The notes under the pieces: model-generated
The model's input: the letters and a program-made list of their open reading frames with translations, nothing else
Told to the model about the DNA's origin: nothing
The model's database searches: none
Position numbers and translations under genes: made by a program
Shown here: positions 1 to 64,000 of the stretch, piece by piece
How the letters are laid out: every line of letters starts with the position of its first letter
How positions within the stretch are numbered: the stretch's first letter is position 1
Source: a virus
Lineage: Duplodnaviria; Caudoviricetes
Direction: 5' to 3' (one strand)
Virus record (IMG/VR): IMGVR_UViG_3300021399_000102
Span: 128,001-192,000 of that record
DNA: 64,000 nt

Positions 1-467
1 AGAGACCCATAGCATCTGTTCGTCTTCTTGTGCTTGCCCATCCCCTGCATGTGGTTTGGCTCTCGCCCATTCAAGTCCTCAAGCTGTGGATTGTATGTCG
101 GAAGCGAACGGTAGAACACGCAGATGTCCTCATGATATCGCAATGGCATTCTCTTCGCGTTCAGGAATCCAGACGCCCTGCACTTGTCCCATATCAGATT
201 GTACCTCCAATATTTGGGTTGCGACATCATCAACTGGGCAGTGAACATCCCCTGTGCGAACAACACAACCGCACCATTTGGCTTCAACACCCTCCAGAAT
301 TGCTCCCACAACGGCTCCATTGGCAGCTGGCAATCCCAGCCCCCAGCCTCGCTTGCCTTGTTCGTCACGCCATAGGGCAAGTCAGTTATGATGCAATCCA
401 CAGAGCCATCAGGTATCGTTGGCAATGCCTTCAAGCAATCGTTGTGTATGAGGTTGATGTTAGCCAT
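1..467 (-). CDS. DNA methyltransferase (N4/N6 beta class), runs off the window edge
   Basis: Manually translated, not in the ORF track: MANINLIHNDCLKALPTIPDGSVDCIITDLPYG...YNLIWDK...HEDICVFY. DLPY catalytic motif. Confidence 0.85.
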   Translation of the reverse strand, partial: MANINLIHNDCLKALPTIPDGSVDCIITDLPYGVTNKASEAGGWDCQLPMEPLWEQFWRVLKPNGAVVLFAQGMFTAQLMMSQPKYWRYNLIWDKCRASGFLNAKRMPLRYHEDICVFYRSLPTYNPQLEDLNGREPNHMQGMGKHKKTNRCYGS

Positions 468-1209
468 TTTCGAGCCTCTTCTTCGCCAACTCAAAATAAG
501 TCTTCTCCTTCTCTATGCCAATGAACTTGCGCCCTGTCTTTTGGCAAGCAATTCCTGTCGTTCCACTTCCCATGAATGGGTCGAGAACAACATCGTCTTG
601 ATATGAATAGAGTTGGATAAGTCTATATGGAAGTTCCATGGGGAACGGAGCTGGGTGTCCAATCTTCTTCGTCTCTGGCTTCATTTGCCAAACTGAATCA
701 GTGAACTTCACGAACTCCTCCTTGGTGATCGTGGAAACGCCCTTCGTCAGACGCTTCTCTGTCTTGCCGAACACCAATATATACTCGTGTTGCGTGGGTA
801 TTGATGGAGCAGAAGCACTCATGTACGATCCCCAAGCGGCTCGGTTGGATGTCGTTTGCTTGTCCCAGATTATGGTGGACAGTGGAATGAACCCAATCTC
901 CTGAGCCATTCCAATGAAGTGGGCGTGTGTTGGTATCTTCCCGTTCTTGCCGTCCCCAATGTTGATGCAAAGACGTCCATCTGCCCTCAGGACGTGCATG
1001 CATGCCTTGAACACTCGCTTCATCCACGCAAGGTATTCGTGGTATTCAAGGTTGTCGTCATAGTTCTCGTAGCCATCCTTCTTGAACTTGTTGTTTCCGA
1101 GATTGACGTTGTAGGGAGGAGAAGTGATTATCAGATTCACCGGAATAGCTCCCATCGCTTTCATTGCCTTGACGCAATCTTCATTGAACAATGCCATATG
1201 ATGTTCCAT
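460..1209 (-). CDS. DNA methyltransferase (beta class, SPPY motif)
   Basis: ITSPPY, HPAPFP, VLDPFMGSGTT motifs. Start placed at MEHHMAL. Confidence 0.9.
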   Translation of the reverse strand: MEHHMALFNEDCVKAMKAMGAIPVNLIITSPPYNVNLGNNKFKKDGYENYDDNLEYHEYLAWMKRVFKACMHVLRADGRLCINIGDGKNGKIPTHAHFIGMAQEIGFIPLSTIIWDKQTTSNRAAWGSYMSASAPSIPTQHEYILVFGKTEKRLTKGVSTITKEEFVKFTDSVWQMKPETKKIGHPAPFPMELPYRLIQLYSYQDDVVLDPFMGSGTTGIACQKTGRKFIGIEKEKTYFELAKKRLENG

Positions 1210-1876
1210 CTTCTTCCAATCTCCCTTTCGCAATGTCGTAATACTTCTGGTCCCGTTCAATTCCAATGAAGTTTCTGTTGGTTTCCTTGCAAGCAACACC
1301 ACAAGAGCCAGTTCCCATGAACGGGTCGAGAACCAAGTCTCCCTCGTTGCTTGAATTTCTGATGTAGAACTTCAACAAGTCCACAGGTTTCTCGCAAGGG
1401 TGGGTCTTGTTTCCAATTATATTGTTGAATTGATGGACAGTCTTGCTTCCACCAATGTCGTTTATCCACTTCGCCTTGCCCTTCCTCAAGAACAATACAT
1501 ACTCGCAATTCTTCATGTAGTATTGGGATGGAGTGCAATTGTTCTTCTCCCACACCAAGAGGTTGTGGAGTTGGAATCCAGATTTGTCGGCTTCAACCAT
1601 CATGTCCTTTAAGTTCAAGGCGTTGGTGAAGATGTAGGCATGTGTGTCTGGCTTCAGAACCTTGAACACCAATGGCATCCAGTCGCTGATTTCAATGTCG
1701 TTCTGATGCTTGAACAGATTTCGATTTCCAGATAGCATTCCCTTTGGTCTGTTGCCAGAATCTCCACCAGATATGGTCTTGTAGGGTGGGTCAGTGACAA
1801 CTAAATCCACGTATCCCTCTGGCATCTTCGTGAGAAGTTCCAATGAGTTTCCATTCAACAACTCAATTCTTGGCAT
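1181..1876 (-). CDS. DNA methyltransferase (beta class, DPPY motif)
   Basis: VTDPPY, HPCEKP, VLDPFMGTGS motifs. Confidence 0.9.
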   Translation of the reverse strand: MPRIELLNGNSLELLTKMPEGYVDLVVTDPPYKTISGGDSGNRPKGMLSGNRNLFKHQNDIEISDWMPLVFKVLKPDTHAYIFTNALNLKDMMVEADKSGFQLHNLLVWEKNNCTPSQYYMKNCEYVLFLRKGKAKWINDIGGSKTVHQFNNIIGNKTHPCEKPVDLLKFYIRNSSNEGDLVLDPFMGTGSCGVACKETNRNFIGIERDQKYYDIAKGRLEEDGTSYGIVQ

Positions 1877-2109
1877 CAGAACTCCTTTCTCACTATGACT
1901 ATGTACAATTCATCTTCTTTAATATACCAGTTGTTCAACTCATAGTCGAACAACTCGCATTTGTCGAACAGAAAGCCAATGGCGAAATCCTTGTCAGCAC
2001 AAGTTCCATATTCCCTTTCCATTTTGGCATTGAATGCGTCTATCCTGATGGGCTGGCCATAATGACCATGCGTTGGGAAAGACAAGATGGTTTCCATAAG
2101 TTCAATCAT
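1876..2109 (-). CDS. hypothetical protein
   Basis: 77 aa. AAGGAG RBS and TGATG stop/start coupling on both sides. Confidence 0.7.
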   Translation of the reverse strand: MIELMETILSFPTHGHYGQPIRIDAFNAKMEREYGTCADKDFAIGFLFDKCELFDYELNNWYIKEDELYIVIVRKEF

Positions 2110-2160
2110 CAGAACTCCTTTTCAATCTCGTCAAGGTCTGCAAGCCACATGTCCTCAATA
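2109..2160 (-). repeat. Duplicate of the topoisomerase gene 3' end (other copy ~3042-3092)
   Basis: Both copies encode IEDMWLADLDEIEKEF-stop and differ only at synonymous positions. Confidence 0.9.
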
Positions 2161-3039
2161 TATGGAGATATGAATTCCATTTTCATCACGGCCATTTATC
2201 TCCACTGAATCAGATGCAAAAAATCCACGTTCCTCATGATTTTCATTTACAATGTCATTCAAGTCTATTGTTTCAACCTTTTCAATCGGTTTCAGCTTTG
2301 ACCTTAACTTTTCTGTCAATGCATAGACAATCAAATCATTTGATTTTCGTAAATCAGTAAGTTTAAGTCGTGTGGAGTTAAGACTATTTGTCTGTAGAAC
2401 AACAATGTGTTCATATTCCATCTCTTTCAATTTGGTCAGGATTTCAGAAAGATCGGCCTTTAAGATCTTGATTATCATTGGAACACCAAGCTCGGTTTTG
2501 TCTATCTGAAGGAGCATTTCTTTGCCATATGCATCTTTTACTGTCGGTGAGTCAACACTTGTTTCAGAATCACCTTCAAATGTCTTTGTTATTCTGAATC
2601 CATATTGTGTGAAGTCTTTTGCGCGTTTCATAAACCAATCTCCATGTGGGTCATAATTTTCCTTGAATAGATGTTCAGGGTGTTCTATACATTCTTGGAC
2701 ATGTATCATTTCATGGATAATAGATTCAATCCATTCATGTAGTGTAAGCATAGTTGAGGAATTCAACTCAATTCCGTCAACGTCAACAATTTCATCGCCA
2801 TAAATGGTTATATTTGTCTTCCCAATATGGTGTTTCTTTGGAGATTTCTCCATTGTAAATGTCAAATTTTTCGGCAGGGAATTTTCAAAGAACCTCTCGT
2901 TTAATTTCAGATATGCAACTTCAAGAAATTTCTCGGTAGGTGTATATTTCTTTTCGGATAAATCTCCATCAATGACCTTCATTACTATAGCATCATCTTC
3001 TGGGGTGTATTCTTCAGATACTATTCGTTTCCACTTCAT
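2155..3039 (-). CDS. SprT-like zinc metalloprotease domain protein
   Basis: LNERFFENSLP...IIHEMIH...HGDWF. More AT-rich than its neighbours. Confidence 0.75.
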   Translation of the reverse strand: MKWKRIVSEEYTPEDDAIVMKVIDGDLSEKKYTPTEKFLEVAYLKLNERFFENSLPKNLTFTMEKSPKKHHIGKTNITIYGDEIVDVDGIELNSSTMLTLHEWIESIIHEMIHVQECIEHPEHLFKENYDPHGDWFMKRAKDFTQYGFRITKTFEGDSETSVDSPTVKDAYGKEMLLQIDKTELGVPMIIKILKADLSEILTKLKEMEYEHIVVLQTNSLNSTRLKLTDLRKSNDLIVYALTEKLRSKLKPIEKVETIDLNDIVNENHEERGFFASDSVEINGRDENGIHISIY

Positions 3040-3041
3040 GT

Positions 3042-4427
3042 TCAAAACTCCTTTTCAATCTCGTCGAGATCTGCAAGCCACATGTCCTCTATGCTTTCCT
3101 TCTGGGTGGTCTTGATAAGTTCCTTAAGGTTCTTGATTTTCTCGGTCAATTCTGCCATCTTCTCCTTTGTGATTGAGGACATTGGCATGTTCAAGAGGTA
3201 GTTGTAGGAACCATCCTTCTGGATAATCTTGTCGGTCTTCTCCAACTGCTTGACGATATCTTCCTTCTTCTTGTTCTTGATGTGGATGGTTTCGTCAATA
3301 ACGCCCTTGCACCAGACATATTTGGACATGTCAAGCTGGATTTCCTCAAGGTATTTCTTCAAGAGGTAGTCCTTGCGCTTCTGATAGAAGTCAAGGCGAA
3401 TCTTGATGAACGCATCCAGAATCTCCTTGATGTTGTTGAACTCCTTGATTCGGTTGTTCTCGTCGATGCAATTCAACTGCTCGTTCAATGGCTTTGCCAG
3501 ATTGAAAGCCTTTACCAAAGAATCCATGTCCTTGTGGGAGTCGAAGAACACGCGCTTGACCTTGATTGTGAACTCAAACTTGTCAGCCTTTGGATCAGAC
3601 AAGTCGTCATAGTCCTCAATGTTTCCCTTCTCCACCAGACCATCCAAGAACTTGACATAGGAGGCGTATGTGGTGGTGATTGGGATTTCAGTGATGTGCA
3701 GGGTGTTGGAATTGACCTTCTCAATCACACCATAGTTCAGAATCTTCGTGGTCGTCTTTCCATCTGCGTCCTTCTCCTTGACGAGCTTTGTCTCGCCCAA
3801 GAAGCCCTTGAACCAAGGCAATGCGTTCTCAATGTGCGGAACCTTGTCGGTCTTGTTGAGGATGGCGCGAATGTACTTGAGAATCTCCTTTGGGTTTCTC
3901 GGATATATCTTCTGGGAATAGCCAGTTGAGATGCCATCAGAGCCATTGAGGAACAACGTCGGGAATACTGGCACGTAGTATGCTGGCTCAATTTCGTTGC
4001 CCTCGAACATCTGCCCCTTGCAAAGTGGTCTGTCCTTGTCGTAGAGCTTGCTCACCAAAGGAGAGATTGAGACGAAGGTGTATCTTGAAGCAGCAGGATC
4101 TGGCGAATACCTCGTGCCAAAGTTGCCGTGTCCGACAATCAATGGGTAGTTGTTTCCACCAACGAAAGATTGAGCCAACGTGCAAATTGCGCCATCCAAG
4201 TTGGTCTCGCCGTGGAGATACATGGACTTCAAGGAGACCGTAGCAGACATTTGGCTGGTCTTTGTCCTTGTGTTGGGGTTTCCAAAGTTCTCCAACATCG
4301 TCCAAATGATCTTGCGGTGCGCGTTCTTGAACCCATCAATGTAGGACGAGCATTTGCGGATGAGGTCGTAGGAGGCGTATGAAGGAACCTCCTCCTTGTA
4401 GAAATCTGTTATGTTCTTCTCGTTCAT
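3042..4427 (-). CDS. DNA topoisomerase II, GyrA/ParC-like subunit (T4 gp52-like)
   Basis: IDGFKNAHRK, YLHGE, GNFGTR, AASRYT catalytic Tyr, NGSDGISTGY. Confidence 0.95.
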   Translation of the reverse strand: MNEKNITDFYKEEVPSYASYDLIRKCSSYIDGFKNAHRKIIWTMLENFGNPNTRTKTSQMSATVSLKSMYLHGETNLDGAICTLAQSFVGGNNYPLIVGHGNFGTRYSPDPAASRYTFVSISPLVSKLYDKDRPLCKGQMFEGNEIEPAYYVPVFPTLFLNGSDGISTGYSQKIYPRNPKEILKYIRAILNKTDKVPHIENALPWFKGFLGETKLVKEKDADGKTTTKILNYGVIEKVNSNTLHITEIPITTTYASYVKFLDGLVEKGNIEDYDDLSDPKADKFEFTIKVKRVFFDSHKDMDSLVKAFNLAKPLNEQLNCIDENNRIKEFNNIKEILDAFIKIRLDFYQKRKDYLLKKYLEEIQLDMSKYVWCKGVIDETIHIKNKKKEDIVKQLEKTDKIIQKDGSYNYLLNMPMSSITKEKMAELTEKIKNLKELIKTTQKESIEDMWLADLDEIEKEF

Positions 4428-4440
4428 TTTGCCAATCTCC

Positions 4441-6375
4441 TTATACCATGTCGATGTCGAAGGTGTAGTCCGAAATCAACTTCTTGCGCTCGTCAGATTT
4501 GTCTCCATTGAGCCAGTTGTCTATGTACGCCTGACCTTCCTCGTCCAACTTGAACGTCTGAATGAACTGCTCAACTCCACCATTCTCCTTGAAGAGCTTG
4601 ATGAACATTTCCTTCGGAAACGAACCCAATCCCTTGTAGTACTGAATCGCATACTTGGACATGTCGTTGCTTGACTCGAACTCCTTGAACTCAGAAAGGT
4701 CGAAGAACATCTTGTGAACCTTCGTCATTCCCTTGTCCTTGAACACGATTGCAAGAGGTGTCCTCAATCTACAAACCATTCCCTTGTCGAACATCCACGG
4801 CGCGAACTTCATGAACCAACCGAGGTAGATGGATGAAATGTGGATTCCATCGGCATCTGCATCGGACGTAATCACGAACTTCTTGAAGTTTAGGTTCTGC
4901 TCCTTTGGGTTGGTGATGTCCAACCCCAATATCGTGATGATGTCGCTGAACTCTTGGTTCTTCAACAACTGAGCCGAAGTCGCGTCATAGGCGTTTATGC
5001 CAACTCCACGGGACGCATAGTAGCCAAATCCTTCACGCCCTACTGCTGCAGACACGCCACCACGCGCAGACAATCCCTCGCACACCATCAAGTAGTTGTT
5101 GCTCCCGATTGGGCGAATGTACTTGTCCACAGAAATCTTCACCTTGGACTTGCCAGCTTGCTTTAGAGCAACCCTTTCCTTGACCTCCTCCTTGAGCTTG
5201 AATGTCTCAACGATTGGGTCGAGGATGTATTCGTTCTTGAGGATGTTCTTCGCCAACTTCTCCCAATCAACAGACTCGCCAAAGTATTTGGTTATCTCGG
5301 ATGGAAGGTTTGTCAATGTCTCCTTGGTTTGGGAGTCGAACTTGAGGTTGGGAAAGTCCCGAAGGAACACAACCATGGACAACTTGTTCTTGACGTCAGC
5401 AGGCTTGATGTTTTTGAACTTCTTGACCAGCTTCTCCCTCACTGGCGTGACGAGCTTATCAACGATGTAGTCGATGTGGTTTCCACCTCTGTTCAAAGCC
5501 AAGCCATCAACATAGGTGAAGAAGTTGAATTCGTCTGTCTCGTTTGGATAGACCCCAATGAACCCACGGTCGAACACCTGGAAGGTTATGTGCTCAGAGA
5601 AGAGATTGAGGAAGGTCTTGTCATTGACATTCACCTGCTTGCCGTTGAGCGAGAACTTGATTCCAGGGAAGGTGATGCCAAGGCAAATCAACCTCTGACG
5701 CATCAACTCCACATATACTGGGTCAATCTTCTCCATCCCAAACCTCTTGAAGTCTGGAACGAACTTGATTCTGACCCCACGCTCCTTGGATTCAGAAACT
5801 TCGGTTTCAACTGTCTCCAAGTTGTTCTTCGCAACCACCTTGCAAAGTTTCTTGCCATCGTCAGAGATGCCAACGAACTTCTTGGAGAAGATTGAGGTGC
5901 ATTTGGAGCCGAGACCATGGGAACCGACCGTAGTCTTGTCGTCACTGTCCTTGAAGTTGGAGCCAGAGAACAGGCGCGTCCATGCAATCTCGGGCAAATA
6001 GGTCTCGGAAATCTTCTTCTTCTCCTCGTCCGACATTCTGGAGTCAGTGATGTCCTTTATGTCCTTGCGAATCACTGGGATGCCAGGGCCGTTGTCCTCA
6101 ATGTACACCCACCCCTCGTCAATGACAACCTTCACCTTGCCCTTCGCCCCTTGATACTTCACGAGCGAGTCCACGGAGTTGTCGAGGATTTCGTCGATAA
6201 TCTTTCTGAAAGCAGGGATGTAGGAAACTTCCTTGTATTCCACGCCCTCCTTGTCAATCATGAACAGCTTTTGCGTCAGAGGCTGCATGCTTCCGAGCCA
6301 CATACCACTGCGCTTTAGGATTTGCTGAACCCCACTAATAGCCTCAAAGTCTTCTACTTGTTTGTTTGTCTTCAT
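4441..6375 (-). CDS. DNA topoisomerase II, GyrB/ParE-like ATPase/TOPRIM subunit (T4 gp39+60-like)
   Basis: EILDNSVD, DNGPGIP, GSHGLG, EGLSA, DADADG, YYKGLG. Confidence 0.95.
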   Translation of the reverse strand: MKTNKQVEDFEAISGVQQILKRSGMWLGSMQPLTQKLFMIDKEGVEYKEVSYIPAFRKIIDEILDNSVDSLVKYQGAKGKVKVVIDEGWVYIEDNGPGIPVIRKDIKDITDSRMSDEEKKKISETYLPEIAWTRLFSGSNFKDSDDKTTVGSHGLGSKCTSIFSKKFVGISDDGKKLCKVVAKNNLETVETEVSESKERGVRIKFVPDFKRFGMEKIDPVYVELMRQRLICLGITFPGIKFSLNGKQVNVNDKTFLNLFSEHITFQVFDRGFIGVYPNETDEFNFFTYVDGLALNRGGNHIDYIVDKLVTPVREKLVKKFKNIKPADVKNKLSMVVFLRDFPNLKFDSQTKETLTNLPSEITKYFGESVDWEKLAKNILKNEYILDPIVETFKLKEEVKERVALKQAGKSKVKISVDKYIRPIGSNNYLMVCEGLSARGGVSAAVGREGFGYYASRGVGINAYDATSAQLLKNQEFSDIITILGLDITNPKEQNLNFKKFVITSDADADGIHISSIYLGWFMKFAPWMFDKGMVCRLRTPLAIVFKDKGMTKVHKMFFDLSEFKEFESSNDMSKYAIQYYKGLGSFPKEMFIKLFKENGGVEQFIQTFKLDEEGQAYIDNWLNGDKSDERKKLISDYTFDIDMV

Positions 6376-6432
6376 GTTGTATCACATTATACTTGATTTT
6401 GCGTATGTTGAATTATTTACGCGATTCAGATG

Positions 6433-6795
6433 TCAAAAGACACATTCAACAACCCTGTTCAACGTCCCATTCTCGTTCACACCCATCAAATCCTCAAGCT
6501 GATGTTGCCTTGTTCCAATCTCTTTCCCATCCAAAATGTCCTGCCCAACTCCCTCAATCTGAAGATACACCTCCCCATCAAGCCATGACTCATCGCAGTC
6601 AATGGTCAGAAGAGCCTCAATGACCTTGTTCACGAAGTTGTCCCAAGTGCCAAACTTCTCCTTCACCTCGTCCCACTGCGATTCATGCTCCCCAAACTGG
6701 TCTTGCAAAGCAAGCTCCACCTCTGGACGGATGTCCTTTGGCGTTGTGAATACAGTGTCCTCAGTTGTTTGGTTGAGTATTTCGTAGATCGTCAT
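6433..6795 (-). CDS. hypothetical protein
   Basis: 120-aa acidic ORF with RBS. Confidence 0.7.
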   Translation of the reverse strand: MTIYEILNQTTEDTVFTTPKDIRPEVELALQDQFGEHESQWDEVKEKFGTWDNFVNKVIEALLTIDCDESWLDGEVYLQIEGVGQDILDGKEIGTRQHQLEDLMGVNENGTLNRVVECVF

Positions 6796-6828
6796 TTTCT
6801 GTTCCCTTCTTCGTATATTATACCACTT

Positions 6829-7200
6829 TTAGTTGTATGCGTTCAACATGTCTTCCATCAAGTCGGCGTCAATATTGGTCTGCCCATCGTCAGATTCCGT
6901 GATGAATATGCGTCCATCCTTGTCAACGAACATTACCTTGTGGGTAAGAGAGACATCGAACATGAACTCCAGAAATTCCTCCTTGTCCCTCTCGTTGTAG
7001 TCTGTGAATCCCACTATCTTGACATAATGTGGATGACCATTCTTGAACTTGATATCATATACCCTGAGGACAGACTTCTGCCAATTCCATTGGGACATTA
7101 TGCTCATCATGACTACTGTTGGCATTCCGTTGTTGATTTCCAAGTAATGGATATCTGACTGAGTGATGGTGTTCCAGGATATGTCATTCAGACTCAACAT
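6829..7200 (-). CDS. paralog family member (SLTH...ESxDGxTNID)
   Basis: MFDVSLTHKV...ITESDDGQTNIDADL. Confidence 0.85.
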   Translation of the reverse strand: MLSLNDISWNTITQSDIHYLEINNGMPTVVMMSIMSQWNWQKSVLRVYDIKFKNGHPHYVKIVGFTDYNERDKEEFLEFMFDVSLTHKVMFVDKDGRIFITESDDGQTNIDADLMEDMLNAYN

Positions 7201-7600
7201 TGTTCAATTTCCTTATTATCGCTTCCACCACATCTGCATCTATGTTGGTCGTGTTGTGTGCTGTCTTCGCCAACGCTATCTCGTTGAAGCCAATTATGTT
7301 CGTGTCAATCCATAGGATGGCGTATGAGAGGGATATGTCCATCAATTCAGAAATCAGTTTGTCCAAGTCGTTTGGCATGAAATACACAACCTCTTGCTTG
7401 CAGAATCTTCCATCCACATAACGTATGTTCTTCAGCCTCAGAATCTTGCCTTGCTTGCCAGTGGAGCGCAATCTGGATATTTGGTTCAATATCTCGTCCT
7501 TCTGGATGAAAGACGCATGTTGAACCCTATTGCATTCAGAATTTGTCAAGCTGAACATTATCGTTCCACCATTGTTTACGCTTGTCTCGTCAAATATCAT
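7184..7600 (-). CDS. paralog family member
   Basis: LMDISLSYAI...KTAHNTTNIDADV. Confidence 0.8.
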   Translation of the reverse strand: MIFDETSVNNGGTIMFSLTNSECNRVQHASFIQKDEILNQISRLRSTGKQGKILRLKNIRYVDGRFCKQEVVYFMPNDLDKLISELMDISLSYAILWIDTNIIGFNEIALAKTAHNTTNIDADVVEAIIRKLNNVESE

Positions 7601-8039
7601 GTGGCTTCCTTGCTTCGTTGGCTTCTTCCACAACCTTAACCAACGCGGAAATAACCTCTTCGTCTATGTTGGTCGTGTTGTCTCCGGATTTCTCCAAGTA
7701 TATGCCAGTGAGGGTGTCAGTTGAGACATATCTTATGGTATATCCCTCTATGGACGCCTGAAAGAGGTATCCAACCAAGGCATCCAAGTCCTTGAAGTTG
7801 TACATATCAAAGGAAATCTGGTCGCGGAACACAGTGTCATTCCTTTTCCAAGGAACATCCTCATCCCAGAAAATCTTGTTTACCTTGATGTTGAACGAAT
7901 CGAAGTCCCATTTCTCTATCATGGTGGACAACACCATGTCCTTGGTAAACCACTTCTGGTCTTTTACCCAAGATAGACCGCCGTGGAGAAGCATAACCTT
8001 CTCCCCCTCGTACATTTCCCTGTCAAGATATTTGTGCAT
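7590..8039 (-). CDS. paralog family member
   Basis: LFQASIEGYTI...EKSGDNTTNIDEEV. Start placed at MHKYLD. Confidence 0.8.
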   Translation of the reverse strand: MHKYLDREMYEGEKVMLLHGGLSWVKDQKWFTKDMVLSTMIEKWDFDSFNIKVNKIFWDEDVPWKRNDTVFRDQISFDMYNFKDLDALVGYLFQASIEGYTIRYVSTDTLTGIYLEKSGDNTTNIDEEVISALVKVVEEANEARKPHDI

Positions 8040-8401
8040 CAGTCTATCTTCCCCACTATGGCTTCTATGGTTTCGGCGCCTATTGAAGTTCCCTCGGTGG
8101 TCTCCTCCACATACAAGTTGAATGGTTCGGAAAGTCCAACGATTCTGTGGTAGTGCGCGATGTCGAACATGTCTCCAATGAACTCGTCCCTTTGGATTGT
8201 CAACGAATAGTCCCTTGAAATCAACTTCACCTTGCCAAGAGTATCCCTCACGACCTTGTATACCCGAATCCAAATGGCGTTTCCCCCAGAAAACAGCCAG
8301 CGAACGTCCTCGTCTGTAATTGGATGGCGTTTCGCCCGGTTGAGGACGATTAGATTCAGATTATCAGCTGGGTATGGTCTATCTGTTGGCTTGAACATCA
8401 T
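8039..8401 (-). CDS. paralog family member
   Basis: MFDIAHYHRIVG...VEETTEGTSIGAET. Confidence 0.8.
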   Translation of the reverse strand: MMFKPTDRPYPADNLNLIVLNRAKRHPITDEDVRWLFSGGNAIWIRVYKVVRDTLGKVKLISRDYSLTIQRDEFIGDMFDIAHYHRIVGLSEPFNLYVEETTEGTSIGAETIEAIVGKID

Positions 8402-8931
8402 TTGCCACCTCCAAGTTTATAGAGGGAGTTTCGCATTATCTTCCTCTGCTCTTCCTCCACCAACCTTTCCTCTTCCTCAATGGAGGCAATTCTGATGATT
8501 TCTTGGATTCTGCCCATAACCTCGTCGTCTATGTTGAGCTCAGATGGGTCTGAAGTGCGGGCAAGCCACAACGAGCCAGAATACAACGCCACGATTCCAT
8601 GAAGGTCAGCGAGATTCGCCAATTCAGTGGATATGGTTTCCTCGCCATTTGGCAACACGAACATCTTGCTGCGCTTGTGTGTTGGCTTTCCTGCAAAGTC
8701 GCCTAAGAGAACATGGATTGTGACAAGTCCCCTCATTGGCTTCCACTCGTATTTCAACCTGTCCATTATCCATTTCTTCGACAGGAACTCGCAACCACCA
8801 AGAAGCTCCCTCTCATGGTCGTCCAACTGAAAGACATATGGATCGGTGCAATCCTTCCAAGAGATTTCAATGGCAGGAGCAATCAACAATCTCCTATTGG
8901 AGATTTGCACGTTTGGTTGCGCTACATTCAT
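8398..8931 (-). CDS. paralog family member
   Basis: LANLADLHGIV...SDPSELNIDDEV. Confidence 0.8.
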   Translation of the reverse strand: MNVAQPNVQISNRRLLIAPAIEISWKDCTDPYVFQLDDHERELLGGCEFLSKKWIMDRLKYEWKPMRGLVTIHVLLGDFAGKPTHKRSKMFVLPNGEETISTELANLADLHGIVALYSGSLWLARTSDPSELNIDDEVMGRIQEIIRIASIEEEERLVEEEQRKIMRNSLYKLGGGK

Positions 8932-9401
8932 TTCCCAGATCCTTCCAATCCAAGCTTATTGGCTATTCTGTCAACAGTTGTTGCGTCTATGTTCAATTCC
9001 ATTGGATCCCTGACCTTCCGAACCCATATCTGGCTTCCACTCATCCTGATGATGCCATGAAGGTCGGACAAGTTGGCAAGTTCAACTATGAAGTCGTCCT
9101 TCTTGTCAGGAATGGGAAACTCCTGCTTCGTCTTCCACGTCGGCTCCATGTTCTCGTATTCCCACACAACAATGCCAACCATTCCCCTCTTGTTGGGTCT
9201 CCATCCCTTGAGCAATTTCTTGAGTCTGTTCTTGGAGAGGAAGCAACAACCACGTAGCCTACGTGCTTCGTCGTCCCAAACCCTGTCCCTAACCTTTCCT
9301 CCACCCATAACGTCAATTCCATTTGGGTCCATGAGTGTTGGAAAGACCCTTCTCACCATTGGTATCAACACATTCGGCGTGTAATAGTTAGTCATAATCA
9401 T
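8928..9401 (-). CDS. paralog family member
   Basis: LANLSDLHGII...RDPMELNIDATT. Confidence 0.8.
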   Translation of the reverse strand: MIMTNYYTPNVLIPMVRRVFPTLMDPNGIDVMGGGKVRDRVWDDEARRLRGCCFLSKNRLKKLLKGWRPNKRGMVGIVVWEYENMEPTWKTKQEFPIPDKKDDFIVELANLSDLHGIIRMSGSQIWVRKVRDPMELNIDATTVDRIANKLGLEGSGK

Positions 9402-9802
9402 CTCCGAAACGCATTGGTGAACTCTTCCAGAACATCAGCGTCGATGTTGGTTCCCCCATTCTCCGATGCTCCAACATAGACCTTGAACACATAATCGTCT
9501 TGCTTGAGCAAGATTATGGTGTTGCCCAAGGAGAGATTCGCCAAATCTTGGATTAGCGCGTCTCCATCCTTTGGAAGGACATAGATATTTTGCTGCTTTG
9601 TCCACTCTAAATAGTGCTTGTCCATGTTCCTTACGTGCCAAAGGACAAGTCCGCAATTGTTGAGATTCCATTTCTTGAGGATATTGACAATGAGCTGACT
9701 CTCGTTTACTGGACCCCAGCCCCAGTTGCGTATGTTTCCAACCTCCTGAAAGGTGAGTGGAAATTCATTGTCTTCAAGGTCATGGCATGGGCTTTGTTTC
9801 AT
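9398..9802 (-). CDS. paralog family member
   Basis: LANLSLGNTII...ASENGGTNIDADV. Confidence 0.8.
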   Translation of the reverse strand: MKQSPCHDLEDNEFPLTFQEVGNIRNWGWGPVNESQLIVNILKKWNLNNCGLVLWHVRNMDKHYLEWTKQQNIYVLPKDGDALIQDLANLSLGNTIILLKQDDYVFKVYVGASENGGTNIDADVLEEFTNAFRR

Positions 9803-9816
9803 TGTGCGAACCCCCG

Positions 9817-10212
9817 TTAAATTGTGTTTCTTGTCTTCGTTGCGACTATTGCTTCCATCACTTCGGCGTCGATGTTGCTTGTATGGTCTTCTGATTCAAC
9901 AAGTGCGACTTCAACTCCCATTCCCGGTATGTTGATTCCCACTATGGTATGCGTCAAGGACAACTCCGAAAGGTCAGAAACAATCCTGTCCATCTTGTTG
10001 GGCATGATATACAACTGTTCTTGGCAGAACCAATCAATGCCATTCTGAAACAAGTAGAATACCTTCACTACGCTACTGCACCTTTGCTTCTTGGCATTCA
10101 ACTTCTTGAGCAATTCATCCCTCTTCATGGGCAAATGCGCACTTCCAATCCAACGCCACATTGGATTGTCACGTTCAACCAAATAATATAGTTCATTGTC
10201 CATGAAGACCAT
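9817..10212 (-). CDS. paralog family member
   Basis: LSELSLTHTIVG...VESEDHTSNIDAEV. Confidence 0.85.
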   Translation of the reverse strand: MVFMDNELYYLVERDNPMWRWIGSAHLPMKRDELLKKLNAKKQRCSSVVKVFYLFQNGIDWFCQEQLYIMPNKMDRIVSDLSELSLTHTIVGINIPGMGVEVALVESEDHTSNIDAEVMEAIVATKTRNTI

Positions 10213-10213
10213 T

Positions 10214-10720
10214 TTACTTGTTCCACTCCTCCCAAGCGATATAGTCGTCCTCGGACTTGGCGTTGTCCTCGAACGTTCCCCACTTCAAGACGCAACCGGC
10301 GAGACCAGAGGCAATCCAAATGGGATAGCACCAATACTGATATGCGTCCCTAATGGACTCTGCGGAGAAATCAATGCCCATTCTCTTATCTTCTGGCTTG
10401 ATGTCTTTGTTGTTGTCAAGTTCCACGATATGACGGGCGTTGAAGATTGCCACTTCCCTGGGAGTAGGGGGTCGGATTTGATGCTCAGAGAACTGCTCAT
10501 CCCAAATGTTGAGAAGGTAGTTAAGATAGTTGTTGTCGTCAATGAAATGCCCGTTGAGCCAACGAAGATACTGATAGGCGTCCGGATTGTTTAGCGGAAG
10601 GCGAAGATTGTGCAAGTCCTTGTCCTTCATATAGTGCAGAAACTCCATGTAGTCAACGCTCTTGATGGCGTTGAACTCCTTGTCATCCTTCGGACGCCAT
10701 TTGATTTCAGGTAATTCCAT
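10214..10720 (-). CDS. hypothetical protein (not a paralog family member)
   Basis: 168 aa. First gene after the promoter at ~10754-10790. Confidence 0.75.
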   Translation of the reverse strand: MELPEIKWRPKDDKEFNAIKSVDYMEFLHYMKDKDLHNLRLPLNNPDAYQYLRWLNGHFIDDNNYLNYLLNIWDEQFSEHQIRPPTPREVAIFNARHIVELDNNKDIKPEDKRMGIDFSAESIRDAYQYWCYPIWIASGLAGCVLKWGTFEDNAKSEDDYIAWEEWNK

Positions 10721-10753
10721 ATCAACCTCGCTTTCCTTGGCTTCAACACATAT

Positions 10754-10790
10754 ATTATCTCATATTCCGAACAGAATGTCAATAGACCTT
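10754..10790 (-). promoter_or_regulatory. sigma70-type early promoter
   Basis: AAGGTCTA-TTGACA-N-TGAGATAAT on the minus strand. Confidence 0.6.
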
Positions 10791-10859
10791 TGGTCTATTC
10801 CTGCTATTCTTCAATACCCCCTTGGCATTCAATCAAACTTGTTTGATTTCAATATCTCC

Positions 10860-11285
10860 TTATGCGGATAGTTCAAGCCCACACGCTTCCCAATGCGCCA
10901 ATGTTTGGTACTTTCTCTTGTCCTTCAACTCCATCAACCGATTGTAGGTGGAATCGAGGATGTCAAAGGTTATGTTGGTCTGCCCATCATTTGAGGGAAC
11001 CAGATGCCATTCAAGGAAGAAGTTCCCGTTGATTTTGGCTATTGAGTGTGTAAGAGACCACTTCATCATTTCTGCATAGAACAAGTCCTTGTCTTCATTT
11101 TTGCGAAGGTCAAGCTTTATTTCCTGCCGTTTGCATCCATTGTCGCAAATGTTTATTACTATGTAGCAATTCTCAACCTTGAGTTTCTGTATTTCTGAGG
11201 ACAACTGCCCCTCAGATGGAATCTCTGATGGAAGGTCTACCTTGAGGTAACTTCCCTTGTATTTGTTGTAGAATGGCTTTCTCAT
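10860..11285 (-). CDS. paralog family member
   Basis: MMKWSLTHSI...VPSNDGQTNITFDI. Confidence 0.85.
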   Translation of the reverse strand: MRKPFYNKYKGSYLKVDLPSEIPSEGQLSSEIQKLKVENCYIVINICDNGCKRQEIKLDLRKNEDKDLFYAEMMKWSLTHSIAKINGNFFLEWHLVPSNDGQTNITFDILDSTYNRLMELKDKRKYQTLAHWEACGLELSA

Positions 11286-11665
11286 ATCCTAACATTGAAC
11301 TTCTTGAGAATTGATTCAATGAGCTTTCCATCCACGTTCGTGTTTCCGATGGATTCCCGTATGACTATAAGGAGATTTCTCTTTCCACATGGGTCGTTGT
11401 CCTTGGTTATTCCAATGATTTCGTGGGTCAAGGAAAGGTCGAACATGAACTTGACGAACGATTCAACCTCCTCCGGTATTCCAAAGAATTTACGATAGCA
11501 GGTTTCCTTATCAACCGGATTGAAGATGTGTATGAACAAAGATTCCAATTTTATTGCATCCAGAAGCGGAAATAAGGCGTCAGTGGTCAATGATGGCTTG
11601 TTCAACCACGTTTCGCGCTCTTTCAATGTTATTGGATTGAAATACATTTCTCGATCTATGATCAT
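11282..11665 (-). CDS. paralog family member
   Basis: MFDLSLTHEIIG...IRESIGNTNVDGKL. Confidence 0.85.
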   Translation of the reverse strand: MIIDREMYFNPITLKERETWLNKPSLTTDALFPLLDAIKLESLFIHIFNPVDKETCYRKFFGIPEEVESFVKFMFDLSLTHEIIGITKDNDPCGKRNLLIVIRESIGNTNVDGKLIESILKKFNVRI

Positions 11666-12054
11666 TTTTCATACCTTTGCGACAGTGCATCAATCAAAGT
11701 CGGCGTTATGTTGGTGCATCCATTCTTGGATTCAACCAAGGTGATTACGTCAGCATAGATGTTCTCCCCCAAGTTGTCTGAGTAGATGTTCCTTCCTATG
11801 CAGTAGTCTATGATGGTGTTGTTCAAGGACATGTCGAACAAATGTCCTATAAGCTGTTCTGCTCCACTTGGAACAGTGAACGTCCATGCAGTTCCCCATC
11901 CATCGTTGGTCAATCTCCTGACGATTACGGTCTTGATGAACTGTTTGGTGTTGTGCTTGATGTAGTTCACCACCCAAGTTGAATCATAGGGTTGCCAAGT
12001 TCTGACCATCTTGTTCTGATAGAATTGTTGTCTGAATCTCTTTCCCTCAATCAC
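11662..12054 (-). CDS. paralog family member
   Basis: LFDMSLNNTII...VESKNGCTNITPTL. Confidence 0.85.
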   Translation of the reverse strand: MIEGKRFRQQFYQNKMVRTWQPYDSTWVVNYIKHNTKQFIKTVIVRRLTNDGWGTAWTFTVPSGAEQLIGHLFDMSLNNTIIDYCIGRNIYSDNLGENIYADVITLVESKNGCTNITPTLIDALSQRYEK

Positions 12055-12530
12055 CCTTCCACCACCATTCCATTCAATTCCTCGTTCAATGTCTTGATTG
12101 GCCGCTTGACAACCTCAAAGATAAGCTCCACGATTTCGTCAGTGATGTTCGTTGTGCCATCCTCAGATTCCACCACATAGATGGTTGCTGATCTTGGATT
12201 CACCCCAAGAATCCTATGGTTCAAGGACAAGTCGAACATGTCAGAGACAATCCTGTTTATGTTCATCGGCAACTCGTATGCCCTGGTGTTGAACAGGTAT
12301 TTTGGGGGAACCCAGTTCATATGGGATGTTTCCGGATCCAGTTGCTTCACCTTCGACACGCAAACAACCCCACAGAACCACTCTTGGATTGGCTTGATGT
12401 CCAATATGTCATTCTTGAGTTGGGCTTCGTCATAATCCACGAAGAACTTTGCCACAGACGAGAATTCCCCGGAATCTCCTGGCTTCCAATAGCCCCGGGT
12501 ATCCATCATCATCTTTGTTGAACTTGACAT
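12051..12530 (-). CDS. paralog family member
   Basis: MFDLSLNHRILG...VESEDGTTNITDEI. Confidence 0.85.
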   Translation of the reverse strand: MSSSTKMMMDTRGYWKPGDSGEFSSVAKFFVDYDEAQLKNDILDIKPIQEWFCGVVCVSKVKQLDPETSHMNWVPPKYLFNTRAYELPMNINRIVSDMFDLSLNHRILGVNPRSATIYVVESEDGTTNITDEIVELIFEVVKRPIKTLNEELNGMVVEG

Positions 12531-12943
12531 CTTGGCTTCCTTTTGTTCAATTGCTTGGCAATCTTCTTATGAATGTCCATCATCGCCTCCATCACTTCAT
12601 TGTCTATGTTGGTGCTTCCATCCTTGGACTCCTCCACCACCATCTCCAGGTATTGGGCATCCACCGCAATCAACTTGTGGGTCAGGGAAAGCGAGAACAA
12701 GTCAGAGCAAAGCTCGTCCAATCCATGACCTGACGTCATGTCGTAGCTTCCCAACATGCGAACATTGAGATATTTTGATTGTCGAACCTCGTAGATGTTG
12801 ATGGAGAACATGAAGTCCTCAACCACTTTCCTTCTCTTCGTGTCGTTGTATGACTTCTTCCAAGTGAGTTTCCTTCCCTCCTTCACAAGGTCGCTCATTC
12901 CCTTGCTGGCGTCACTCCAATCGTTGTTGTCTTTGATTAGCAT
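12509..12943 (-). CDS. paralog family member
   Basis: LFSLSLTHKLIA...EESKDGSTNIDNEV. Confidence 0.85.
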   Translation of the reverse strand: MLIKDNNDWSDASKGMSDLVKEGRKLTWKKSYNDTKRRKVVEDFMFSINIYEVRQSKYLNVRMLGSYDMTSGHGLDELCSDLFSLSLTHKLIAVDAQYLEMVVEESKDGSTNIDNEVMEAMMDIHKKIAKQLNKRKPRCQVQQR

Positions 12944-12946
12944 TTC

Positions 12947-13939
12947 TCACAACCTCCAATCTGGGCTCAACTTCTCCAGCTCGTTCCAATCAAATGGAAG
13001 GTTGAAGAACTCAAGCAATTCTGTGTTCTCCTTCATTCCATTGAAGATTTTTGGTGCATGGATGTATATGTAGATGAACAAGTCCATGACATCGAATTGA
13101 GTCTCAATCATATTCATCTCAAACACAATTTCCTCGAAAGTCCGAAGATCCTTGAAGAGCCTTTCACCAAACACAGATGGAATGCGCTCGAACTGATCAG
13201 ACCACAGTTTCTCCAATGCTAGTGTGTTCGTGGAATTCAATTGAAGGACATTGACAACCCAATTGAATGTGTTAGTTTCACCAGAGACGAGAAGTTGCTT
13301 GAGCAATGTGTTCACGGCGTGGGCAAGGTAGGGAACCGAGCTTCTTGCTGACCATCCAGTTACGCCAAAGATGTCTCCAATGGATGACAATATGACATAT
13401 TGCGTCCTGGTGGAGAAGCCAAGGAAATTGCCAGCCATCAGCATTGACCTGGCGAGATAGGACTCCCGAAGGAACATCTTGACATCCCCCTTGTCTGCCG
13501 AGATTGCCTCCACGAGCTTGTTGAAGTCAACGTCTCCTGACGCTACTTTGTCGTCTTCAATGAACCGACCCTTGTACCCATCGCTTCTGAACCTGATGAG
13601 GTTGGCGTTTCCGCGAAAATTGTCCCTCAGTTCCTTCATGATCTCTGGATAGATGTCCTCTTCCACCAGGAAATGTGCGAGGGATTCTTCTGCGAAGCAC
13701 ATGTCCAATGGATGAAGAGATTCCACATGTCTTGCGAGAAAGTCATTGACCCTGTATGGATGGGCAGCAAGGTCATATAGGTCGTACACGAACGCACTGT
13801 GCTTGTAGATGTCCTCAATCTGACTTTCGTGGCTCTTAAGGAACGCCACAACCACCTTGAAGTCGGTTCCATCCATAAACATCTCGTCCAGAACCCTTGA
13901 CAAGGACACTTCTGTCGATATGGAATGATCGTAGTTCAT
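12947..13939 (-). CDS. hypothetical early protein (helical), first gene of the paralog operon
   Basis: 330-aa ORF with AAGGAG RBS, directly downstream of a consensus promoter. Confidence 0.8.
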   Translation of the reverse strand: MNYDHSISTEVSLSRVLDEMFMDGTDFKVVVAFLKSHESQIEDIYKHSAFVYDLYDLAAHPYRVNDFLARHVESLHPLDMCFAEESLAHFLVEEDIYPEIMKELRDNFRGNANLIRFRSDGYKGRFIEDDKVASGDVDFNKLVEAISADKGDVKMFLRESYLARSMLMAGNFLGFSTRTQYVILSSIGDIFGVTGWSARSSVPYLAHAVNTLLKQLLVSGETNTFNWVVNVLQLNSTNTLALEKLWSDQFERIPSVFGERLFKDLRTFEEIVFEMNMIETQFDVMDLFIYIYIHAPKIFNGMKENTELLEFFNLPFDWNELEKLSPDWRL

Positions 13940-13972
13940 GTGCCTATTTCTCCTTTGCTCAACAACACCAAT

Positions 13973-14010
13973 ATTATATCATAAACTGGCTTCTGATGTC
14001 AATACCCCTT
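13973..14010 (-). promoter_or_regulatory. strong sigma70-type early promoter
   Basis: AAGGGGTA-TTGACA-18 nt-TATAAT. Confidence 0.8.
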
Positions 14011-14058
14011 TGTAGGTATTCATGCCAACTTGCTTGGCAATCAATACCCCTTTGGAAC

Positions 14059-14087
14059 TTCACGAAATGGCTTGGAAGTGGTATAAT
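14059..14087 (+). promoter_or_regulatory. promoter for the clamp loader gene
   Basis: TTCACG-17 nt-TATAAT with extended -10 TG. Confidence 0.55.
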
Positions 14088-14108
14088 TGGGAATAAAGGA
14101 GAATAGGA

Positions 14109-15158
14109 ATGATTGACTTTGAGGAAGATATATTGGAGAACTCTGGAACTGGGGAATTCGCGCCAACAAGGGATGAGGGACTTTGGGTCACTAAATACCG
14201 ACCAAGGACATTGGAGCATTTTTGCCTTGACCCAAAGTTGAAGGCTCTATTTCAGAAGCAAATTGACGCAAATGACGTTCAGAACGTGTGTTTGGTTGGG
14301 GGTCCAGGAATTGGAAAGACAACTCTGGCCCTGATTCTGGCCAATTCAAGCAAGGATTCTGACATATTGTTCGTGAGTTGCGCATCTGGCGAGGGCAAGG
14401 TGGAGTCAATCCAGTCAAAGATTATCCCATTCTGCCAAAGCGCATCGAGTGGTCGCAAGTTCGTGATATTGGACGAATTGGATTCAGCGTCAGCAACGCA
14501 AGCCAACTCCTTCCAAAAGGCTTTGAGGAACGTAGTGGAGGCATTCCCAGATTGCAGGTTCATTGCCACTGCAAACTATCAAACCAACATCATCGGGCCA
14601 CTTTGCCCTTCAAGGCTTCCTCCCAAGATGTTGAGTTTCTCGGTGTCAGAGATGATTTCCAATCTTCTCTATATCCTTGGCGAAGAGAACATTGAGATTG
14701 TAAGCGAGGCGACAAAGACAAAGCAGTTCCTAGGTAGCCTCATCAAGTCCTACTACCCAGACATGCGTTCGGTTGTGGGTCAATTGCAAGCAGCTTGCGT
14801 TGGTGGGACATTGGATGTGGAGAACATCACCATCAACAACAAGGAGGCAATCAAGAACGCATTGGCTCAATTCCTCTCGCTCGTAAAAGGAGCGGGAACG
14901 CCACTTGAAATGCGCAAGGCGTACAACAACGAGATTCTGGCGTTTGGAAACAATGGCAATCTTTCCAAGCTTTACTCACCACTTGGTCTCGCCGAGGAAA
15001 TCTTGAACTACTTGATTGAAAATTACAACATAGATCCAGAGGACTTGATGGTACTCGTGGAGTACATCTACAAGATTGAGCATTCTGTGGATGGCGAGAC
15101 CCAGTTCTTTGGGTTCTTGCTCAAGGTAAAGACAATCGACTTCAACAAAGGAGCATGA
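14109..15158 (+). CDS. clamp loader AAA+ subunit (RFC / T4 gp44-like)
   Basis: LWVTKYRPRTL, GGPGIGKTT, VILDELD, YYPDMR. Confidence 0.92.
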   Translation: MIDFEEDILENSGTGEFAPTRDEGLWVTKYRPRTLEHFCLDPKLKALFQKQIDANDVQNVCLVGGPGIGKTTLALILANSSKDSDILFVSCASGEGKVESIQSKIIPFCQSASSGRKFVILDELDSASATQANSFQKALRNVVEAFPDCRFIATANYQTNIIGPLCPSRLPPKMLSFSVSEMISNLLYILGEENIEIVSEATKTKQFLGSLIKSYYPDMRSVVGQLQAACVGGTLDVENITINNKEAIKNALAQFLSLVKGAGTPLEMRKAYNNEILAFGNNGNLSKLYSPLGLAEEILNYLIENYNIDPEDLMVLVEYIYKIEHSVDGETQFFGFLLKVKTIDFNKGA

Positions 15159-15159
15159 G

Positions 15160-15372
15160 ATGACGTTCGAGGAATACTACAATTATTGCAGAAGCAACAA
15201 GATTGACATTACAAAGTGGAAACTAAACACTCTCCATCAGAAGTTGATGGACAACAACCAACCACTTACTGAATCTGAAGTATGCGCCAAGTTGTTTCTT
15301 GAAAAGGTTGGGTATGTCACTTGGCTATGGGACAATCCACCACAACCAATTGACGACAAGGCAAAGAAATGA
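15160..15372 (+). CDS. hypothetical protein
   Basis: 70 aa, coupled to the clamp loader gene. Confidence 0.65.
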   Translation: MTFEEYYNYCRSNKIDITKWKLNTLHQKLMDNNQPLTESEVCAKLFLEKVGYVTWLWDNPPQPIDDKAKK

Positions 15373-15509
15373 AGTTAGGTTTGGGGCTTTGCACAAGGCA
15401 GACAATTGGACATTCGTTGGCATGGCAGATGGAAGCACGAAGACGAAACTGTGTGAGGAATACACATCTTCTATGCTATGATGTGTAAATACATGCATTG
15501 AAAGCAACT

Positions 15510-15911
15510 ATGGAAAATAATTCACCAATAGATTCAGGACTTCCAAGAAACCCAACAGAGTTCAAGGGGGCAATAACAAGGTTGAGATATTTTGGGGATT
15601 GCAGGAACACAGTTGATGTAGATGGCATGTGGGATGCAACCCAAATGGCAGGTGTTGTTGGTCAGTCAAGCATAGTTCCATTCAAGTCAATAGTCTGTGA
15701 GTTCATGGATGGAGACAGAAAGGTTCCTGCGAAAGTCAGAAAATGGATGGCAAAGAACCAGAACTCCCTTGAAGATACCTCCAAGATAGTGTTTGGGCTT
15801 AACGAACATCAAGGTATATTCTTCGCGTACATAACTGACTTTGACATTCATTTCTTCTTTGACGCAAAGTTCGAGAACTGGAAGGAAATCCCAAAGCCGA
15901 AATCTGTATAA
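15510..15911 (+). CDS. hypothetical protein
   Basis: Preceded by the GTAAATA late-type motif at 15485. Confidence 0.65.
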   Translation: MENNSPIDSGLPRNPTEFKGAITRLRYFGDCRNTVDVDGMWDATQMAGVVGQSSIVPFKSIVCEFMDGDRKVPAKVRKWMAKNQNSLEDTSKIVFGLNEHQGIFFAYITDFDIHFFFDAKFENWKEIPKPKSV

Positions 15912-16016
15912 TTGAATGTGTGAATAGCACGATAATTGCCTAAAAGAGAAACATCAAAGAACCGTAGGTGCTGGGTGGCATCTACGGTTTCTTCATCTTG
16001 TCATGTGATGTGGATG

Positions 16017-16865
16017 TCAGGAATCCATCGTGCAGTATGTCTCGCCATCTGATATGTTTGCGGCGAATATCCACAATGCCTTTTCGGCCAATTCCCTTGC
16101 ATCCATCTCAGCAAGCTCCTCCTCGTCCCATGCTCCATATTCCCTCAACCACCTTCTGGCACGTTCCACTGGGAAGTTCTGGTCGAACTTAAGTTCATCC
16201 ACCCAAACAGACACATCGTCGTCAACCCGTCCTGGATGCGAACATGCCTTTACGCACTCGTCTGGAAGTGGTGACTTGTCTGGATCTATGCCAAACTCGT
16301 CTATTGCCCAATCAGGTGGAGTCAATTCCCCAATTTCGTTGAACCAACCGGATTCCCCATCTGAAAGGTAAGAAGAACCTTCATTCACGGCAGAGGAGTT
16401 CCTAATTTCATGATCAACTATGTCGATTGTGTCCAATGTGTCGCCGCGAAGAGACTCCACCCACGAGAACAAGTCACTGTCCTCCCCAAGTGCAGTCCTG
16501 ACGTCATCTGACACATCCTATAGTCTTTGACCAATCTCGTCTAGTCTTCTCCTTGTTCTCTGAAGCAGAAACCTCTTCGCGTTGCCATTTATGCTTGGTG
16601 TGCCGGCGTCCCTGGATTCAGAAATATACTCATCATCGGTATCATCCGACCTCTCAGCAAGAATGCCCTTGATGTCGTCAATGGTGTCGCCAAGATCCAT
16701 TGAATGTGAGTCGAGTCTTGCGAAAAGGAAGGTCTCGCCACGTGCATCACGTATTGTGTTCGCAGCATCGTCCAGCAGCTGCTTTGCCTTGATGGTCGCT
16801 TCCAACGCCTGCTTAATCAACATATCGTCATTGGAACTTCTTTCCTTGATTGTTCTTCTTTTCAT
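16017..16865 (-). CDS. acidic late protein with one in-frame TAG (Gln); possible head-internal protein
   Basis: Track ORFs 16518-16865 and 16017-16514 are in frame across a single TAG. GTAAATA at 16895-16901. Confidence 0.7.
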
Positions 16866-16901
16866 CTCGTATCTCCTATTCTAAACTATAGATATATTTA
16901 C

Positions 16902-17651
16902 TCAAATCTTCTACCCATATCTCCTCAGGAAGTCCTCCCTTGCAGCCTTTTGCATCTCCATCATCTTCTGCTGTTGCTCGTCTTGCGCCACCGGTGACTT
17001 CATTTGCGTTTCCATCCCGTTCTTGTCAAGCAACACGAAATGCGTATATGCGCAAGTGAAGGAATGTTGGATTTCATCTGCTTCAGAATAGGACAATTGA
17101 AGGTCAGAGAATGCCTTTATCCAACAGTTCTTGAACCTGAATCCAACTATGGGCTTCTTGTAGGGCGAGAGCAATGTAACATCTATGTCGCAGGCGTTTA
17201 TCAAACCATTTGCCTCTACGTTTCCAGTATCAAGTGCATTCACACCCTTGTTTACAGGAGCGTTGTTCATGCACCAATTGTAAAGCGCACGGTAGTCTGT
17301 CCAATCCGCACTCACGAAGTAGTTGAATGTGATTTCCTTGCTGCCAGGAGACATTGTATATGTCGGCCTTTCAATCTCAATGGAACGATACATAACCTTG
17401 TCAGTACCCATTTCAATTGAAGGAATCGTGAATGTTGATAGACGGAGATTGACATTTTGAAAATCTGGCCCGAGGCACAAATAAATCGGAATATCTGCCA
17501 CCCATTTGTTTTTGGCAGCAAAAGCATTTTGATTAGAAATCCCGTCATTTGCATTGACATTGATTCCAGGATACACCAACTACTATTTCCTGTTCAAGTT
17601 CCTAGTTTGGTTTGGATGTTGAAAGTGATTGACATTATTGGGTATAGACAT
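16902..17651 (-). CDS. tail tube family protein (T4 gp19/gp54-like) with 3 in-frame TAG
   Basis: FTIPSIEMG...ITFNYFVSADWTDYRALYNW...FRFKNCWIKAFSDLQLSY...FTCAYTHF. Tandem TAGTAG near the N-terminus and one TAG before the final TGA. Confidence 0.75.
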
Positions 17652-19077
17652 GCTTGAATACCTCCTTTAGGTTATTGATGTCTTTTCCACGAAGTATAGT
17701 GACATTGTTGGCAAGCATGCATTGATGCTTCGCTTCAAACTTTGCACATTCTCTGGCATATCGTTCATCGGACCATTTTTTGTTTCGATATGGATTGAAC
17801 ATGACTTCATGTCCCGATTCATCCACCTTGAAGAATTGATCTCCCTTGACTTCATATATCTTTCCATTTATAAGAAAGTCGGGTTGATATATCCATTTCC
17901 TTTCACAACATTCATATGTGAAAGATATATTTGGTTGATATTCACACGCTATATTGATGTTCTTGCAATAGTCATATACCTTAATTTCCCATTTGGAATC
18001 AAACCACATCCCATCATGCCAATATCTTTTCCTTCTTCGCACATGACAGACATGAGTTTGTTGGTATAATATGCCTCCGTGGTTTCGTCTATTAGTTTCT
18101 TGGCATTTATTCACCAATTCTTTCTTTTCTTGTTCGGACTTTTGCTCCCATTTCAATTTCCTGGCTTCAATGGCTTCTGGTCTGTTTCCTGGATCGGATG
18201 TTCCATATGTTTGCTGGAAAGCACATCGTATCTTTTCATTAGTCTCTTTTGATGCAAACCCTATTCCATTGTATCTGTCCATCTGCGTTTCCATTGCCCT
18301 GTTAAGTATATCTTTTGATTGCATTGGATTCTTGACACCAATCTTCTCCAAGCAAGTTCTTTCCCTGGATTCGACTGTTTGTCTAATCTCTTCCTCGGTT
18401 TTCTTGCTCCAAGTTTCATTTAACATGTCCTTGAATTCTGGTCGTTGAGTTGGATAATCCACATTCCATTTTCTTCTGCAGGTTGCTTTTCGCTTGGCCT
18501 TCCCTTCTTTTGTCTGGCATGCCAATTTTCCGCCATGATTCATCCTATCGTGCTTTTGTGTCAGTTCTATATTGTTGTAATTTTCGTTTCCATACTTCTC
18601 TTTCAAGGTAGCCTTGGACTTTCTTGTTCGTTCGTCAATTTCCTCTTTAGTCTTGTTCCTCCAAATCTGACGAAGATGTTCTTTAGCCTCTGGCAATTGA
18701 CCCCAACAATTCACGCCATGCGCTTTCTTGAAATTGTCTCGCATTGTCTTTTTTGTCTCTTCTGACTTCATTGCGCAAGAGTTGCAACAATAATCGCAAT
18801 AACCCCTCGGGACGGAATCTATGTTCTTCCATTCAAGCGGTTTATTGCATTCTGGATTCTTGCATCTTGGAAAGTCTGTCAAGTCGTGGACAATCCAATA
18901 CAGCTTTGTTCTGAAGGTATAGAATGGGTCAGAAAGATGTGTAGAGGTCTTCCACTCCACGAAGTCCTTGAGGTACGATTTCTTCTTGAAGATCATGCCA
19001 TAGGACTTATACTTGGAGCATATGTCCTTCACTTCTGTGGTATATTTCTCCACCTCTTCTGGCGTATATTCTTCCAT
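17635..19077 (-). CDS. free-standing homing-type endonuclease (Cys-rich N-terminus, KYG-like repeats, PD-(D/E)XK C-terminus)
   Basis: CKNPEC, YCCNSC, EKYGNENY-like repeats, YQPDFLINGKIYEVKG. Confidence 0.75.
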   Translation of the reverse strand: MEEYTPEEVEKYTTEVKDICSKYKSYGMIFKKKSYLKDFVEWKTSTHLSDPFYTFRTKLYWIVHDLTDFPRCKNPECNKPLEWKNIDSVPRGYCDYCCNSCAMKSEETKKTMRDNFKKAHGVNCWGQLPEAKEHLRQIWRNKTKEEIDERTRKSKATLKEKYGNENYNNIELTQKHDRMNHGGKLACQTKEGKAKRKATCRRKWNVDYPTQRPEFKDMLNETWSKKTEEEIRQTVESRERTCLEKIGVKNPMQSKDILNRAMETQMDRYNGIGFASKETNEKIRCAFQQTYGTSDPGNRPEAIEARKLKWEQKSEQEKKELVNKCQETNRRNHGGILYQQTHVCHVRRRKRYWHDGMWFDSKWEIKVYDYCKNINIACEYQPNISFTYECCERKWIYQPDFLINGKIYEVKGDQFFKVDESGHEVMFNPYRNKKWSDERYARECAKFEAKHQCMLANNVTILRGKDINNLKEVFKHVYTQ

Positions 19078-19085
19078 ATATTCAA

Positions 19086-19271
19086 TTATACCTTGTGTAT
19101 TTCACCTGTTGCCTTGGTATTTTTATCGTCCTCAACAAAGAACAAGCTCCCCTCAAACGCCTGGCGTCTTTCTTCAGCTTCCTCAGAACCATCTACGCCT
19201 TGTCCCATGGACTTGCGCAAACGGTCATATTCCTCTGGAGTTACTGAATAGAATCTAACTGGAATTGCCAT
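19086..19271 (-). CDS. small late protein
   Basis: 61 aa, downstream of GTAAATA at 19299-19305. Confidence 0.55.
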   Translation of the reverse strand: MAIPVRFYSVTPEEYDRLRKSMGQGVDGSEEAEERRQAFEGSLFFVEDDKNTKATGEIHKV

Positions 19272-19360
19272 TGTCTCTCATCTTCGTTTCGTTTATGGTA
19301 TTTACCATTCTCGCTATGCAAAGGTAAATATTATCCAACAACCAATACACAACACATAAC

Positions 19361-19531
19361 ATGAGCTACAACCCAAGGAAAGACGACGTATATCGTCGGC
19401 TTCAGAATCTTCTTCAGTCAATTAAAATGGACAGTTTCAGCTTGACCAGCGACGATTAGTATTTTCTGGAGATGAAACTTGACGAATTCAAGAAACTGCT
19501 TGACGAGAAATACGACAACAAATCAAATTGA
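19361..19531 (+). CDS. small late protein with one in-frame TAG
   Basis: MSYNPRKDDVYRRLQNLLQSIKMDSFSLTSDD(Q)YFLEMKLDEFKKLLDEKYDNKSN. GTAAATA at 19324. Confidence 0.6.
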
Positions 19532-19611
19532 TTTACTACTACAAGTGAAATCAAACGGACTACCTCACATAGAAGAGGTAGCCGTTGTTCCTTTGACACA
19601 TTAATAATGTA

Positions 19612-21432
19612 TCAATCTTGCTCATATTGGTATTTGACTTTAATGAGCTTGAGACCCTTTGCAACGATTCTGTTGTTGGCAATCTCGCTTTGAGTGAGTT
19701 CAACTGGCTTCCATACCTTGTTCCTGATTTCAATTGACAAGGCATCGGAAATTTCTTCGGAATCTCCCTCCAACGCATCTTCAGTGAATGAACCAACTCC
19801 ACCAGTATGGCTGATGAAGAAAGAATATCCATCTGGGTCGAGAACGGTATATCTCTCGGTATAGGGGAATGCCCCGCCATAGTCGAACACGCGCCATCCA
19901 TCTGATTCAGAATCAATGGACTCGTCATATTCCTCGCCCGCATCTTCATCTTCTTCGTCTTGGTCGTAGATGCTTTGATATCCAGAATTCACTGCGTCAG
20001 CCAAGTCAGGAGCATTGAGTTCAATGTCAATGATTCCAGCATAGTATCCGGAGGTCTTGACATCAATATGGTCTGCCACAATCTTCTCCCTTGGAAGATC
20101 TATATGCATCCATCCATATCCATAGCTGAATGTGATGTCAAGTTCCTGATTCTCAACCTCATTCCTCAAATCTTGCTCGGACTCCTCGTCGTCTTCCCAT
20201 TGCTTGGAATAGACCACGGTCGCCACACCACCATCAATCTGGGCTGTTGGCGTATCGCCAAACTCATGGGCTTGCCAGAAGAAGTCGTTCTCATAATCCT
20301 CTGCACCAATCTCGTATTCACTAGGAAGGATTTCAACTTTGCATTCGTAATAGCCATAGTATTTGTCCGGAACGAGCTTCTTGCTCAATATCTTCCCGAA
20401 CTTCAAGCCCTTGATTGTCACGGTATAGCCAGCGCCAGCTCCTTCCTTCACAAGTTTCTTGGATTCTTCCATGTTGGAGTTGTCCAAATGTACTGTCTCT
20501 CCCACATCCAATTCCTTCAACTGCTTGGTTGGAATATCCTTGAGACCATATGTTTGAAGGAATGCATGAATATGCGTCAAAGTAGTTGTAGAGAGGTAGT
20601 CGTTGAGAAGCGAGAAGTCTTGTCCGTTTCCACCTTCACATCTTTCAATTCTGGCAACCGGAGTGTCGTATGAAAGGAGCGTGAAACCATCTCCATCGTC
20701 CTCTACATACGCCTTGCGTCCAAATGAGGCGCGTCCATTTGTGGGTTCAAGTTCGCGTCTCATTCCCTCGTTATACCTCATTCCGAGTCCATCGTCTTCC
20801 ACCAAACCTTCGTCTGTCCAAAGCAACCAATCCTTGACTCGCTTCTTGTCCCTTTCGCTGGCTTCGCTTGGATAGACATCATCAACACTATATCCAAAGT
20901 AGTCCTCAATCATTCCAGAGAGGTTCATTTCCCCATCACCTTCGTAGATATATGAAGGAACTTTGATGTATACACTCGTTGGCAAGCCTTCCGGTGGCTC
21001 ATCACCTTCTACATCCCAAGCAACGGAAACACGAAGGAAGGTATATTCCTCGTCGTTTGCGATTCTGTCATTGAGTTTAGATTCTTTAATTTTTTTCATG
21101 ATTTTGCTCTCTTTTTTGCAGTTGTTGCGATCAAGGACGAGTTCACCAATCCTTATCAGTTTGCCAAGATATGAATTCAATCCAGCAAGGGAAGTGCGTT
21201 TTCCAATTCCAATCGCGGTTTTCAGGTCTTCGTCTGCGCCAGGTATCCCATCATAGGAGTCCAGAATGTCCTTTGCCAGTATGTCCAAAATATTGGCGTT
21301 CTATGTGTTCCCGCCAAATTGCATCTGATATTCGTACCATTTGCGAACATTCTCTATCGTCTAGTCGTTCAGTTGCATGCCTTCAAGTGGCATGTCTCGC
21401 AAGCTCTCGTTGAATCTTGATATTGTCTTCAT
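19612..21432 (-). CDS. large acidic multi-module late protein with 2 in-frame TAG; possible head-internal protein
   Basis: Extends upstream of the track ORF to MKTISRFNES through two TAGs. GTAAATA at 21441-21447. Confidence 0.75.
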
Positions 21433-21458
21433 GATGTTATTATTTACAATAAACACCA

Positions 21459-22454
21459 TCAAAACATCGCTGAGGCCTTTACGCCAATGACAGTTACATA
21501 TATCTCAGACTTCGCGTTCTGAGACATGACATTGAGATTGAGGTGCATGAGGTTCAGCTTTGATATGACAATCTCAATGTCCTTTGCCTTGGAGGTTGCC
21601 ACAAAGCTTCGGCAGGTGGTTGCCAATGAGTCCAAGATGGTCTTGTTGCAAAGGAACACGAAGTTCAGGGCAGTGCTGTTGATTGGGCAGATGTCCTTGT
21701 AGTTCTCTGCTGCGAACGTAATCTTGCCAAACTCCACACTCACCTTGTTTCCAATGTTGGACTTGACGAGCTTTTGGTTGTCAGAGATTGTGGCATAGAG
21801 GGTGTTTGTCAATGGGTCTTTGATTACGTCATCTTCAATCTTGGCTTGCTCTGGCGTCTGAACCTTGATGGAGCTTTCTGTGGTCTCTGACAAGGTGGAC
21901 ATGAGATCGTTGATTTCACTGAACTTGTTGGCATTGACCGTGGCAGTCATCAAGAAGTTTGAGTTCAAGTCCTCAAGGTTGGCCGTTTGATGGACGACAT
22001 TGCCATATTTTGATGGAACCAGAACCTTCTCGATGTTTCCAAGTTGGCTTTCCATTATGGCGTTCGTGGATAGCTGGAACTTGATGTTGTATTTGGGCGA
22101 GGCGATTCGGATATAGCTTGCTTTGTCGCAAACCATCAACTTCACCTTACCTGAACTGAACAACGTGCTGTCCTTGATGTCGTAGTATTTGCCAATGTTC
22201 TTCAACACCACTATGAGCTTCTTCACGTTTGGGATGAACAACGTGATGTTGTCAGGACAGCCTTCTTGCTCTTCCTCAATGTGTATTGATGATGTGAACA
22301 AGTCAGACTTGCCAGTAGCCCACTTGTTGAACATCGTGGTTTCCTTCAACCCAATCGTGGCTTGGCAACATGAAGCTGCCAAAGTCGTGTCAAATGTCGT
22401 CAATGCGCCGAGCAGTTGCTCGAAATCCTCTACCTTCAACTTGAATTCTGCCAT
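21459..22454 (-). CDS. hypothetical protein, possible sliding clamp (T4 gp45-like)
   Basis: 331 aa. Size, replication-gene context and an alternating beta/alpha pattern fit, but there is no diagnostic motif. Confidence 0.4.
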   Translation of the reverse strand: MAEFKLKVEDFEQLLGALTTFDTTLAASCCQATIGLKETTMFNKWATGKSDLFTSSIHIEEEQEGCPDNITLFIPNVKKLIVVLKNIGKYYDIKDSTLFSSGKVKLMVCDKASYIRIASPKYNIKFQLSTNAIMESQLGNIEKVLVPSKYGNVVHQTANLEDLNSNFLMTATVNANKFSEINDLMSTLSETTESSIKVQTPEQAKIEDDVIKDPLTNTLYATISDNQKLVKSNIGNKVSVEFGKITFAAENYKDICPINSTALNFVFLCNKTILDSLATTCRSFVATSKAKDIEIVISKLNLMHLNLNVMSQNAKSEIYVTVIGVKASAMF

Positions 22455-22473
22455 TGTCTATACGCCTTTCCAA

Positions 22474-23166
22474 TCAGTATGAAGCAACCAACCAAAGCCT
22501 GTCTTCGGTGTCCATCGTCTCCTTTACGACTTTCCGTATGTTCTCCTGGTAGTGCTTCACGTCGATAAAATCAACAAATGGATCATTCACCTTCAAGTCC
22601 TTCAGACAATCGCCCAAGATTCTATATCCAATCTTCTGGGAGAAGTAGCCAATCCATTTCGCAATTCCAAACTCCAACACCTTGCCATTCCATTTTTCCC
22701 CCATTACCCAAACCCTATATGGATCAATCTCCCTGATGAAGTCCCCGCATGGCTTGAGTGGCCGATTGTCCCTTCTGCACTCCTTGAACAAGTCATAGAG
22801 ATTCCAAGAGCAAGAGTCGAATATGGTTGTTCCAGGGAGCTTGTCGCAGTCGAAATTCAGGTGCGTGTTTCCATCTTCGTGGCCAGAGATTGAATCCACA
22901 ATCCACCTCAAATAGACATTGAAGTCTGAATCGCGCATCCGGACGAGGCACTTCACGAGATCTTCTGACCCCGATACATTCTTGAGAATGTCATCCTTTG
23001 TCAGGGTTTGGCACTTGTCCTTGAGTTCCTTCCATTTCTCTGCCCTCTTCTCCTTCTCGTCCCCCAAATACCAGCAAAATCCACTTTCTATGGCTTCTCT
23101 CAATGCGTAGATTTCCTCAAGGTCTATGCTTTTGGGTGTGCGAACCACTGACATGTCAAGTCCCAT
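22474..23166 (-). CDS. hypothetical protein
   Basis: MGLDM start and GGAG RBS. Confidence 0.75.
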   Translation of the reverse strand: MGLDMSVVRTPKSIDLEEIYALREAIESGFCWYLGDEKEKRAEKWKELKDKCQTLTKDDILKNVSGSEDLVKCLVRMRDSDFNVYLRWIVDSISGHEDGNTHLNFDCDKLPGTTIFDSCSWNLYDLFKECRRDNRPLKPCGDFIREIDPYRVWVMGEKWNGKVLEFGIAKWIGYFSQKIGYRILGDCLKDLKVNDPFVDFIDVKHYQENIRKVVKETMDTEDRLWLVASY

Positions 23167-23292
23167 TCTCGTCTCTCCTAATTTGTTGTCTATTCAATTA
23201 TACACCATCTTGGTTGTTGAATTAAGCGTTTACTTCCATTCGTGGGAATGGTATAATTGAGAAGAACTGCAAGAGGATTTCACAGACGACCT

Positions 23293-24816
23293 ATGGCGAA
23301 TTACAATGGCAAATCAAATGACGTGTTCAAGGAAGAATTGTCGAGCAAGACCCTTGAACTTATGTTGTTTCGGGAAATGATTGTCAATCAAGAGTTTCTT
23401 GGGAGACTTTCAGATGTGGTGGATTTCAGATGGTTTCGCACCCCACACATACGCTTGATGGCAGAGTTTGCAGTTGGATACTTCAGAAAATATGGTGGAT
23501 TGGTCTCAAGGGACTTGATTGAGTCCATGATTCAGAGAAGGAACGAGAATCAAGTCATTGAAGCGAACAAGATTGACCTCAATGTTGCATTATACGACTT
23601 CAACAAGGCGAAGGAGCTTGACCTTGGCTCAATGGAGAAGTCAGCACAAATCTCCAAGATTCAGGAGTACGTGAAGCAAGAAGCAATGAGGAATGCCCTT
23701 CTGGATTCAGCAACAAGCCTTGAAAGCAAGGACACAGATGGGTTGATTGAGAATACCCTCAAGAAGTTCGACGACATTCAGAGGATTCTGTTCGAGGAAA
23801 TAGATTTTGGCGTGGAGATGTCAGCAGAGGAAGTTGATGCATCGCTTGAAGACCACATCGACTTTCTCACAAATCCCTCAGCGAGAATTCCCACTCTTTG
23901 GGGATGCCTTGATGATGTCACCCACGGTGGATTTTTCAAGGATGGAAAGTTCTTGGGGGTGTTCATGGCTCAGGCTGGCCTTGGAAAGTCCAACATCTTG
24001 GCGAATTTGGGCTACAACTTCTTGAAGCAGAACCTCAAGGTGGCAGTGATCTCGATGGAGATGAGCCAGAATGTGTATCTTCGCAGATTCGACTCGCTCA
24101 TATCCAAGATTGACATCGACGAATTGGGGTTGTCCAGCATGGTTGGGCAGTTGAAGGAGAAGGTTGAGAGGTTCTACAAGTTCGACTATCCGGGTGCAAG
24201 GCTCAACATCAAGGAGTTTCCACCCAACAGCAAGTCGGCGAAGAACTTGGAGCAGTATGTGGAGGAATTGGTGGTGGCGAAGGGATGGAAGCCAGACGTC
24301 CTCATCATAGACTACCTCAACCTGCTCAAGCCAAATGGTGGTTCGTCAAAGGGTGATGCCTCACTATATGAAGATGGCAAGATTGTGTCAGAGCAACTTC
24401 GCGCATTGTCATATCATCTTGAGATTCCAGTTCTCACAGCAGTTCAGTGCAACTCCAGTGGCTTCAACACAGCAGACATTGGAATGCAGAACATCGCTGA
24501 ATCCAGGGGCATTGCCCATACTGCCGACTTCATCGCTGGTCTATATCAAACCGAAGACGAGCAAGTTCAAGGCGTGTTCCACATGAAGATATTGAAGTCC
24601 CGTCTTGGCGAGAGCAAGAACTTGAAGTTTGAGTTCGACAAGCACACGATGGAGTTCAGAGACATCAATGACGTTGTGGATACCAATGAAGCGAAGGAAA
24701 TTGTCGCAAGTTCCACAAACTCAAACCTCATCAAGAAGTCACTTGGATTGCCAAAGTGTCAAGTTGATGACATTGAAGCAGACATATTGTTCAAGAACGA
24801 CTTGGGGATGCCGTGA
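23293..24816 (+). CDS. DnaB-family replicative helicase (T4 gp41-like)
   Basis: AQAGLGKS, ISMEMS, IIDYLNLL, TAVQCN, AESRGIAHTADF, LKSRLG. Confidence 0.93.
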   Translation: MANYNGKSNDVFKEELSSKTLELMLFREMIVNQEFLGRLSDVVDFRWFRTPHIRLMAEFAVGYFRKYGGLVSRDLIESMIQRRNENQVIEANKIDLNVALYDFNKAKELDLGSMEKSAQISKIQEYVKQEAMRNALLDSATSLESKDTDGLIENTLKKFDDIQRILFEEIDFGVEMSAEEVDASLEDHIDFLTNPSARIPTLWGCLDDVTHGGFFKDGKFLGVFMAQAGLGKSNILANLGYNFLKQNLKVAVISMEMSQNVYLRRFDSLISKIDIDELGLSSMVGQLKEKVERFYKFDYPGARLNIKEFPPNSKSAKNLEQYVEELVVAKGWKPDVLIIDYLNLLKPNGGSSKGDASLYEDGKIVSEQLRALSYHLEIPVLTAVQCNSSGFNTADIGMQNIAESRGIAHTADFIAGLYQTEDEQVQGVFHMKILKSRLGESKNLKFEFDKHTMEFRDINDVVDTNEAKEIVASSTNSNLIKKSLGLPKCQVDDIEADILFKNDLGMP

Positions 24817-24848
24817 AGACATTGTTGGCGATGTCATTTTCCAACAAT

Positions 24849-26231
24849 TCAAGTATAAAAATTGGAAACAGCAAGTCTTCTGCAGGTCGGAACCAATATA
24901 GTGGACTGGACCCAGTTTATCCCATCGGTCGAATAGAGAGTTGGGTTGTTTGCGTCCCTGTATTGATGTACATTCGCGGCCTATGAACTTGAATTGATTA
25001 CTGAACGAAGAGCTAACACAAACATGCTTCCAGTAAATATAAGATGTGCTCCAGAAGTCTGGACAGTAACCGTTGGCTACTGTGATGAATATTGCGTTTC
25101 TTTATCAAATGTCACTGTTGGCAGTTTCTTGACTTGTCTCCATCCAGAAAGTAGGTTTCCATTTGCTGTTTTTGTATAGATATAGTCCTATGCGACAAGA
25201 ACATAAACGCCATTGCCTTCCACTATACGCACCCTGTAATGATAATCCCATTCAATTGGTATTGAGTTCCCATTGGTGTCAGTTGGGTATTGGTCATATA
25301 CCCATGAAATGCCATCTGAACCGAGTGTTCCAATGCAAAAGCAAACGGTGTGGTAGTGCATAGAATCTATCGAAGCACCGGCACATACTATTTGGTTGTT
25401 TATTATTGTGCAACTGTTGTAATCGAAATTGGTAGCAGATAGACGATTAAGTGCGTTAGTGAAAGTCTATCCCCCATCAATGGAGAAGTCCAATTTCCCT
25501 CCACCACATGTATGCATGACCAAAAACACGTCTTTCATCTCGTTTGATACGGTTATGCGTCCGTAGCAACAATCTTCAAACACATCAGTAGTCATGTAGA
25601 CATCTGTCCCAGCAGTGTTAAGTTTAGACCGTGTCCAATTTATTCCATCGGTGGAATACCATGGACCCACGTAGTCTCCTGCTGTTTCCCCTGGATAAAC
25701 TGGATCGCACACAACTATGTATCTTGGTGAGTTTTCGTACAGTCCACCACAGCAAAATACCATTTTCTACATTTTTGTATTGCCATCTATCCAATTTATT
25801 CCATCGGTGGAATATTGGGGTCTTGCGCTGGTTCCAGTAGTATACACAGTACGTATGAACTTTCCTTCGGGTCCAGACCAGCACACGCTTGATACTGGCA
25901 ATATGCTTGCATCTTCACTATCTCTCCAATTGAAGTTTGTTTCAGTTGCGTCGCCAACATATTGGGTTGCTCCCATCGTGCTGCTATCATATCCATTTAT
26001 TCCTGTAGATAGACCGAATGCTCCAACAACAGTACTATACTATCTCCATATGGCATATAATGTCGTGTCTCTTGGAAAACCGGCTTCTACATAATCGCCA
26101 TCTTGGTATTGCACATTGATGGCGTTTTTATCTGTATTCCAACCCATGAAGTCGAATCCTGGACGAACAAATGTATTTGCGTTCAGTTTTGTCTTCAAGT
26201 TTCTCAGTGTTCTTTGTGTTTGCTTCGCCAT
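24849..26231 (-). CDS. tail fibre / receptor-binding protein with Asp-box-like YSTDGINW repeats; 6 in-frame TAG
   Basis: Continuous 460-aa frame if TAG is sense. YSTDGINW occurs three times, with an N-terminal InlB-B-like repeat. Confidence 0.75.
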
Positions 26232-26245
26232 GTTGATATTTGTCC

Positions 26246-27151
26246 TTATGCTATCTTTATATCCAATTTAAGTATTTTCATAGTTACAACATCAAACTGG
26301 CTCTGTGTCAAGTTGTAGCCAGTTGGTCCTTTGTAGTACAACCGGATCACATTGTCTCCAGTGGTTTTACTTACCAATTTGCTGTTCAATCCTGTCGCCC
26401 CCAAAGCCTTGAATTCTTTGTATTGGGGAAAAGACGATGGATACTAAAGCTATACCACATAGTTTGTATTTGGGCAAAACCTGATGCCAAACTAACTATA
26501 TGTGTTACTATCTGCGTCATTGTTTATAACAATCCAATTGTTAGAAGTTTGGGTAATTCCAAACATTCCACTGCTAACACCACTACTAATTGCTGTGAAG
26601 TAATTTCCACCTGTATTCAGGTTGTCGTTGATGAACTATGTTATTTGTTGTGGCGTTTGGTTTTCAATCGTAACAATCCCAGATTCCATTGTATTTGCAT
26701 ACACAAGTGGTACGATACGCAAGGTATAGGAATATGACGTAGTTGTAGGATTTATTTTTATGACAGATCCAGATCCACAATAAAACCCTACATCCGAAAA
26801 TCGTGCCGGTACCGAAACAGAATCCACAATACAAGGTACACTAGTGGAGTCACCACCATTAATATTTGTGCGATAATACCACACAAAGCAATCACACGGA
26901 ATGGTAACCGATTGTTGCGAAAGTATTGAACCTACCGTAATCGTAGATCCCCAATCCGGGATATTTCCATTGTATATGTTCCCGCTTGTATTTCCTAAGT
27001 TAGATATTCCTATTTTGGATCTCAGACTTGCAATGGATACCTTCTTCGACCTATTTGTTCTTTCGCTTGTGTCTACGATGTATAGGATGTCATCGTCGGC
27101 GATGTCATTTTCCTGCAACTCGGTCATTTCACTTACTTTTATGTTTGACAT
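26246..27151 (-). CDS. tail fibre-associated protein; 4 in-frame TAG
   Basis: N-terminal MSNIKVSEMTEL...ILYIVD...SKKVSI motif. Reads through to TAA at 26246. Confidence 0.7.
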
Positions 27152-27167
27152 TATTTGTTTCCCCCTA

Positions 27168-30100
27168 TTATTCGACGATTATGTTATCGTTATTTTCTGC
27201 TATTATTGGAATGTCGTCCTCTGTGACAAGAAACTCATCCCCATCGTTTGAGTCGAATGTCAATGTCACAGGATCTTCAATCCACTTTGCATACAACGTT
27301 TTGTCTTCTGCAAAATCGCAGATGTGTGCGTTTTCTCCAGACGATGTGTAGTATTGCACTCCTCCTCCATTTGGGTAAGAGTAGTATCCACCAAAGATGT
27401 ATCCTGTCCTCGTTGGTGGGGTTATGGTTGGCATTGCCTCACCATAGGTTGCTGTCACGCCTGATGTTCCACCAGTCCCGTTTTGCCTATTGAATGTCAC
27501 TGTACATTGAATGGCTTGCCATGTAGGAGTCATTGTAATGTCACCGAATGTATTGGCAGGAATGTACAATTTTTCGGGGTCAGTGCTGATCACATAAGGA
27601 CTTGTACCACTATACCCAGAAAATGTCCAACCAGATATTCTATATCCTGTTCTTTCAGGCAATGTAATTGATATGTTGCTTTGCAAACTTGAAGATTTGT
27701 AGTAGTGGTTTGGTGTAGTGAAGCCAGAAGAACCACCATTTGGATTGACAGTTATTGTATATCCATTGCGCCACCAAGCATATAATGTATGGTTATTCGG
27801 TGTAGTTACCGTGGTACTTGAATCCACCAATGTCCCAGATGAAGTGTCAGACTGGGCTTCTGTATACCACCCACTAAACAAGGTATACTATACATTGGTT
27901 GTTGGTGTTGGCAATTCTCCATATGGAGAACCATATGTAACCAACTTGGATGTGGGGGATACCGAACCATGTCCTGGATTGAAGGTCACGGTATATTTGG
28001 GAGATTCCCAAACAGCATATAAATCAACTGTCGCTCCATCTGTTGAAGTAAGATTCTTCACACTTTGTCCATTGTTGTATTCTTTGTTTCCATCTCTGCT
28101 CTTTGCCCAACCTTGAAACGTGCTGCCTGTTTTGGAGAAACCATTTGGACTCAAGCTCTATTCAATGCCATATGTGAAGTTCTATGGATCCATAGTCCCG
28201 GTTCCACCATTCGGGTTGAATCTCACCGAATAGGTGTTTGGTTTCCATTGTGCTGCAATTGTTACCTATCCATCATTCAATTCTGTCAAGTTATTGAAAC
28301 TCACTGCACCACTTGGACTTCCATTTGCGCATAGCATTGACGAAGATGTTATGATATTATTGCACGATGATATGGATGTTCCATATTTTGCGGTAGTTGT
28401 ATTCAATCCACTTTCCACACACCAACCCTTGAACTGGTATCCTGTTCTGACCAAGGCGTCAACAAGAAATGCGTTGTCAAATGTTGCAGATATGTCAGAG
28501 AGAGTCCCACCATATCCATTGCTTATATGCACAAAATATGTGTTCGCCTCCCAATTTGCGATTATCTCCATATCCTCTTCTGGGGCAATATCAGAGGAAA
28601 CAACTTTCCTTTCCAACGTCTCATCATCAGTATACCAACCAGAGAATTGATATCCTTGTCTCACAGGAATTGGGAAATCTCCAGATGGGGTGTTTCTTTC
28701 GTAACTAAACGCCTGCCCTGTCCAACAACTCCTTGTCTATGGAACATCATCCTCAAAGTAGCCCAAGTTCGTATTGAAGGTAAGTGTCATCTTTCCATCC
28801 TTCCAATGGGCATAAAGCGTGTGGTTGCTTGGAGTTGTCACTATTGTGCTTGACTTTACTTCAGAACCTCCTCCCTCACGTGTGAACCATCCAATAAAGG
28901 CATAATCGTCGTGAGTTGGCGTTGGCAATGTTCCATATTCCTGTCCATATGTCACTGACTTTGTTTGATGCTCAACATTCCCCTCTGTTGGGTCAAATGT
29001 CACGACGTAATTGTTGGCAGTCCAATGGGCATACAATGTTGTTGGTGCTGATGGTTGATATTCCTGTCCAGAACCATCTATCTCGATTCCATCATTGTTC
29101 GGGGAAGTCCACCATTTGGTGAATGTATATCCTGTCCTGTTGGCGTTTGGCAAATATATATTGCCCCAATTTCCCCATTTGGCATACAATGTTATGCTGG
29201 TTTCTGTTGTCAAGTTCTTGACATTCTATTGGTTGTTGTAGATCTTGTCCCCGGCGGCGCTCGTCGCCCAACCCAAGAATTCCCTATATGAAGTCAAACT
29301 GGATTCTGTTGGATATCCACCGTTTCCGTTGAAGCTTACCACCAAAGAGTTAGAGAACTCGTTCTATCTCAACTTCTGATATACATCGTATGTGAATGTC
29401 TGATCTTCCATCGTACCAGTTCCACCGTTGGCATTGAACTTCACGATGTATATTCTGATATCCCAATTCGCCACATAGGACTTGTTTCCTGTTGAACCTG
29501 TTGGAATGGATACTTCGGTTTGTGGCGTATTGCCATTGCTTCCTGTCCATCCAACGAATTGACGGCCAACATATTCTGGCGTAAGCAAGTCATACTTGTT
29601 TGACTCTATATTATAACTTGCTCTTGGTGTTTGACCAGAACTCCAACTTCCACCATTGAGGTTGTATGATATGGTATAGTTGGTCAAGTTCCAATGTGCG
29701 TAACATTCAAAGCTATGCTCCACTGTCAAGTCACTTGTTATTTGTTCTCCATCTTCTGACCACCAATGGTCTTGGCTATATCCTGTTCGGTTTGCTATTG
29801 GAAGCGTACCAACTTTAGAGCCATATTCCCTCTCTGAGGTAAATGTCTCGCATCCAGGATAGTTTGGATTCCAAGTGATTGTGTATGTATCGGCTATCCA
29901 CTGCTCATACAAGTTCAAGTCGTTATATACCTTCTTTGTTGCAAATACTTGATCACCATCTGTCCTTGCAGTAAACCATCCCTTGAATGTATATCCCTAT
30001 CTTGTTGGGTTTGGTGGAAGTTCCCCAAGTCTTGCACCCTGTCGTATTTTTGGGTGGCGTCCAGATTCACCATCCCATATTATGTATGGGGCCGTTTCGT

Positions 30101-32645
30101 TTTCTTTATAGAATCTAATGATATATTCAGGAACTTCTGGCTTGTTCCAATGGGCATAATATGTTACGTTGTCGTTTATTACCTTCCACGATTCGTCAAT
30201 CTTGCTTCCCTGATTTGGTCTATGGTCTGTATACCATCCATCAAATCCAGTAACCATTTCTGGAAGTTCATCCGGAATTGGAAGAAAGCCAATCTCATCT
30301 CCATGATTGTATGTCCTCTTGAAAATCGTGTCTGAACCCCCAAGACCACAATTTGTGGATGCGCAGTTGTATTTTGCAGTATGTTCATTGACATTGAATG
30401 TCACTGTATGCTTGATTGTCTGCCATTGTGCGGTATAGTAGGAATTTCCCTACACAATGTCGTTTCTTACATCAGTGTGGTTCTTTATGCTTCCATCCGG
30501 ACATTTCCATCCAATTAATTCATATCCTGTTCTCTCTGGTTTCACGGGAGGAAATGGATATTCACCAATAGTTTCGCCAATAGTCTTTTCACCCGCCCAG
30601 TTTCCATATGGGTCATGTCCAGCTGGCTTGAACATACCTCCATTTCCCAAGAAGTACACTTTGCACTTGTTGTCCTTCGGCTCACCTGTTATCTCGCGTT
30701 CTGCGTCAGTAAGTTCAGTGCACTCCCAAATATATACCTTCATGTAGGGGGGCAAGTTGTCGTGGGGCAACGTGATTTCATTTTCCTTTTTGCTTGGATA
30801 TTCAAGAGGGCTTATTTGATAGTTCCTGTTTGTGTTCTCGATTTTAACAGAGTTTCTTGTGTCACTGCTTGCCAAGGCTGTATTGACGATTTTCGCGTCG
30901 CCTCCCTTGTTCTTTGCCATCCACTCCTGCTCTCGTGTCGTTATTTGACTTTCGTTTGATGGTAGAGTTTCTGAATGGGAATGGATAGGTATGTTGGATT
31001 CCCTCAATTCCACATATTCCTCGCCAAGCTTCTTACCTGGGATGTCTATAGTAATATCATATTCCTTTACATGTGATTCATCCCATGCTCCTGGACTATG
31101 ATGTTGTATGAATACATAAACAACATTATTATATCTTACCAAGTCCCCAATCTAATATTCGTTTGATGTGTTAAATATGGATATTGTTGAAATGTCCATA
31201 TTGACTCCCCTCAAGAAGTTCTCTATTCTGCGCCAAGATTTTCCACCATAGTTTGCTATGACCTTTTGCTCTGTGTCGTCGGTGTATGATATTATGATTC
31301 GTCCAATGTAGTTCAATGGTGGAACTGACTTGCAAAGTTGTTCAGCAATTTCAATCTTCTCTTCTATGGCATCCAAACGCTTGGAAGCTTGGTTGTACCA
31401 TTGCATGAATTCAGATACTGGCATGAGAAGACCATCAAGAAGCTTCATCAACAATTCATTCATCGAGCCATCTTTGGTGGAAAGTTCCTTGTTGGTCTTG
31501 TCTGAGAATATGTCAAGGAGCATTTGCAGTCCCTGACGCCACAGTTGGATTTGTTGCTTTCCATCATAGGCTATTCTCAATATGCAGTCATGTGGAGTAA
31601 GATTCTCTTCAATGTAGTCCGGAAGCTCGCACACCATTGCTGAATCGTATCTGGATTCTGCTGCGCTATTTTGCCTTTTTCCGTCTTCGGCTTGTCCATC
31701 TCGGATTTCGGCGATTCGCTTGACGATTTCTTCGTATGTTTCAGTAGATTCAGTAAATCCTCTTATGGTTGGTTGATTTGCATCCCAATATCTGACGTAT
31801 ATGTTCAAGGAAGGTGGGACATTGTTGTGTTCTTTCTTTGGATTTCTCCAATCCAATATGTTCTGTCCCCAAAGTGGATATGTCAATGCTTCATTTGTGG
31901 CGTGTTCCAAAGGGGTTGCCTTGCCTCCAATAGATGGTCCGTATTTTGTACCCTATGCCACCAACTCCTTGCTTCCAATCGTGAAGTCTCCAATCAATTG
32001 TCCACCACCAAACTTGTCAGAAAGAGGACCAGTGAGGGTTTCCGCCATTGTGTCCGGGTGTTTATGCTGCAATGGGAGACTGCCAATTGAAACGTCGTCT
32101 AAACCACCAATTGTGGCTTTGTTGGAATCCGTGGTCTTACACCATATTTGACCAAGTGAATAGGACATATTTCTGTAAATCGGGCCAAATATGCTATCGT
32201 CAGAAGGATTCAATTTCCAAGTAAGTTTCCTTGTGTTGTTGGATTGAAGTTCAACTGCTCCAGCATAATCCAGAACACCCTTGCGCCTCAATCCCAATAT
32301 GATGTCGTCTAAGCCATCTTCAAGATTCTTCAATTTCTCATCAAAGCCATTCATGAACGTTCTGGCTTCACTGCTCCTGACATAGTTCTTGAACTTCTTA
32401 GCTATATCAGTTTCATCAACCCCTGATGGACTTATCTTTGGTGGGTTCTGACTATAATCCAACAATTCACCAAATATGGACTCTTTCAACTTCGTGAACA
32501 AATCACTCTATTTCAGAGCCATATATCCTCTGGTTGATGTTGATGTTGGGAAGAACAAGAAGCAATCGTTGTCATTGTCTGACAACGTGAGTTCATGCAC
32601 CGAAATTGGATTGATTCTGAGGTACTCTCTGACGTCAATGTTCAT
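27168..32645 (-). CDS. ~1825-aa baseplate/tail adhesin with many InlB-B (Listeria-Bacteroides) repeats; 12 in-frame TAG
   Basis: Nine track ORFs are co-linear and in frame, separated only by TAG. Repeated PTRxGYxFxGW...LYAxW units and gp10-like HNNVPP/HDNLPPY segments. Confidence 0.85.
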
Positions 32646-32664
32646 GGTAAATGATATTTACCAT
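32644..32664 (-). promoter_or_regulatory. late promoter motif GTAAATA inside an inverted repeat overlapping the start codon
   Basis: ATGGTAAAT-ATC-ATTTACCAT(G). Confidence 0.65.
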
Positions 32665-32991
32665 TTATCGGCGGGTTCGTTCGTAGCATATCTTCTTGCG
32701 CTTGCTCTTCGGTAATGGCTTCTTAAGCGTTGAATTCTTCATATTGAAGAGCGTGGCATAGATGTCCTCCGTGGATTCTCCAATAAATGTGGAATAGTCA
32801 ATCAACATGGACATCATTTCCACTGGGCAAGCTTCAAACGCCTCGACATCATTCGCCAGTTTGGATGCCTCCTTGGACAAGGACTTGAGTTTGGAACGCA
32901 TTTCCTTGAAGTGCCAATAGAGGTCGTCACTGTGCTTCTTGAACTTGCCGAATTTAATCTTGAACTTGTTTATGGATTCTGTTTTCTTCAT
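32665..32991 (-). CDS. hypothetical coiled-coil protein
   Basis: 108-aa ORF. Confidence 0.65.
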   Translation of the reverse strand: MKKTESINKFKIKFGKFKKHSDDLYWHFKEMRSKLKSLSKEASKLANDVEAFEACPVEMMSMLIDYSTFIGESTEDIYATLFNMKNSTLKKPLPKSKRKKICYERTRR

Positions 32992-33004
32992 GTTGTATTA
33001 TACC

Positions 33005-33379
33005 TCATTGCCAGGACTTTGTGAATAGCACGCCCATCTTCTCTCTCTGTTTTCTCCATATGGCTACCACATCCACGATTTGGTCTATGATTTTCCAGGT
33101 TATGTTGGTAGTGCCATCCTTGCTTTCGGTGAATGCAAACAGAACGCTTCTTGTCCATGGCTGCTTCACCTCCACATATTCCATGGTATATGCCAACGAC
33201 CACTTGGCGAGGGTTTCTATGAGTTGTTCCTTGTTGATTTGCCGAACATTCAGTGTATCGCCAATTTTCCCATTGGACAGGTATATGGAATTGACATCCT
33301 CAGTTTGCACTCGTAGGAGGACTTGCCCAATCGCCTCCACAACGTCACTGTCGTCGTGTATCCAAATTACCCGTTCCAT
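33005..33379 (-). CDS. paralog family member (distant copy)
   Basis: LAKWSLAYTM...TESKDGTTNITWKI. Confidence 0.8.
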   Translation of the reverse strand: MERVIWIHDDSDVVEAIGQVLLRVQTEDVNSIYLSNGKIGDTLNVRQINKEQLIETLAKWSLAYTMEYVEVKQPWTRSVLFAFTESKDGTTNITWKIIDQIVDVVAIWRKQREKMGVLFTKSWQ

Positions 33380-33387
33380 ATTGGGAA

Positions 33388-34854
33388 TTAGATGTTGCGG
33401 TAGTCGGGCTTGTAGACCATCTTCTCGCCCCATTCCACGAAGTCCTTGGGCGCGTCAGGAGTGAGGACGAAGAGGGTCGGATAGGGCGGTGGGTAGGTGG
33501 GCATGGAAATGTACCCATCTGTGAAGGTAATGCAACAATTGAAGTCGTCGCCCAACTCGCGCAGCTTCTTGAAGGCTGGCCGGAAGTCGGATCCACCACC
33601 ACCCTTCGCGTTGAACTTGTCGAACTCCATCGGCGTCTCGGCGTCATAGTTCTTGACGTCCTGAACCTCCGCATCACACTGAACGAGCGTGATTTCGTAC
33701 TTGCCAAAGGACTCAACGAGAGCCTTGAACTCAGCCAAGAACTTGGGCAAGTCCTGGAGGTATGAACCAGACGTGTCAAGGACGAGAGCTGCCTTGATTT
33801 TCATGTCGGTCTTCCCAGGGAGATAGTGACCACGCGCAAGAGCGTGACGGGAGCAACGAGACCAGGAGTGTTCGCCACCAAGGGTCTTCGTCACGAACTG
33901 GGAAAGTGCTTCCTTCCAATTGATTTCGGGCTTGAGCATTTCCTTCACCAGGTTGTCGATGCCAGCCGGAAGGTGTCCCTGCTTGCGTTCGATGCTCTGA
34001 GCCACGGCAGTGACCATTTCCTTTATCTTGTTCTCAGCCTCACGGGCGTCACCCATCTTGGGGTTGAAGTCCGGGTCGTTTCCACGCTTGCCAAACTTGC
34101 CATCCTGCTCCTGAGCGTTTCCATTTCCATCACCCTCATATATGTGCTTGTCGAACTGATTTCCATACTGACACTTGTTGTTGCCATTGTTCTGACCCTT
34201 GCCATTCTGATTGCCCTTCTGCTTGCCACCATTGGAGTTGGAAGAGGAAGAAGAAGAGGACGAATCACCCTGACCATCCTGGGAGTCGCTATCCTGGTCA
34301 CCTTCGCCACCACCTTGGCTCTGCTGACCCTTGCCACCACCCTGATTCTTCTGATTTTGCTGATTCTTCTGTTTCTGCTTCTGCATCTGCTTCATCAAAT
34401 AGGCGTAGATGTCCTCGGCGTTCTTTCCTGCCACGATGGGATCAGGGAAACAAGCATCCTTGAGAACTTCAAGACCCTCGTTCTGAAGCATGTGGTTGAT
34501 TTCCATGTCAGTAGCCACGTTCCAAAGCATCTGGTCACGAGCCTGGCGCCGGATGAAGTGAAGGAAGATGTTGTGCCAAACCTCGTGGGCAAGGACGAAC
34601 TCTCTCTGACCCTTCGTGAGGTTGGAGTAGAACTCGCAATCAAAGTAAATCTTCGACCCATCGGTGGCTGCAGTCAAGCAGTTCTTGTCATAGGTGGGGA
34701 TGATGGAGAATCGCAGAAGCATCTCGCCAATGAAGGGGTGCTTTTCCAGCAGGTTCCAACGGGCAACTTCAAGACCCTTGGCAACCTTCGTCTTCACTTC
34801 CTTGATATCAACTTCTGTCATGTTTCTGACTCCTATTGGCGAATTCATGGGCAT
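33388..34854 (-). CDS. metallopeptidase-VWA protein (DUF2201-like)
   Basis: TAATDG, LAHEVWH, low-complexity Q/G/S linker, LDTSGS, GGGGSDF, FTDG. Confidence 0.88.
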   Translation of the reverse strand: MPMNSPIGVRNMTEVDIKEVKTKVAKGLEVARWNLLEKHPFIGEMLLRFSIIPTYDKNCLTAATDGSKIYFDCEFYSNLTKGQREFVLAHEVWHNIFLHFIRRQARDQMLWNVATDMEINHMLQNEGLEVLKDACFPDPIVAGKNAEDIYAYLMKQMQKQKQKNQQNQKNQGGGKGQQSQGGGEGDQDSDSQDGQGDSSSSSSSSNSNGGKQKGNQNGKGQNNGNNKCQYGNQFDKHIYEGDGNGNAQEQDGKFGKRGNDPDFNPKMGDAREAENKIKEMVTAVAQSIERKQGHLPAGIDNLVKEMLKPEINWKEALSQFVTKTLGGEHSWSRCSRHALARGHYLPGKTDMKIKAALVLDTSGSYLQDLPKFLAEFKALVESFGKYEITLVQCDAEVQDVKNYDAETPMEFDKFNAKGGGGSDFRPAFKKLRELGDDFNCCITFTDGYISMPTYPPPYPTLFVLTPDAPKDFVEWGEKMVYKPDYRNI

Positions 34855-34880
34855 CGCCTATTCTCCCTTGAAACACCTAT

Positions 34881-34918
34881 ATTATACCACATTCAGCTTC
34901 CGAAAGTCAATACCCCTT
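34881..34918 (-). promoter_or_regulatory. sigma70-type early promoter
   Basis: AAGGGGTA-TTGACT-18 nt-TATAAT. Confidence 0.75.
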
Positions 34919-34981
34919 TAGACTTAATTTTTCATCCCCAAGGTGGTATAATTCCTTGAACGAAAATGACGAGGAAATGCA

Positions 34982-35974
34982 ATGAAAATACGCATATTTT
35001 CAGATATCCACGTGGATATAAACCAAAAGTTCCCTTTTTCCTTCAAGGAAGGGGAAAAAGACACTTTTACGCTTATAGCCGGTGACGTTTCCGGCAATGT
35101 CAAGCTCACCGCAAAGTGGATTCAGCAGAACATCCACAATGGCATGTTCATAGTCGGCAACCACGATCCATCCTACAACGATCTTGGATGGACGATTGGG
35201 AAGCAAAAGAAGTATTTGGCTCAGAAGTTCCCTGTGGATGCACCAGTGACTTTCCTCGACGAATCGGTTGGCGTGATGGCGAAGGAAATTCCTGGAACGA
35301 ATGTCATAGTCGTGGCGTCAACCCTCTACACCGACTACAAGTATGTTTCTGAATGGTCTCAACGTTGCTTTGACGATGGCAACAGGAGACGTGAAGAGCA
35401 TGGCGAGAAGAAGCTCACCATTGAGGAAATGAACATGAGCGCCGCAGGTCGGGGTCTCAACGACTTTCGATGGGGTCACGTTGAAGATGAGTTTGACGAT
35501 AGGGGATTGAAGCAGAGGCTTGTGAGACCCGACGACTACAAGAAGTGGTTTGATATCACCTTCAAGAAGATGACAGAAATCGTCGAATCCAACCAGAACA
35601 AGGACATAATCGTGATGACCCACCACTGCCCAACGCCAAAGTGCATATCAGAACGATATGTCAAGGATCATATGAACGCATCCTATGTCTCTGACTTGGA
35701 GAGGTTCATACTGAACCATACTAACATCAAGGTGTGGTGCTGTGGTCATGTCCATTCTCAGTTCATGGACAAGATTGGAGAGAACAACCAGTGGATAGTT
35801 TGCAACCCCAGGGGATACGAGAGGGAGATGGAGTCAGGAACTTGGAACCCCAACACCTTCATAGACACCGACACATGGGAATTGACCATCGAGCCATATG
35901 AGAATCAGAAGTTGGTGGAAGCAAGGAAGAAGTTCCACGACGACTTCATGAAATATGCTCCACTGTTCTTCTAA
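34982..35974 (+). CDS. metallophosphoesterase (calcineurin-like)
   Basis: SDIH, AGD, GNHD, THH, GHVH, NPRGY. Confidence 0.9.
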   Translation: MKIRIFSDIHVDINQKFPFSFKEGEKDTFTLIAGDVSGNVKLTAKWIQQNIHNGMFIVGNHDPSYNDLGWTIGKQKKYLAQKFPVDAPVTFLDESVGVMAKEIPGTNVIVVASTLYTDYKYVSEWSQRCFDDGNRRREEHGEKKLTIEEMNMSAAGRGLNDFRWGHVEDEFDDRGLKQRLVRPDDYKKWFDITFKKMTEIVESNQNKDIIVMTHHCPTPKCISERYVKDHMNASYVSDLERFILNHTNIKVWCCGHVHSQFMDKIGENNQWIVCNPRGYEREMESGTWNPNTFIDTDTWELTIEPYENQKLVEARKKFHDDFMKYAPLFF

Positions 35975-35975
35975 T

Positions 35976-36347
35976 ATGCGGAACATCCCCAGACTTTCAA
36001 GCAACGCGCTCCCAATCATCGTAAAGAGGTTGGGGAAAAAGGCGGCACAATCGAAGTCGAAGTACAGGATATCCGCAATGGGCTTCGACAAGCGGGGAGA
36101 GTTCATAGCTCAGGCATTCAATGGACTTCCACAAGATGGTGTCATTGGACCAGGGTCGGGAAGACACGCCGAATCCATATTGATGGCGAAATATGGAGAC
36201 TTGCTCAAGACCATCGTGATTTCAAGGATTGGTCATAGTGGCGAGTGGAGACCAATAAAGCCATGTCAGAATTGCAAGAAGATGGCTGACAAACTGGGCG
36301 TGAAGTTGATTACCATAGATCAGTGCAAGGGAGAAGACGATGATTAA
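35976..36347 (+). CDS. zinc-dependent nucleotide deaminase-like protein
   Basis: HAE...PCQNC. Confidence 0.75.
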   Translation: MRNIPRLSSNALPIIVKRLGKKAAQSKSKYRISAMGFDKRGEFIAQAFNGLPQDGVIGPGSGRHAESILMAKYGDLLKTIVISRIGHSGEWRPIKPCQNCKKMADKLGVKLITIDQCKGEDDD

Positions 36348-36633
36348 GAAGAGTTGCGTACACTACCGTTGGAATGGAGACTATTCCCAGGACTTGTGCA
36401 TGAGGAATGGCGAACACGCAATCACCGACTTCAACTGCAAGGATTGTCAGGACTTCATCACCCACAACAGGGGACTTAAACCATGCCCATTCTGCGGTGG
36501 AAAAGCGTATTTGGACAAGACCTACGAATTGAAGGATGAATGGGAGGTCTTCTGCCAGAAGTGCTTCGTCTCCATGAAGAAGCGTGGAATCAAGAAAGTT
36601 GTTGACGCTTGGAATTCTCGCAAGTCTCTTTGA
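36340..36633 (+). CDS. Lar-like restriction alleviation zinc-finger protein
   Basis: LKPCPFCGG...CQKC...AWN. Confidence 0.7.
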   Translation: MIKKSCVHYRWNGDYSQDLCMRNGEHAITDFNCKDCQDFITHNRGLKPCPFCGGKAYLDKTYELKDEWEVFCQKCFVSMKKRGIKKVVDAWNSRKSL

Positions 36634-37288
36634 TTATGTCCTCGCAGGACTGATATGGATTTGCGAATGGAGAGAACTCCCCATAGTGGATTCCTGCCTT
36701 GAATCTCCACCATTGATACCCCTCCTCGTATGTGTCGAAGGTCTCGTTGACAAAGCATGTCCTATTCTTGCTCATGTATTGAAACTCACCTGACCTCAAT
36801 CCTTCCTCCGCTTCTGCCATTGTTGGATATGACTTGGAGAATGTGAACTTCCACTTGCCATTCTTGAGTTGATGTCCATGCTTCTTCATCGAGTTCCACC
36901 CATTCTGAATTGAGGAACATGTGCGTAGATTCTGGATTCTGTTGTCAAGTCTATTCCTGTTCTTGTGGTCAATCACCTCGCCCCAATCTGGTATCATATC
37001 ATTCAAGTATGCAACGACTTGATGCAATGGAACGCCAAAGCAAGAGACATAACCATTCTTGTTCTCACGCCAACCAGACCAAGGCAATTGAAGCCAAGTC
37101 GCGCCATCCAATATGAATTCGTTTGATTCTCCATTGGAACTGCATTGATAATTCAACGGTTTTACGACCGCAATGCCATTTACGATATGGAACTTGTTCT
37201 CAATCCCAGGTTCCTTTATTTGTTGATAATGATTGCCAAATCTACGGATGAAGTTGTATGTCATATGGCAATTATATTGAATTGTCAC
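36590..37288 (-). CDS. HNH homing endonuclease
   Basis: IDHKNRNRLDNRIQNLR...QNGWN with an AP2-like HYGEF tail. Confidence 0.85.
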   Translation of the reverse strand: MTIQYNCHMTYNFIRRFGNHYQQIKEPGIENKFHIVNGIAVVKPLNYQCSSNGESNEFILDGATWLQLPWSGWRENKNGYVSCFGVPLHQVVAYLNDMIPDWGEVIDHKNRNRLDNRIQNLRTCSSIQNGWNSMKKHGHQLKNGKWKFTFSKSYPTMAEAEEGLRSGEFQYMSKNRTCFVNETFDTYEEGYQWWRFKAGIHYGEFSPFANPYQSCEDIIKETCENSKRQQLS

Positions 37289-38421
37289 TTGTATCTTCCA
37301 ATCACTTGAACCCTAAACAGATTCTCCCATGGAACTCCTATATTGAACTTCTGCATTGAGTTGAAGTATGTATGTATGGGAAGAACTATGGTGAATCCAG
37401 ATGCTCTTTTGTTCATCAGCATTGGTCTGGAAACCACGGTGTCGTAGGTTGGTTCTGCTCGGCTTTCAAGGTCAAACTTGTCGTATCCAAACACGAAATC
37501 ACCAGAGCCATAGGTGTCGAAGAACACGCAATATTCGTCGTTTGCAAATGCCTCTGGGAACACAATCTCCCTGAAGAACACGTTTGTCCCATATCGCAAG
37601 TTGTTGAAGTTCTGGCCAGACTTCAACGCCACAGAGAACATATCGTCCTCAATGTACTTCTTGGAGAATATGGTATCGTCAGACTCGTCCCATATTGGGG
37701 ACTTTTGGTAGAAGTACCTCTTGTCCTTTATCTTGATTTCTTGGTTTGCCCTCATGTCGAAACCATATCTGATGTTGTACTCCATTATGCCATTGGTGCT
37801 TTTGGTCTTTCTCCCATTCCAACTGACCTCGTTTATCTTCTCTGTGGAATTGACCAACGAATACTTTCCAACTTGCCAAGGCGTTTGCAAGTTGGAATAG
37901 TCTTTCTTGACCAAGTTGTTCGCTATGTTCTCAGAGCCAATGAGACCATGTTCGTTTCCAACGTGTTCCTCTATGAGATTCTTGAACACTTCAAGCACGA
38001 CAGAACGCATCTCGTTGAGGTTCTGAAGCAAATAGGACAATGGATTCAACAACTGCCACTTGGACTTCGTGAATACAGGTATGTGGTCAACGATGTCGTA
38101 GTTCGGAATGTTGGTGTTGTTGTTGGCCAGGGAAACCAATATGAACACGAATTCACGCTTCCCTTGCTCCACAGAGGTCTGTTTGCTCTCTTCCTTGAAA
38201 TAGACGACCACATCACCTTCACTATATGAAATGTTTGGATCCCAGAGGGTCAATGACAGGGTTTGCCCAGCAGCAAGCTCCTCCATCTCTGAGGTCAGTT
38301 GGGACATCTCGTTTAGAATCCTCTTCACCCCATATGTGGTCAAAGGCTCATTGGGCGAGAGAAACCTTACCTTCCCAAGTTTCTCCTTCAATTTCTCTAT
38401 CTGATTGGTTGTAGTCATCAA
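37285..38421 (-). CDS. late structural protein (baseplate/fibre-like)
   Basis: WDPNISYSEGDVV CBM-like motif and a C-terminal IVFPEAF...VIGRY motif. GTAAATA at 38426. Confidence 0.6.
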   Translation of the reverse strand: MMTTTNQIEKLKEKLGKVRFLSPNEPLTTYGVKRILNEMSQLTSEMEELAAGQTLSLTLWDPNISYSEGDVVVYFKEESKQTSVEQGKREFVFILVSLANNNTNIPNYDIVDHIPVFTKSKWQLLNPLSYLLQNLNEMRSVVLEVFKNLIEEHVGNEHGLIGSENIANNLVKKDYSNLQTPWQVGKYSLVNSTEKINEVSWNGRKTKSTNGIMEYNIRYGFDMRANQEIKIKDKRYFYQKSPIWDESDDTIFSKKYIEDDMFSVALKSGQNFNNLRYGTNVFFREIVFPEAFANDEYCVFFDTYGSGDFVFGYDKFDLESRAEPTYDTVVSRPMLMNKRASGFTIVLPIHTYFNSMQKFNIGVPWENLFRVQVIGRYK

Positions 38422-38891
38422 TGGTTATTTACCATCTTTGGCGACTTATCCAACTCGTAGTCAATCAAATGACGAACATCATCTTCGTATTCTGTCTGGA
38501 ACGAACCAAACGAGATTTCCTCGTTCTTGAATATGCAGTAGAAGCACTGACCATAGTCGTCAAAAAAGATTGGTACGCATTGTCCGCGATATACTATGGT
38601 TTCAACGTACTCCAAACGCTCGAACTTCATCAAACTCTGGCCAACTTCCTCGAAAAGCTCAGAGAACTCTTGGTAGTTCTTGTACAAGTCCTCGCAATCA
38701 GTCCATTCGTTTCTGTCTTTGGAATATTGAGCATCGTGGGGATAGTCCATGCCAGAGAGGTCATAGGTTATTCTATAATACCCTTTCTTGAGCTTCTTGC
38801 CCTTCACTGTCATTGGCTTCTCCACCCAATAGATTACGTAGTAGGTGGTCTTCTGTTCCTCTTGAATAGATTTCTTGTTCTTGGATGCCAT
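38418..38891 (-). CDS. hypothetical protein
   Basis: 157 aa with AAGGAG RBS. Confidence 0.75.
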   Translation of the reverse strand: MASKNKKSIQEEQKTTYYVIYWVEKPMTVKGKKLKKGYYRITYDLSGMDYPHDAQYSKDRNEWTDCEDLYKNYQEFSELFEEVGQSLMKFERLEYVETIVYRGQCVPIFFDDYGQCFYCIFKNEEISFGSFQTEYEDDVRHLIDYELDKSPKMVNNH

Positions 38892-38925
38892 GATAATCTC
38901 CTTATATGGAAATTATACTACAACC

Positions 38926-40071
38926 TCAGTATGGCGTATAGTCGTCTGTCCCCATTGGATTCTGCGCTTGCAATTCTTCTTCTGTTGGAGATATGGTGTC
39001 ATCCACGTCCAACCACGGTCGGGTCTCTATGGGCTTGTAGGGCATGCCATATTGATTCACATAGTTCTGAGATTGCAACGTCTGCGTCATGTGGTCTGGC
39101 GTGACCTCAACCTCTTGGTCGTACAACCTATGCTTCTAAGCAACGAAAGTCAAGCCATCGCCAGCTTCAGGGACATAGCCAAATGGCTCGTTTGGATTCG
39201 TCCTTGGAACAAGCATCCCCGTATCAGGATCTCGTTCATAATCCAGAATCCAGTCTATTTGCTCGTATTCAGGATAGGGGATTTTGCCATCATCCAACTT
39301 GCCAAGGTAGTTATCTATGGTCATTTCCTTCACTGCACCCAAATCCTAATCACCAGCACCAAGATGCCCAGCTTGGTTTCTCTTGACATCATCTGAATCT
39401 GGCTCCAAATATGGCACTGCATGGATTTCAGCAGAGATCTTCGTGATTGGTGCAACATATGGATTGATGGCAGTGAGAGGTTCTTGCTTCGTTCCACCAA
39501 ATATGTGCGTCTTGTAGGTGAAAGAAAGCTCAGCAGTATGGATTTCGTCAGCATCCTTGGAAATCTCTGGCTCTGAAGATATGGATATGTCCGGGGACAT
39601 CACCACCTATGATGTGTATTTCACGTTCGTGTATTTGGGATGTCTCGATGATACATATACATCAGTGTTGAAGAATGGCAATATCTGCCCCAACATCATG
39701 TCTATGTCAGACAACCAACGAGACACCAAGCACACCTTGAACTATAGGTCTATTGGAGTTGGCGTGTAAAGGTCATAGTTTATCCTTCCCTCAATCTCCT
39801 GGTTCTTGATTTCGTTGTGCAGGTTCGTTATTCTTGAAGTCGCTATTGAAATGCCAGTCCTCTACACGGTAATCATTGGAAGCTGAAGCGCCTGCTGCTT
39901 CTCCAAGTTCTTGAATATGCGTGACCGATCACTGATAACTACCGGCACATCAATCGTAACCCTCGTCTTGTTCTCCTAATCCTATGAACGAGTTATCCTG
40001 AAGTTACGAAACAAGGATGCGAACAAGATGTTCGCTACCCGAAGTTCACTATTCCAATTTCTAATTTGCAT
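38926..40071 (-). CDS. tail terminator / sheath stabiliser (T4 gp15-like); 7 in-frame TAG
   Basis: Readthrough gives 381 aa: IDVPV...LPMITV(Q)RTGI...PTPIDL(Q)FKV...DMMLGQILPFFN...LSFTYKTHIFG. GTAAATA at 40077. Confidence 0.8.
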
Positions 40072-40151
40072 ATTGTTATTTACCATTATCGGTTTTCAAT
40101 TCAATTTTGGTAAATATGAGATGACATCACAATCAAAGAAGGTGATATGAC

Positions 40152-40889
40152 ATGAATCGAAATCTCAAAGTAAAGCACTTGATCACAGAATCTGACATGC
40201 ACGACTACGACCTCATCAAGGAATCCACGAACGATGGTTCTACTTTGTTGAAGTTGGCGGGTCCATTTGCAGTTTGCGAGACCTTGAACAACAACAATAG
40301 AATGTACCACTTGGAGGAAATGGTGGAAGAATGCAAGAAGTATCAAGAGGTGATTGATGCTCATCGGGCGTTGAGCGAACTTGAACACCCAGACGACATC
40401 AACATCAATCCTGACAGGGTTTGTGCCAGAATTACGAAGTTCTATCAAGATCCACATGACGAAAAGACTTTCTTGGGCGAAGCCATCATCATGCAGGGAG
40501 ACCCCAAGGCTGGCATCCCTGGCACTCCTTGTGGCATAATCGTAGGCTCTATGCTTCAATATGGCACGAAGATGGGATTCTCAACAAGAGGTCTTGGCAA
40601 TCCAGAGGAAGATGAGGATGGAAACACCTATGTTGGCGATTATCAGCTCATCTGTATTGACCTCGTGACCGATCCGTCAATTGGTCGGTTTTGCGATGCC
40701 AAGCAGGAATCCAAGGCTGTGAATGGCATATTGGAGTCAATTGAATATTTGGTGGATTCCAATCAGTTGGTCGTCGAATCCCGTGTGGTTGATAAGTTCA
40801 AGAAGGACTTGAAGGTGTTGCCAAACGACAGCGCAGAGAGGTTCATGAAGTTGAAGGGTGCTGTTGACAAGTTTCTTCGTGGAATATGA
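40152..40889 (+). CDS. prohead core protease (T4 gp21-like)
   Basis: NNNNRMY, ALSELEHP, TPCG, GFSTRGLG, DLVTDPS. GTAAATA at 40110. Confidence 0.92.
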   Translation: MNRNLKVKHLITESDMHDYDLIKESTNDGSTLLKLAGPFAVCETLNNNNRMYHLEEMVEECKKYQEVIDAHRALSELEHPDDININPDRVCARITKFYQDPHDEKTFLGEAIIMQGDPKAGIPGTPCGIIVGSMLQYGTKMGFSTRGLGNPEEDEDGNTYVGDYQLICIDLVTDPSIGRFCDAKQESKAVNGILESIEYLVDSNQLVVESRVVDKFKKDLKVLPNDSAERFMKLKGAVDKFLRGI

Positions 40890-40930
40890 TTTATGTAGAA
40901 CAATCTGCAAACAAAATGAGGTAAAGCAAA

Positions 40931-41680
40931 ATGGCAATATACATAAACAAACTTAATGGCGGAAACATCACGATTGGATCTAGTGGTGGATCTGCTCCAA
41001 CAGGACATCCAGAAACCAGATTCACACTTCAAGATGGAACTGTTGAAACATACAACATAACAGGTACGCTTAATAAGCAATGGTTTATTGACAATGGGTA
41101 TTTTGATGAAGATGCAGGCATGTGGCTAAAGTCCATAACCCAAGTTGACATCGGAAATACCATAACGAGCATCGATAATGAGACGTTCAATGGCTGCAGC
41201 GGGCTTATGTTGTTCATTGTTAGTGATGACAACACCAATTATAAGTCTGTCAACGGGTTATTGTTGTCTAAGGATGGCAAGACGCTTATTGCGGGCGTAA
41301 ATGGCGATGTGACGATCCCATCCGGCGTGACGACCATTGGAGATTATGCGTTCTACGACTATAGTGGGCTTACGAGCGTGGAGATTCCCAACGGCGTTAC
41401 GAACATCGGGAATGGGGTGTTCTCCGCATGCTATAGTCTTATGAGCGTGACGATCCCTGACAGCGTGACGAGCATCGGCAATTATGCGTTCTCTGGCTGC
41501 AGCGGGCTGACAAGCGTGACGATACCCGACAGCGTGACGAGCATCAGGTATGGGGCGTTCGAGGATTGTGGAAGTCTTACGACCATCACCGTCATGGGCA
41601 AGACTACAGCAGATGCTCAGACCTTGCTTGCTAATGCTGCGGTTCCAGCAGGCTGCACGATAGTTGGCGAACTTGGCTGA
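40931..41680 (+). CDS. BspA-type leucine-rich repeat protein
   Basis: VTIPDSVTSIGNYAFSGCSGLTS repeats. Confidence 0.9.
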   Translation: MAIYINKLNGGNITIGSSGGSAPTGHPETRFTLQDGTVETYNITGTLNKQWFIDNGYFDEDAGMWLKSITQVDIGNTITSIDNETFNGCSGLMLFIVSDDNTNYKSVNGLLLSKDGKTLIAGVNGDVTIPSGVTTIGDYAFYDYSGLTSVEIPNGVTNIGNGVFSACYSLMSVTIPDSVTSIGNYAFSGCSGLTSVTIPDSVTSIRYGAFEDCGSLTTITVMGKTTADAQTLLANAAVPAGCTIVGELG

Positions 41681-41702
41681 CGTGGCAATAATCAATGCCG
41701 AA

Positions 41703-41740
41703 GAAGAGACCACCAAGATGAACTGGTGGTCTCTTTCTTT
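41703..41740 (+). terminator. intrinsic terminator between convergent genes
   Basis: GAAGAGACCACCA / TGGTGGTCTCTT stem followed by a T-run. Confidence 0.75.
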
Positions 41741-41860
41741 ATGCAACCATCTTGACAACGACAATGCCCAAGCAAATCAACCAAGCAATCTCTACACCTC
41801 ATAGGGTTGTTGCGAACATGAGCGTCTGAACAAATTGCTTGACGCTTTTCAGAAATACCA

Positions 41861-42082
41861 TTAGAAGTCCCTCCAAACCGACTTGTGCATAACAATGTCG
41901 TTGCCATAGGTCTTGTACAACCATTTCTCCACTTGCCAACTATCACAGAACAATGTATGCTCTGGCCAAATATCCCTCCAGAAGAAGAGGCAAACCCTCA
42001 TTTGGGGTCTAACATAAATCGGTCGTGCCCAACCTGCGTGGTGTTTGCTGCATCCTGTGGCAAGCCTAAAGTGCTTTCTCAT
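41861..42082 (-). CDS. hypothetical protein
   Basis: 73 aa with RBS. Confidence 0.5.
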   Translation of the reverse strand: MRKHFRLATGCSKHHAGWARPIYVRPQMRVCLFFWRDIWPEHTLFCDSWQVEKWLYKTYGNDIVMHKSVWRDF

Positions 42083-42092
42083 TGTGTTTCCC

Positions 42093-42341
42093 TCAATGAA
42101 GGTTTCTATGTTCGTTTAGAACGTCGCCATATGGCTTTTCCCATTTCTCTGTCGGGTTCCAAAGCTCCATATATTCGCCAATTTGCTCCAAGAAGGTCTT
42201 GGCATAAACCTCTGACGCAGTAAGTGGAATTCCCATTTGACTCTTGTCGCAAAGGGTCAATATGTCCCAATCGCACATATTGAAGGAGAACCCCTTGGTG
42301 TTGCCAAGCAGCTTTATGTGCAGTTTCTCTATCCAGCTCAT
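42093..42341 (-). CDS. hypothetical protein
   Basis: 82 aa, ATGA overlap with the upstream gene. Confidence 0.6.
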   Translation of the reverse strand: MSWIEKLHIKLLGNTKGFSFNMCDWDILTLCDKSQMGIPLTASEVYAKTFLEQIGEYMELWNPTEKWEKPYGDVLNEHRNLH

Positions 42342-43564
42342 GTGATAATTAAGTCTTTGCTTTTTAAGTAGGGTGTTGGGTCAAGCAACCTCTTGTCCCT
42401 CTCGCCATCAAGTTTCCAACCATCCAGGTGGCAAGTCTCTGTTCGGAGTTCAAGATGGAGCATCGCAACTGAGTGGTTCCTGATGTCGGGTCTATACTTC
42501 TCTGGACGAAGAACAGGCGTAACTCTTCCAATCAATCCACCCGCTCTTACCTTGTCTCCAACCTTGATGTTTCGAGGCTCTTGAAGTTCCCCATATGTGA
42601 CAACCCCCGACTTGCCATCGACCTTGACGCACCAAGTCTCGTTCCACCAATCGCAATCTGCCTTCTTGCCAGTGAATTCGTATATGGCAGTGACAACGCC
42701 ATCTTCAACTGCGAACACGTCAGCGCAATCGTGGGTGTAGATGTCCACTCCCTCGTGGATGTCGAACTTGCGTATTGCGCCAAACGCGCCAGGCTCGTAG
42801 AACCTTGGAATGTAGTCCCTGAACTTCTCCCTGCACTTTCCACGGACAAACTCGTTGAGCATGTCGTCGCAAATGAACTTTCCGAACATGCCCTTCGCTA
42901 TCTCTGCTGGTTCATTGTATGTTGGCTTTCCAAGCAAGTCCTCCTGCTTGATTGGCTGATGCCAGACGTGGCCTTCAATGATGTTCTTGATTGTGCCTAT
43001 GTCAGCAAGGCCACCAATGCCAATTCCTCCACAAGCCAGGTTCTTCACGGTTGGCTCTATGAACCTGACGAAGTCGAGGGAGTCAAGATATGTCCTGTTC
43101 CTTTGATATATCGGCCCCTGATACATCATTGAGTTCATTGACTCGCAAATGTAGAGCTTCTTTCCACACCCCATCCATGCGGCAAGGACGCTTGAAACGA
43201 AATCGTCGGCAATCCCATTCGCCATCTTGCCGATGATGTTGTAGTCTGCTGGGCAAACAACGCAAACGTCTGCCCATCGGACAAGGTCTATATGCTGTAC
43301 TGGATGTCCAGATTTGTCATGCCAATCTGCTATCTCATGATAGAGCGTGTAATAAGAAGAGAAATGGTCAGTATAGAAGGATTGGCAGAACGAAACATTG
43401 GTGTCATCTGTGGTAGATAGACTGCCTTTGCTGTACATCATCAACTCTCCAGCAGCCTTGGTCATGTAGTGCTTGACTTCATGTCCATCTTCCTTGAGAT
43501 GATGCGCCAGCTTGTGGGAGAGGTAGGCAGAGACAGATCCAGTTGAAAGAAGAAGTATGTTCAT
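42338..43564 (-). CDS. coaC: PPC decarboxylase (CoaC flavoprotein) fused to an M23 peptidase-like domain
   Basis: N-terminal TGSVSA, PADYNIIGKMANGIADD, MNSMMY, LACGGIGIG. C-terminal HEGVD, AVEDG, VGDKVRAG, MLHLE, DPTPYL. Confidence 0.85.
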   Translation of the reverse strand: MNILLLSTGSVSAYLSHKLAHHLKEDGHEVKHYMTKAAGELMMYSKGSLSTTDDTNVSFCQSFYTDHFSSYYTLYHEIADWHDKSGHPVQHIDLVRWADVCVVCPADYNIIGKMANGIADDFVSSVLAAWMGCGKKLYICESMNSMMYQGPIYQRNRTYLDSLDFVRFIEPTVKNLACGGIGIGGLADIGTIKNIIEGHVWHQPIKQEDLLGKPTYNEPAEIAKGMFGKFICDDMLNEFVRGKCREKFRDYIPRFYEPGAFGAIRKFDIHEGVDIYTHDCADVFAVEDGVVTAIYEFTGKKADCDWWNETWCVKVDGKSGVVTYGELQEPRNIKVGDKVRAGGLIGRVTPVLRPEKYRPDIRNHSVAMLHLELRTETCHLDGWKLDGERDKRLLDPTPYLKSKDLIIT

Positions 43565-44301
43565 GCATTATGTTCCTTGAAGCACTCATCCACGACATTC
43601 TTCGCAAGTGGATACACAAGGAAGGGATGTTTATCCGGCTTCTTGTACTTCCTTGGATTTGCATCATGTTTGGAGATGACAAGAAGTTGGTGGTCGTCGT
43701 TCTTGATGTCCCGAAGATCGTTTCCTATGACGAGATCGACATTGGATTCCGAAATCTGCTTCCTCATCGCGTCAAGCAGTTCGTCCTCTGTGGAATCGAC
43801 AAGCAACTTGAATCCGCATATTGTTGCGATTGGGGCGAGCTTCCTCATGATGGGCAGAACCTTGGGGAGCTTGACGAGCTTGATGCACATATCGTCCTCC
43901 CTCGACCGGTACTTGCCATTGTAGTAGTTGGCAACGCCATAGTCAGATACTGCAGCTGCCACCACGATGATGTCATAAGTCTCTTTCTTGAGAAGTTCCT
44001 CTATGCCAGACTTGTAGTCGTCGAAGGTGGAGTAGCTGATGATGTCTATCGGCCGGTATCCATCTTCATATGTCTCGTCGTTCAAGGACTGAGCTGTTGG
44101 AAGTTTGCCATTCTTTGCTGTGAAGAACGTGATTTTCTCTATGGGATTTCCGTGTTCATTTCCTGTGCGAAATGCCTCAAGCCCCTCGTCGAAGAATGCA
44201 TCAGCTATCCGTGAGCCGAATGTCCCTCGGCTCATGTTCGTAATGCTGCGTACACGGTCGATAGGGACTTTCGTTCCCCCAGATGTTATGAGTATCTTCA
44301 T
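43561..44301 (-). CDS. coaB: phosphopantothenate-cysteine ligase
   Basis: ITSGGTKVPIDRVRSITNMSRGTFG, AAAVSDY, GFKL, GNDL. Confidence 0.9.
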   Translation of the reverse strand: MKILITSGGTKVPIDRVRSITNMSRGTFGSRIADAFFDEGLEAFRTGNEHGNPIEKITFFTAKNGKLPTAQSLNDETYEDGYRPIDIISYSTFDDYKSGIEELLKKETYDIIVVAAAVSDYGVANYYNGKYRSREDDMCIKLVKLPKVLPIMRKLAPIATICGFKLLVDSTEDELLDAMRKQISESNVDLVIGNDLRDIKNDDHQLLVISKHDANPRKYKKPDKHPFLVYPLAKNVVDECFKEHNA

Positions 44302-44315
44302 GGCGAATTTCTCCT

Positions 44316-44735
44316 TCACTTCGCAAGGTTGCGCGTGGATTCAAGTATGGGCAAGCCACCCTCGGTCGGGATGTAGATGATGGTCTTGTCGTTGAGGTCG
44401 TTCTGCTGACGAACCCAAAGATACCTGATGTAGGTCTCTGTGAGCTTTCCATTCTCAATCTCAATCGCGGCAGCGGCACCCTTTGCGCGTTCAACCTCGG
44501 CCTGAGCATTGAGCTTCTCTGCCTCCAGATTGGCTTTCGCTTCCTCAATCTTGATTTGGCGGTTCTGCTCGGCGCGAACGAACTCAGCACGTCCCTCCAA
44601 CTCAGAAGTCCAAACCTTGTACTTCGGGAGGGCAAACATAAGCACAACAACCACCAGTACGATTGTCGCAACTATGCCAAATATGATTCCAATTTCGCTT
44701 GTACCTCTCCGGCTCTTGTATTCTTCGTAGTCCAT
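44316..44735 (-). CDS. membrane-anchored SPFH/band-7-like coiled-coil protein
   Basis: Transmembrane helix, A/E-rich coil, IYIPTEGGLPILE. Confidence 0.7.
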   Translation of the reverse strand: MDYEEYKSRRGTSEIGIIFGIVATIVLVVVVLMFALPKYKVWTSELEGRAEFVRAEQNRQIKIEEAKANLEAEKLNAQAEVERAKGAAAAIEIENGKLTETYIRYLWVRQQNDLNDKTIIYIPTEGGLPILESTRNLAK

Positions 44736-44768
44736 TTGATTATCACTCCTTTGATGTCATATTATACA

Positions 44769-44987
44769 TCATTTGATGGCATTTGTAAACTGCTCCACCA
44801 TTCCCCTGAAGCAACTGCCACACAGGTGGTGGTGCGTCATGCCTATGTTGAACATATACTCAGAGTCGTTCTTTCCGCATATCTCGCAAAGACCCTCCAC
44901 AGCATTTGGATTGTGTTCAACATTGATGCCCTTCAGGTATCTTGATTCAACCTTTGGCTGCTCCATTGGAAAGTCCCATATCTTCAT
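44769..44987 (-). CDS. small zinc-finger protein
   Basis: CEIC...CGSC. Confidence 0.6.
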   Translation of the reverse strand: MKIWDFPMEQPKVESRYLKGINVEHNPNAVEGLCEICGKNDSEYMFNIGMTHHHLCGSCFRGMVEQFTNAIK

Positions 44988-45259
44988 GGTGTTCTCCTTT
45001 CTATAGTCCCATTGGGGTTCCAGACAACAACAGAAGAAAGGGAGTTTGATGTCATGTTTAACCTTACTTGATACACCTCAATATCTTTCGACTGATTCTC
45101 TGGTTGCTGCAAATACTTGGTTATGGCATCCTCTGCCTCCGCTTTAGTCTTGTGATCGCCAAGAAAGCTCAAGCACCACCAACCATCCTTCCCAGGGTCG
45201 TAGGCGTAAACTCTATAAACAGACTCACAAATATCCGGACTGCCATCAATGTACCCCAT
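44984..45259 (-). CDS. hypothetical protein
   Basis: Coupled ORF in the early operon. Confidence 0.6.
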   Translation of the reverse strand: MGYIDGSPDICESVYRVYAYDPGKDGWWCLSFLGDHKTKAEAEDAITKYLQQPENQSKDIEVYQVRLNMTSNSLSSVVVWNPNGTIERRTP

Positions 45260-45283
45260 GTGGCTTGTTCTCCTTTGTTGTTC

Positions 45284-45505
45284 TCAATGTGTGAGAAGAT
45301 ACCATATCCCGAACCCAATTCCAACCAGCAAAATGATGCAGAACGCCGAACATACAACTATGGCTTCTTCTATCTCGTCCTCGGTAATAGGGTCAGATTC
45401 GCCCTTTGGGTCTTTCTTGTACTCCGCTATTCCGTGGAGGAACCATTCATCCCCCGGCTTACATGTGGCATCGTGTGCAATAGCTGCTGCCAGTAATCCA
45501 TTCAT
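45284..45505 (-). CDS. small membrane protein
   Basis: C-terminal hydrophobic helix. Confidence 0.6.
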   Translation of the reverse strand: MNGLLAAAIAHDATCKPGDEWFLHGIAEYKKDPKGESDPITEDEIEEAIVVCSAFCIILLVGIGFGIWYLLTH

Positions 45506-45840
45506 TGCGTCTTCTCCTTCTCCAGTTTTTCAAGGCTCTCAATTGCGTGTTTGACTATTGCCTTGAACTTGTAGTCAAAGACATAGAGGTTTGTTCTGTC
45601 CAGCAAGTTCTCAAGCCAAAGGCAATCGTACCTGTCTATGTGGTATCTCCTGGCAATCTCATAGTGCATGTCGTGGAGATCCTTGTCCTTTGACTTCCAA
45701 TAGGCAGGATCTCGTGACACATCCTTTGGCATCCACCTTCTGTCGACGCCGCATACATCAACAAATGTAGCAAGCCTGGTTTCAAGGTATTCCTCGACCA
45801 GTTGCTCTCGCGTATAGTCCTTGTAGATGTCCATATACAT
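45502..45840 (-). CDS. hypothetical protein
   Basis: First ORF after the promoter at ~45891-45927. Confidence 0.7.
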   Translation of the reverse strand: MYMDIYKDYTREQLVEEYLETRLATFVDVCGVDRRWMPKDVSRDPAYWKSKDKDLHDMHYEIARRYHIDRYDCLWLENLLDRTNLYVFDYKFKAIVKHAIESLEKLEKEKTQ

Positions 45841-45890
45841 TGTCTCAACTCAAATACACTGCGCCCGAAGTTCCTCGGGGAGATATTTCT

Positions 45891-45927
45891 ATTATCTCAT
45901 ATTTCGGTCAGAAAGTCAATACCCCTT
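45891..45927 (-). promoter_or_regulatory. sigma70-type early promoter
   Basis: AAGGGGTA-TTGACT-N-TGAGATAAT. Confidence 0.65.
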
Positions 45928-45942
45928 TGGAGGAATTCTGCT

Positions 45943-46116
45943 TCAGTCTCTTGCCCAATCTTCACGGGTGAATGGCTTGACCTGGATTGAATACCCATCT
46001 TCAAGCTTCTCCCTGACGAACTCCAATGTCGGGTCAATCCCAGTCCAAGGTATGGCGTTTGGGGGATTTCCTGGCTTGTTGTACAACACCATAAACTTTA
46101 CGTATTTCCCATCCAT
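45943..46116 (-). CDS. hypothetical protein
   Basis: MDGKYVKF with GGAG RBS. Confidence 0.5.
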   Translation of the reverse strand: MDGKYVKFMVLYNKPGNPPNAIPWTGIDPTLEFVREKLEDGYSIQVKPFTREDWARD

Positions 46117-46132
46117 TTCTCCCCCGTTCCTT

Positions 46133-46642
46133 TCAATTTGGATGCTTGTAGTCGATTCCAACATAGACCAAACCATCGTCAGAACCATCGTTGTAGTGTT
46201 GCACCCAAAATGGGCGTTCCTCGCAATCGTATTCGTCATGTCCATTTGGCTTTGACCCACACACCTTCGCGTCAATAGGCATCTTCCTCAATGCTGCCAT
46301 CAACTCAGATACGGTTGTGACGTTCTCGCTGCCCTTAAGGTCGATTTCCTTCCCATCAAGCAGTTTGTCGCTTTCATCGTAACCCATTTGACCACAAGTG
46401 AAGTAGCAGGCGCGTTCGCCATCCAAGGGACAATTTGCGCAACTTGACAACTTGCTGTGACCGTATTTGGCGCATTGGTTGTCGAAACGTTGGCTTTGCT
46501 CGTCAGCAGAACCAACATCGCAATTTCTCAATGGGTAATCAAGAACGGAATTGCAAATGGACATGATTTGGTCGAACTTCGCATCCATTGGATTGCAAAG
46601 TTCCTTGATTTGACGTATCGCTTCAATTGGATTCTTCGTCAT
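46133..46642 (-). CDS. hypothetical Cys-rich protein
   Basis: PLRNCDVG and CANCP motifs. Confidence 0.65.
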   Translation of the reverse strand: MTKNPIEAIRQIKELCNPMDAKFDQIMSICNSVLDYPLRNCDVGSADEQSQRFDNQCAKYGHSKLSSCANCPLDGERACYFTCGQMGYDESDKLLDGKEIDLKGSENVTTVSELMAALRKMPIDAKVCGSKPNGHDEYDCEERPFWVQHYNDGSDDGLVYVGIDYKHPN

Positions 46643-46805
46643 ATGGCATTCCCTTCGTTCTCAATTGCCCTCTGAGTTTCCTCACCTCGTCACAAAGCAA
46701 CGGAACCACGTAGTCCCAAGCCAATCTGGATATGTCTCCAGTGGAAGCAAGCTCTGTCTTGGAACGTTCCTTGAACAAGTCAAGATCCTTGTCAGTTATT
46801 GGCAT
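46623..46805 (-). CDS. hypothetical protein
   Basis: MPITDKDL, coupled ORF. Confidence 0.55.
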   Translation of the reverse strand: MPITDKDLDLFKERSKTELASTGDISRLAWDYVVPLLCDEVRKLRGQLRTKGMPYDEESN

Positions 46806-47037
46806 TTTCGCATCTCTCCCAGTTGTCACATACATAAATCGGATATGCGTTCATGCTCCATCCACGGTTTTCATATGGACTTTCATGCAATCCATCCCTA
46901 TCATTGCTCTTCTGAAGCAGAGGATGAAAGCAGTCCGTTTCTCCATCAAAACCGATTCCATTGCCCCATTTGCAATTGCCGCAGCATTTTTCGCATCTTC
47001 GGTAGCCATATCTGGTCTTGAATTCGTTTGCATTCAT
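46792..47037 (-). CDS. small Cys-rich protein
   Basis: CCGNCKW...VCDNWE. Confidence 0.6.
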   Translation of the reverse strand: MNANEFKTRYGYRRCEKCCGNCKWGNGIGFDGETDCFHPLLQKSNDRDGLHESPYENRGWSMNAYPIYVCDNWERCENANN

Positions 47038-47222
47038 TTGTCATCCTCGTCCAATTGACTCAACCAAGCAGTTGCAATGGCGCGTTCAATGTCGTTGTAG
47101 CAATCCTTGCAAATGATGAACTTGCCATCGTCCTCCTTCATCCGACCCATCAATATGGCAAGTTGGGTGGCATCCAAGCCAGTTGGATGTACCTTCTTGC
47201 AAATCTCACATTGGCAAATCAT
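47034..47222 (-). CDS. small zinc-finger protein
   Basis: CEIC...CKDC. Confidence 0.6.
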   Translation of the reverse strand: MICQCEICKKVHPTGLDATQLAILMGRMKEDDGKFIICKDCYNDIERAIATAWLSQLDEDDK

Positions 47223-47434
47223 CTTGACGTGTCCTCCGGCGTACCCCAAATTGGTGCTTCAACATTGCATTTCTTGTCGAACCTCATTGGACAAGGAATT
47301 ACACCCCAAGCTCCGAATATGCGATTGCACTTCTCGCATTTTCCGCAGAACTCCTTCACTGAATACCCATCCTTGCTGAACTTCAACTTGAACCAACAAA
47401 GAACATCCCTCCAATGCCACATTCGTATCTTCAT
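47219..47434 (-). CDS. small Cys-rich protein
   Basis: Coupled ORF. Confidence 0.55.
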   Translation of the reverse strand: MKIRMWHWRDVLCWFKLKFSKDGYSVKEFCGKCEKCNRIFGAWGVIPCPMRFDKKCNVEAPIWGTPEDTSR

Positions 47435-47829
47435 GGTTCCTTCACCTTGTACTTGAACTCTTGTCGGTTTGGCTCACAGAGAACCTTCTCCAATTTGATG
47501 ACATCGACTTCCTCTATCTTGCGAACCTCTCTGCTCAACAAGCCAACATAGTAGTGGTTTCCCTTGGTGTCCTTGACAACATACGCAAACACACCATAAT
47601 CGTCAGTGCAAGCCGCAACAATTTCTGTATTCTTGGGTATGGAATACATTGGTGTATTGGCAGCAAGATGTCCAATTAGTTCATTGTTGGTAGTGGTATT
47701 CTTTGGAGGGATATTCTTTGGCTGGAAATTGAGGATGATGCCGAGGAATATGCCAAAGCCAAGTGCTACCATAAGAACAACATAGAGCAACCACTTGATG
47801 CAATTCCACATGTCAGTAGTGTCTATCAT
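47431..47829 (-). CDS. membrane-anchored protein
   Basis: N-terminal transmembrane helix. Confidence 0.7.
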   Translation of the reverse strand: MIDTTDMWNCIKWLLYVVLMVALGFGIFLGIILNFQPKNIPPKNTTTNNELIGHLAANTPMYSIPKNTEIVAACTDDYGVFAYVVKDTKGNHYYVGLLSREVRKIEEVDVIKLEKVLCEPNRQEFKYKVKEP

Positions 47830-48002
47830 ATCCTATTGCCCTTTCGGTCAAGAAGTTCCCGTGCGGAAGTTAGCCAAGATTCAATGTCCTTCACGAACTT
47901 GTCGTCTTGATAGCCCTCCTTGCTCTTCATTACTTCAAGAAGCAGAGCCATCGCAGGTTGCGCCTTGAACACCAATTCAATTGCCTTTGGTTTCTTCGCC
48001 AT
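47826..48002 (-). CDS. hypothetical protein (58 aa, below the track cutoff)
   Basis: MAKKPKAIELVF..., AAGGA RBS, ATGA overlap. Confidence 0.55.
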   Translation of the reverse strand: MAKKPKAIELVFKAQPAMALLLEVMKSKEGYQDDKFVKDIESWLTSARELLDRKGNRI

Positions 48003-48025
48003 AGTCGTTTCCTTTCATGTACAAA

Positions 48026-48337
48026 TCACCTGCAAGCCGATGGAACTCCAAGGGCGTCAGATGCGTCAATTTCTATCTTCTCCAGCATGTACTTCTTCAC
48101 GATGGTTTGTTCGCTCCACCCCAATATGTTTCTGACATATCCCAATATCCTCTCCAACGCCTTGTTCTGAAATCGGGTGTTCCATTTCTGAACTGCCATT
48201 TCCACCGGATTCATTTCGTCTATTGCCTTTACAGATGCACCACATTTGCAACATTCTACGGTTGCCATGCATCTCAAGCCACCATGGAGAATCCGAGCTT
48301 CCCCACCACAGAACGGACATGGTTCAATCTCAATCAT
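48026..48337 (-). CDS. Lar-like restriction alleviation zinc-finger protein
   Basis: IEPCPFCGGEA...CCKCGA...KWNTR. Confidence 0.75.
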   Translation of the reverse strand: MIEIEPCPFCGGEARILHGGLRCMATVECCKCGASVKAIDEMNPVEMAVQKWNTRFQNKALERILGYVRNILGWSEQTIVKKYMLEKIEIDASDALGVPSACR

Positions 48338-48554
48338 CGTTTCCTTCCTTTCTGTCAAATTGAAACAACACTTGGATTCCATCATAGTCGTCAAGTCCAG
48401 TTCCATGGTTGTCCCACCATTCCTCAACTTTCTTGAGCATTTCCTTCTTGGTCAAGCGATCTTCCAAATGTCCTTGGATGAAGGAAGCCTCGCCTCCACG
48501 CTTGAATGTGGTTATTGAAACAAGCCGTTTGTTAGATGATTTCCCAAACATCAC
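48330..48554 (-). CDS. hypothetical protein
   Basis: Coupled ORF. Confidence 0.55.
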   Translation of the reverse strand: MMFGKSSNKRLVSITTFKRGGEASFIQGHLEDRLTKKEMLKKVEEWWDNHGTGLDDYDGIQVLFQFDRKEGNDD

Positions 48555-48754
48555 TTTTCCTCCATGTGATCAGCGACATATTTGTACATTTCGTGCATAA
48601 CCTCTTGAATCTCTGCTTCTGCGTTGGACAACTTGCGCCTTGATTCATCTGAAAGCAATTCATCCGCACCCAATCTGTATATGTGTTGGATTCCATCTGC
48701 CACATTTATCAAGTTTGCATATCCACCACACATCTTTCTCTCTTCATATGTCAT
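48551..48754 (-). CDS. hypothetical protein
   Basis: Coupled ORF. Confidence 0.6.
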   Translation of the reverse strand: MTYEERKMCGGYANLINVADGIQHIYRLGADELLSDESRRKLSNAEAEIQEVMHEMYKYVADHMEEK

Positions 48755-48765
48755 GCCAAATCCCC

Positions 48766-48990
48766 TTACTGATTCTCGTCCACCAACTTCTTGAGTCGAT
48801 TCATCTTCCTCAAAAGGCTTTCAGAAACCAGGTCGATGTTCCCATTGTTGATGTTGATGATATAGTCGAAGGTAAGGCAAGCAGCCACAAATGGCGCAAG
48901 TTGCTTGTCGACCTCCGGACGTTCACTGACAGATTCCAGATGATCAAGAAACGTCTCCACGATGTAATCTTCACGCTGATCTTTGGTCAT
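48766..48990 (-). CDS. hypothetical protein
   Basis: GGAGG RBS. Confidence 0.6.
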   Translation of the reverse strand: MTKDQREDYIVETFLDHLESVSERPEVDKQLAPFVAACLTFDYIININNGNIDLVSESLLRKMNRLKKLVDENQ

Positions 48991-49309
48991 ATCTCCCTCC
49001 ATCCTTCAAGTCCTTGAGTCGTTGAAACTCGTTTGTTATCGTGGATGCGCATTTGGCGAGAGTCTGTTCAAACGTCTCGGCATACGGATCCATTGGAATT
49101 GGAAGGTTGTCAGTGATGTGCCTGGTCTCTGATGGTTCGAGACCATAGAGAGCTGCAAGCTCCTTGTGCAGATACACTCGGTCTTCGTCGTCCCTTCCCT
49201 GAATTACGGCGTAGCAATACTCCACTGCCTTGTCGTAGAGGGAGCAATGGCCAGAGGGAGACCAGGAAATTCCCTCTGAATTGTAGAATGTGTCACAATC
49301 TTCCATCAC
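48971..49309 (-). CDS. hypothetical protein
   Basis: Coupled ORF. Confidence 0.65.
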   Translation of the reverse strand: MMEDCDTFYNSEGISWSPSGHCSLYDKAVEYCYAVIQGRDDEDRVYLHKELAALYGLEPSETRHITDNLPIPMDPYAETFEQTLAKCASTITNEFQRLKDLKDGGRYDQRSA

Positions 49310-49515
49310 TCACTCCTCTTCTTCCACGCATCAACCCTCTGAATCTCCGATATGAGGGTATTCTCAAGATGTTCAATGCAATCTTCGCAAAGTTCCCAGG
49401 TCTTTGGAAGTTGCTTGTAATCACGCCATGTCCTCAATTCCCTCTGGCACTCGAACAATCGGCCCTTGGCAAGCTCCTTGCCACAGCAATCGCAAACGTG
49501 TATTGTCTTTGTCAT
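49306..49515 (-). CDS. small zinc-finger protein
   Basis: CDCCG...LCEDC. Confidence 0.65.
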   Translation of the reverse strand: MTKTIHVCDCCGKELAKGRLFECQRELRTWRDYKQLPKTWELCEDCIEHLENTLISEIQRVDAWKKRSE

Positions 49516-49901
49516 TTCATGACCTCTTTCAAGTCCACTGAACCAACCATCTTGGATTCAATCACGCCAATCCACTTCTTCATCAATTCGTTGTAGGCTT
49601 TCTCAGCCTCTTCCTTGGTCTCGAAGAACCCAGTCCAACACCAACTGCAAGTTATCTTGTCTATGTAGCCACGCAATTCTAAATGTTGGTCGAATGGATC
49701 TGGTTCCGAAGATTTCACGAATATGCCCTCTTTGTCAGCTTCGGCCATTACAATCTTCACCTTCTTGAAGATGACCTTGTGATTCTCTGGCTCCCAAGGA
49801 TTGAACTTGAATGCACAGACCCACATTTCGTCGAGAACTGGTGCGTATAGTTCCTTGATGGTTAGATTCTTCTGCTTCTTGAATATGTTGAATAGTTTCA
49901 T
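49512..49901 (-). CDS. hypothetical protein
   Basis: Start MKLFNIF with ATGA overlap. Confidence 0.65.
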   Translation of the reverse strand: MKLFNIFKKQKNLTIKELYAPVLDEMWVCAFKFNPWEPENHKVIFKKVKIVMAEADKEGIFVKSSEPDPFDQHLELRGYIDKITCSWCWTGFFETKEEAEKAYNELMKKWIGVIESKMVGSVDLKEVMK

Positions 49902-50278
49902 TTCCCTTCCTTTCTCCATTCCTCGTACTTGTTCTTGTTTCTGTTCCAATCGTGCTTGCAATTGGAGTTGAAGATTGCGTTTCTCGCCATCTGAAGTGGC
50001 TTGTTCATCTTGCACCACATCTGGTCGAATGCCTCGGCGTTCTTCTCGGTCTTTTTCTTCATGAACTTGAAGAAAGCCTTGTCGAAGTCGTCCATCACCA
50101 TGGACATTGCAGACTTGGCAGAATTCCAATCGTGCGAAGTCCCATGCGCCGGAGTCTTTCTGTTGAGAATGTCATAGGCATAGACAACCGACTCGCGCAG
50201 CTCCATTGAATCGTTGTAGAACGCATCCAGTGGAGACGTGTGCTTTATCTTCGCCTTGTAGTAATCCCACATTGTCAT
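49898..50278 (-). CDS. hypothetical protein
   Basis: Coupled ORF. Confidence 0.7.
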   Translation of the reverse strand: MTMWDYYKAKIKHTSPLDAFYNDSMELRESVVYAYDILNRKTPAHGTSHDWNSAKSAMSMVMDDFDKAFFKFMKKKTEKNAEAFDQMWCKMNKPLQMARNAIFNSNCKHDWNRNKNKYEEWRKEGK

Positions 50279-50928
50279 TCGCCGTCCTCCTTGCCATCTC
50301 CTGACTTGTTGAATGAATTGTCCTTTACGTCCTGAAGCATGAATCTGATTGTGGATTCCCGTTCATCAATCGCAGACGAGCAATATCCCCTATCCTCATG
50401 GCAGGCTTTCTTCGCTTCCTCAACCGTATTATACACGTCGCAATTTCGGCTGCCAATATTGCTCCGAAGCATCTCAATGGTGTCGCAAAGAAGTTTCGCA
50501 GTGTCGTGGGTCGCTCCCCTCCAAGTGTCAGACTTCTGAAAGTCTCTCCCAATTTTGAGAATGTCATCCACACTCATCGTGTTAACGTCAAATGAGGCTT
50601 CCTTTGTTGCGTTTCTCTCGTTGGAAAGCTTGCCCTCGTATTCCTTGATCTTCGCCTTGTATGCCTCGTCCCGCTTCTCGCACTCGTTCAAGTGATTGCG
50701 ATACAATCTGATGAAAGTCTCAACGTAATTCTGCTCCTTTGAGAACGCCCACCAACCAACGCCAGCGAGACACCAGCCAATTCCAGATATGAACCCACCA
50801 TCAGCGAATTCCAACACTGCTACCACGAAATAGCCAAATGTGGAAATCCAGTTCCCAATTGTCCCCCATATGGACTTCTTGGTTTCCTTGTTCTCGTCAG
50901 TTTCCATATTATTTTCCTTGTTTGCCAT
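50275..50928 (-). CDS. membrane-associated hypothetical protein
   Basis: Two hydrophobic segments, a coiled coil and an RNCDVY motif. Confidence 0.7.
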   Translation of the reverse strand: MANKENNMETDENKETKKSIWGTIGNWISTFGYFVVAVLEFADGGFISGIGWCLAGVGWWAFSKEQNYVETFIRLYRNHLNECEKRDEAYKAKIKEYEGKLSNERNATKEASFDVNTMSVDDILKIGRDFQKSDTWRGATHDTAKLLCDTIEMLRSNIGSRNCDVYNTVEEAKKACHEDRGYCSSAIDERESTIRFMLQDVKDNSFNKSGDGKEDGE

Positions 50929-50934
50929 GTCATA

Positions 50935-52158
50935 TTATACCACATCGAGGTTAGCCTGTTCAAGACGGTTCTCAGCAATCTTGAAGTATTCTGGTTCCTT
51001 CTCAATCCCCAAGAATCTCCTCCCAATCTCAATCGCTGCCACGCCAGTAGTCCCACTTCCCATGAATGGATCAAGCACCAACGCGCCCTTTGGAGCGACA
51101 AGCTTCACAAGATACTTCATCAACTCAATGGGTTTGACTGTTGGATGTATGTTCTCCCGACCCTTCTCCTTCTTGCTTGCCTTTGGACAATAGAAGAAAC
51201 GTGCGGCAGAGCCAATGGACGTGTCAGAGCCGGCAGAGGTGTAGTCCGTAGGCTCTCCATTGTTGTTGAATGGGCGCGCCCCATTTGTCCGATTCCAGGT
51301 TCCACCCTTCACATTGTCAGGGAACACTTCAAGAACCTCGTCAGAGCCATCGTGGATGAGGTTTGCTGGGAAACGTCCCCTGTTCTCCATCCAAGTCCCC
51401 AAGTCCTTGTGACCACTGTCGTATATCATCTCTTTCTTTGGTGAATGTATCACCACTGGCTTGTCAGATTCCACCCTGCACTCGTCTATGTTCAGACCAC
51501 CAACACCCCACTTCAGAACATTGTCGGCTATTGTCCCCTCCACTGGCTTCCTCGCAAGGACAATAGGCTCGAACGCTGGCTTGAGGCAAGTACCCCAACC
51601 ACTCCACTTCTTGGCTTCCTCAGTAATCGGAATCAAGTCCTCTCTTGGACATGTGCAAGGGTTGGCCGAGAAGAATGGCTTTCCGCACTTCGGACATCTG
51701 TTCTTCATTCCAAAGTCAATCGTTCCCTCATGGTCTCCAACAGCAGCCCTTACTGCCCTTTGCGCACCCAACTTCTTGTCAATTGCCTTTGAGATGTCCA
51801 TAGACTTCGGCATGCCCGAGCTGTAAATCCACCCAAGGCATTCTCGACATTCCCACCCAGCATCCTCTATGGCGCAAGTCAAACGATGATATGTCCGAGT
51901 TCCACCAAACGCCAGAAGATGCGCACCTGGTTTCGCAATTCGAAGCATCTCCTTGAACAATGGGGTCATGTCGGCTTGAAACGCCTGATTGTCAGTCATT
52001 CCCTCCTTCTTGAAGGTGTCAAACCCCTTGCTCATGAACGAAATGCCATAAGGGGGATCTGTAACGATTGCATCAATCGAATTGTCTGACATGCGCTTCA
52101 TCACGTCAAGACAATCAGCATTCACTGCCCCATAGAGCTTTCCACCACTCTTACACAT
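50935..52158 (-). CDS. DNA methyltransferase (beta class, DPPY motif)
   Basis: VTDPPY, GRFPAN, HPTVKP, VLDPFMGSGTT. Confidence 0.92.
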   Translation of the reverse strand: MCKSGGKLYGAVNADCLDVMKRMSDNSIDAIVTDPPYGISFMSKGFDTFKKEGMTDNQAFQADMTPLFKEMLRIAKPGAHLLAFGGTRTYHRLTCAIEDAGWECRECLGWIYSSGMPKSMDISKAIDKKLGAQRAVRAAVGDHEGTIDFGMKNRCPKCGKPFFSANPCTCPREDLIPITEEAKKWSGWGTCLKPAFEPIVLARKPVEGTIADNVLKWGVGGLNIDECRVESDKPVVIHSPKKEMIYDSGHKDLGTWMENRGRFPANLIHDGSDEVLEVFPDNVKGGTWNRTNGARPFNNNGEPTDYTSAGSDTSIGSAARFFYCPKASKKEKGRENIHPTVKPIELMKYLVKLVAPKGALVLDPFMGSGTTGVAAIEIGRRFLGIEKEPEYFKIAENRLEQANLDVV

Positions 52159-52462
52159 CTCTGTTCTTCTCGTCTTTCTTCTTATCAGTTCCAATTGCCC
52201 TTCTAATGACATACCCTATTGTGGATAGAGCCATTCCAAACATCCCAAACAAAATGCCAATCAATACGACAGCACCACCGACCAGAAGCAGAAGGAGAAC
52301 AGAAGGCCATAAGAACGCCAACATCCCAATAGGAATGTATAAATCAAACACGACATTCAAGTCCAACTCGTTCCACTTGATGTCTTTCCCAAACCACATT
52401 CCAACCAAGATTGGGAACAGAACCACACCCACCCAATAGATTATCCAAAGCATCGTTTCCAT
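52151..52462 (-). CDS. membrane protein
   Basis: Hydrophobic, with an FLWP motif resembling the next gene. Confidence 0.7.
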   Translation of the reverse strand: METMLWIIYWVGVVLFPILVGMWFGKDIKWNELDLNVVFDLYIPIGMLAFLWPSVLLLLLVGGAVVLIGILFGMFGMALSTIGYVIRRAIGTDKKKDEKNRDV

Positions 52463-52463
52463 A

Positions 52464-52772
52464 TCAGTTGTTCTCCCCTTTCTTTGTCATTCTGCGCTCA
52501 TACCACCAATCAGAAATCTGATTGCACCAATCCTCGCCCTTGTACATCAAGAACTGAATAGGCTTGAATACAAGAACAAACAATACTCCAATCACAAGAC
52601 CGGCCACAATTGCGCAAGCCAGAAGAACTGGCCAGAACAATATCATGATCAAGAACACCAAAATGTCAAAGTTGTCGAACCTGGCTCTCTTTGGATGCAT
52701 ATACGCTCCCAACCCAATAGTTGCAATCAATACTCCAATCAAGTACAATGCAATTGCTGCTTCAATAGGCAT
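52464..52772 (-). CDS. membrane protein
   Basis: Hydrophobic, with an LFWP motif. Confidence 0.7.
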   Translation of the reverse strand: MPIEAAIALYLIGVLIATIGLGAYMHPKRARFDNFDILVFLIMILFWPVLLACAIVAGLVIGVLFVLVFKPIQFLMYKGEDWCNQISDWWYERRMTKKGENN

Positions 52773-52827
52773 GATGATTCCCCCTCTCTTGATAATTATA
52801 TATTGTCATCTTGCTTACCAACATGTC

Positions 52828-53280
52828 TCAATGCCCCTTCCTCTTCCTGTCATGCTCGTCCCTGGATTCATAGGTCTTCTGCTTCAAGACATTTACGCAA
52901 TAGTCGTTCTCAGTCAATATCGCAGCAACCTTCCTTGAAAGTTCCCTCACCTTCTCCTCAGCATAGGCAAACACCCTGATGTCGGGCATTCGATCCTCTG
53001 GCCACTTTCCGGTCATCCAGGGGTAATTAGGGTCGTCCATGTCTGGGTTCTGCTCCTTCGTGGGCTTTGGAAGCTTCTTGAACAAGTCGTTGCGCTTCTT
53101 CAACTCCACTTGCATGTAGATTGCAAGTTTGCACCAATCGTGATCGGTGTCATGCGCCGGTCTCTCAGACCTAATCCTGTCCAAGAGCCACTTGTACCAC
53201 TTCGTGGTCTTCTTCCACCGATCGTATTCAGACCCATAGGGAATGAATGGATATGATTTTCTAAACTGGTCAATGGTCAT
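52828..53280 (-). CDS. hypothetical protein
   Basis: AAGGAG RBS. PAHDTDHDW resembles PAHGTSHDW in 49898-50278. Confidence 0.7.
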   Translation of the reverse strand: MTIDQFRKSYPFIPYGSEYDRWKKTTKWYKWLLDRIRSERPAHDTDHDWCKLAIYMQVELKKRNDLFKKLPKPTKEQNPDMDDPNYPWMTGKWPEDRMPDIRVFAYAEEKVRELSRKVAAILTENDYCVNVLKQKTYESRDEHDRKRKGH

Positions 53281-53293
53281 TTCACAATCTCCT

Positions 53294-53509
53294 TCATCCC
53301 TTTATTTTTCTTTCCGTATTTGCGATTTTCCCCAAAATCTCGTTCGTCTCAATTTCTGTGACCGTAGCGAACCCATTGAGCAACATCATAGTTCCACCAA
53401 GGATGCAATAGAGGGCAATACTGTTCTTGCCATGACCCTTGGCGACCCCAGCAATGAAGCAGAATATTCCAAACGTCAAGATTGATGCGAACTTTATGAA
53501 ACCCTTCAT
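53294..53509 (-). CDS. small membrane protein
   Basis: Two hydrophobic segments. Confidence 0.55.
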   Translation of the reverse strand: MKGFIKFASILTFGIFCFIAGVAKGHGKNSIALYCILGGTMMLLNGFATVTEIETNEILGKIANTERKIKG

Positions 53510-53513
53510 GTCA

Positions 53514-53726
53514 TCAAAATCCTTTCTTGTGCATAATCCAAAGCCAACCACCAGCAACTATGGCAGAGAACAATAGACATATTCCAAGGCAAATTGCGAC
53601 ATCTTTGCCATCTGGGGCTTGATTCTGCCTACAAGCGAGATCTTCGTTGTCATCCATCAATATTGTATTGTAGATGTTCCCAGGAACTGCCATATATGCC
53701 GGACTTGTTAAGATATTGTTGTTCAC
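53514..53726 (-). CDS. small membrane protein
   Basis: AAGGAG RBS and a C-terminal transmembrane helix. Confidence 0.55.
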   Translation of the reverse strand: MNNNILTSPAYMAVPGNIYNTILMDDNEDLACRQNQAPDGKDVAICLGICLLFSAIVAGGWLWIMHKKGF

Positions 53727-53754
53727 AATTTCTCCTTGTTCAATATTCGACCCT

Positions 53755-53791
53755 ATTATATCACATCAGTGTCCGAAAGTCAATATCCCTT
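53755..53791 (-). promoter_or_regulatory. sigma70-type early promoter
   Basis: AAGGGATA-TTGACT-17 nt-TATAAT. Confidence 0.75.
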
Positions 53792-53793
53792 CG

Positions 53794-54009
53794 TCAATCT
53801 TCTGGAGACAACACGAATTGGGCAAAGCATTGAAGTATGTTCCCACACTTCCAACTGTCAGAATCCAGAAGCCCGATTATCTCGCCCCTTCTCCTAATGC
53901 ATCCCATTGGACATCCTTGTTCGCAATAGTTGCAATGTTCCACAAACGCCTTGACCAATTCCGAGGAACTGTTGACAACATCGCATTTCCGTTTGGACTT
54001 CCTCGCCAC
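53794..54009 (-). CDS. small Cys-rich protein
   Basis: RKCDVV...CEQGCP. Confidence 0.5.
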   Translation of the reverse strand: MARKSKRKCDVVNSSSELVKAFVEHCNYCEQGCPMGCIRRRGEIIGLLDSDSWKCGNILQCFAQFVLSPED

Positions 54010-54010
54010 A

Positions 54011-54307
54011 TTACCCCCTTCTGCCAAGAATTCGCTTGTACTCGGCGATGTCATTGTCCAAGTGTTTGTTGTACCTGTCCACAATGTCATAGTACATATT
54101 CTTCCAACTCTCCTTCTCCCTCCACAACTTGCAACAAGCGGAAAGAAGCGTCTTCATGTCATTTTCAAGTGGTCTGCCATCCTTCATCTTGTCCACAACG
54201 CGAAGCATGAACGTCTCCAACTTCCCACGGTCTATGTTGCCGGAGGTTGAATCCAATACGTTCTCAATCATCACCTTCAGGATGTCGTCGAAGTTGTCGT
54301 CAATCAT
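54011..54307 (-). CDS. hypothetical protein
   Basis: Start MIDDNF. Confidence 0.6.
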   Translation of the reverse strand: MIDDNFDDILKVMIENVLDSTSGNIDRGKLETFMLRVVDKMKDGRPLENDMKTLLSACCKLWREKESWKNMYYDIVDRYNKHLDNDIAEYKRILGRRG

Positions 54308-54500
54308 TGTCTTTCTTCTCCATTTCAATCTTGCATTTCCAATATTCGGTGGCATAGTCAAGCAAGTTCCCACGACACCTTTGGCACAAATCCACCAAGG
54401 ATTCAATGCTTGTCGCGCCAGAGACATCAAGCCTGCCTGCTGTCTCTGCCATGACGTGTATGGCTTCTTCAGCCTTCTTCAAGAGGTCATTTTCATTCAT
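54300..54500 (-). CDS. hypothetical protein
   Basis: Start MNENDLL, after a TTTACC-17-TATAAT promoter at ~54519-54547. Confidence 0.6.
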   Translation of the reverse strand: MNENDLLKKAEEAIHVMAETAGRLDVSGATSIESLVDLCQRCRGNLLDYATEYWKCKIEMEKKDND

Positions 54501-54588
54501 AGGAATATCCTTTGCCATATTATACCACTTTTCCTTGAAATGGTAAAGTTCAATCAGAATCCAGATTGTATCATCTGCCGAAGACGAC

Positions 54589-54625
54589 AAAAAGATGGTT
54601 CTTTTGTAACCAAAGAAACCATCAA
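54589..54625 (-). terminator. intrinsic terminator closing the tRNA operon
   Basis: GATGGTTTCTTT/AAAAGAACCATC stem followed by TTTTT. Confidence 0.6.
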
Positions 54626-54634
54626 AGAAGGATC

Positions 54635-54845
54635 GGGGTTTTCTCGCCAAGGACAATCCCACATCGCACACCGATGGGAACATCTTTTAAGGCGAAGGAC
54701 GCTGTGCTGCGCGTATATCGTCTATGCCAACCCCCATACCCGCATAGACACAACCCACCGCCTGTCAATCCATTGCAATAGATGTTCCGGAAACACCAAG
54801 TTGGTGGATATGGCTGCGCATTGGGAAGATGATTGGGACCTATTG
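54635..54845 (-). ncRNA. candidate structured RNA
   Basis: GGAACATCT/AGATGTTCC, GTCTATGC/GCATAGAC and CATCG/CGATG helices. Confidence 0.5.
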
Positions 54846-54874
54846 AACAAGCCAATCAGGATATAGAAGGAAAC

Positions 54875-54949
54875 TGGAGCCTCCACCCCGGGTCGAACGG
54901 GGACGAGCTGATTACAAATCAGCCATTCTACCATTACAATTATAGAGGC
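54875..54949 (-). tRNA. tRNA-Thr(UGU)
   Basis: Cloverleaf, anticodon loop TTTGTAA, CCA. Confidence 0.9.
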
Positions 54950-54959
54950 AACTTGAAAC

Positions 54960-55034
54960 TGGTGGACCGCCGGGGAGTTCAACCCCGCTATCTGCCGTGC
55001 AAAGGCAGTGTAATAAGCGATATACGAGCAGCCC
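54960..55034 (-). tRNA. tRNA-Ala(UGC)
   Basis: Loop TTTGCAC, G3-U70, CCA. Confidence 0.88.
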
Positions 55035-55064
55035 ATTGTAAATCCTATTGTCAATTATACGAAA

Positions 55065-55823
55065 TCATTTAAGCAGAAGTGAATCATTCAAAATTATTTT
55101 TCCATCTACAAAGTCTTTATATTGTTTCTCACCAATAAAGTAGATTCTTATTCCTGGATTATTTTCCAAGACAAGACTCATCTTTTCCTTGTCTTTGTCT
55201 GAATAATAACCCTTTACTTCAATATACTCGTTTGTATCAGGTAAGTAGAAATCTGGATTATAGGTCTTGCGTATTCCATCCTTAATGTATTTCAATGATT
55301 TGTTTCTGATCCAATTTATGTCGGTTGAAGTTAATTTGTTGGCAACATTCTCCTCCCAGTGACCCCGTACAGTATATTCAACCCCATCTAAGTTCTTCAC
55401 TTTATACCAACCAACATCTTTGAATCCCCCTTTACACGAATCAAGATATTTAGAACGAATTTCAGAAAGTTTCTCTCGTGTTTCTTTGGTGTGAGTATGA
55501 TGTAAAATTCTTTTTTGTGAGATTTTATTTTTCTCTGCTATTTGTCTTATTTTTATTGATGTCTCGCTGGTCAATCCCTTGTTCCATGCCATTCCCTTCT
55601 TAAATCCATGTTTCTCTTTTCTATGGATTTGCATTTCTTTTCTTGTACAGAAAATACTTCCACAAATTGTACACTTCCAAGTGTGTTGTTGTCTATTCAC
55701 ATTAAAATTGCACACATGATGTTTGACTTGTTTGCCAATGAATACATGCCTACAATGATTGGAGCAGAATCTTCCGCTCCCATATGTCCCATCATGGGGA
55801 TTTCCACAATTCTCACATTTCAT
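55065..55823 (-). CDS. free-standing endonuclease (zinc fingers, NUMOD3-like, PD-(D/E)XK)
   Basis: CENCG, CTICG, AWNKG, YNPDFYLP...IEVKGY. Confidence 0.8.
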   Translation of the reverse strand: MKCENCGNPHDGTYGSGRFCSNHCRHVFIGKQVKHHVCNFNVNRQQHTWKCTICGSIFCTRKEMQIHRKEKHGFKKGMAWNKGLTSETSIKIRQIAEKNKISQKRILHHTHTKETREKLSEIRSKYLDSCKGGFKDVGWYKVKNLDGVEYTVRGHWEENVANKLTSTDINWIRNKSLKYIKDGIRKTYNPDFYLPDTNEYIEVKGYYSDKDKEKMSLVLENNPGIRIYFIGEKQYKDFVDGKIILNDSLLLK

Positions 55824-55935
55824 AATTTTACCTTTAGTTTAATGTCGTTGTTCGCTCAACGACATCTTTATTTACAATTATACGAAAAGTTGTCCTCGAA
55901 TCTGTTGGAGCGAACCATGAGTCCGAGGGCAAAAT

Positions 55936-56028
55936 TGGTTGGGGAGGCGGGGCTCGAACCCGCGATTGATGTAATCTCAAGAACCAACTACGTTTCTACG
56001 GCTTATAAGACCGCGTCGCTACTCCCCA
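55936..56028 (-). tRNA. atypical tRNA-Ile(UAU) lacking a normal D-arm
   Basis: Acceptor TGGGGAG/CTCCCCA, loop CTTATAA, canonical T-arm, ACCA. Only ~5 nt where the D-arm should be. Confidence 0.65.
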
Positions 56029-56044
56029 TTGAAATTAAAAGTTG

Positions 56045-56140
56045 AAGCCCAAGAAATGGGTCAAATACATCGGTTTTCTTCCGAAGTGAAATCCCCATCT
56101 TCGCCGTTTAGACATTTCTGATTTATAACTCTTGGACTTC
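56045..56140 (-). ncRNA. candidate closed-stem RNA
   Basis: GAAGTCCAAGA / TCTTGGGCTTC terminal helix. Confidence 0.45.
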
Positions 56141-56306
56141 TGGGAGTTATACCCGGCGCGTTCAATCACTCCGCCACCATACCACAGGCTGCGATAGGGA
56201 GGGATTCAAACCCCCGGTCGAAGATTCGCCTTTCAGCAAAAGATAACACCCAACAGCAACCGGTTTGCGGTGGGTATTCTTCGACACCGAACACTGTTAT
56301 CTCCCA
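56141..56306 (-). ncRNA. circularly permuted tRNA-like RNA (Y RNA/YrlA-like candidate)
   Basis: Order is T-arm, loop-closed acceptor stem, D-arm. The ends pair TGGGAG/CTCCCA. Confidence 0.65.
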
Positions 56307-56320
56307 TTTAACTTGAAACC

Positions 56321-56397
56321 TGGAGCATCAGATGGAACTCGAATCCACAACCTCGTCCATGGCAAGGACGCGCTCTGACCAATTGAGCTACTGACGC
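56321..56397 (-). tRNA. tRNA-Gly(GCC)
   Basis: Canonical, loop TTGCCAT. Confidence 0.92.
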
Positions 56398-56401
56398 AAG
56401 A

Positions 56402-56476
56402 TTGCCGTGCGATTTCACTGCCGACCGATGTGCCCGAAGCATCTATCATTCGCCCGATCAAGCTTCAACACGGCAA
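56402..56476 (-). ncRNA. candidate closed-stem RNA
   Basis: TTGCCGTG/CACGGCAA terminal helix. Confidence 0.45.
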
Positions 56477-56479
56477 AAG

Positions 56480-56554
56480 TGGATCGAATGATGGGTGCTG
56501 CTCCCACTTAATCCAACCTGGCAGATTGGTGTACTGCTGATGTACCACATTCGC
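56480..56554 (-). tRNA. tRNA-Gly(GCC), non-canonical elbow
   Basis: Loop CTGCCAG, T-loop AGCAGCA. Confidence 0.75.
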
Positions 56555-56561
56555 ATTAAAT

Positions 56562-56637
56562 TGGTGCGATGTGCCGGTGACGCTCCGGCCCGTTCAGCTT
56601 GGAAGGCTGACATCCTGCTAACATAAATGAACATCGC
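56562..56637 (-). tRNA. tRNA-Gly(UCC)
   Basis: Loop CTTCCAA, T-loop AGCGTCA. Confidence 0.82.
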
Positions 56638-56676
56638 AAAAATCCTTAAACCATGACGAAAGGGAAGCATTGAAAC

Positions 56677-56751
56677 TGGTTGTCCCGCCAGGATGTGCGC
56701 CTGGTCTAAGGGTATCAAAAACCCCTGTGCGGACTGATACACCACAGGACA
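56677..56751 (-). tRNA. tRNA-Gln(UUG)
   Basis: Loop TTTTGAT, U1-A72. Confidence 0.82.
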
Positions 56752-56761
56752 TACATTGAAA

Positions 56762-56999
56762 TTGGGCAGGGTTTGCTTTTCCGGGGTCACCTGCGTTCTC
56801 CCCAACCGAAGACCCACGAGGGGCTTTTGATGTTTCTCGTTCGGCATCCACCTGGGGGATGGCGATACACGCAGTAGGCTACGCTGCTCCCTGGGTCTGC
56901 TGTTCCCCCAGCTCAGCCCAACACGTTCTTGGGACTTCACCAACGGTCGATTCGTCTACGTCCTGTTGGCTTGCATATGGCGTTGTTCGTGATATCCCA
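56762..56999 (-). ncRNA. one or two GC-rich candidate structured RNAs
   Basis: TTGGGC/GCCCAA (56762-56921) and TGGGA/TCCCA (56930-56999) closing helices. Confidence 0.45.
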
Positions 57000-57012
57000 C
57001 AATATTGAACTC

Positions 57013-57087
57013 AAGCAACACGTCGGGATTCGGACCACGGTCTCCCCCCATACGAGAGGTATTCTGCCTTTTTGAACTATTCGTGTC
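57013..57087 (-). pseudogene. degenerate tRNA
   Basis: D-arm and TCCGAAT T-loop present, anticodon loop broken, no CCA. Confidence 0.5.
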
Positions 57088-57441
57088 TAATCCTCATGTG
57101 ACGAACAACACCTAAAGAGGGAGTGTTTGCAGAGCAAGACTTCACCGGTAGCCACCATCTTGCTTTTCGACTGCTGGGGTTTCTATCATTCACTCTTCCA
57201 GAATGCATCGAAACTAGGAACTTGCGCGTTAACCTACACACATCACATCCCCTGAACACACAACCCATATTGAAATTCTTGAAGCGGAGTTTGCTTGTGG
57301 ATGCGTCTATAGCCACAGAGCCACCATGTTTACGGACCAGGAAAGAAGCTTTCTGACCCCTGAATCCTATTTGTCCATTCATGACTGAACAACCCTCAGA
57401 CGCTTATTATGTCTTCTCCGCACAATCTATCTGAGGGAAAT

Positions 57442-57517
57442 TGGTGTCCCAGACTTGAGTCGAACAAGCCACCTGATTCTTAGGAGGAATCCGCTCTTCC
57501 TGATGAGCTACTGGGAC
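57442..57517 (-). tRNA. tRNA-Arg(CCU)
   Basis: Loop CTCCTAA. Confidence 0.92.
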
Positions 57518-57532
57518 ATTGAAATGCAGGAA

Positions 57533-57628
57533 GGAAGAAGAACGTAGTGGACTCGAACCACCTCAGCCGTCGCATTCTCAATCAAGAGTGGGAACACCCA
57601 TCCCAGATGTACGTTCTTGCTTCTCTCT
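57533..57628 (-). ncRNA. tRNA-like RNA with extended acceptor stem and no CCA
   Basis: GGTGG-TTCGAGT-CCACT T-arm, AAGAACGT/ACGTTCTT stem. Confidence 0.5.
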
Positions 57629-57632
57629 CAAA

Positions 57633-57706
57633 TGGCGGGGTATCCGGGTGCTGCCCCCGGGACGCAAGTTAGACAGACTAACGTGATACTGTTTCACCAA
57701 TACCCC
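57633..57706 (-). tRNA. tRNA-Asp(GUC)
   Basis: Loop CTGTCTA, T-loop GGCAGCA. Confidence 0.8.
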
Positions 57707-57719
57707 CTTGAAATAGCAA

Positions 57720-57879
57720 GGTCTCATTTTTCAACCACTCGCCACCCATCCTACTCGGATTTTGAGATGTCTCCTGTACGGGGAGCCACGTATACTTTCG
57801 CTCGCCACTACTCGCGCACCGCCCATATTGGCGGCCTCTACTGTCCTTTCAGCCTTAGCCTTGTCCGTTGTATGAGACC
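57720..57879 (-). ncRNA. candidate ~160-nt closed-stem RNA
   Basis: GGTCTCAT/ATGAGACC terminal helix. Confidence 0.5.
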
Positions 57880-57969
57880 CATATGTGAATCTGTTGCGTT
57901 CACGTGTTCTACGCAACTTCTGGCATGCCGAGGGGATGATCCACAATCCCCAAATCAAATCCATTCACT

Positions 57970-58112
57970 TGTCAAAGAACAACCTTTGTCTAATGCGCAA
58001 GCATTATTCAAAGAGCAATGTCTTTCCGGATGTTCTTGGACACATCCATCAAAGAGCAATAGCCATCAAAATTGGCATAGATAATTATACAATACATCAC
58101 GACCCAAGTAAA
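57970..58112 (-). promoter_or_regulatory. internal promoter with three boxA-like sites in its leader
   Basis: TTTACT-17-TATAAT. TGCTCTTTGA twice and TGTTCTTTGA once. Confidence 0.7.
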
Positions 58113-58130
58113 GGGAATTTTCAACAAAAA

Positions 58131-58208
58131 TGGTCTTCACGGAAGGAATCGAACCTTCGACCTCCACTATGTCAAAGTGGCACTCTTAACCTACTGAGCT
58201 ACGCGAAG
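58131..58208 (-). tRNA. tRNA-Val(GAC)
   Basis: Loop TTGACAT. Confidence 0.92.
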
Positions 58209-58210
58209 TT

Positions 58211-58285
58211 TGGTGGATGAGGAGAGAATCGGACTCCCAGCACATACCATGTGAAGGTATTGCTCTACCATTGAGCTACTCATCC
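58211..58285 (-). tRNA. tRNA-Val(CAC)
   Basis: Loop TTCACAT. Confidence 0.88.
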
Positions 58286-58295
58286 ATATTGAAAT

Positions 58296-58372
58296 TGGGT
58301 TGTCTTGCTGGTTCTGCCCCAGCGATTTCCCCGTCCACAGCGGGGCGTCTTCACTACTCGACCAAAGACAAC
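58296..58372 (-). tRNA. tRNA-His(GUG)
   Basis: Loop CTGTGGA, G-1/C73. Confidence 0.85.
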
Positions 58373-58381
58373 ATCTAAATT

Positions 58382-58464
58382 CGGAGTGTGATAGATTTGC
58401 ACTATCGGATGCTTTCACATCACAGATTTCCAATCTGACCCAATAACTACTCTGGCAACACTCC
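58382..58464 (-). tRNA. tRNA-Ser(GGA)
   Basis: Long variable arm, CCA not encoded. Confidence 0.82.
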
Positions 58465-58471
58465 ATAAATT

Positions 58472-58566
58472 CGGAGTTGGGTGGATTTGAACCACCACAG
58501 GGACTTTGACATCCCCTACTAACGGTTTAGCAAACCGTGGCCTTACCTGGTTAGGCTTACAACTCC
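58472..58566 (-). tRNA. tRNA-Ser(GCU)
   Basis: Long variable arm, CCA not encoded. Confidence 0.85.
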
Positions 58567-58573
58567 ATAAAAG

Positions 58574-58662
58574 TGGAAGAGGGTATCCGATTCGGACGGA
58601 TGGACGCTATTAACGCCACAGAGGTTCAAGCTCTGCTCAATAGACCACTCTGACAACCCTCC
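58574..58662 (-). tRNA. tRNA-Ser(UGA)
   Basis: Loop CTTGAAC, long variable arm. Confidence 0.85.
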
Positions 58663-58673
58663 ATTGAAATCTA

Positions 58674-58759
58674 CGGATGGAGCTGGACTTGCACCAACAT
58701 GTGGCTTTCACCACCCTTGCTTTCGAGGCAAGACCTTTACTATTTAGGAGAATCCATCC
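58674..58759 (-). tRNA. tRNA-Ser(CGA)
   Basis: Loop CTCGAAA, long variable arm. Confidence 0.8.
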
Positions 58760-59033
58760 ATCTTGAAATTGAAAAGGAATATGGCGTTCCTGTTTCGCAA
58801 GGTTATGAGCCTTGAATACGACATGGACTCAGATGACTACTCGCTGTGGCTGGTCACATCTTCCGGAAGTTTTGCGGACTTGACTTTTTTAGTCCCGCCA
58901 GTTGGAGCATTGCTTTCGCACCACTTGTTGCTGTATCGCACAAGCATATTTCGTCATTCAGGCTTGCCATCAAGCCTTGGCTTTTCTGCTACCCCCAGGG
59001 AGAGAAATGCCAACAAAGAGACATCGTTGAAAT

Positions 59034-59192
59034 TGAACCAGAGACCAGAATTATTCGGCATGAACTTGCTTGGCATCGTCACACCAAGTATGTAGGTTCA
59101 TACGTCAACCTTTAACGACTGCAAGAGTTGGACGTACACGAGGTTGCTATCCATTGGTACGTGTGGTCTTCTTCGGCGCTTATCTCTGTTCA
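59034..59192 (-). ncRNA. candidate multibranch RNA
   Basis: TGAACAGAGA/TCTCTGGTTCA closing helix and several internal hairpins. Confidence 0.5.
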
Positions 59193-59240
59193 GACCATCT
59201 TCATGCGAGTCTTATGACTGGAATGCGAATCCAATCAAAA

Positions 59241-59328
59241 TGATGGAAGCAGTGGGATTCGGGCCCACATTGGGGATTTCACCCATCCGCTTACCGAAGA
59301 TTCCTTTCCTGTTCGGTTTCATGCTCCC
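59241..59328 (-). ncRNA. tRNA-like RNA with rearranged D/anticodon region
   Basis: Acceptor GGGAGCA/TGCTTCC, T-arm GTGGG-CCCGAAT-CCCAC. Confidence 0.5.
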
Positions 59329-59333
59329 ATAAA

Positions 59334-59419
59334 TGGTCGGAGTGGAGGGATTTGAACCCCCGAGGCTTTCGCATCTGCTCCCAAAGCAGACCCGGTACCA
59401 GGCTACGGTCTACACTCCG
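59334..59419 (-). tRNA. tRNA-Pro(UGG) with long variable arm
   Basis: Loop TTTGGGA, C1-G72. Confidence 0.85.
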
Positions 59420-59432
59420 ATGTAAATTGTAA

Positions 59433-59848
59433 ATGAACCATCCGACTGGGAGTTGCCCCACCTTGCGTCTAAACAAACGCTGCGCAAGCAACCATCGCAG
59501 GACATCCCACGAATTTTCACCATATCCCATTTATCTGCATCCACCTGCAACGGATGTACCCCTCCACTTTTATTGTGTGAATCATTGGGATCCGCCAAGG
59601 CAGATCGTTATCTAGGACTTTCCATTGCTCATGGGTAGCCTTTCTTTCGGGTATGCACCTTCGTTTATACGAAGCATCTCCTCTTCTCGGAGAAACCTTC
59701 GCAATCAGCATGAGTTTTGCTACTCTACTCACCACTATAGTGCGCCCATTCACTCATTAAGGGGCTTGGTTTAACTTACTTTCCATTGTGGTGTAAGGCT
59801 GCCGTTGAAGCATTAAGCATACTGGGTTTCACTCCCCATCTGGTTCAT
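59433..59848 (-). ncRNA. ~416-nt large structured RNA candidate
   Basis: ATGAACCA/TGGTTCAT plus GGGAGT/ACTCCC end-to-end helices. No convincing ORF. Confidence 0.6.
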
Positions 59849-59857
59849 AAAGTCGAT

Positions 59858-59957
59858 TGTCAAAGAGCAATCTTTGTCTATGCGAACTTGTCGCACATCA
59901 AAGATCTACGTTCAAATGAACGTATTCAATTATACGCGCAATTGAACGTATTGTAAA
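59858..59957 (-). promoter_or_regulatory. internal promoter with boxA-like leader
   Basis: TTTACA-17-TATAAT, TTGCTCTTTGACA. Confidence 0.7.
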
Positions 59958-59959
59958 GT

Positions 59960-60034
59960 TGGCATCCCTGCACGGTAACGCTCCGTGGTCTGGTGGATGA
60001 AAACCACCCGATCTTACTTTTAATCTACAGGGAC
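59960..60034 (-). tRNA. tRNA-Glu(UUC)
   Basis: Loop TTTTCAT, T-loop AGCGTTA. Confidence 0.85.
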
Positions 60035-60078
60035 ATTGAAAGAGCAATGGTTGTTTGATTTGCAAACACACATTGAAA

Positions 60079-60152
60079 TGGCAGCTCTGCACGGTATCGC
60101 GCCGTGTTCTCCTGCGTGAGAGGCAGGCGATCTGCTTCTAATCTACAGAGCC
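60079..60152 (-). tRNA. tRNA-Glu(CUC)
   Basis: Loop CTCTCAC. Confidence 0.85.
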
Positions 60153-60265
60153 ATTGAAATTGAAATCCAATTAAACGACATCGCTCTTTATTTGATGTGG
60201 CAATCACTGCCACATGGCAGTTTATTTTGTTTCGGACAGAGCCTTGCCAACCTCTTAACCATCAT

Positions 60266-60353
60266 TGGGAACGATGGATGGAGTCGAACCATCATGTTTG
60301 ATTGCATAACCAAACGTCTTGAAAATTGCTTGGCAATATTCAACCAATGTTCC
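60266..60353 (-). ncRNA. tRNA-like RNA / pseudo-tRNA
   Basis: GATGG-TTCGACT-CCATC T-arm, atypical D and anticodon arms. Confidence 0.45.
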
Positions 60354-60465
60354 AAGGGGGAATCGGACCCGTTGTTGCCTATCGTCATACTTCTCACCAG
60401 AGTAAGAACATCAATCATGGAATTGCCTTAACCATCTTGCAAGTTGGATAAATGAACAAGTCATT

Positions 60466-60544
60466 TGGAGAGCGAGGTGGGAATCGAACCCACATTATCG
60501 CGGTTTTGCAGACCGCGCCCAGTGCCAATATCGAGAACTCGCCC
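60466..60544 (-). tRNA. tRNA-Cys(GCA)
   Basis: Loop CTGCAAA, U73. Confidence 0.88.
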
Positions 60545-60548
60545 AAAT

Positions 60549-60658
60549 TGACAAGCGACACCCGGTCTGGTTTGACGGGGCAGAGCTGCGCAGATTGCAC
60601 CCCTCCAGCATCTCGCCGTGCGCAATGGCGCGTTCTGATTGAACTACGTATGTGTCGC
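60549..60658 (-). ncRNA. tRNA-Arg(GCG)-like RNA with expanded T-arm
   Basis: GCGACAC/GTGTCGC stem, D-arm GTTC/GAAC, loop TTGCGCA. Confidence 0.45.
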
Positions 60659-60668
60659 AAATTATCTA

Positions 60669-61352
60669 TTAAATTATACGGCCTTTTCTCCAACCATTTG
60701 GAATTGGATTTGTTTTTAGAATGACTTTGTTCTCACCAGTTAAATCATTACAAATCCACATCTTTCCAAATTGATTGTTGTTTCTACCTTGTTTCTTTTC
60801 TGACATTTTTCTACGAGATTCGTTTGAATGATGCTTACCATACATGGGGTTTAATTCGCCCGTTTTAGGATGACTTTTGGCGTATTGTTTATTTGCCATT
60901 GAATTCTTTTTACGCCATTCTTCATATTTCTCAGGATTATTTTCTTTCAACCGTTTAGCCCACCCTTTTGATGGATATTCACCCGTTTCTTCAAAAATCC
61001 TTTTACATGTTTCAGAAAGTGGCTTAAAATTTCCACTATGATTTAATCCAGTTGTGTTCAAATAATCCCAACCACCTTGACCACCAAGTTTGATGTTATA
61101 GACATCATTACGATTCAAAAAATCTTCATTTACGAGTTCAGCTTCCTTTGCGTTCATTTCCTCTTGTGAAGAACACTCAAATAGAATCTCTCGCTTGAAA
61201 TTCTGTTCGCCATACTTCTCTATGGCGCGTTGGATTAGAATGCCCGAACCCAAATATCCATCATCCAGGTTGTCCGTTTCATGTTTGCCAATGTAGATTT
61301 TACCATTGACCAGATTAGTGGTCTTGTAAACCAAATAATGTTTCTTCTTCAT
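60669..61352 (-). CDS. GIY-YIG homing endonuclease with NUMOD3
   Basis: LVYKTTNLVNGKIYIGKH, YLGSG, YNIKLGG, NPMYGKHHS. Confidence 0.9.
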   Translation of the reverse strand: MKKKHYLVYKTTNLVNGKIYIGKHETDNLDDGYLGSGILIQRAIEKYGEQNFKREILFECSSQEEMNAKEAELVNEDFLNRNDVYNIKLGGQGGWDYLNTTGLNHSGNFKPLSETCKRIFEETGEYPSKGWAKRLKENNPEKYEEWRKKNSMANKQYAKSHPKTGELNPMYGKHHSNESRRKMSEKKQGRNNNQFGKMWICNDLTGENKVILKTNPIPNGWRKGRII

Positions 61353-61472
61353 GTTCTTTTACCTTTAGATTTACGAGGTTGTTTGCTCCAACCTCATTAC
61401 TGTTTACAATTATACTCAGATTAAGTCCCCACATCCCTGTTGGGAGCAAACCATGAAGGAGGGGGACAAATT

Positions 61473-61545
61473 CACGGTCTGGTGGAGTCGAACCACCCTC
61501 TTCGGATTTGGAGTCCGAGGCACTCTCCATGAAGACCAAGACCGT
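61473..61545 (-). tRNA. tRNA-Trp(CCA)
   Basis: Loop CTCCAAA, CCA end not encoded. Confidence 0.8.
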
Positions 61546-61552
61546 ATTGAAA

Positions 61553-61628
61553 TGGCACTCCCACTCAGATTCCAACTGAGAATACAGAGTTCGTAGCCCT
61601 GGAGTTTATGCGATTAGCTTATGGGAGC
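61553..61628 (-). tRNA. tRNA-Arg(ACG)
   Basis: Loop CTACGAA, T-loop TTGGAAT. Confidence 0.83.
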
Positions 61629-61638
61629 ATTCAAGAAA

Positions 61639-61712
61639 TGGCTGGGGATGATGGTATTGCGCCACCTCTAAAAGGTTCAGAGCCTTCTGTACCACTTTTA
61701 TACGAATCCCCA
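61639..61712 (-). tRNA. tRNA-Gln(CUG)
   Basis: Loop CTCTGAA, U1-A72. Confidence 0.85.
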
Positions 61713-61913
61713 ATTGTTAAAAGAGCTGAGCGTTTTTGCCGATGTTTGGTTATCTATTCATTGATATCCATACATTGGGGAGTGGAGGATGTACACCATC
61801 AAAGCTCGTGTACCGACCCATGAAACACACAAACCACCTGGTCTTATGGTGATTCCAGGAACCAATCAATCCCACAATATCTGAATAAGTGGAGTCAAAT
61901 CGTAAATTGAAAT

Positions 61914-62064
61914 TGGCGGCAACGTCCGATTCTCACGGCACAAACAGCTCCCTGCTGCCATGCTCATATGGTTTCCCTATCTAGAGTCAAGAAACCACGT
62001 CCCTTGTTTCGGAGCAAGGCGAATTCAATTCCTTTGACTCCTTCGTGGATTACATCATATTGCC
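61914..62064 (-). ncRNA. 151-nt CCA-ended tRNA-like RNA
   Basis: GGCAAT/GTTGCC stem plus GCCA, short T-like hairpin. Confidence 0.55.
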
Positions 62065-62069
62065 AAAAT

Positions 62070-62101
62070 TGGTGGAAGTGTCGCACAAGGGGACACGTAC
62101 C
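62070..62101 (-). ncRNA. minihelix ending in ACCA
   Basis: GTGTC/GACAC hairpin plus ACCA. Confidence 0.4.
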
Positions 62102-62106
62102 ATAAA

Positions 62107-62180
62107 TGGTGGACACGTCCGGTAACGCTCCGGAGTCTCCTCAATGCCATTGAGGTGTTCTACTATTGAACTAGCGGCCC
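62107..62180 (-). tRNA. tRNA-Ala(GGC)
   Basis: Loop ATGGCAT, G3-U70. Confidence 0.85.
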
Positions 62181-62182
62181 AT

Positions 62183-62256
62183 TGGTGGAGTCGTCGAGAA
62201 TCGAACTCGGATCTCTTGAATGCGAATCAAGCGTTCTACCACTGAACTAACGCCCC
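62183..62256 (-). tRNA. tRNA-Ala(CGC)
   Basis: Loop TTCGCAT, G3-U70. Confidence 0.9.
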
Positions 62257-62268
62257 ATTGTGAAATCT

Positions 62269-62371
62269 TGGCGTGAGAGGGAGTCGAACCCTCGTCTCGT
62301 TCATTGCCATTGAAATGTCCCGGCCGTAGAACCAATGACATTGAGTTGTTCTGCCGTTGAACTATCACCCC
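62269..62371 (-). ncRNA. tRNA with ~30-nt expanded anticodon arm
   Basis: Normal D and T arms flank the insertion. Confidence 0.6.
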
Positions 62372-62381
62372 ATCTTGAAAT

Positions 62382-62494
62382 TGGTTGGAACAACCCTACC
62401 TTCAGTATCATGAACTTTGACCCGTTTCAATCAAGAAACTGTCGGTCCAATAGGCTTGCGTTCCCAAACAGGAAATCTTCACGTCGTCATTCCA
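62382..62494 (-). ncRNA. 113-nt CCA-ended non-tRNA RNA
   Basis: TGGAATGAC/GTTGTTCCA stem plus ACCA. Confidence 0.55.
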
Positions 62495-62500
62495 AAATTA

Positions 62501-62576
62501 TGGTGGAAGAGGATGGGATCGAACCATCACCTTTGGATTTTCAGTCCATAGTACACACCAAGTATACGACCCTTCC
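62501..62576 (-). tRNA. tRNA-Phe(GAA)
   Basis: Loop CTGAAAA. Confidence 0.88.
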
Positions 62577-62586
62577 ATTATGAAAT

Positions 62587-62704
62587 TGGTGGCTGTCTTG
62601 TGGTTATCTACTCCACTGTCTCCCCAACGGGCGATGCATCAACCCATAACGTCAGGGAACCCGTTTTACGCACGGGACAAGACCAATTACTTGCGTATCA
62701 AGCC
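62587..62704 (-). ncRNA. 118-nt CCA-ended non-tRNA RNA
   Basis: GGCT/AGCC plus ACCA, GTCTTG/CAAGAC helix. Confidence 0.55.
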
Positions 62705-62712
62705 ATTGAAAC

Positions 62713-62799
62713 TGGTTGTGAGGGTTGGAATTGCACCAACGTTGTTTCTAATGTGGCGGGTTTACAGCCCGCTGCGTTCGCTACTACGCTAACCCCACA
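62713..62799 (-). tRNA. tRNA-Tyr(GUA)
   Basis: Loop CTGTAAA, long variable region. Confidence 0.85.
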
Positions 62800-62808
62800 A
62801 TAAAATCT

Positions 62809-62896
62809 TGGTTGGAGAGGTGGGACTCGAACCCACGACAGAATTACCATGCGGGTGTATCAGACCCGTGCGTTACACCAACTTCGCCACTCTCCA
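62809..62896 (-). tRNA. tRNA-Ile(GAU) with long variable arm
   Basis: Loop CTGATAC. Confidence 0.83.
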
Positions 62897-62916
62897 ATTG
62901 AAATCTCGAAATCGTT

Positions 62917-62991
62917 TGGTGTCGGATGGTGGAGTCGAACCACCTTATAACGCCGTATGAAAGCGCACCATGACCGTTCTGGCAACCCGAC
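62917..62991 (-). tRNA. tRNA with CAU anticodon (Met or Ile2)
   Basis: Loop TTCATAC. Confidence 0.85.
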
Positions 62992-62994
62992 ATT

Positions 62995-63069
62995 TGGAGC
63001 TGGAAATTGCACTCGCAGCAATGTTATCCGTCTTACGAGGACGGCGCCTGACTTCTCAGCCATTCCAGC
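62995..63069 (-). tRNA. tRNA-Thr(CGU)
   Basis: Loop CTCGTAA. Confidence 0.8.
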
Positions 63070-63206
63070 ATACTTGAAAGGTTGCTTGCATTCACATGAG
63101 TGGTTGTTGGTTTGTTCTCCAACGAGGAATCGGGAACTCATGAAGAAAGAACCATACCGAAGAACATCTTCGTGCAATGCAAGGCTTGAAATTCATCGTG
63201 AAATCT

Positions 63207-63281
63207 TGGAGCTGACGGAAGAACTCGCATCTTCGTGTTCCGTCATACCAAGACGGCACCTAACTTCTCAGTCACATCAGC
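63207..63281 (-). tRNA. tRNA-Thr(GGU)
   Basis: Loop TTGGTAT. Confidence 0.85.
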
Positions 63282-63291
63282 ATTGAATCGT

Positions 63292-63370
63292 TGGTAGGGA
63301 TGATGGGATTCGGACCCATACTGTACACGCCCTGAACGTGTCGCCTGCTGCCAAATTGGGCTACATCCCC
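63292..63370 (-). tRNA. tRNA-Leu(CAG), short variable arm
   Basis: Loop TTCAGGG. Confidence 0.83.
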
Positions 63371-63382
63371 ATTTGTCGAAGT

Positions 63383-63468
63383 TGGTCGCCAAGGAGGGAC
63401 TTGAACCCTCACGTACTTTCGTACAATAGATTTTGAGTCTATCGCGGCTGCCATTACACCACTTGGCG
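63383..63468 (-). tRNA. tRNA-Leu(CAA)
   Basis: Loop CTCAAAA, long variable arm. Confidence 0.9.
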
Positions 63469-63469
63469 C

Positions 63470-63546
63470 TGGTCCTGGTGGAGGGAGTCGAACCCACACT
63501 ACACGGAGTTTGAAACCGCCGGCTCTGCCAATTGGTCTACACCAGG
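63470..63546 (-). tRNA. tRNA-Leu(CAA), short variable arm
   Basis: Loop TTCAAAC, same layout as Leu(CAG). Confidence 0.72.
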
Positions 63547-63557
63547 ATTCTTGAAAT

Positions 63558-63650
63558 TGGTGCGGGTGAGAGGACTTGAACCTCCACGGTACTATGATTT
63601 CCCAACAGCCCCTCAAGCTGTCGCGTACTGCCAAATTTCGCCACACCCGC
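63558..63650 (-). tRNA. tRNA-Leu(GAG)
   Basis: Loop TTGAGGG. Confidence 0.9.
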
Positions 63651-63755
63651 ATTTGAAGTCGCCGGACTAACTGCTCTATAAACAAGGTTCGCAATGTCCT
63701 TGCTGGTGAAGAGACTAACACCACGTCACCACGCAATGCGTTCATCCAGTAAAAA

Positions 63756-63829
63756 TGGTACTTCCACTCGGAACTGCCCCGAGATATAGCCGGTAAGAGC
63801 GGCTGGTCTTCTAGTTGACTTATGGAAGC
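63756..63829 (-). tRNA. tRNA-Lys(CUU), non-canonical elbow
   Basis: Loop CTCTTAC, T-loop GGCAGTT. Confidence 0.8.
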
Positions 63830-63837
63830 ATTGAAGA

Positions 63838-63912
63838 TGGTACTCCGCGCGGGAGTCAAACCCGCAACCCAGGGTTTAAGAGACCCTTGCGCTATCATTG
63901 CGCCAGCGGAGC
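63838..63912 (-). tRNA. tRNA-Lys(CUU)
   Basis: Loop CTCTTAA. Confidence 0.85.
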
Positions 63913-64000
63913 ATTGAAATTATTCATCTATGAACTCTTTGGCAATCCGAATATACTTCTTTGGATTGTGGAATACATCTTTCCACTTGAGTCTCAACAA

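Follow-up and report, generated by a model that had tools for sequence, protein, structure and literature searches.

Recoded genes and their surroundings

The window, a stretch of 64,000 nucleotides, belongs to a 201.5-kb contig, and this contig covers about 48% of a phage genome of some 420 kb. Three minus-strand genes lie next to each other in this window (Table 1). A sequence-only reading had described them as frames of 1825, 301 and 460 aa interrupted by nothing but 12, 4 and 6 in-frame TAGs, and this description was found to be accurate as no internal TAA or TGA is present. It had also stated that the gp15-like gene requires seven readthroughs; all seven TAGs remain inside this gene when its start is placed at Met6 (MQIRN..., position 40071), the probable true start, which is favoured because the homologues begin there.

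Table 1. Features discussed in the text (window coordinates except where the contig is named)
Feature	Position	Strand	Details
Topoisomerase II subunits, 461 + 644 aa	3042..6375	-	contrast set; 0 TAG; phrog_551, phrog_543
Tail-tube-like gene	16902..17651	-	3 in-frame TAGs: 17583, 17580, 16911; phrog_45 tail tube, E 9e-14
DnaB-like helicase, 519 aa	23257..24816	+	contrast set; 0 TAG; phrog_19, E 1.8e-64; adjoins recoded block
460-aa gene	24849..26231	-	6 in-frame TAGs: 26040, 25767, 25467, 25188, 25077, 24981; stop TGA
Gene without assigned function, 301 aa	26246..27151	-	4 in-frame TAGs: 26636, 26492, 26450, 26444; stop TAA
Tail-fibre-like gene, 1825 aa	27168..32645	-	12 in-frame TAGs: 32508, 31953, 31152, 30450, 29997, 29364, 29226, 28737, 28266, 28182, 28158, 27888; stop TAA
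GTAAATA heptamer, late-promoter-like	32655..32661	-	16 nt upstream of ATG of 1825-aa gene
gp15-like tail sheath stabiliser, 386 aa	38926..40086	-	7 in-frame TAGs: 39982, 39976, 39862, 39742, 39607, 39346, 39136
tRNA array	54875..63912	-	29 ARAGORN tRNAs + 5 by Rfam tRNA model only
tRNAs by Rfam model only	60082-60152; 57636-57706; 62110-62179, 62269-62371; 55939-56028		Glu-CUC; Asp-GUC; Ala-GGC (two); UAU
tRNA-Gln(UUG)	56677-56751		array member
Candidate suppressor, 79-nt non-canonical cloverleaf, CUA	contig 114646-114724	-	13.3 kb left of window

The C-terminal two thirds of the 1825-aa protein consist of Listeria-Bacteroides (Flg_new) repeats of about 65 aa, which match Pfam PF09479 in eight stretches (E 3.5e-82, 270.9 bits, above the cut-off) and of which a purpose-built HMM finds 13. 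The orthologues in the relatives show 30-39% identity, with TAG46 and TAG231 placed opposite CAA and TAG498 opposite TAG. The 301-aa gene follows the 1825-aa gene at a distance of 16 nt; its product had no Pfam or PHROG match and no orthologue in three complete relatives, and the basis for read-through in this gene is only frame continuity and tight gene packing. In the 460-aa protein, a partial N-terminal Flg_new repeat (23.9 bits, slightly under the cut-off of 27) is followed by a repeated YSTDGINW motif which is likely to form a beta-propeller. A stop-free homologue of this protein (P0046, 55% identity) aligns without a break over TAG348, TAG385 and TAG417. The gp15-like protein matches PF16724 over residues 12-202 (E 2.2e-21, 76.6 bits against a cut-off of 25) as well as phrog_227 (E 6e-19), and many of its database homologues are fragments of 212-223 aa.

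The contig (G000) was compared with three complete IMG/VR relatives, G001 (434 kb), G002 (414 kb) and G003 (418 kb), all of which have direct terminal repeats. Nothing was found when 12 kb of the window was searched by megablast against GenBank phages, and tblastn of the gp15-like protein against the same phages retrieved cyanophage T4-likes only, at 24% identity over half of gp15 (best matches S-RIM44, Syn1 and S-T4); there is therefore no close isolate for comparison. The phage has a T4-like tail and replication module, and the genes in common with T4-like phages are those predicted for a gp15-like protein, the tail tube, a gp21-like protease, the topoisomerase II subunits, the clamp loader and a DnaB-type helicase. 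Unlike T4-like phages, however, this phage has a genome more than twice as large, and the T4-like isolates use the standard code.

Read-through of TAG

Internal TAA and TGA codons are absent from the coding frame of the 1825-codon gene but number 74 and 94 in the other two frames of the same strand, and the probability of such an open stretch given the composition is about 1e-37. When genes were called again with TAG read through, the long ORFs were recovered, while table 11 gave many short pieces. Across the contig, ORFs of 3621, 2616, 1698 and 834 aa exist only with TAG read through; their products found no match in a PHROG search. The genes that have orthologues contain 163 TAGs in frame, of which 109 have orthologue alignment on both sides, and Pfam domains extend across TAGs. 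Every TAG-free ORF terminates in TAA or TGA. About seven of the 163 TAGs fall within the last 5% of the ORF, which is not above chance, and TAG may act as a terminator early in infection. Taken as a whole, these frames argue strongly for read-through of TAG. Greedy ORF density was also tried as a code test, with values of 0.846 (code 11), 0.903 (TAG recoded) and 0.886 (TGA recoded); it was unable to tell the codes apart and was therefore replaced by codon-level tests. A plus-strand 'ORF' at 32651-33664 with 12 TAGs was discarded as an artefact, being the antisense of TAG-free minus-strand genes.

Glutamine at TAG positions

The assignment of TAG to glutamine (code 15) had originally been drawn from repeats within the 1825-aa protein, and it is now supported mainly by evidence beyond them: the orthologous codons of the relatives, a reverse test and the columns of TAG-free homologues. 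At 117 alignable TAG sites genome-wide, the partners in the three relatives were TAG (56), Gln (42), Glu (22) and Tyr (16), and with a Gln background of 3.3% the homologue columns at TAG are clearly enriched in Gln. The Gln partners are encoded by CAG (26) and CAA (16), and the 16 Tyr partners by TAC/TAT, which are expected as they are one mutation away from TAG. The log-likelihood was -483 for Gln and -567 for Glu, the next best residue, a gap of 83, and Gln exceeds every other residue by more than 120. In the reverse test, TAGs of the relatives were found opposite 15 of every 1000 Gln of this genome and opposite at most 4.9 per 1000 of any other residue.

The gp15-like protein provides well conserved examples. 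At positions 35, 75, 115 and 160, the relatives use only TAG, CAA or CAG, except for one ACC. The TAG160 column holds Gln in 20 of 20 TAG-free homologues, and Gln is also present at column 75 in the 10 closest and at column 35 in the 9 closest of them. TAG recoding was observed in all three complete relatives, which were assembled independently from other samples and have TAG in common with the contig at 56 sites. The codon and column evidence thus points firmly to Gln as the residue at TAG and to recoding across the clade.

The argument from the repeats is correct but contributes little. The three TAG positions named (28182, 28158 and 29226) are exact, and the alignment of GGTGTMEDQTFTYDVYQKL (both Q encoded by CAG) with GGTGTMDP[TAG]NFTYGIE[TAG]SL is correct codon by codon, as is that of YNNGQSVKNLT (Q encoded by CAA) with YNNQ[TAG]NVKNLT. 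Their support is thin, the two alignments coming from the same single repeat pair with three sites in total. Over all 13 Flg_new repeats the TAG columns are variable, and TAG lies opposite Gln at three of three sites in the closest repeat pair only. The motif PTR[TAG]GYTFKGW does indicate read-through, but 8 of the 12 other repeats have Thr in the column of its TAG, and it is therefore not evidence for the amino acid inserted.

Distribution of TAG between replication and virion genes

Replication genes were found to contain no TAG in 5179 codons and structural genes 35 in 4099. Counted against the Gln codons, ten replication/endonuclease genes have 0 TAG to 183 CAA/CAG and six structural genes have 35 to 141, a split with a Fisher p of 2e-12. 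The TAG-free genes include those for topoisomerase II, the clamp loader, helicases, DNA polymerase and homing endonucleases, whereas virion genes (tail tube, gp15-like, three fibre-like genes and the giant proteins of 1698-3621 aa) place TAG at 18-30% of their Gln positions. There are exceptions to the split, as TAG is absent from the genes for the head maturation protease and an endolysin-like protein and occurs once in a DNA methyltransferase gene and once in an HNH gene. These codon counts nevertheless argue strongly for a division between early and late genes. The genes needed early, being free of TAG, would be readable by a standard-code host ribosome, and the host presumably uses that code.

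The heptamer GTAAATA was also noticed upstream of the TAG-rich genes of 3621, 1698, 878, 550 and 449 aa elsewhere on the contig. It is not specific to genes with TAG since it precedes 16 ORFs with TAG and 18 without. GTATAAT was found upstream of 23 ORFs, 22 of which are TAG-free.

tRNA array and candidate suppressor tRNA

In the window, array included, no tRNA with a CUA anticodon was found by ARAGORN or the Rfam tRNA model. The candidate suppressor on the contig has U1-A72, G73, an encoded CCA and a D arm resembling that of phage tRNA-Gln(UUG), and a proposed Watson-Crick helix between its D loop and T loop replaces the usual elbow. The E. coli supE-type amber suppressor tRNA-Gln(CUA) has the CUA anticodon, U1-A72, G73, G10 and A37. 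All of these are present in the candidate, which differs from the supE-type tRNA in its 8-nt T loop without TTC, its 11-nt D loop, the proposed D-loop/T-loop helix of 4 bp, C38 and, in the contig, C33. A uridine at tRNA position 33 is almost universal; the anticodon loop of the contig copy is CCCUAAC, while the G002 homologue has U33. The C may mean that the contig copy is impaired, or it may stem from an error in the assembly. Neither ARAGORN nor the Rfam tRNA model, the latter even at E <= 10, detects the candidate, and Rfam likewise misses the G002 homologue.

The position of this element is conserved. In G001 and G003, ARAGORN finds a tRNA(CUA) next to the orthologues of the contig genes at 112454-112792 and 113550-114536, and the 79-nt homologues of G000 and G002 occupy the same neighbourhood. 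For example, the G000 element lies between 113550-114536 and 114775-119871, with the G003 tRNA placed likewise, and the G002 element adjoins the orthologue of 111874-112452. In G002 it is the one CUA candidate found by an anticodon-loop scan, ARAGORN giving no tRNA(CUA) there. All 25 pairs are kept between the G000 and G002 elements, four of them by two-sided changes including one in the proposed D-loop/T-loop helix, and pairing falls to 34-52% when the partners are slid; this covariation comes from two sequences only and the observed values were reached by 21 of 500 shuffles. In all four genomes the CUA element is preceded by a GTATAATTGAA box and a GTTTCAA leader, the latter being also present upstream of 18 of the 34 array tRNAs. 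These features argue for a conserved tRNA-like gene with a CUA anticodon, whose RNA is presumably functional and charged with Gln. The contig tRNA nearest to the candidate is tRNA-Gln(UUG), which scores only marginally above other tRNAs (6.5 against 3.5).

An exact-pattern scan of IMG/VR with the D arm of the candidate returned G002 only. Among 24 IMG/VR loci around the neighbouring 192-aa protein, a CUA tRNA was present in G001 and G003 only; the distant loci share just that protein and thus give no indication of whether those phages are recoded. Profiles for release factors (PF00472) and GlnRS/GluRS (PF00749) had no match in the four genomes, the contig being about 48% complete, and so no other mark of a code-switch apparatus was seen.

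Alternative explanations

We put the probability at roughly 0.93 that the phage reads TAG as Gln (NCBI table 15), with TAG-free early genes, TAG-rich virion genes and decoding most likely by a phage tRNA(CUA). If the TAGs were instead true stops, each gene would be a pseudogene, a product of misassembly or several short genes, and the long frames would be an artefact of read-through. Nothing but the default code speaks for this, apart from the 301-aa gene and the N-terminal half of the 460-aa gene, which have no TAG-bridging homologue. It is contradicted by the codon, flanking-alignment and homologue-column evidence: TAG is the sole interruption of the frames, TAG sites recur in independent assemblies, homology and Pfam domains continue over TAGs, and a tail sheath stabiliser broken seven-fold is incompatible with a working tail. 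We give it practically no weight. Reading of TAG as another residue (e.g. Glu, Tyr, Ser or pyrrolysine), or as an ambiguous mixture of residues, is very improbable. Glu and Tyr are the next commonest partners, and the Flg_new repeat columns at TAG are mostly not Gln; the likelihoods, however, favour Gln decisively, the Tyr codons are expected single mutations of TAG and the TAG160 column is invariant. The label 'Pyl' given by ARAGORN to the CUA tRNAs is merely its name for that anticodon, and the G001 suppressor, though it has a long, class II-like variable arm, has U1-A72 and the D arm in common with phage Gln tRNAs.

A different source for the Gln suppressor is also unlikely, though less so. 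Here TAG would be decoded by a canonical tRNA(CUA) from the half of the genome that lies outside the contig, or by a tRNA of the host or of a co-infecting phage, and the 79-nt element with C33 would be decaying or differently used. As the contig covers only about half of the genome, a further tRNA(CUA) may be encoded elsewhere; the candidate was missed by both tRNA finders, and recoded jumbo phages without a detectable suppressor have been described, for which borrowed tRNAs were proposed (PMC13037316). Against this, the homologous RNA with U33 is the sole CUA candidate found in the complete G002 genome, and the 79-nt site matches the neighbourhood in which G001 and G003 have a recognisable tRNA(CUA) gene. 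Furthermore, the structure-preserving substitutions, the common tRNA leader and the conserved promoter box point to a maintained tRNA gene.

Proposed mechanism

On decoding by the phage's own tRNA, the early genes without TAG would be translated by the standard-code ribosomes of the host. TAG would then be decoded most likely by a phage-encoded tRNA with anticodon CUA, for which the 79-nt cloverleaf is the candidate here. The GTATAATTGAA box before it belongs to a class otherwise found upstream of TAG-free genes, and this placement suggests early synthesis of the suppressor, which might then license translation of the late genes; such a role in timing is presumed. A more elaborate version would make the suppressor a rebuilt class of tRNA, with a D-loop/T-loop helix for the elbow and C33 tolerated, which is invisible to standard finders, is expressed from an early sigma70-type promoter and serves as a code-switch timer. 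We regard this version as tentative and somewhat doubtful.

Comparison with other recoded phages

Recoding of TAG to Gln in late genes has already been published for gut and rumen phages, jumbo phages included. It is found in Lak, crAss-like, Garnet, Amethyst, Topaz and other clades (Borges et al., 10.1101/2021.08.26.457843), and TAG as Gln has been proved by proteomics in crAss-like phages (Peters et al. 2022, PMC9523058). A literature search found no account of the present lineage, which is a well-supported new example. As in the code 15 gut and rumen phages, TAG as Gln is found mainly in structural and late genes, replication genes can for the most part be read with the standard code, and a large tRNA array accompanies the phage's own (here candidate) tRNA(CUA), in keeping with the model of a code switch which gates late expression.

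The Borges clades have genomes of 562, 210, 201, 154, 34, 34 and 22 kb (10.1101/2021.08.26.457843), and none of these sizes agrees with that of this lineage, which is of about 414-434 kb with 45-48% GC and has T4-like genes for gp15, the tail tube, the prohead protease, topoisomerase II and the clamp loader. Lak genomes measure 562 +/- 44 kb (10.1101/2021.08.26.457843) and the complete relatives 414-434 kb, a comparison of sizes alone. Also unlike the Borges phages, no release factor gene was found here, and the suppressor of the contig and G002 is non-canonical and not visible to ARAGORN or Rfam. In a survey of jumbo phages (PMC13037316, Anim Microbiome 2026), alternative codes were present in 3.58% of these phages and in 8.75% of those from the rumen. 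IMG/VR genomes were included, and a T4-type Portal_GP20 gene split by TAG was restored by code 15. That survey works from coding density and contains neither this lineage nor column-level proof of Gln. No more than about 61% of its recoded jumbo genomes were reported to have a suppressor tRNA, and the missing ones were ascribed to borrowed tRNAs (PMC13037316), whereas here a non-canonical tRNA would explain the apparent absence of a suppressor.

When genes are called with the standard code, the virion genes of this phage and its relatives fall to pieces, as the fragmentary database homologues of the gp15-like protein illustrate, and table 15 should therefore be used to annotate this clade of about 420 kb. 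The non-canonical tRNA(CUA), whose locus is outside the recoded block of three genes, may partly explain the missing suppressors in many of the recoded jumbo phages surveyed. If the rebuilt tRNA is real and its design general, many recoded phages that seem to have no suppressor would harbour such hidden tRNAs. With its clean early/late split, in which neighbouring genes have opposite TAG status, a T4-like phage with a very large genome would join the phages that gate their late genes by recoding.

Reading frames opened by TAG read-through

Under translation table 11 the stretch 24849-32645 and the gp15-like gene break up into many short ORFs. The sequence-only reading had resolved the stretch into three minus-strand frames split by TAG alone, and we recovered these with the same lengths and TAG counts; the seven read-throughs that it needed in the gp15-like gene were found as seven in-frame TAGs, and every motif and coordinate that it quoted was correct when checked codon by codon. 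The three genes are tightly packed, with gaps of 14 and 16 nt between them. No internal TAA or TGA was observed in the 1825-codon frame, against 74 and 94 in the two alternative frames on the same strand, and the chance of a frame of this length free of TAA and TGA was estimated from composition as ~1e-37.

The window covers positions 128001-192000 of the contig, a single virus record of 201,557 bp with 45% GC and ends without overlap, listed as linear in IMG/VR and estimated by CheckV to be 48% complete. Recoding spans this contig, as three giant ORFs and an 834-aa ORF (10 TAGs) are open solely with TAG read through. The giant proteins gave no match in a PHROG search and have orthologues in relatives that are 42-59% identical. 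Among genes with orthologues, the alignment flanks 109 of 163 in-frame TAGs on both sides. The 460-aa gene has a stop-free homologue (55% identity) whose alignment crosses three TAGs, and read-through of the 301-aa gene rests on frame continuity, with no external support. Judged by open frames and alignments, TAG is read through in this phage.

Some in-frame TAGs lie 1-3 codons ahead of a TAA or TGA stop, for example codon 247/249 of the tail tube gene (window 16911), and the same was noticed in several contig genes. Such codons may once have served as terminators, translation now continuing to the next stop; they are no more numerous than expected by chance. A 337-aa plus-strand ORF with TAG as glutamine was rejected as an artefact, since it is the antisense of TAG-free minus-strand genes and its TAGs are their CTA leucine codons.

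Coordinates of the features (window positions unless contig is stated)
Feature	Coordinates	Strand	Remarks
460-aa gene	24849-26231	-	6 TAGs; frame with TAG read through
301-aa gene	within 24849-32645	-	4 TAGs; frame with TAG read through
1825-aa gene	within 24849-32645	-	12 TAGs; frame with TAG read through
337-aa ORF	32651-33664	+	12 TAGs; rejected
488-aa HNH endonuclease	33388-34854	-	
gp15-like gene	38926-40086	-	7 TAGs
tRNA array	54875-63912	-	at least 34 genes in window; ARAGORN 29, Rfam tRNA model 5
tRNAs missed by ARAGORN (Rfam model)	55939-56028, 57636-57706, 60082-60152, 62110-62179, 62269-62371	-	
2616-aa giant ORF	contig 37729-45579		8 TAGs; TAG read through
3621-aa giant ORF	contig 53832-64697		14 TAGs; TAG read through
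79-nt candidate tRNA-like gene (CUA)	contig 114646-114724 (L072:2647-2725)	-	13.3 kb left of window
1698-aa giant ORF	contig 114775-119871		6 TAGs; TAG read through

Identity of the residue encoded by TAG

The gp15-like protein is 73-82% identical in IMG/VR relatives, and across seven related loci its well conserved positions 35, 75, 115 and 160 carry TAG, CAA or CAG, plus one ACC. Twenty full-length TAG-free homologues, 38-83% identical, served as a distant comparison. The homologue columns, proposed earlier as a check on glutamine, are enriched in this residue: the TAG160 column is glutamine in 20/20, the TAG75 column in the closest 10 and the TAG35 column in the closest 9.

Genome-wide, 117 contig TAG sites were aligned to orthologues in three complete genomes. 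Their partners were TAG (56), glutamine (42; CAG 26, CAA 16), glutamate (22), tyrosine (16) and, less often, other residues, against a background glutamine frequency of 3.3%. With a substitution table estimated from the same alignments, the log-likelihood of the TAG partners was -483 for glutamine and -567 for glutamate, with all others lower. In the reverse direction, the TAGs of the relatives stand opposite contig glutamine at 15 per 1000 Gln and opposite any other residue at no more than 4.9 per 1000. The argument from internal repeats holds for the closest repeat pair (3/3 sites) but does not extend to the full repeat family. By comparative evidence the residue inserted at TAG is glutamine, and the clade of the contig and its three complete relatives is recoded.

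Gene identities and the distribution of TAG

The 1825-aa protein, apparently a tail fibre or adhesin, has an unassigned N-terminal third followed by a weak CBM5/12-like stretch and then by Listeria-Bacteroides (Flg_new) repeats (Pfam E 3.5e-82 over 8 stretches; 13 repeats by a custom HMM). These repeats only hint at a host among the Bacillota or Bacteroidota of the gut. In the 460-aa protein a partial Flg_new repeat at the N-terminus precedes three copies of a YSTDGINW motif, which we take to resemble the Asp-box (SxDxGxTW). Its weak homologues bear Kelch/propeller-type Pfam families, and it may form a beta-propeller receptor-binding or glycosidase-like domain. No recognisable relatives of the 301-aa protein were found. 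The gp15-like gene encodes a T4 gp15-type tail sheath stabiliser (PF16724, 76.6 bits; phrog_227). Genes in the surroundings of these four encode T4-type topoisomerase II subunits, a clamp loader, a DnaB-like helicase, a tail tube protein, a gp21-like prohead protease and homing/HNH endonucleases, and the tRNA array lies there too. The 488-aa HNH endonuclease has 29 CAG and two CAA codons, where its neighbours prefer CAA or use both evenly, a bias suggestive of recent acquisition as a mobile gene.

Ten replication/endonuclease genes (5179 codons) contain no TAG and 183 CAA/CAG codons, whereas six structural genes (4099 codons) contain 35 and 141 respectively (Fisher p = 2e-12). TAG forms 18-30% of the glutamine-equivalent codons in recoded genes. 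Exceptions to the split are the prohead protease and an endolysin-like gene, with no TAG, and a DNA methyltransferase and an HNH gene with one each. A GTATAAT box was observed at most 80 nt upstream of 23 ORFs, 22 of them TAG-free. GTAAATA stands before the giant TAG-rich genes and, at a distance of 16 nt, before the 1825-aa gene; since 18 TAG-free ORFs have it upstream too, the motif is not specific to TAG-bearing genes. On codon counts, the predicted early genes avoid TAG.

tRNA genes and a candidate suppressor

No tRNA(CUA) was found in the window by ARAGORN (29 tRNAs) or the Rfam tRNA model (five more), nor in the whole contig by ARAGORN. The five extra tRNAs have Glu-CUC, Asp-GUC, Ala-GGC (two) and UAU (one) anticodons; one Ala-GGC tRNA has a 33-nt D-loop insertion and the UAU tRNA a 30-nt extra region. 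Unusual structures are common among the predicted tRNAs of this phage.

In G001 and G003, two of the complete relatives, ARAGORN calls a tRNA(CUA) outside the tRNA array, adjoining orthologues of contig genes 112454-112792 and 113550-114536. The 79-nt candidate of the contig is flanked by genes 113550-114536 and 114775-119871, as is the tRNA(CUA) of G003, and the third relative, G002, has a close homologue adjoining its orthologue of contig gene 111874-112452. Minimum-free-energy folding of the G002 copy gives a cloverleaf with a 7-bp acceptor stem from U1-A72, G73, an encoded CCA and a 5-bp anticodon stem that places CUA at positions 34-36. All 25 of 25 proposed pairs are kept between the contig and G002 copies, four being changed on both sides (two sequences only), one of these in a proposed 4-bp D-loop/T-loop helix; pairing drops to 34-52% when the partners are slid. 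Neither ARAGORN nor the Rfam tRNA model detects the candidate, probably because its 8-nt T loop is without the TTC motif. The anticodon loop is CUCUAAC in G002 and CCCUAAC in the contig, whose copy therefore has C33.

In 4/4 genomes the CUA gene is preceded by a conserved GTATAATTGAA box and a GTTTCAA leader, and in the contig and G002 the 79-nt gene is followed just downstream by a hairpin and then a T run. The leader also directly precedes 18/34 array tRNAs as (A)TTTCAA(T) (window 54875-63912 and contig 193217-194582; background 0.6 per kb per strand), and is likely a shared 5' leader or processing signal common to the array tRNAs and the candidate. A predicted tRNA-like gene with CUA is conserved in the clade. 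Searches of the four genomes for release factor and Gln/Glu-tRNA synthetase genes found none.

Proposed mechanism and place among known phages

We infer a host that reads the standard code, in which an early, sigma70-type promoter would drive the suppressor gene and the suppressor would be charged with glutamine; its build-up would make the TAG-bearing late messages translatable. The same late-message gating model was proposed for known recoded phages (10.1101/2021.08.26.457843), and late-gene TAG-to-Gln recoding has been described in Lak, crAss-like and several further clades of gut phages (10.1101/2021.08.26.457843), being proven by proteomics in crAss-like phages (PMC9523058). According to a 2026 survey that included IMG/VR, 8.75% of rumen jumbo phages use alternative codes, and code 15 restores a T4-type portal gene (PMC13037316).

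A search of GenBank phages with 12 kb of the window and with the gp15-like protein gave no close match. Three complete relatives with direct terminal repeats (433,895, 414,060 and 418,068 bp; G001-G003, loci L001, L003 and L007) were compared as whole genomes, and G002 was observed to be largely collinear with the contig over 205-379 kb. The size of this lineage matches none of the clades in 10.1101/2021.08.26.457843, and no description of this T4-like lineage of 414-434 kb and 45-48% GC was found. As the phenomenon is published, we regard the lineage as an added case of known TAG recoding, not as a new phenomenon. The complete genomes (414-434 kb) place a T4-like gene set for tail and replication in phages over twice as large as T4, and the non-canonical suppressor candidate is the least ordinary element of the system.
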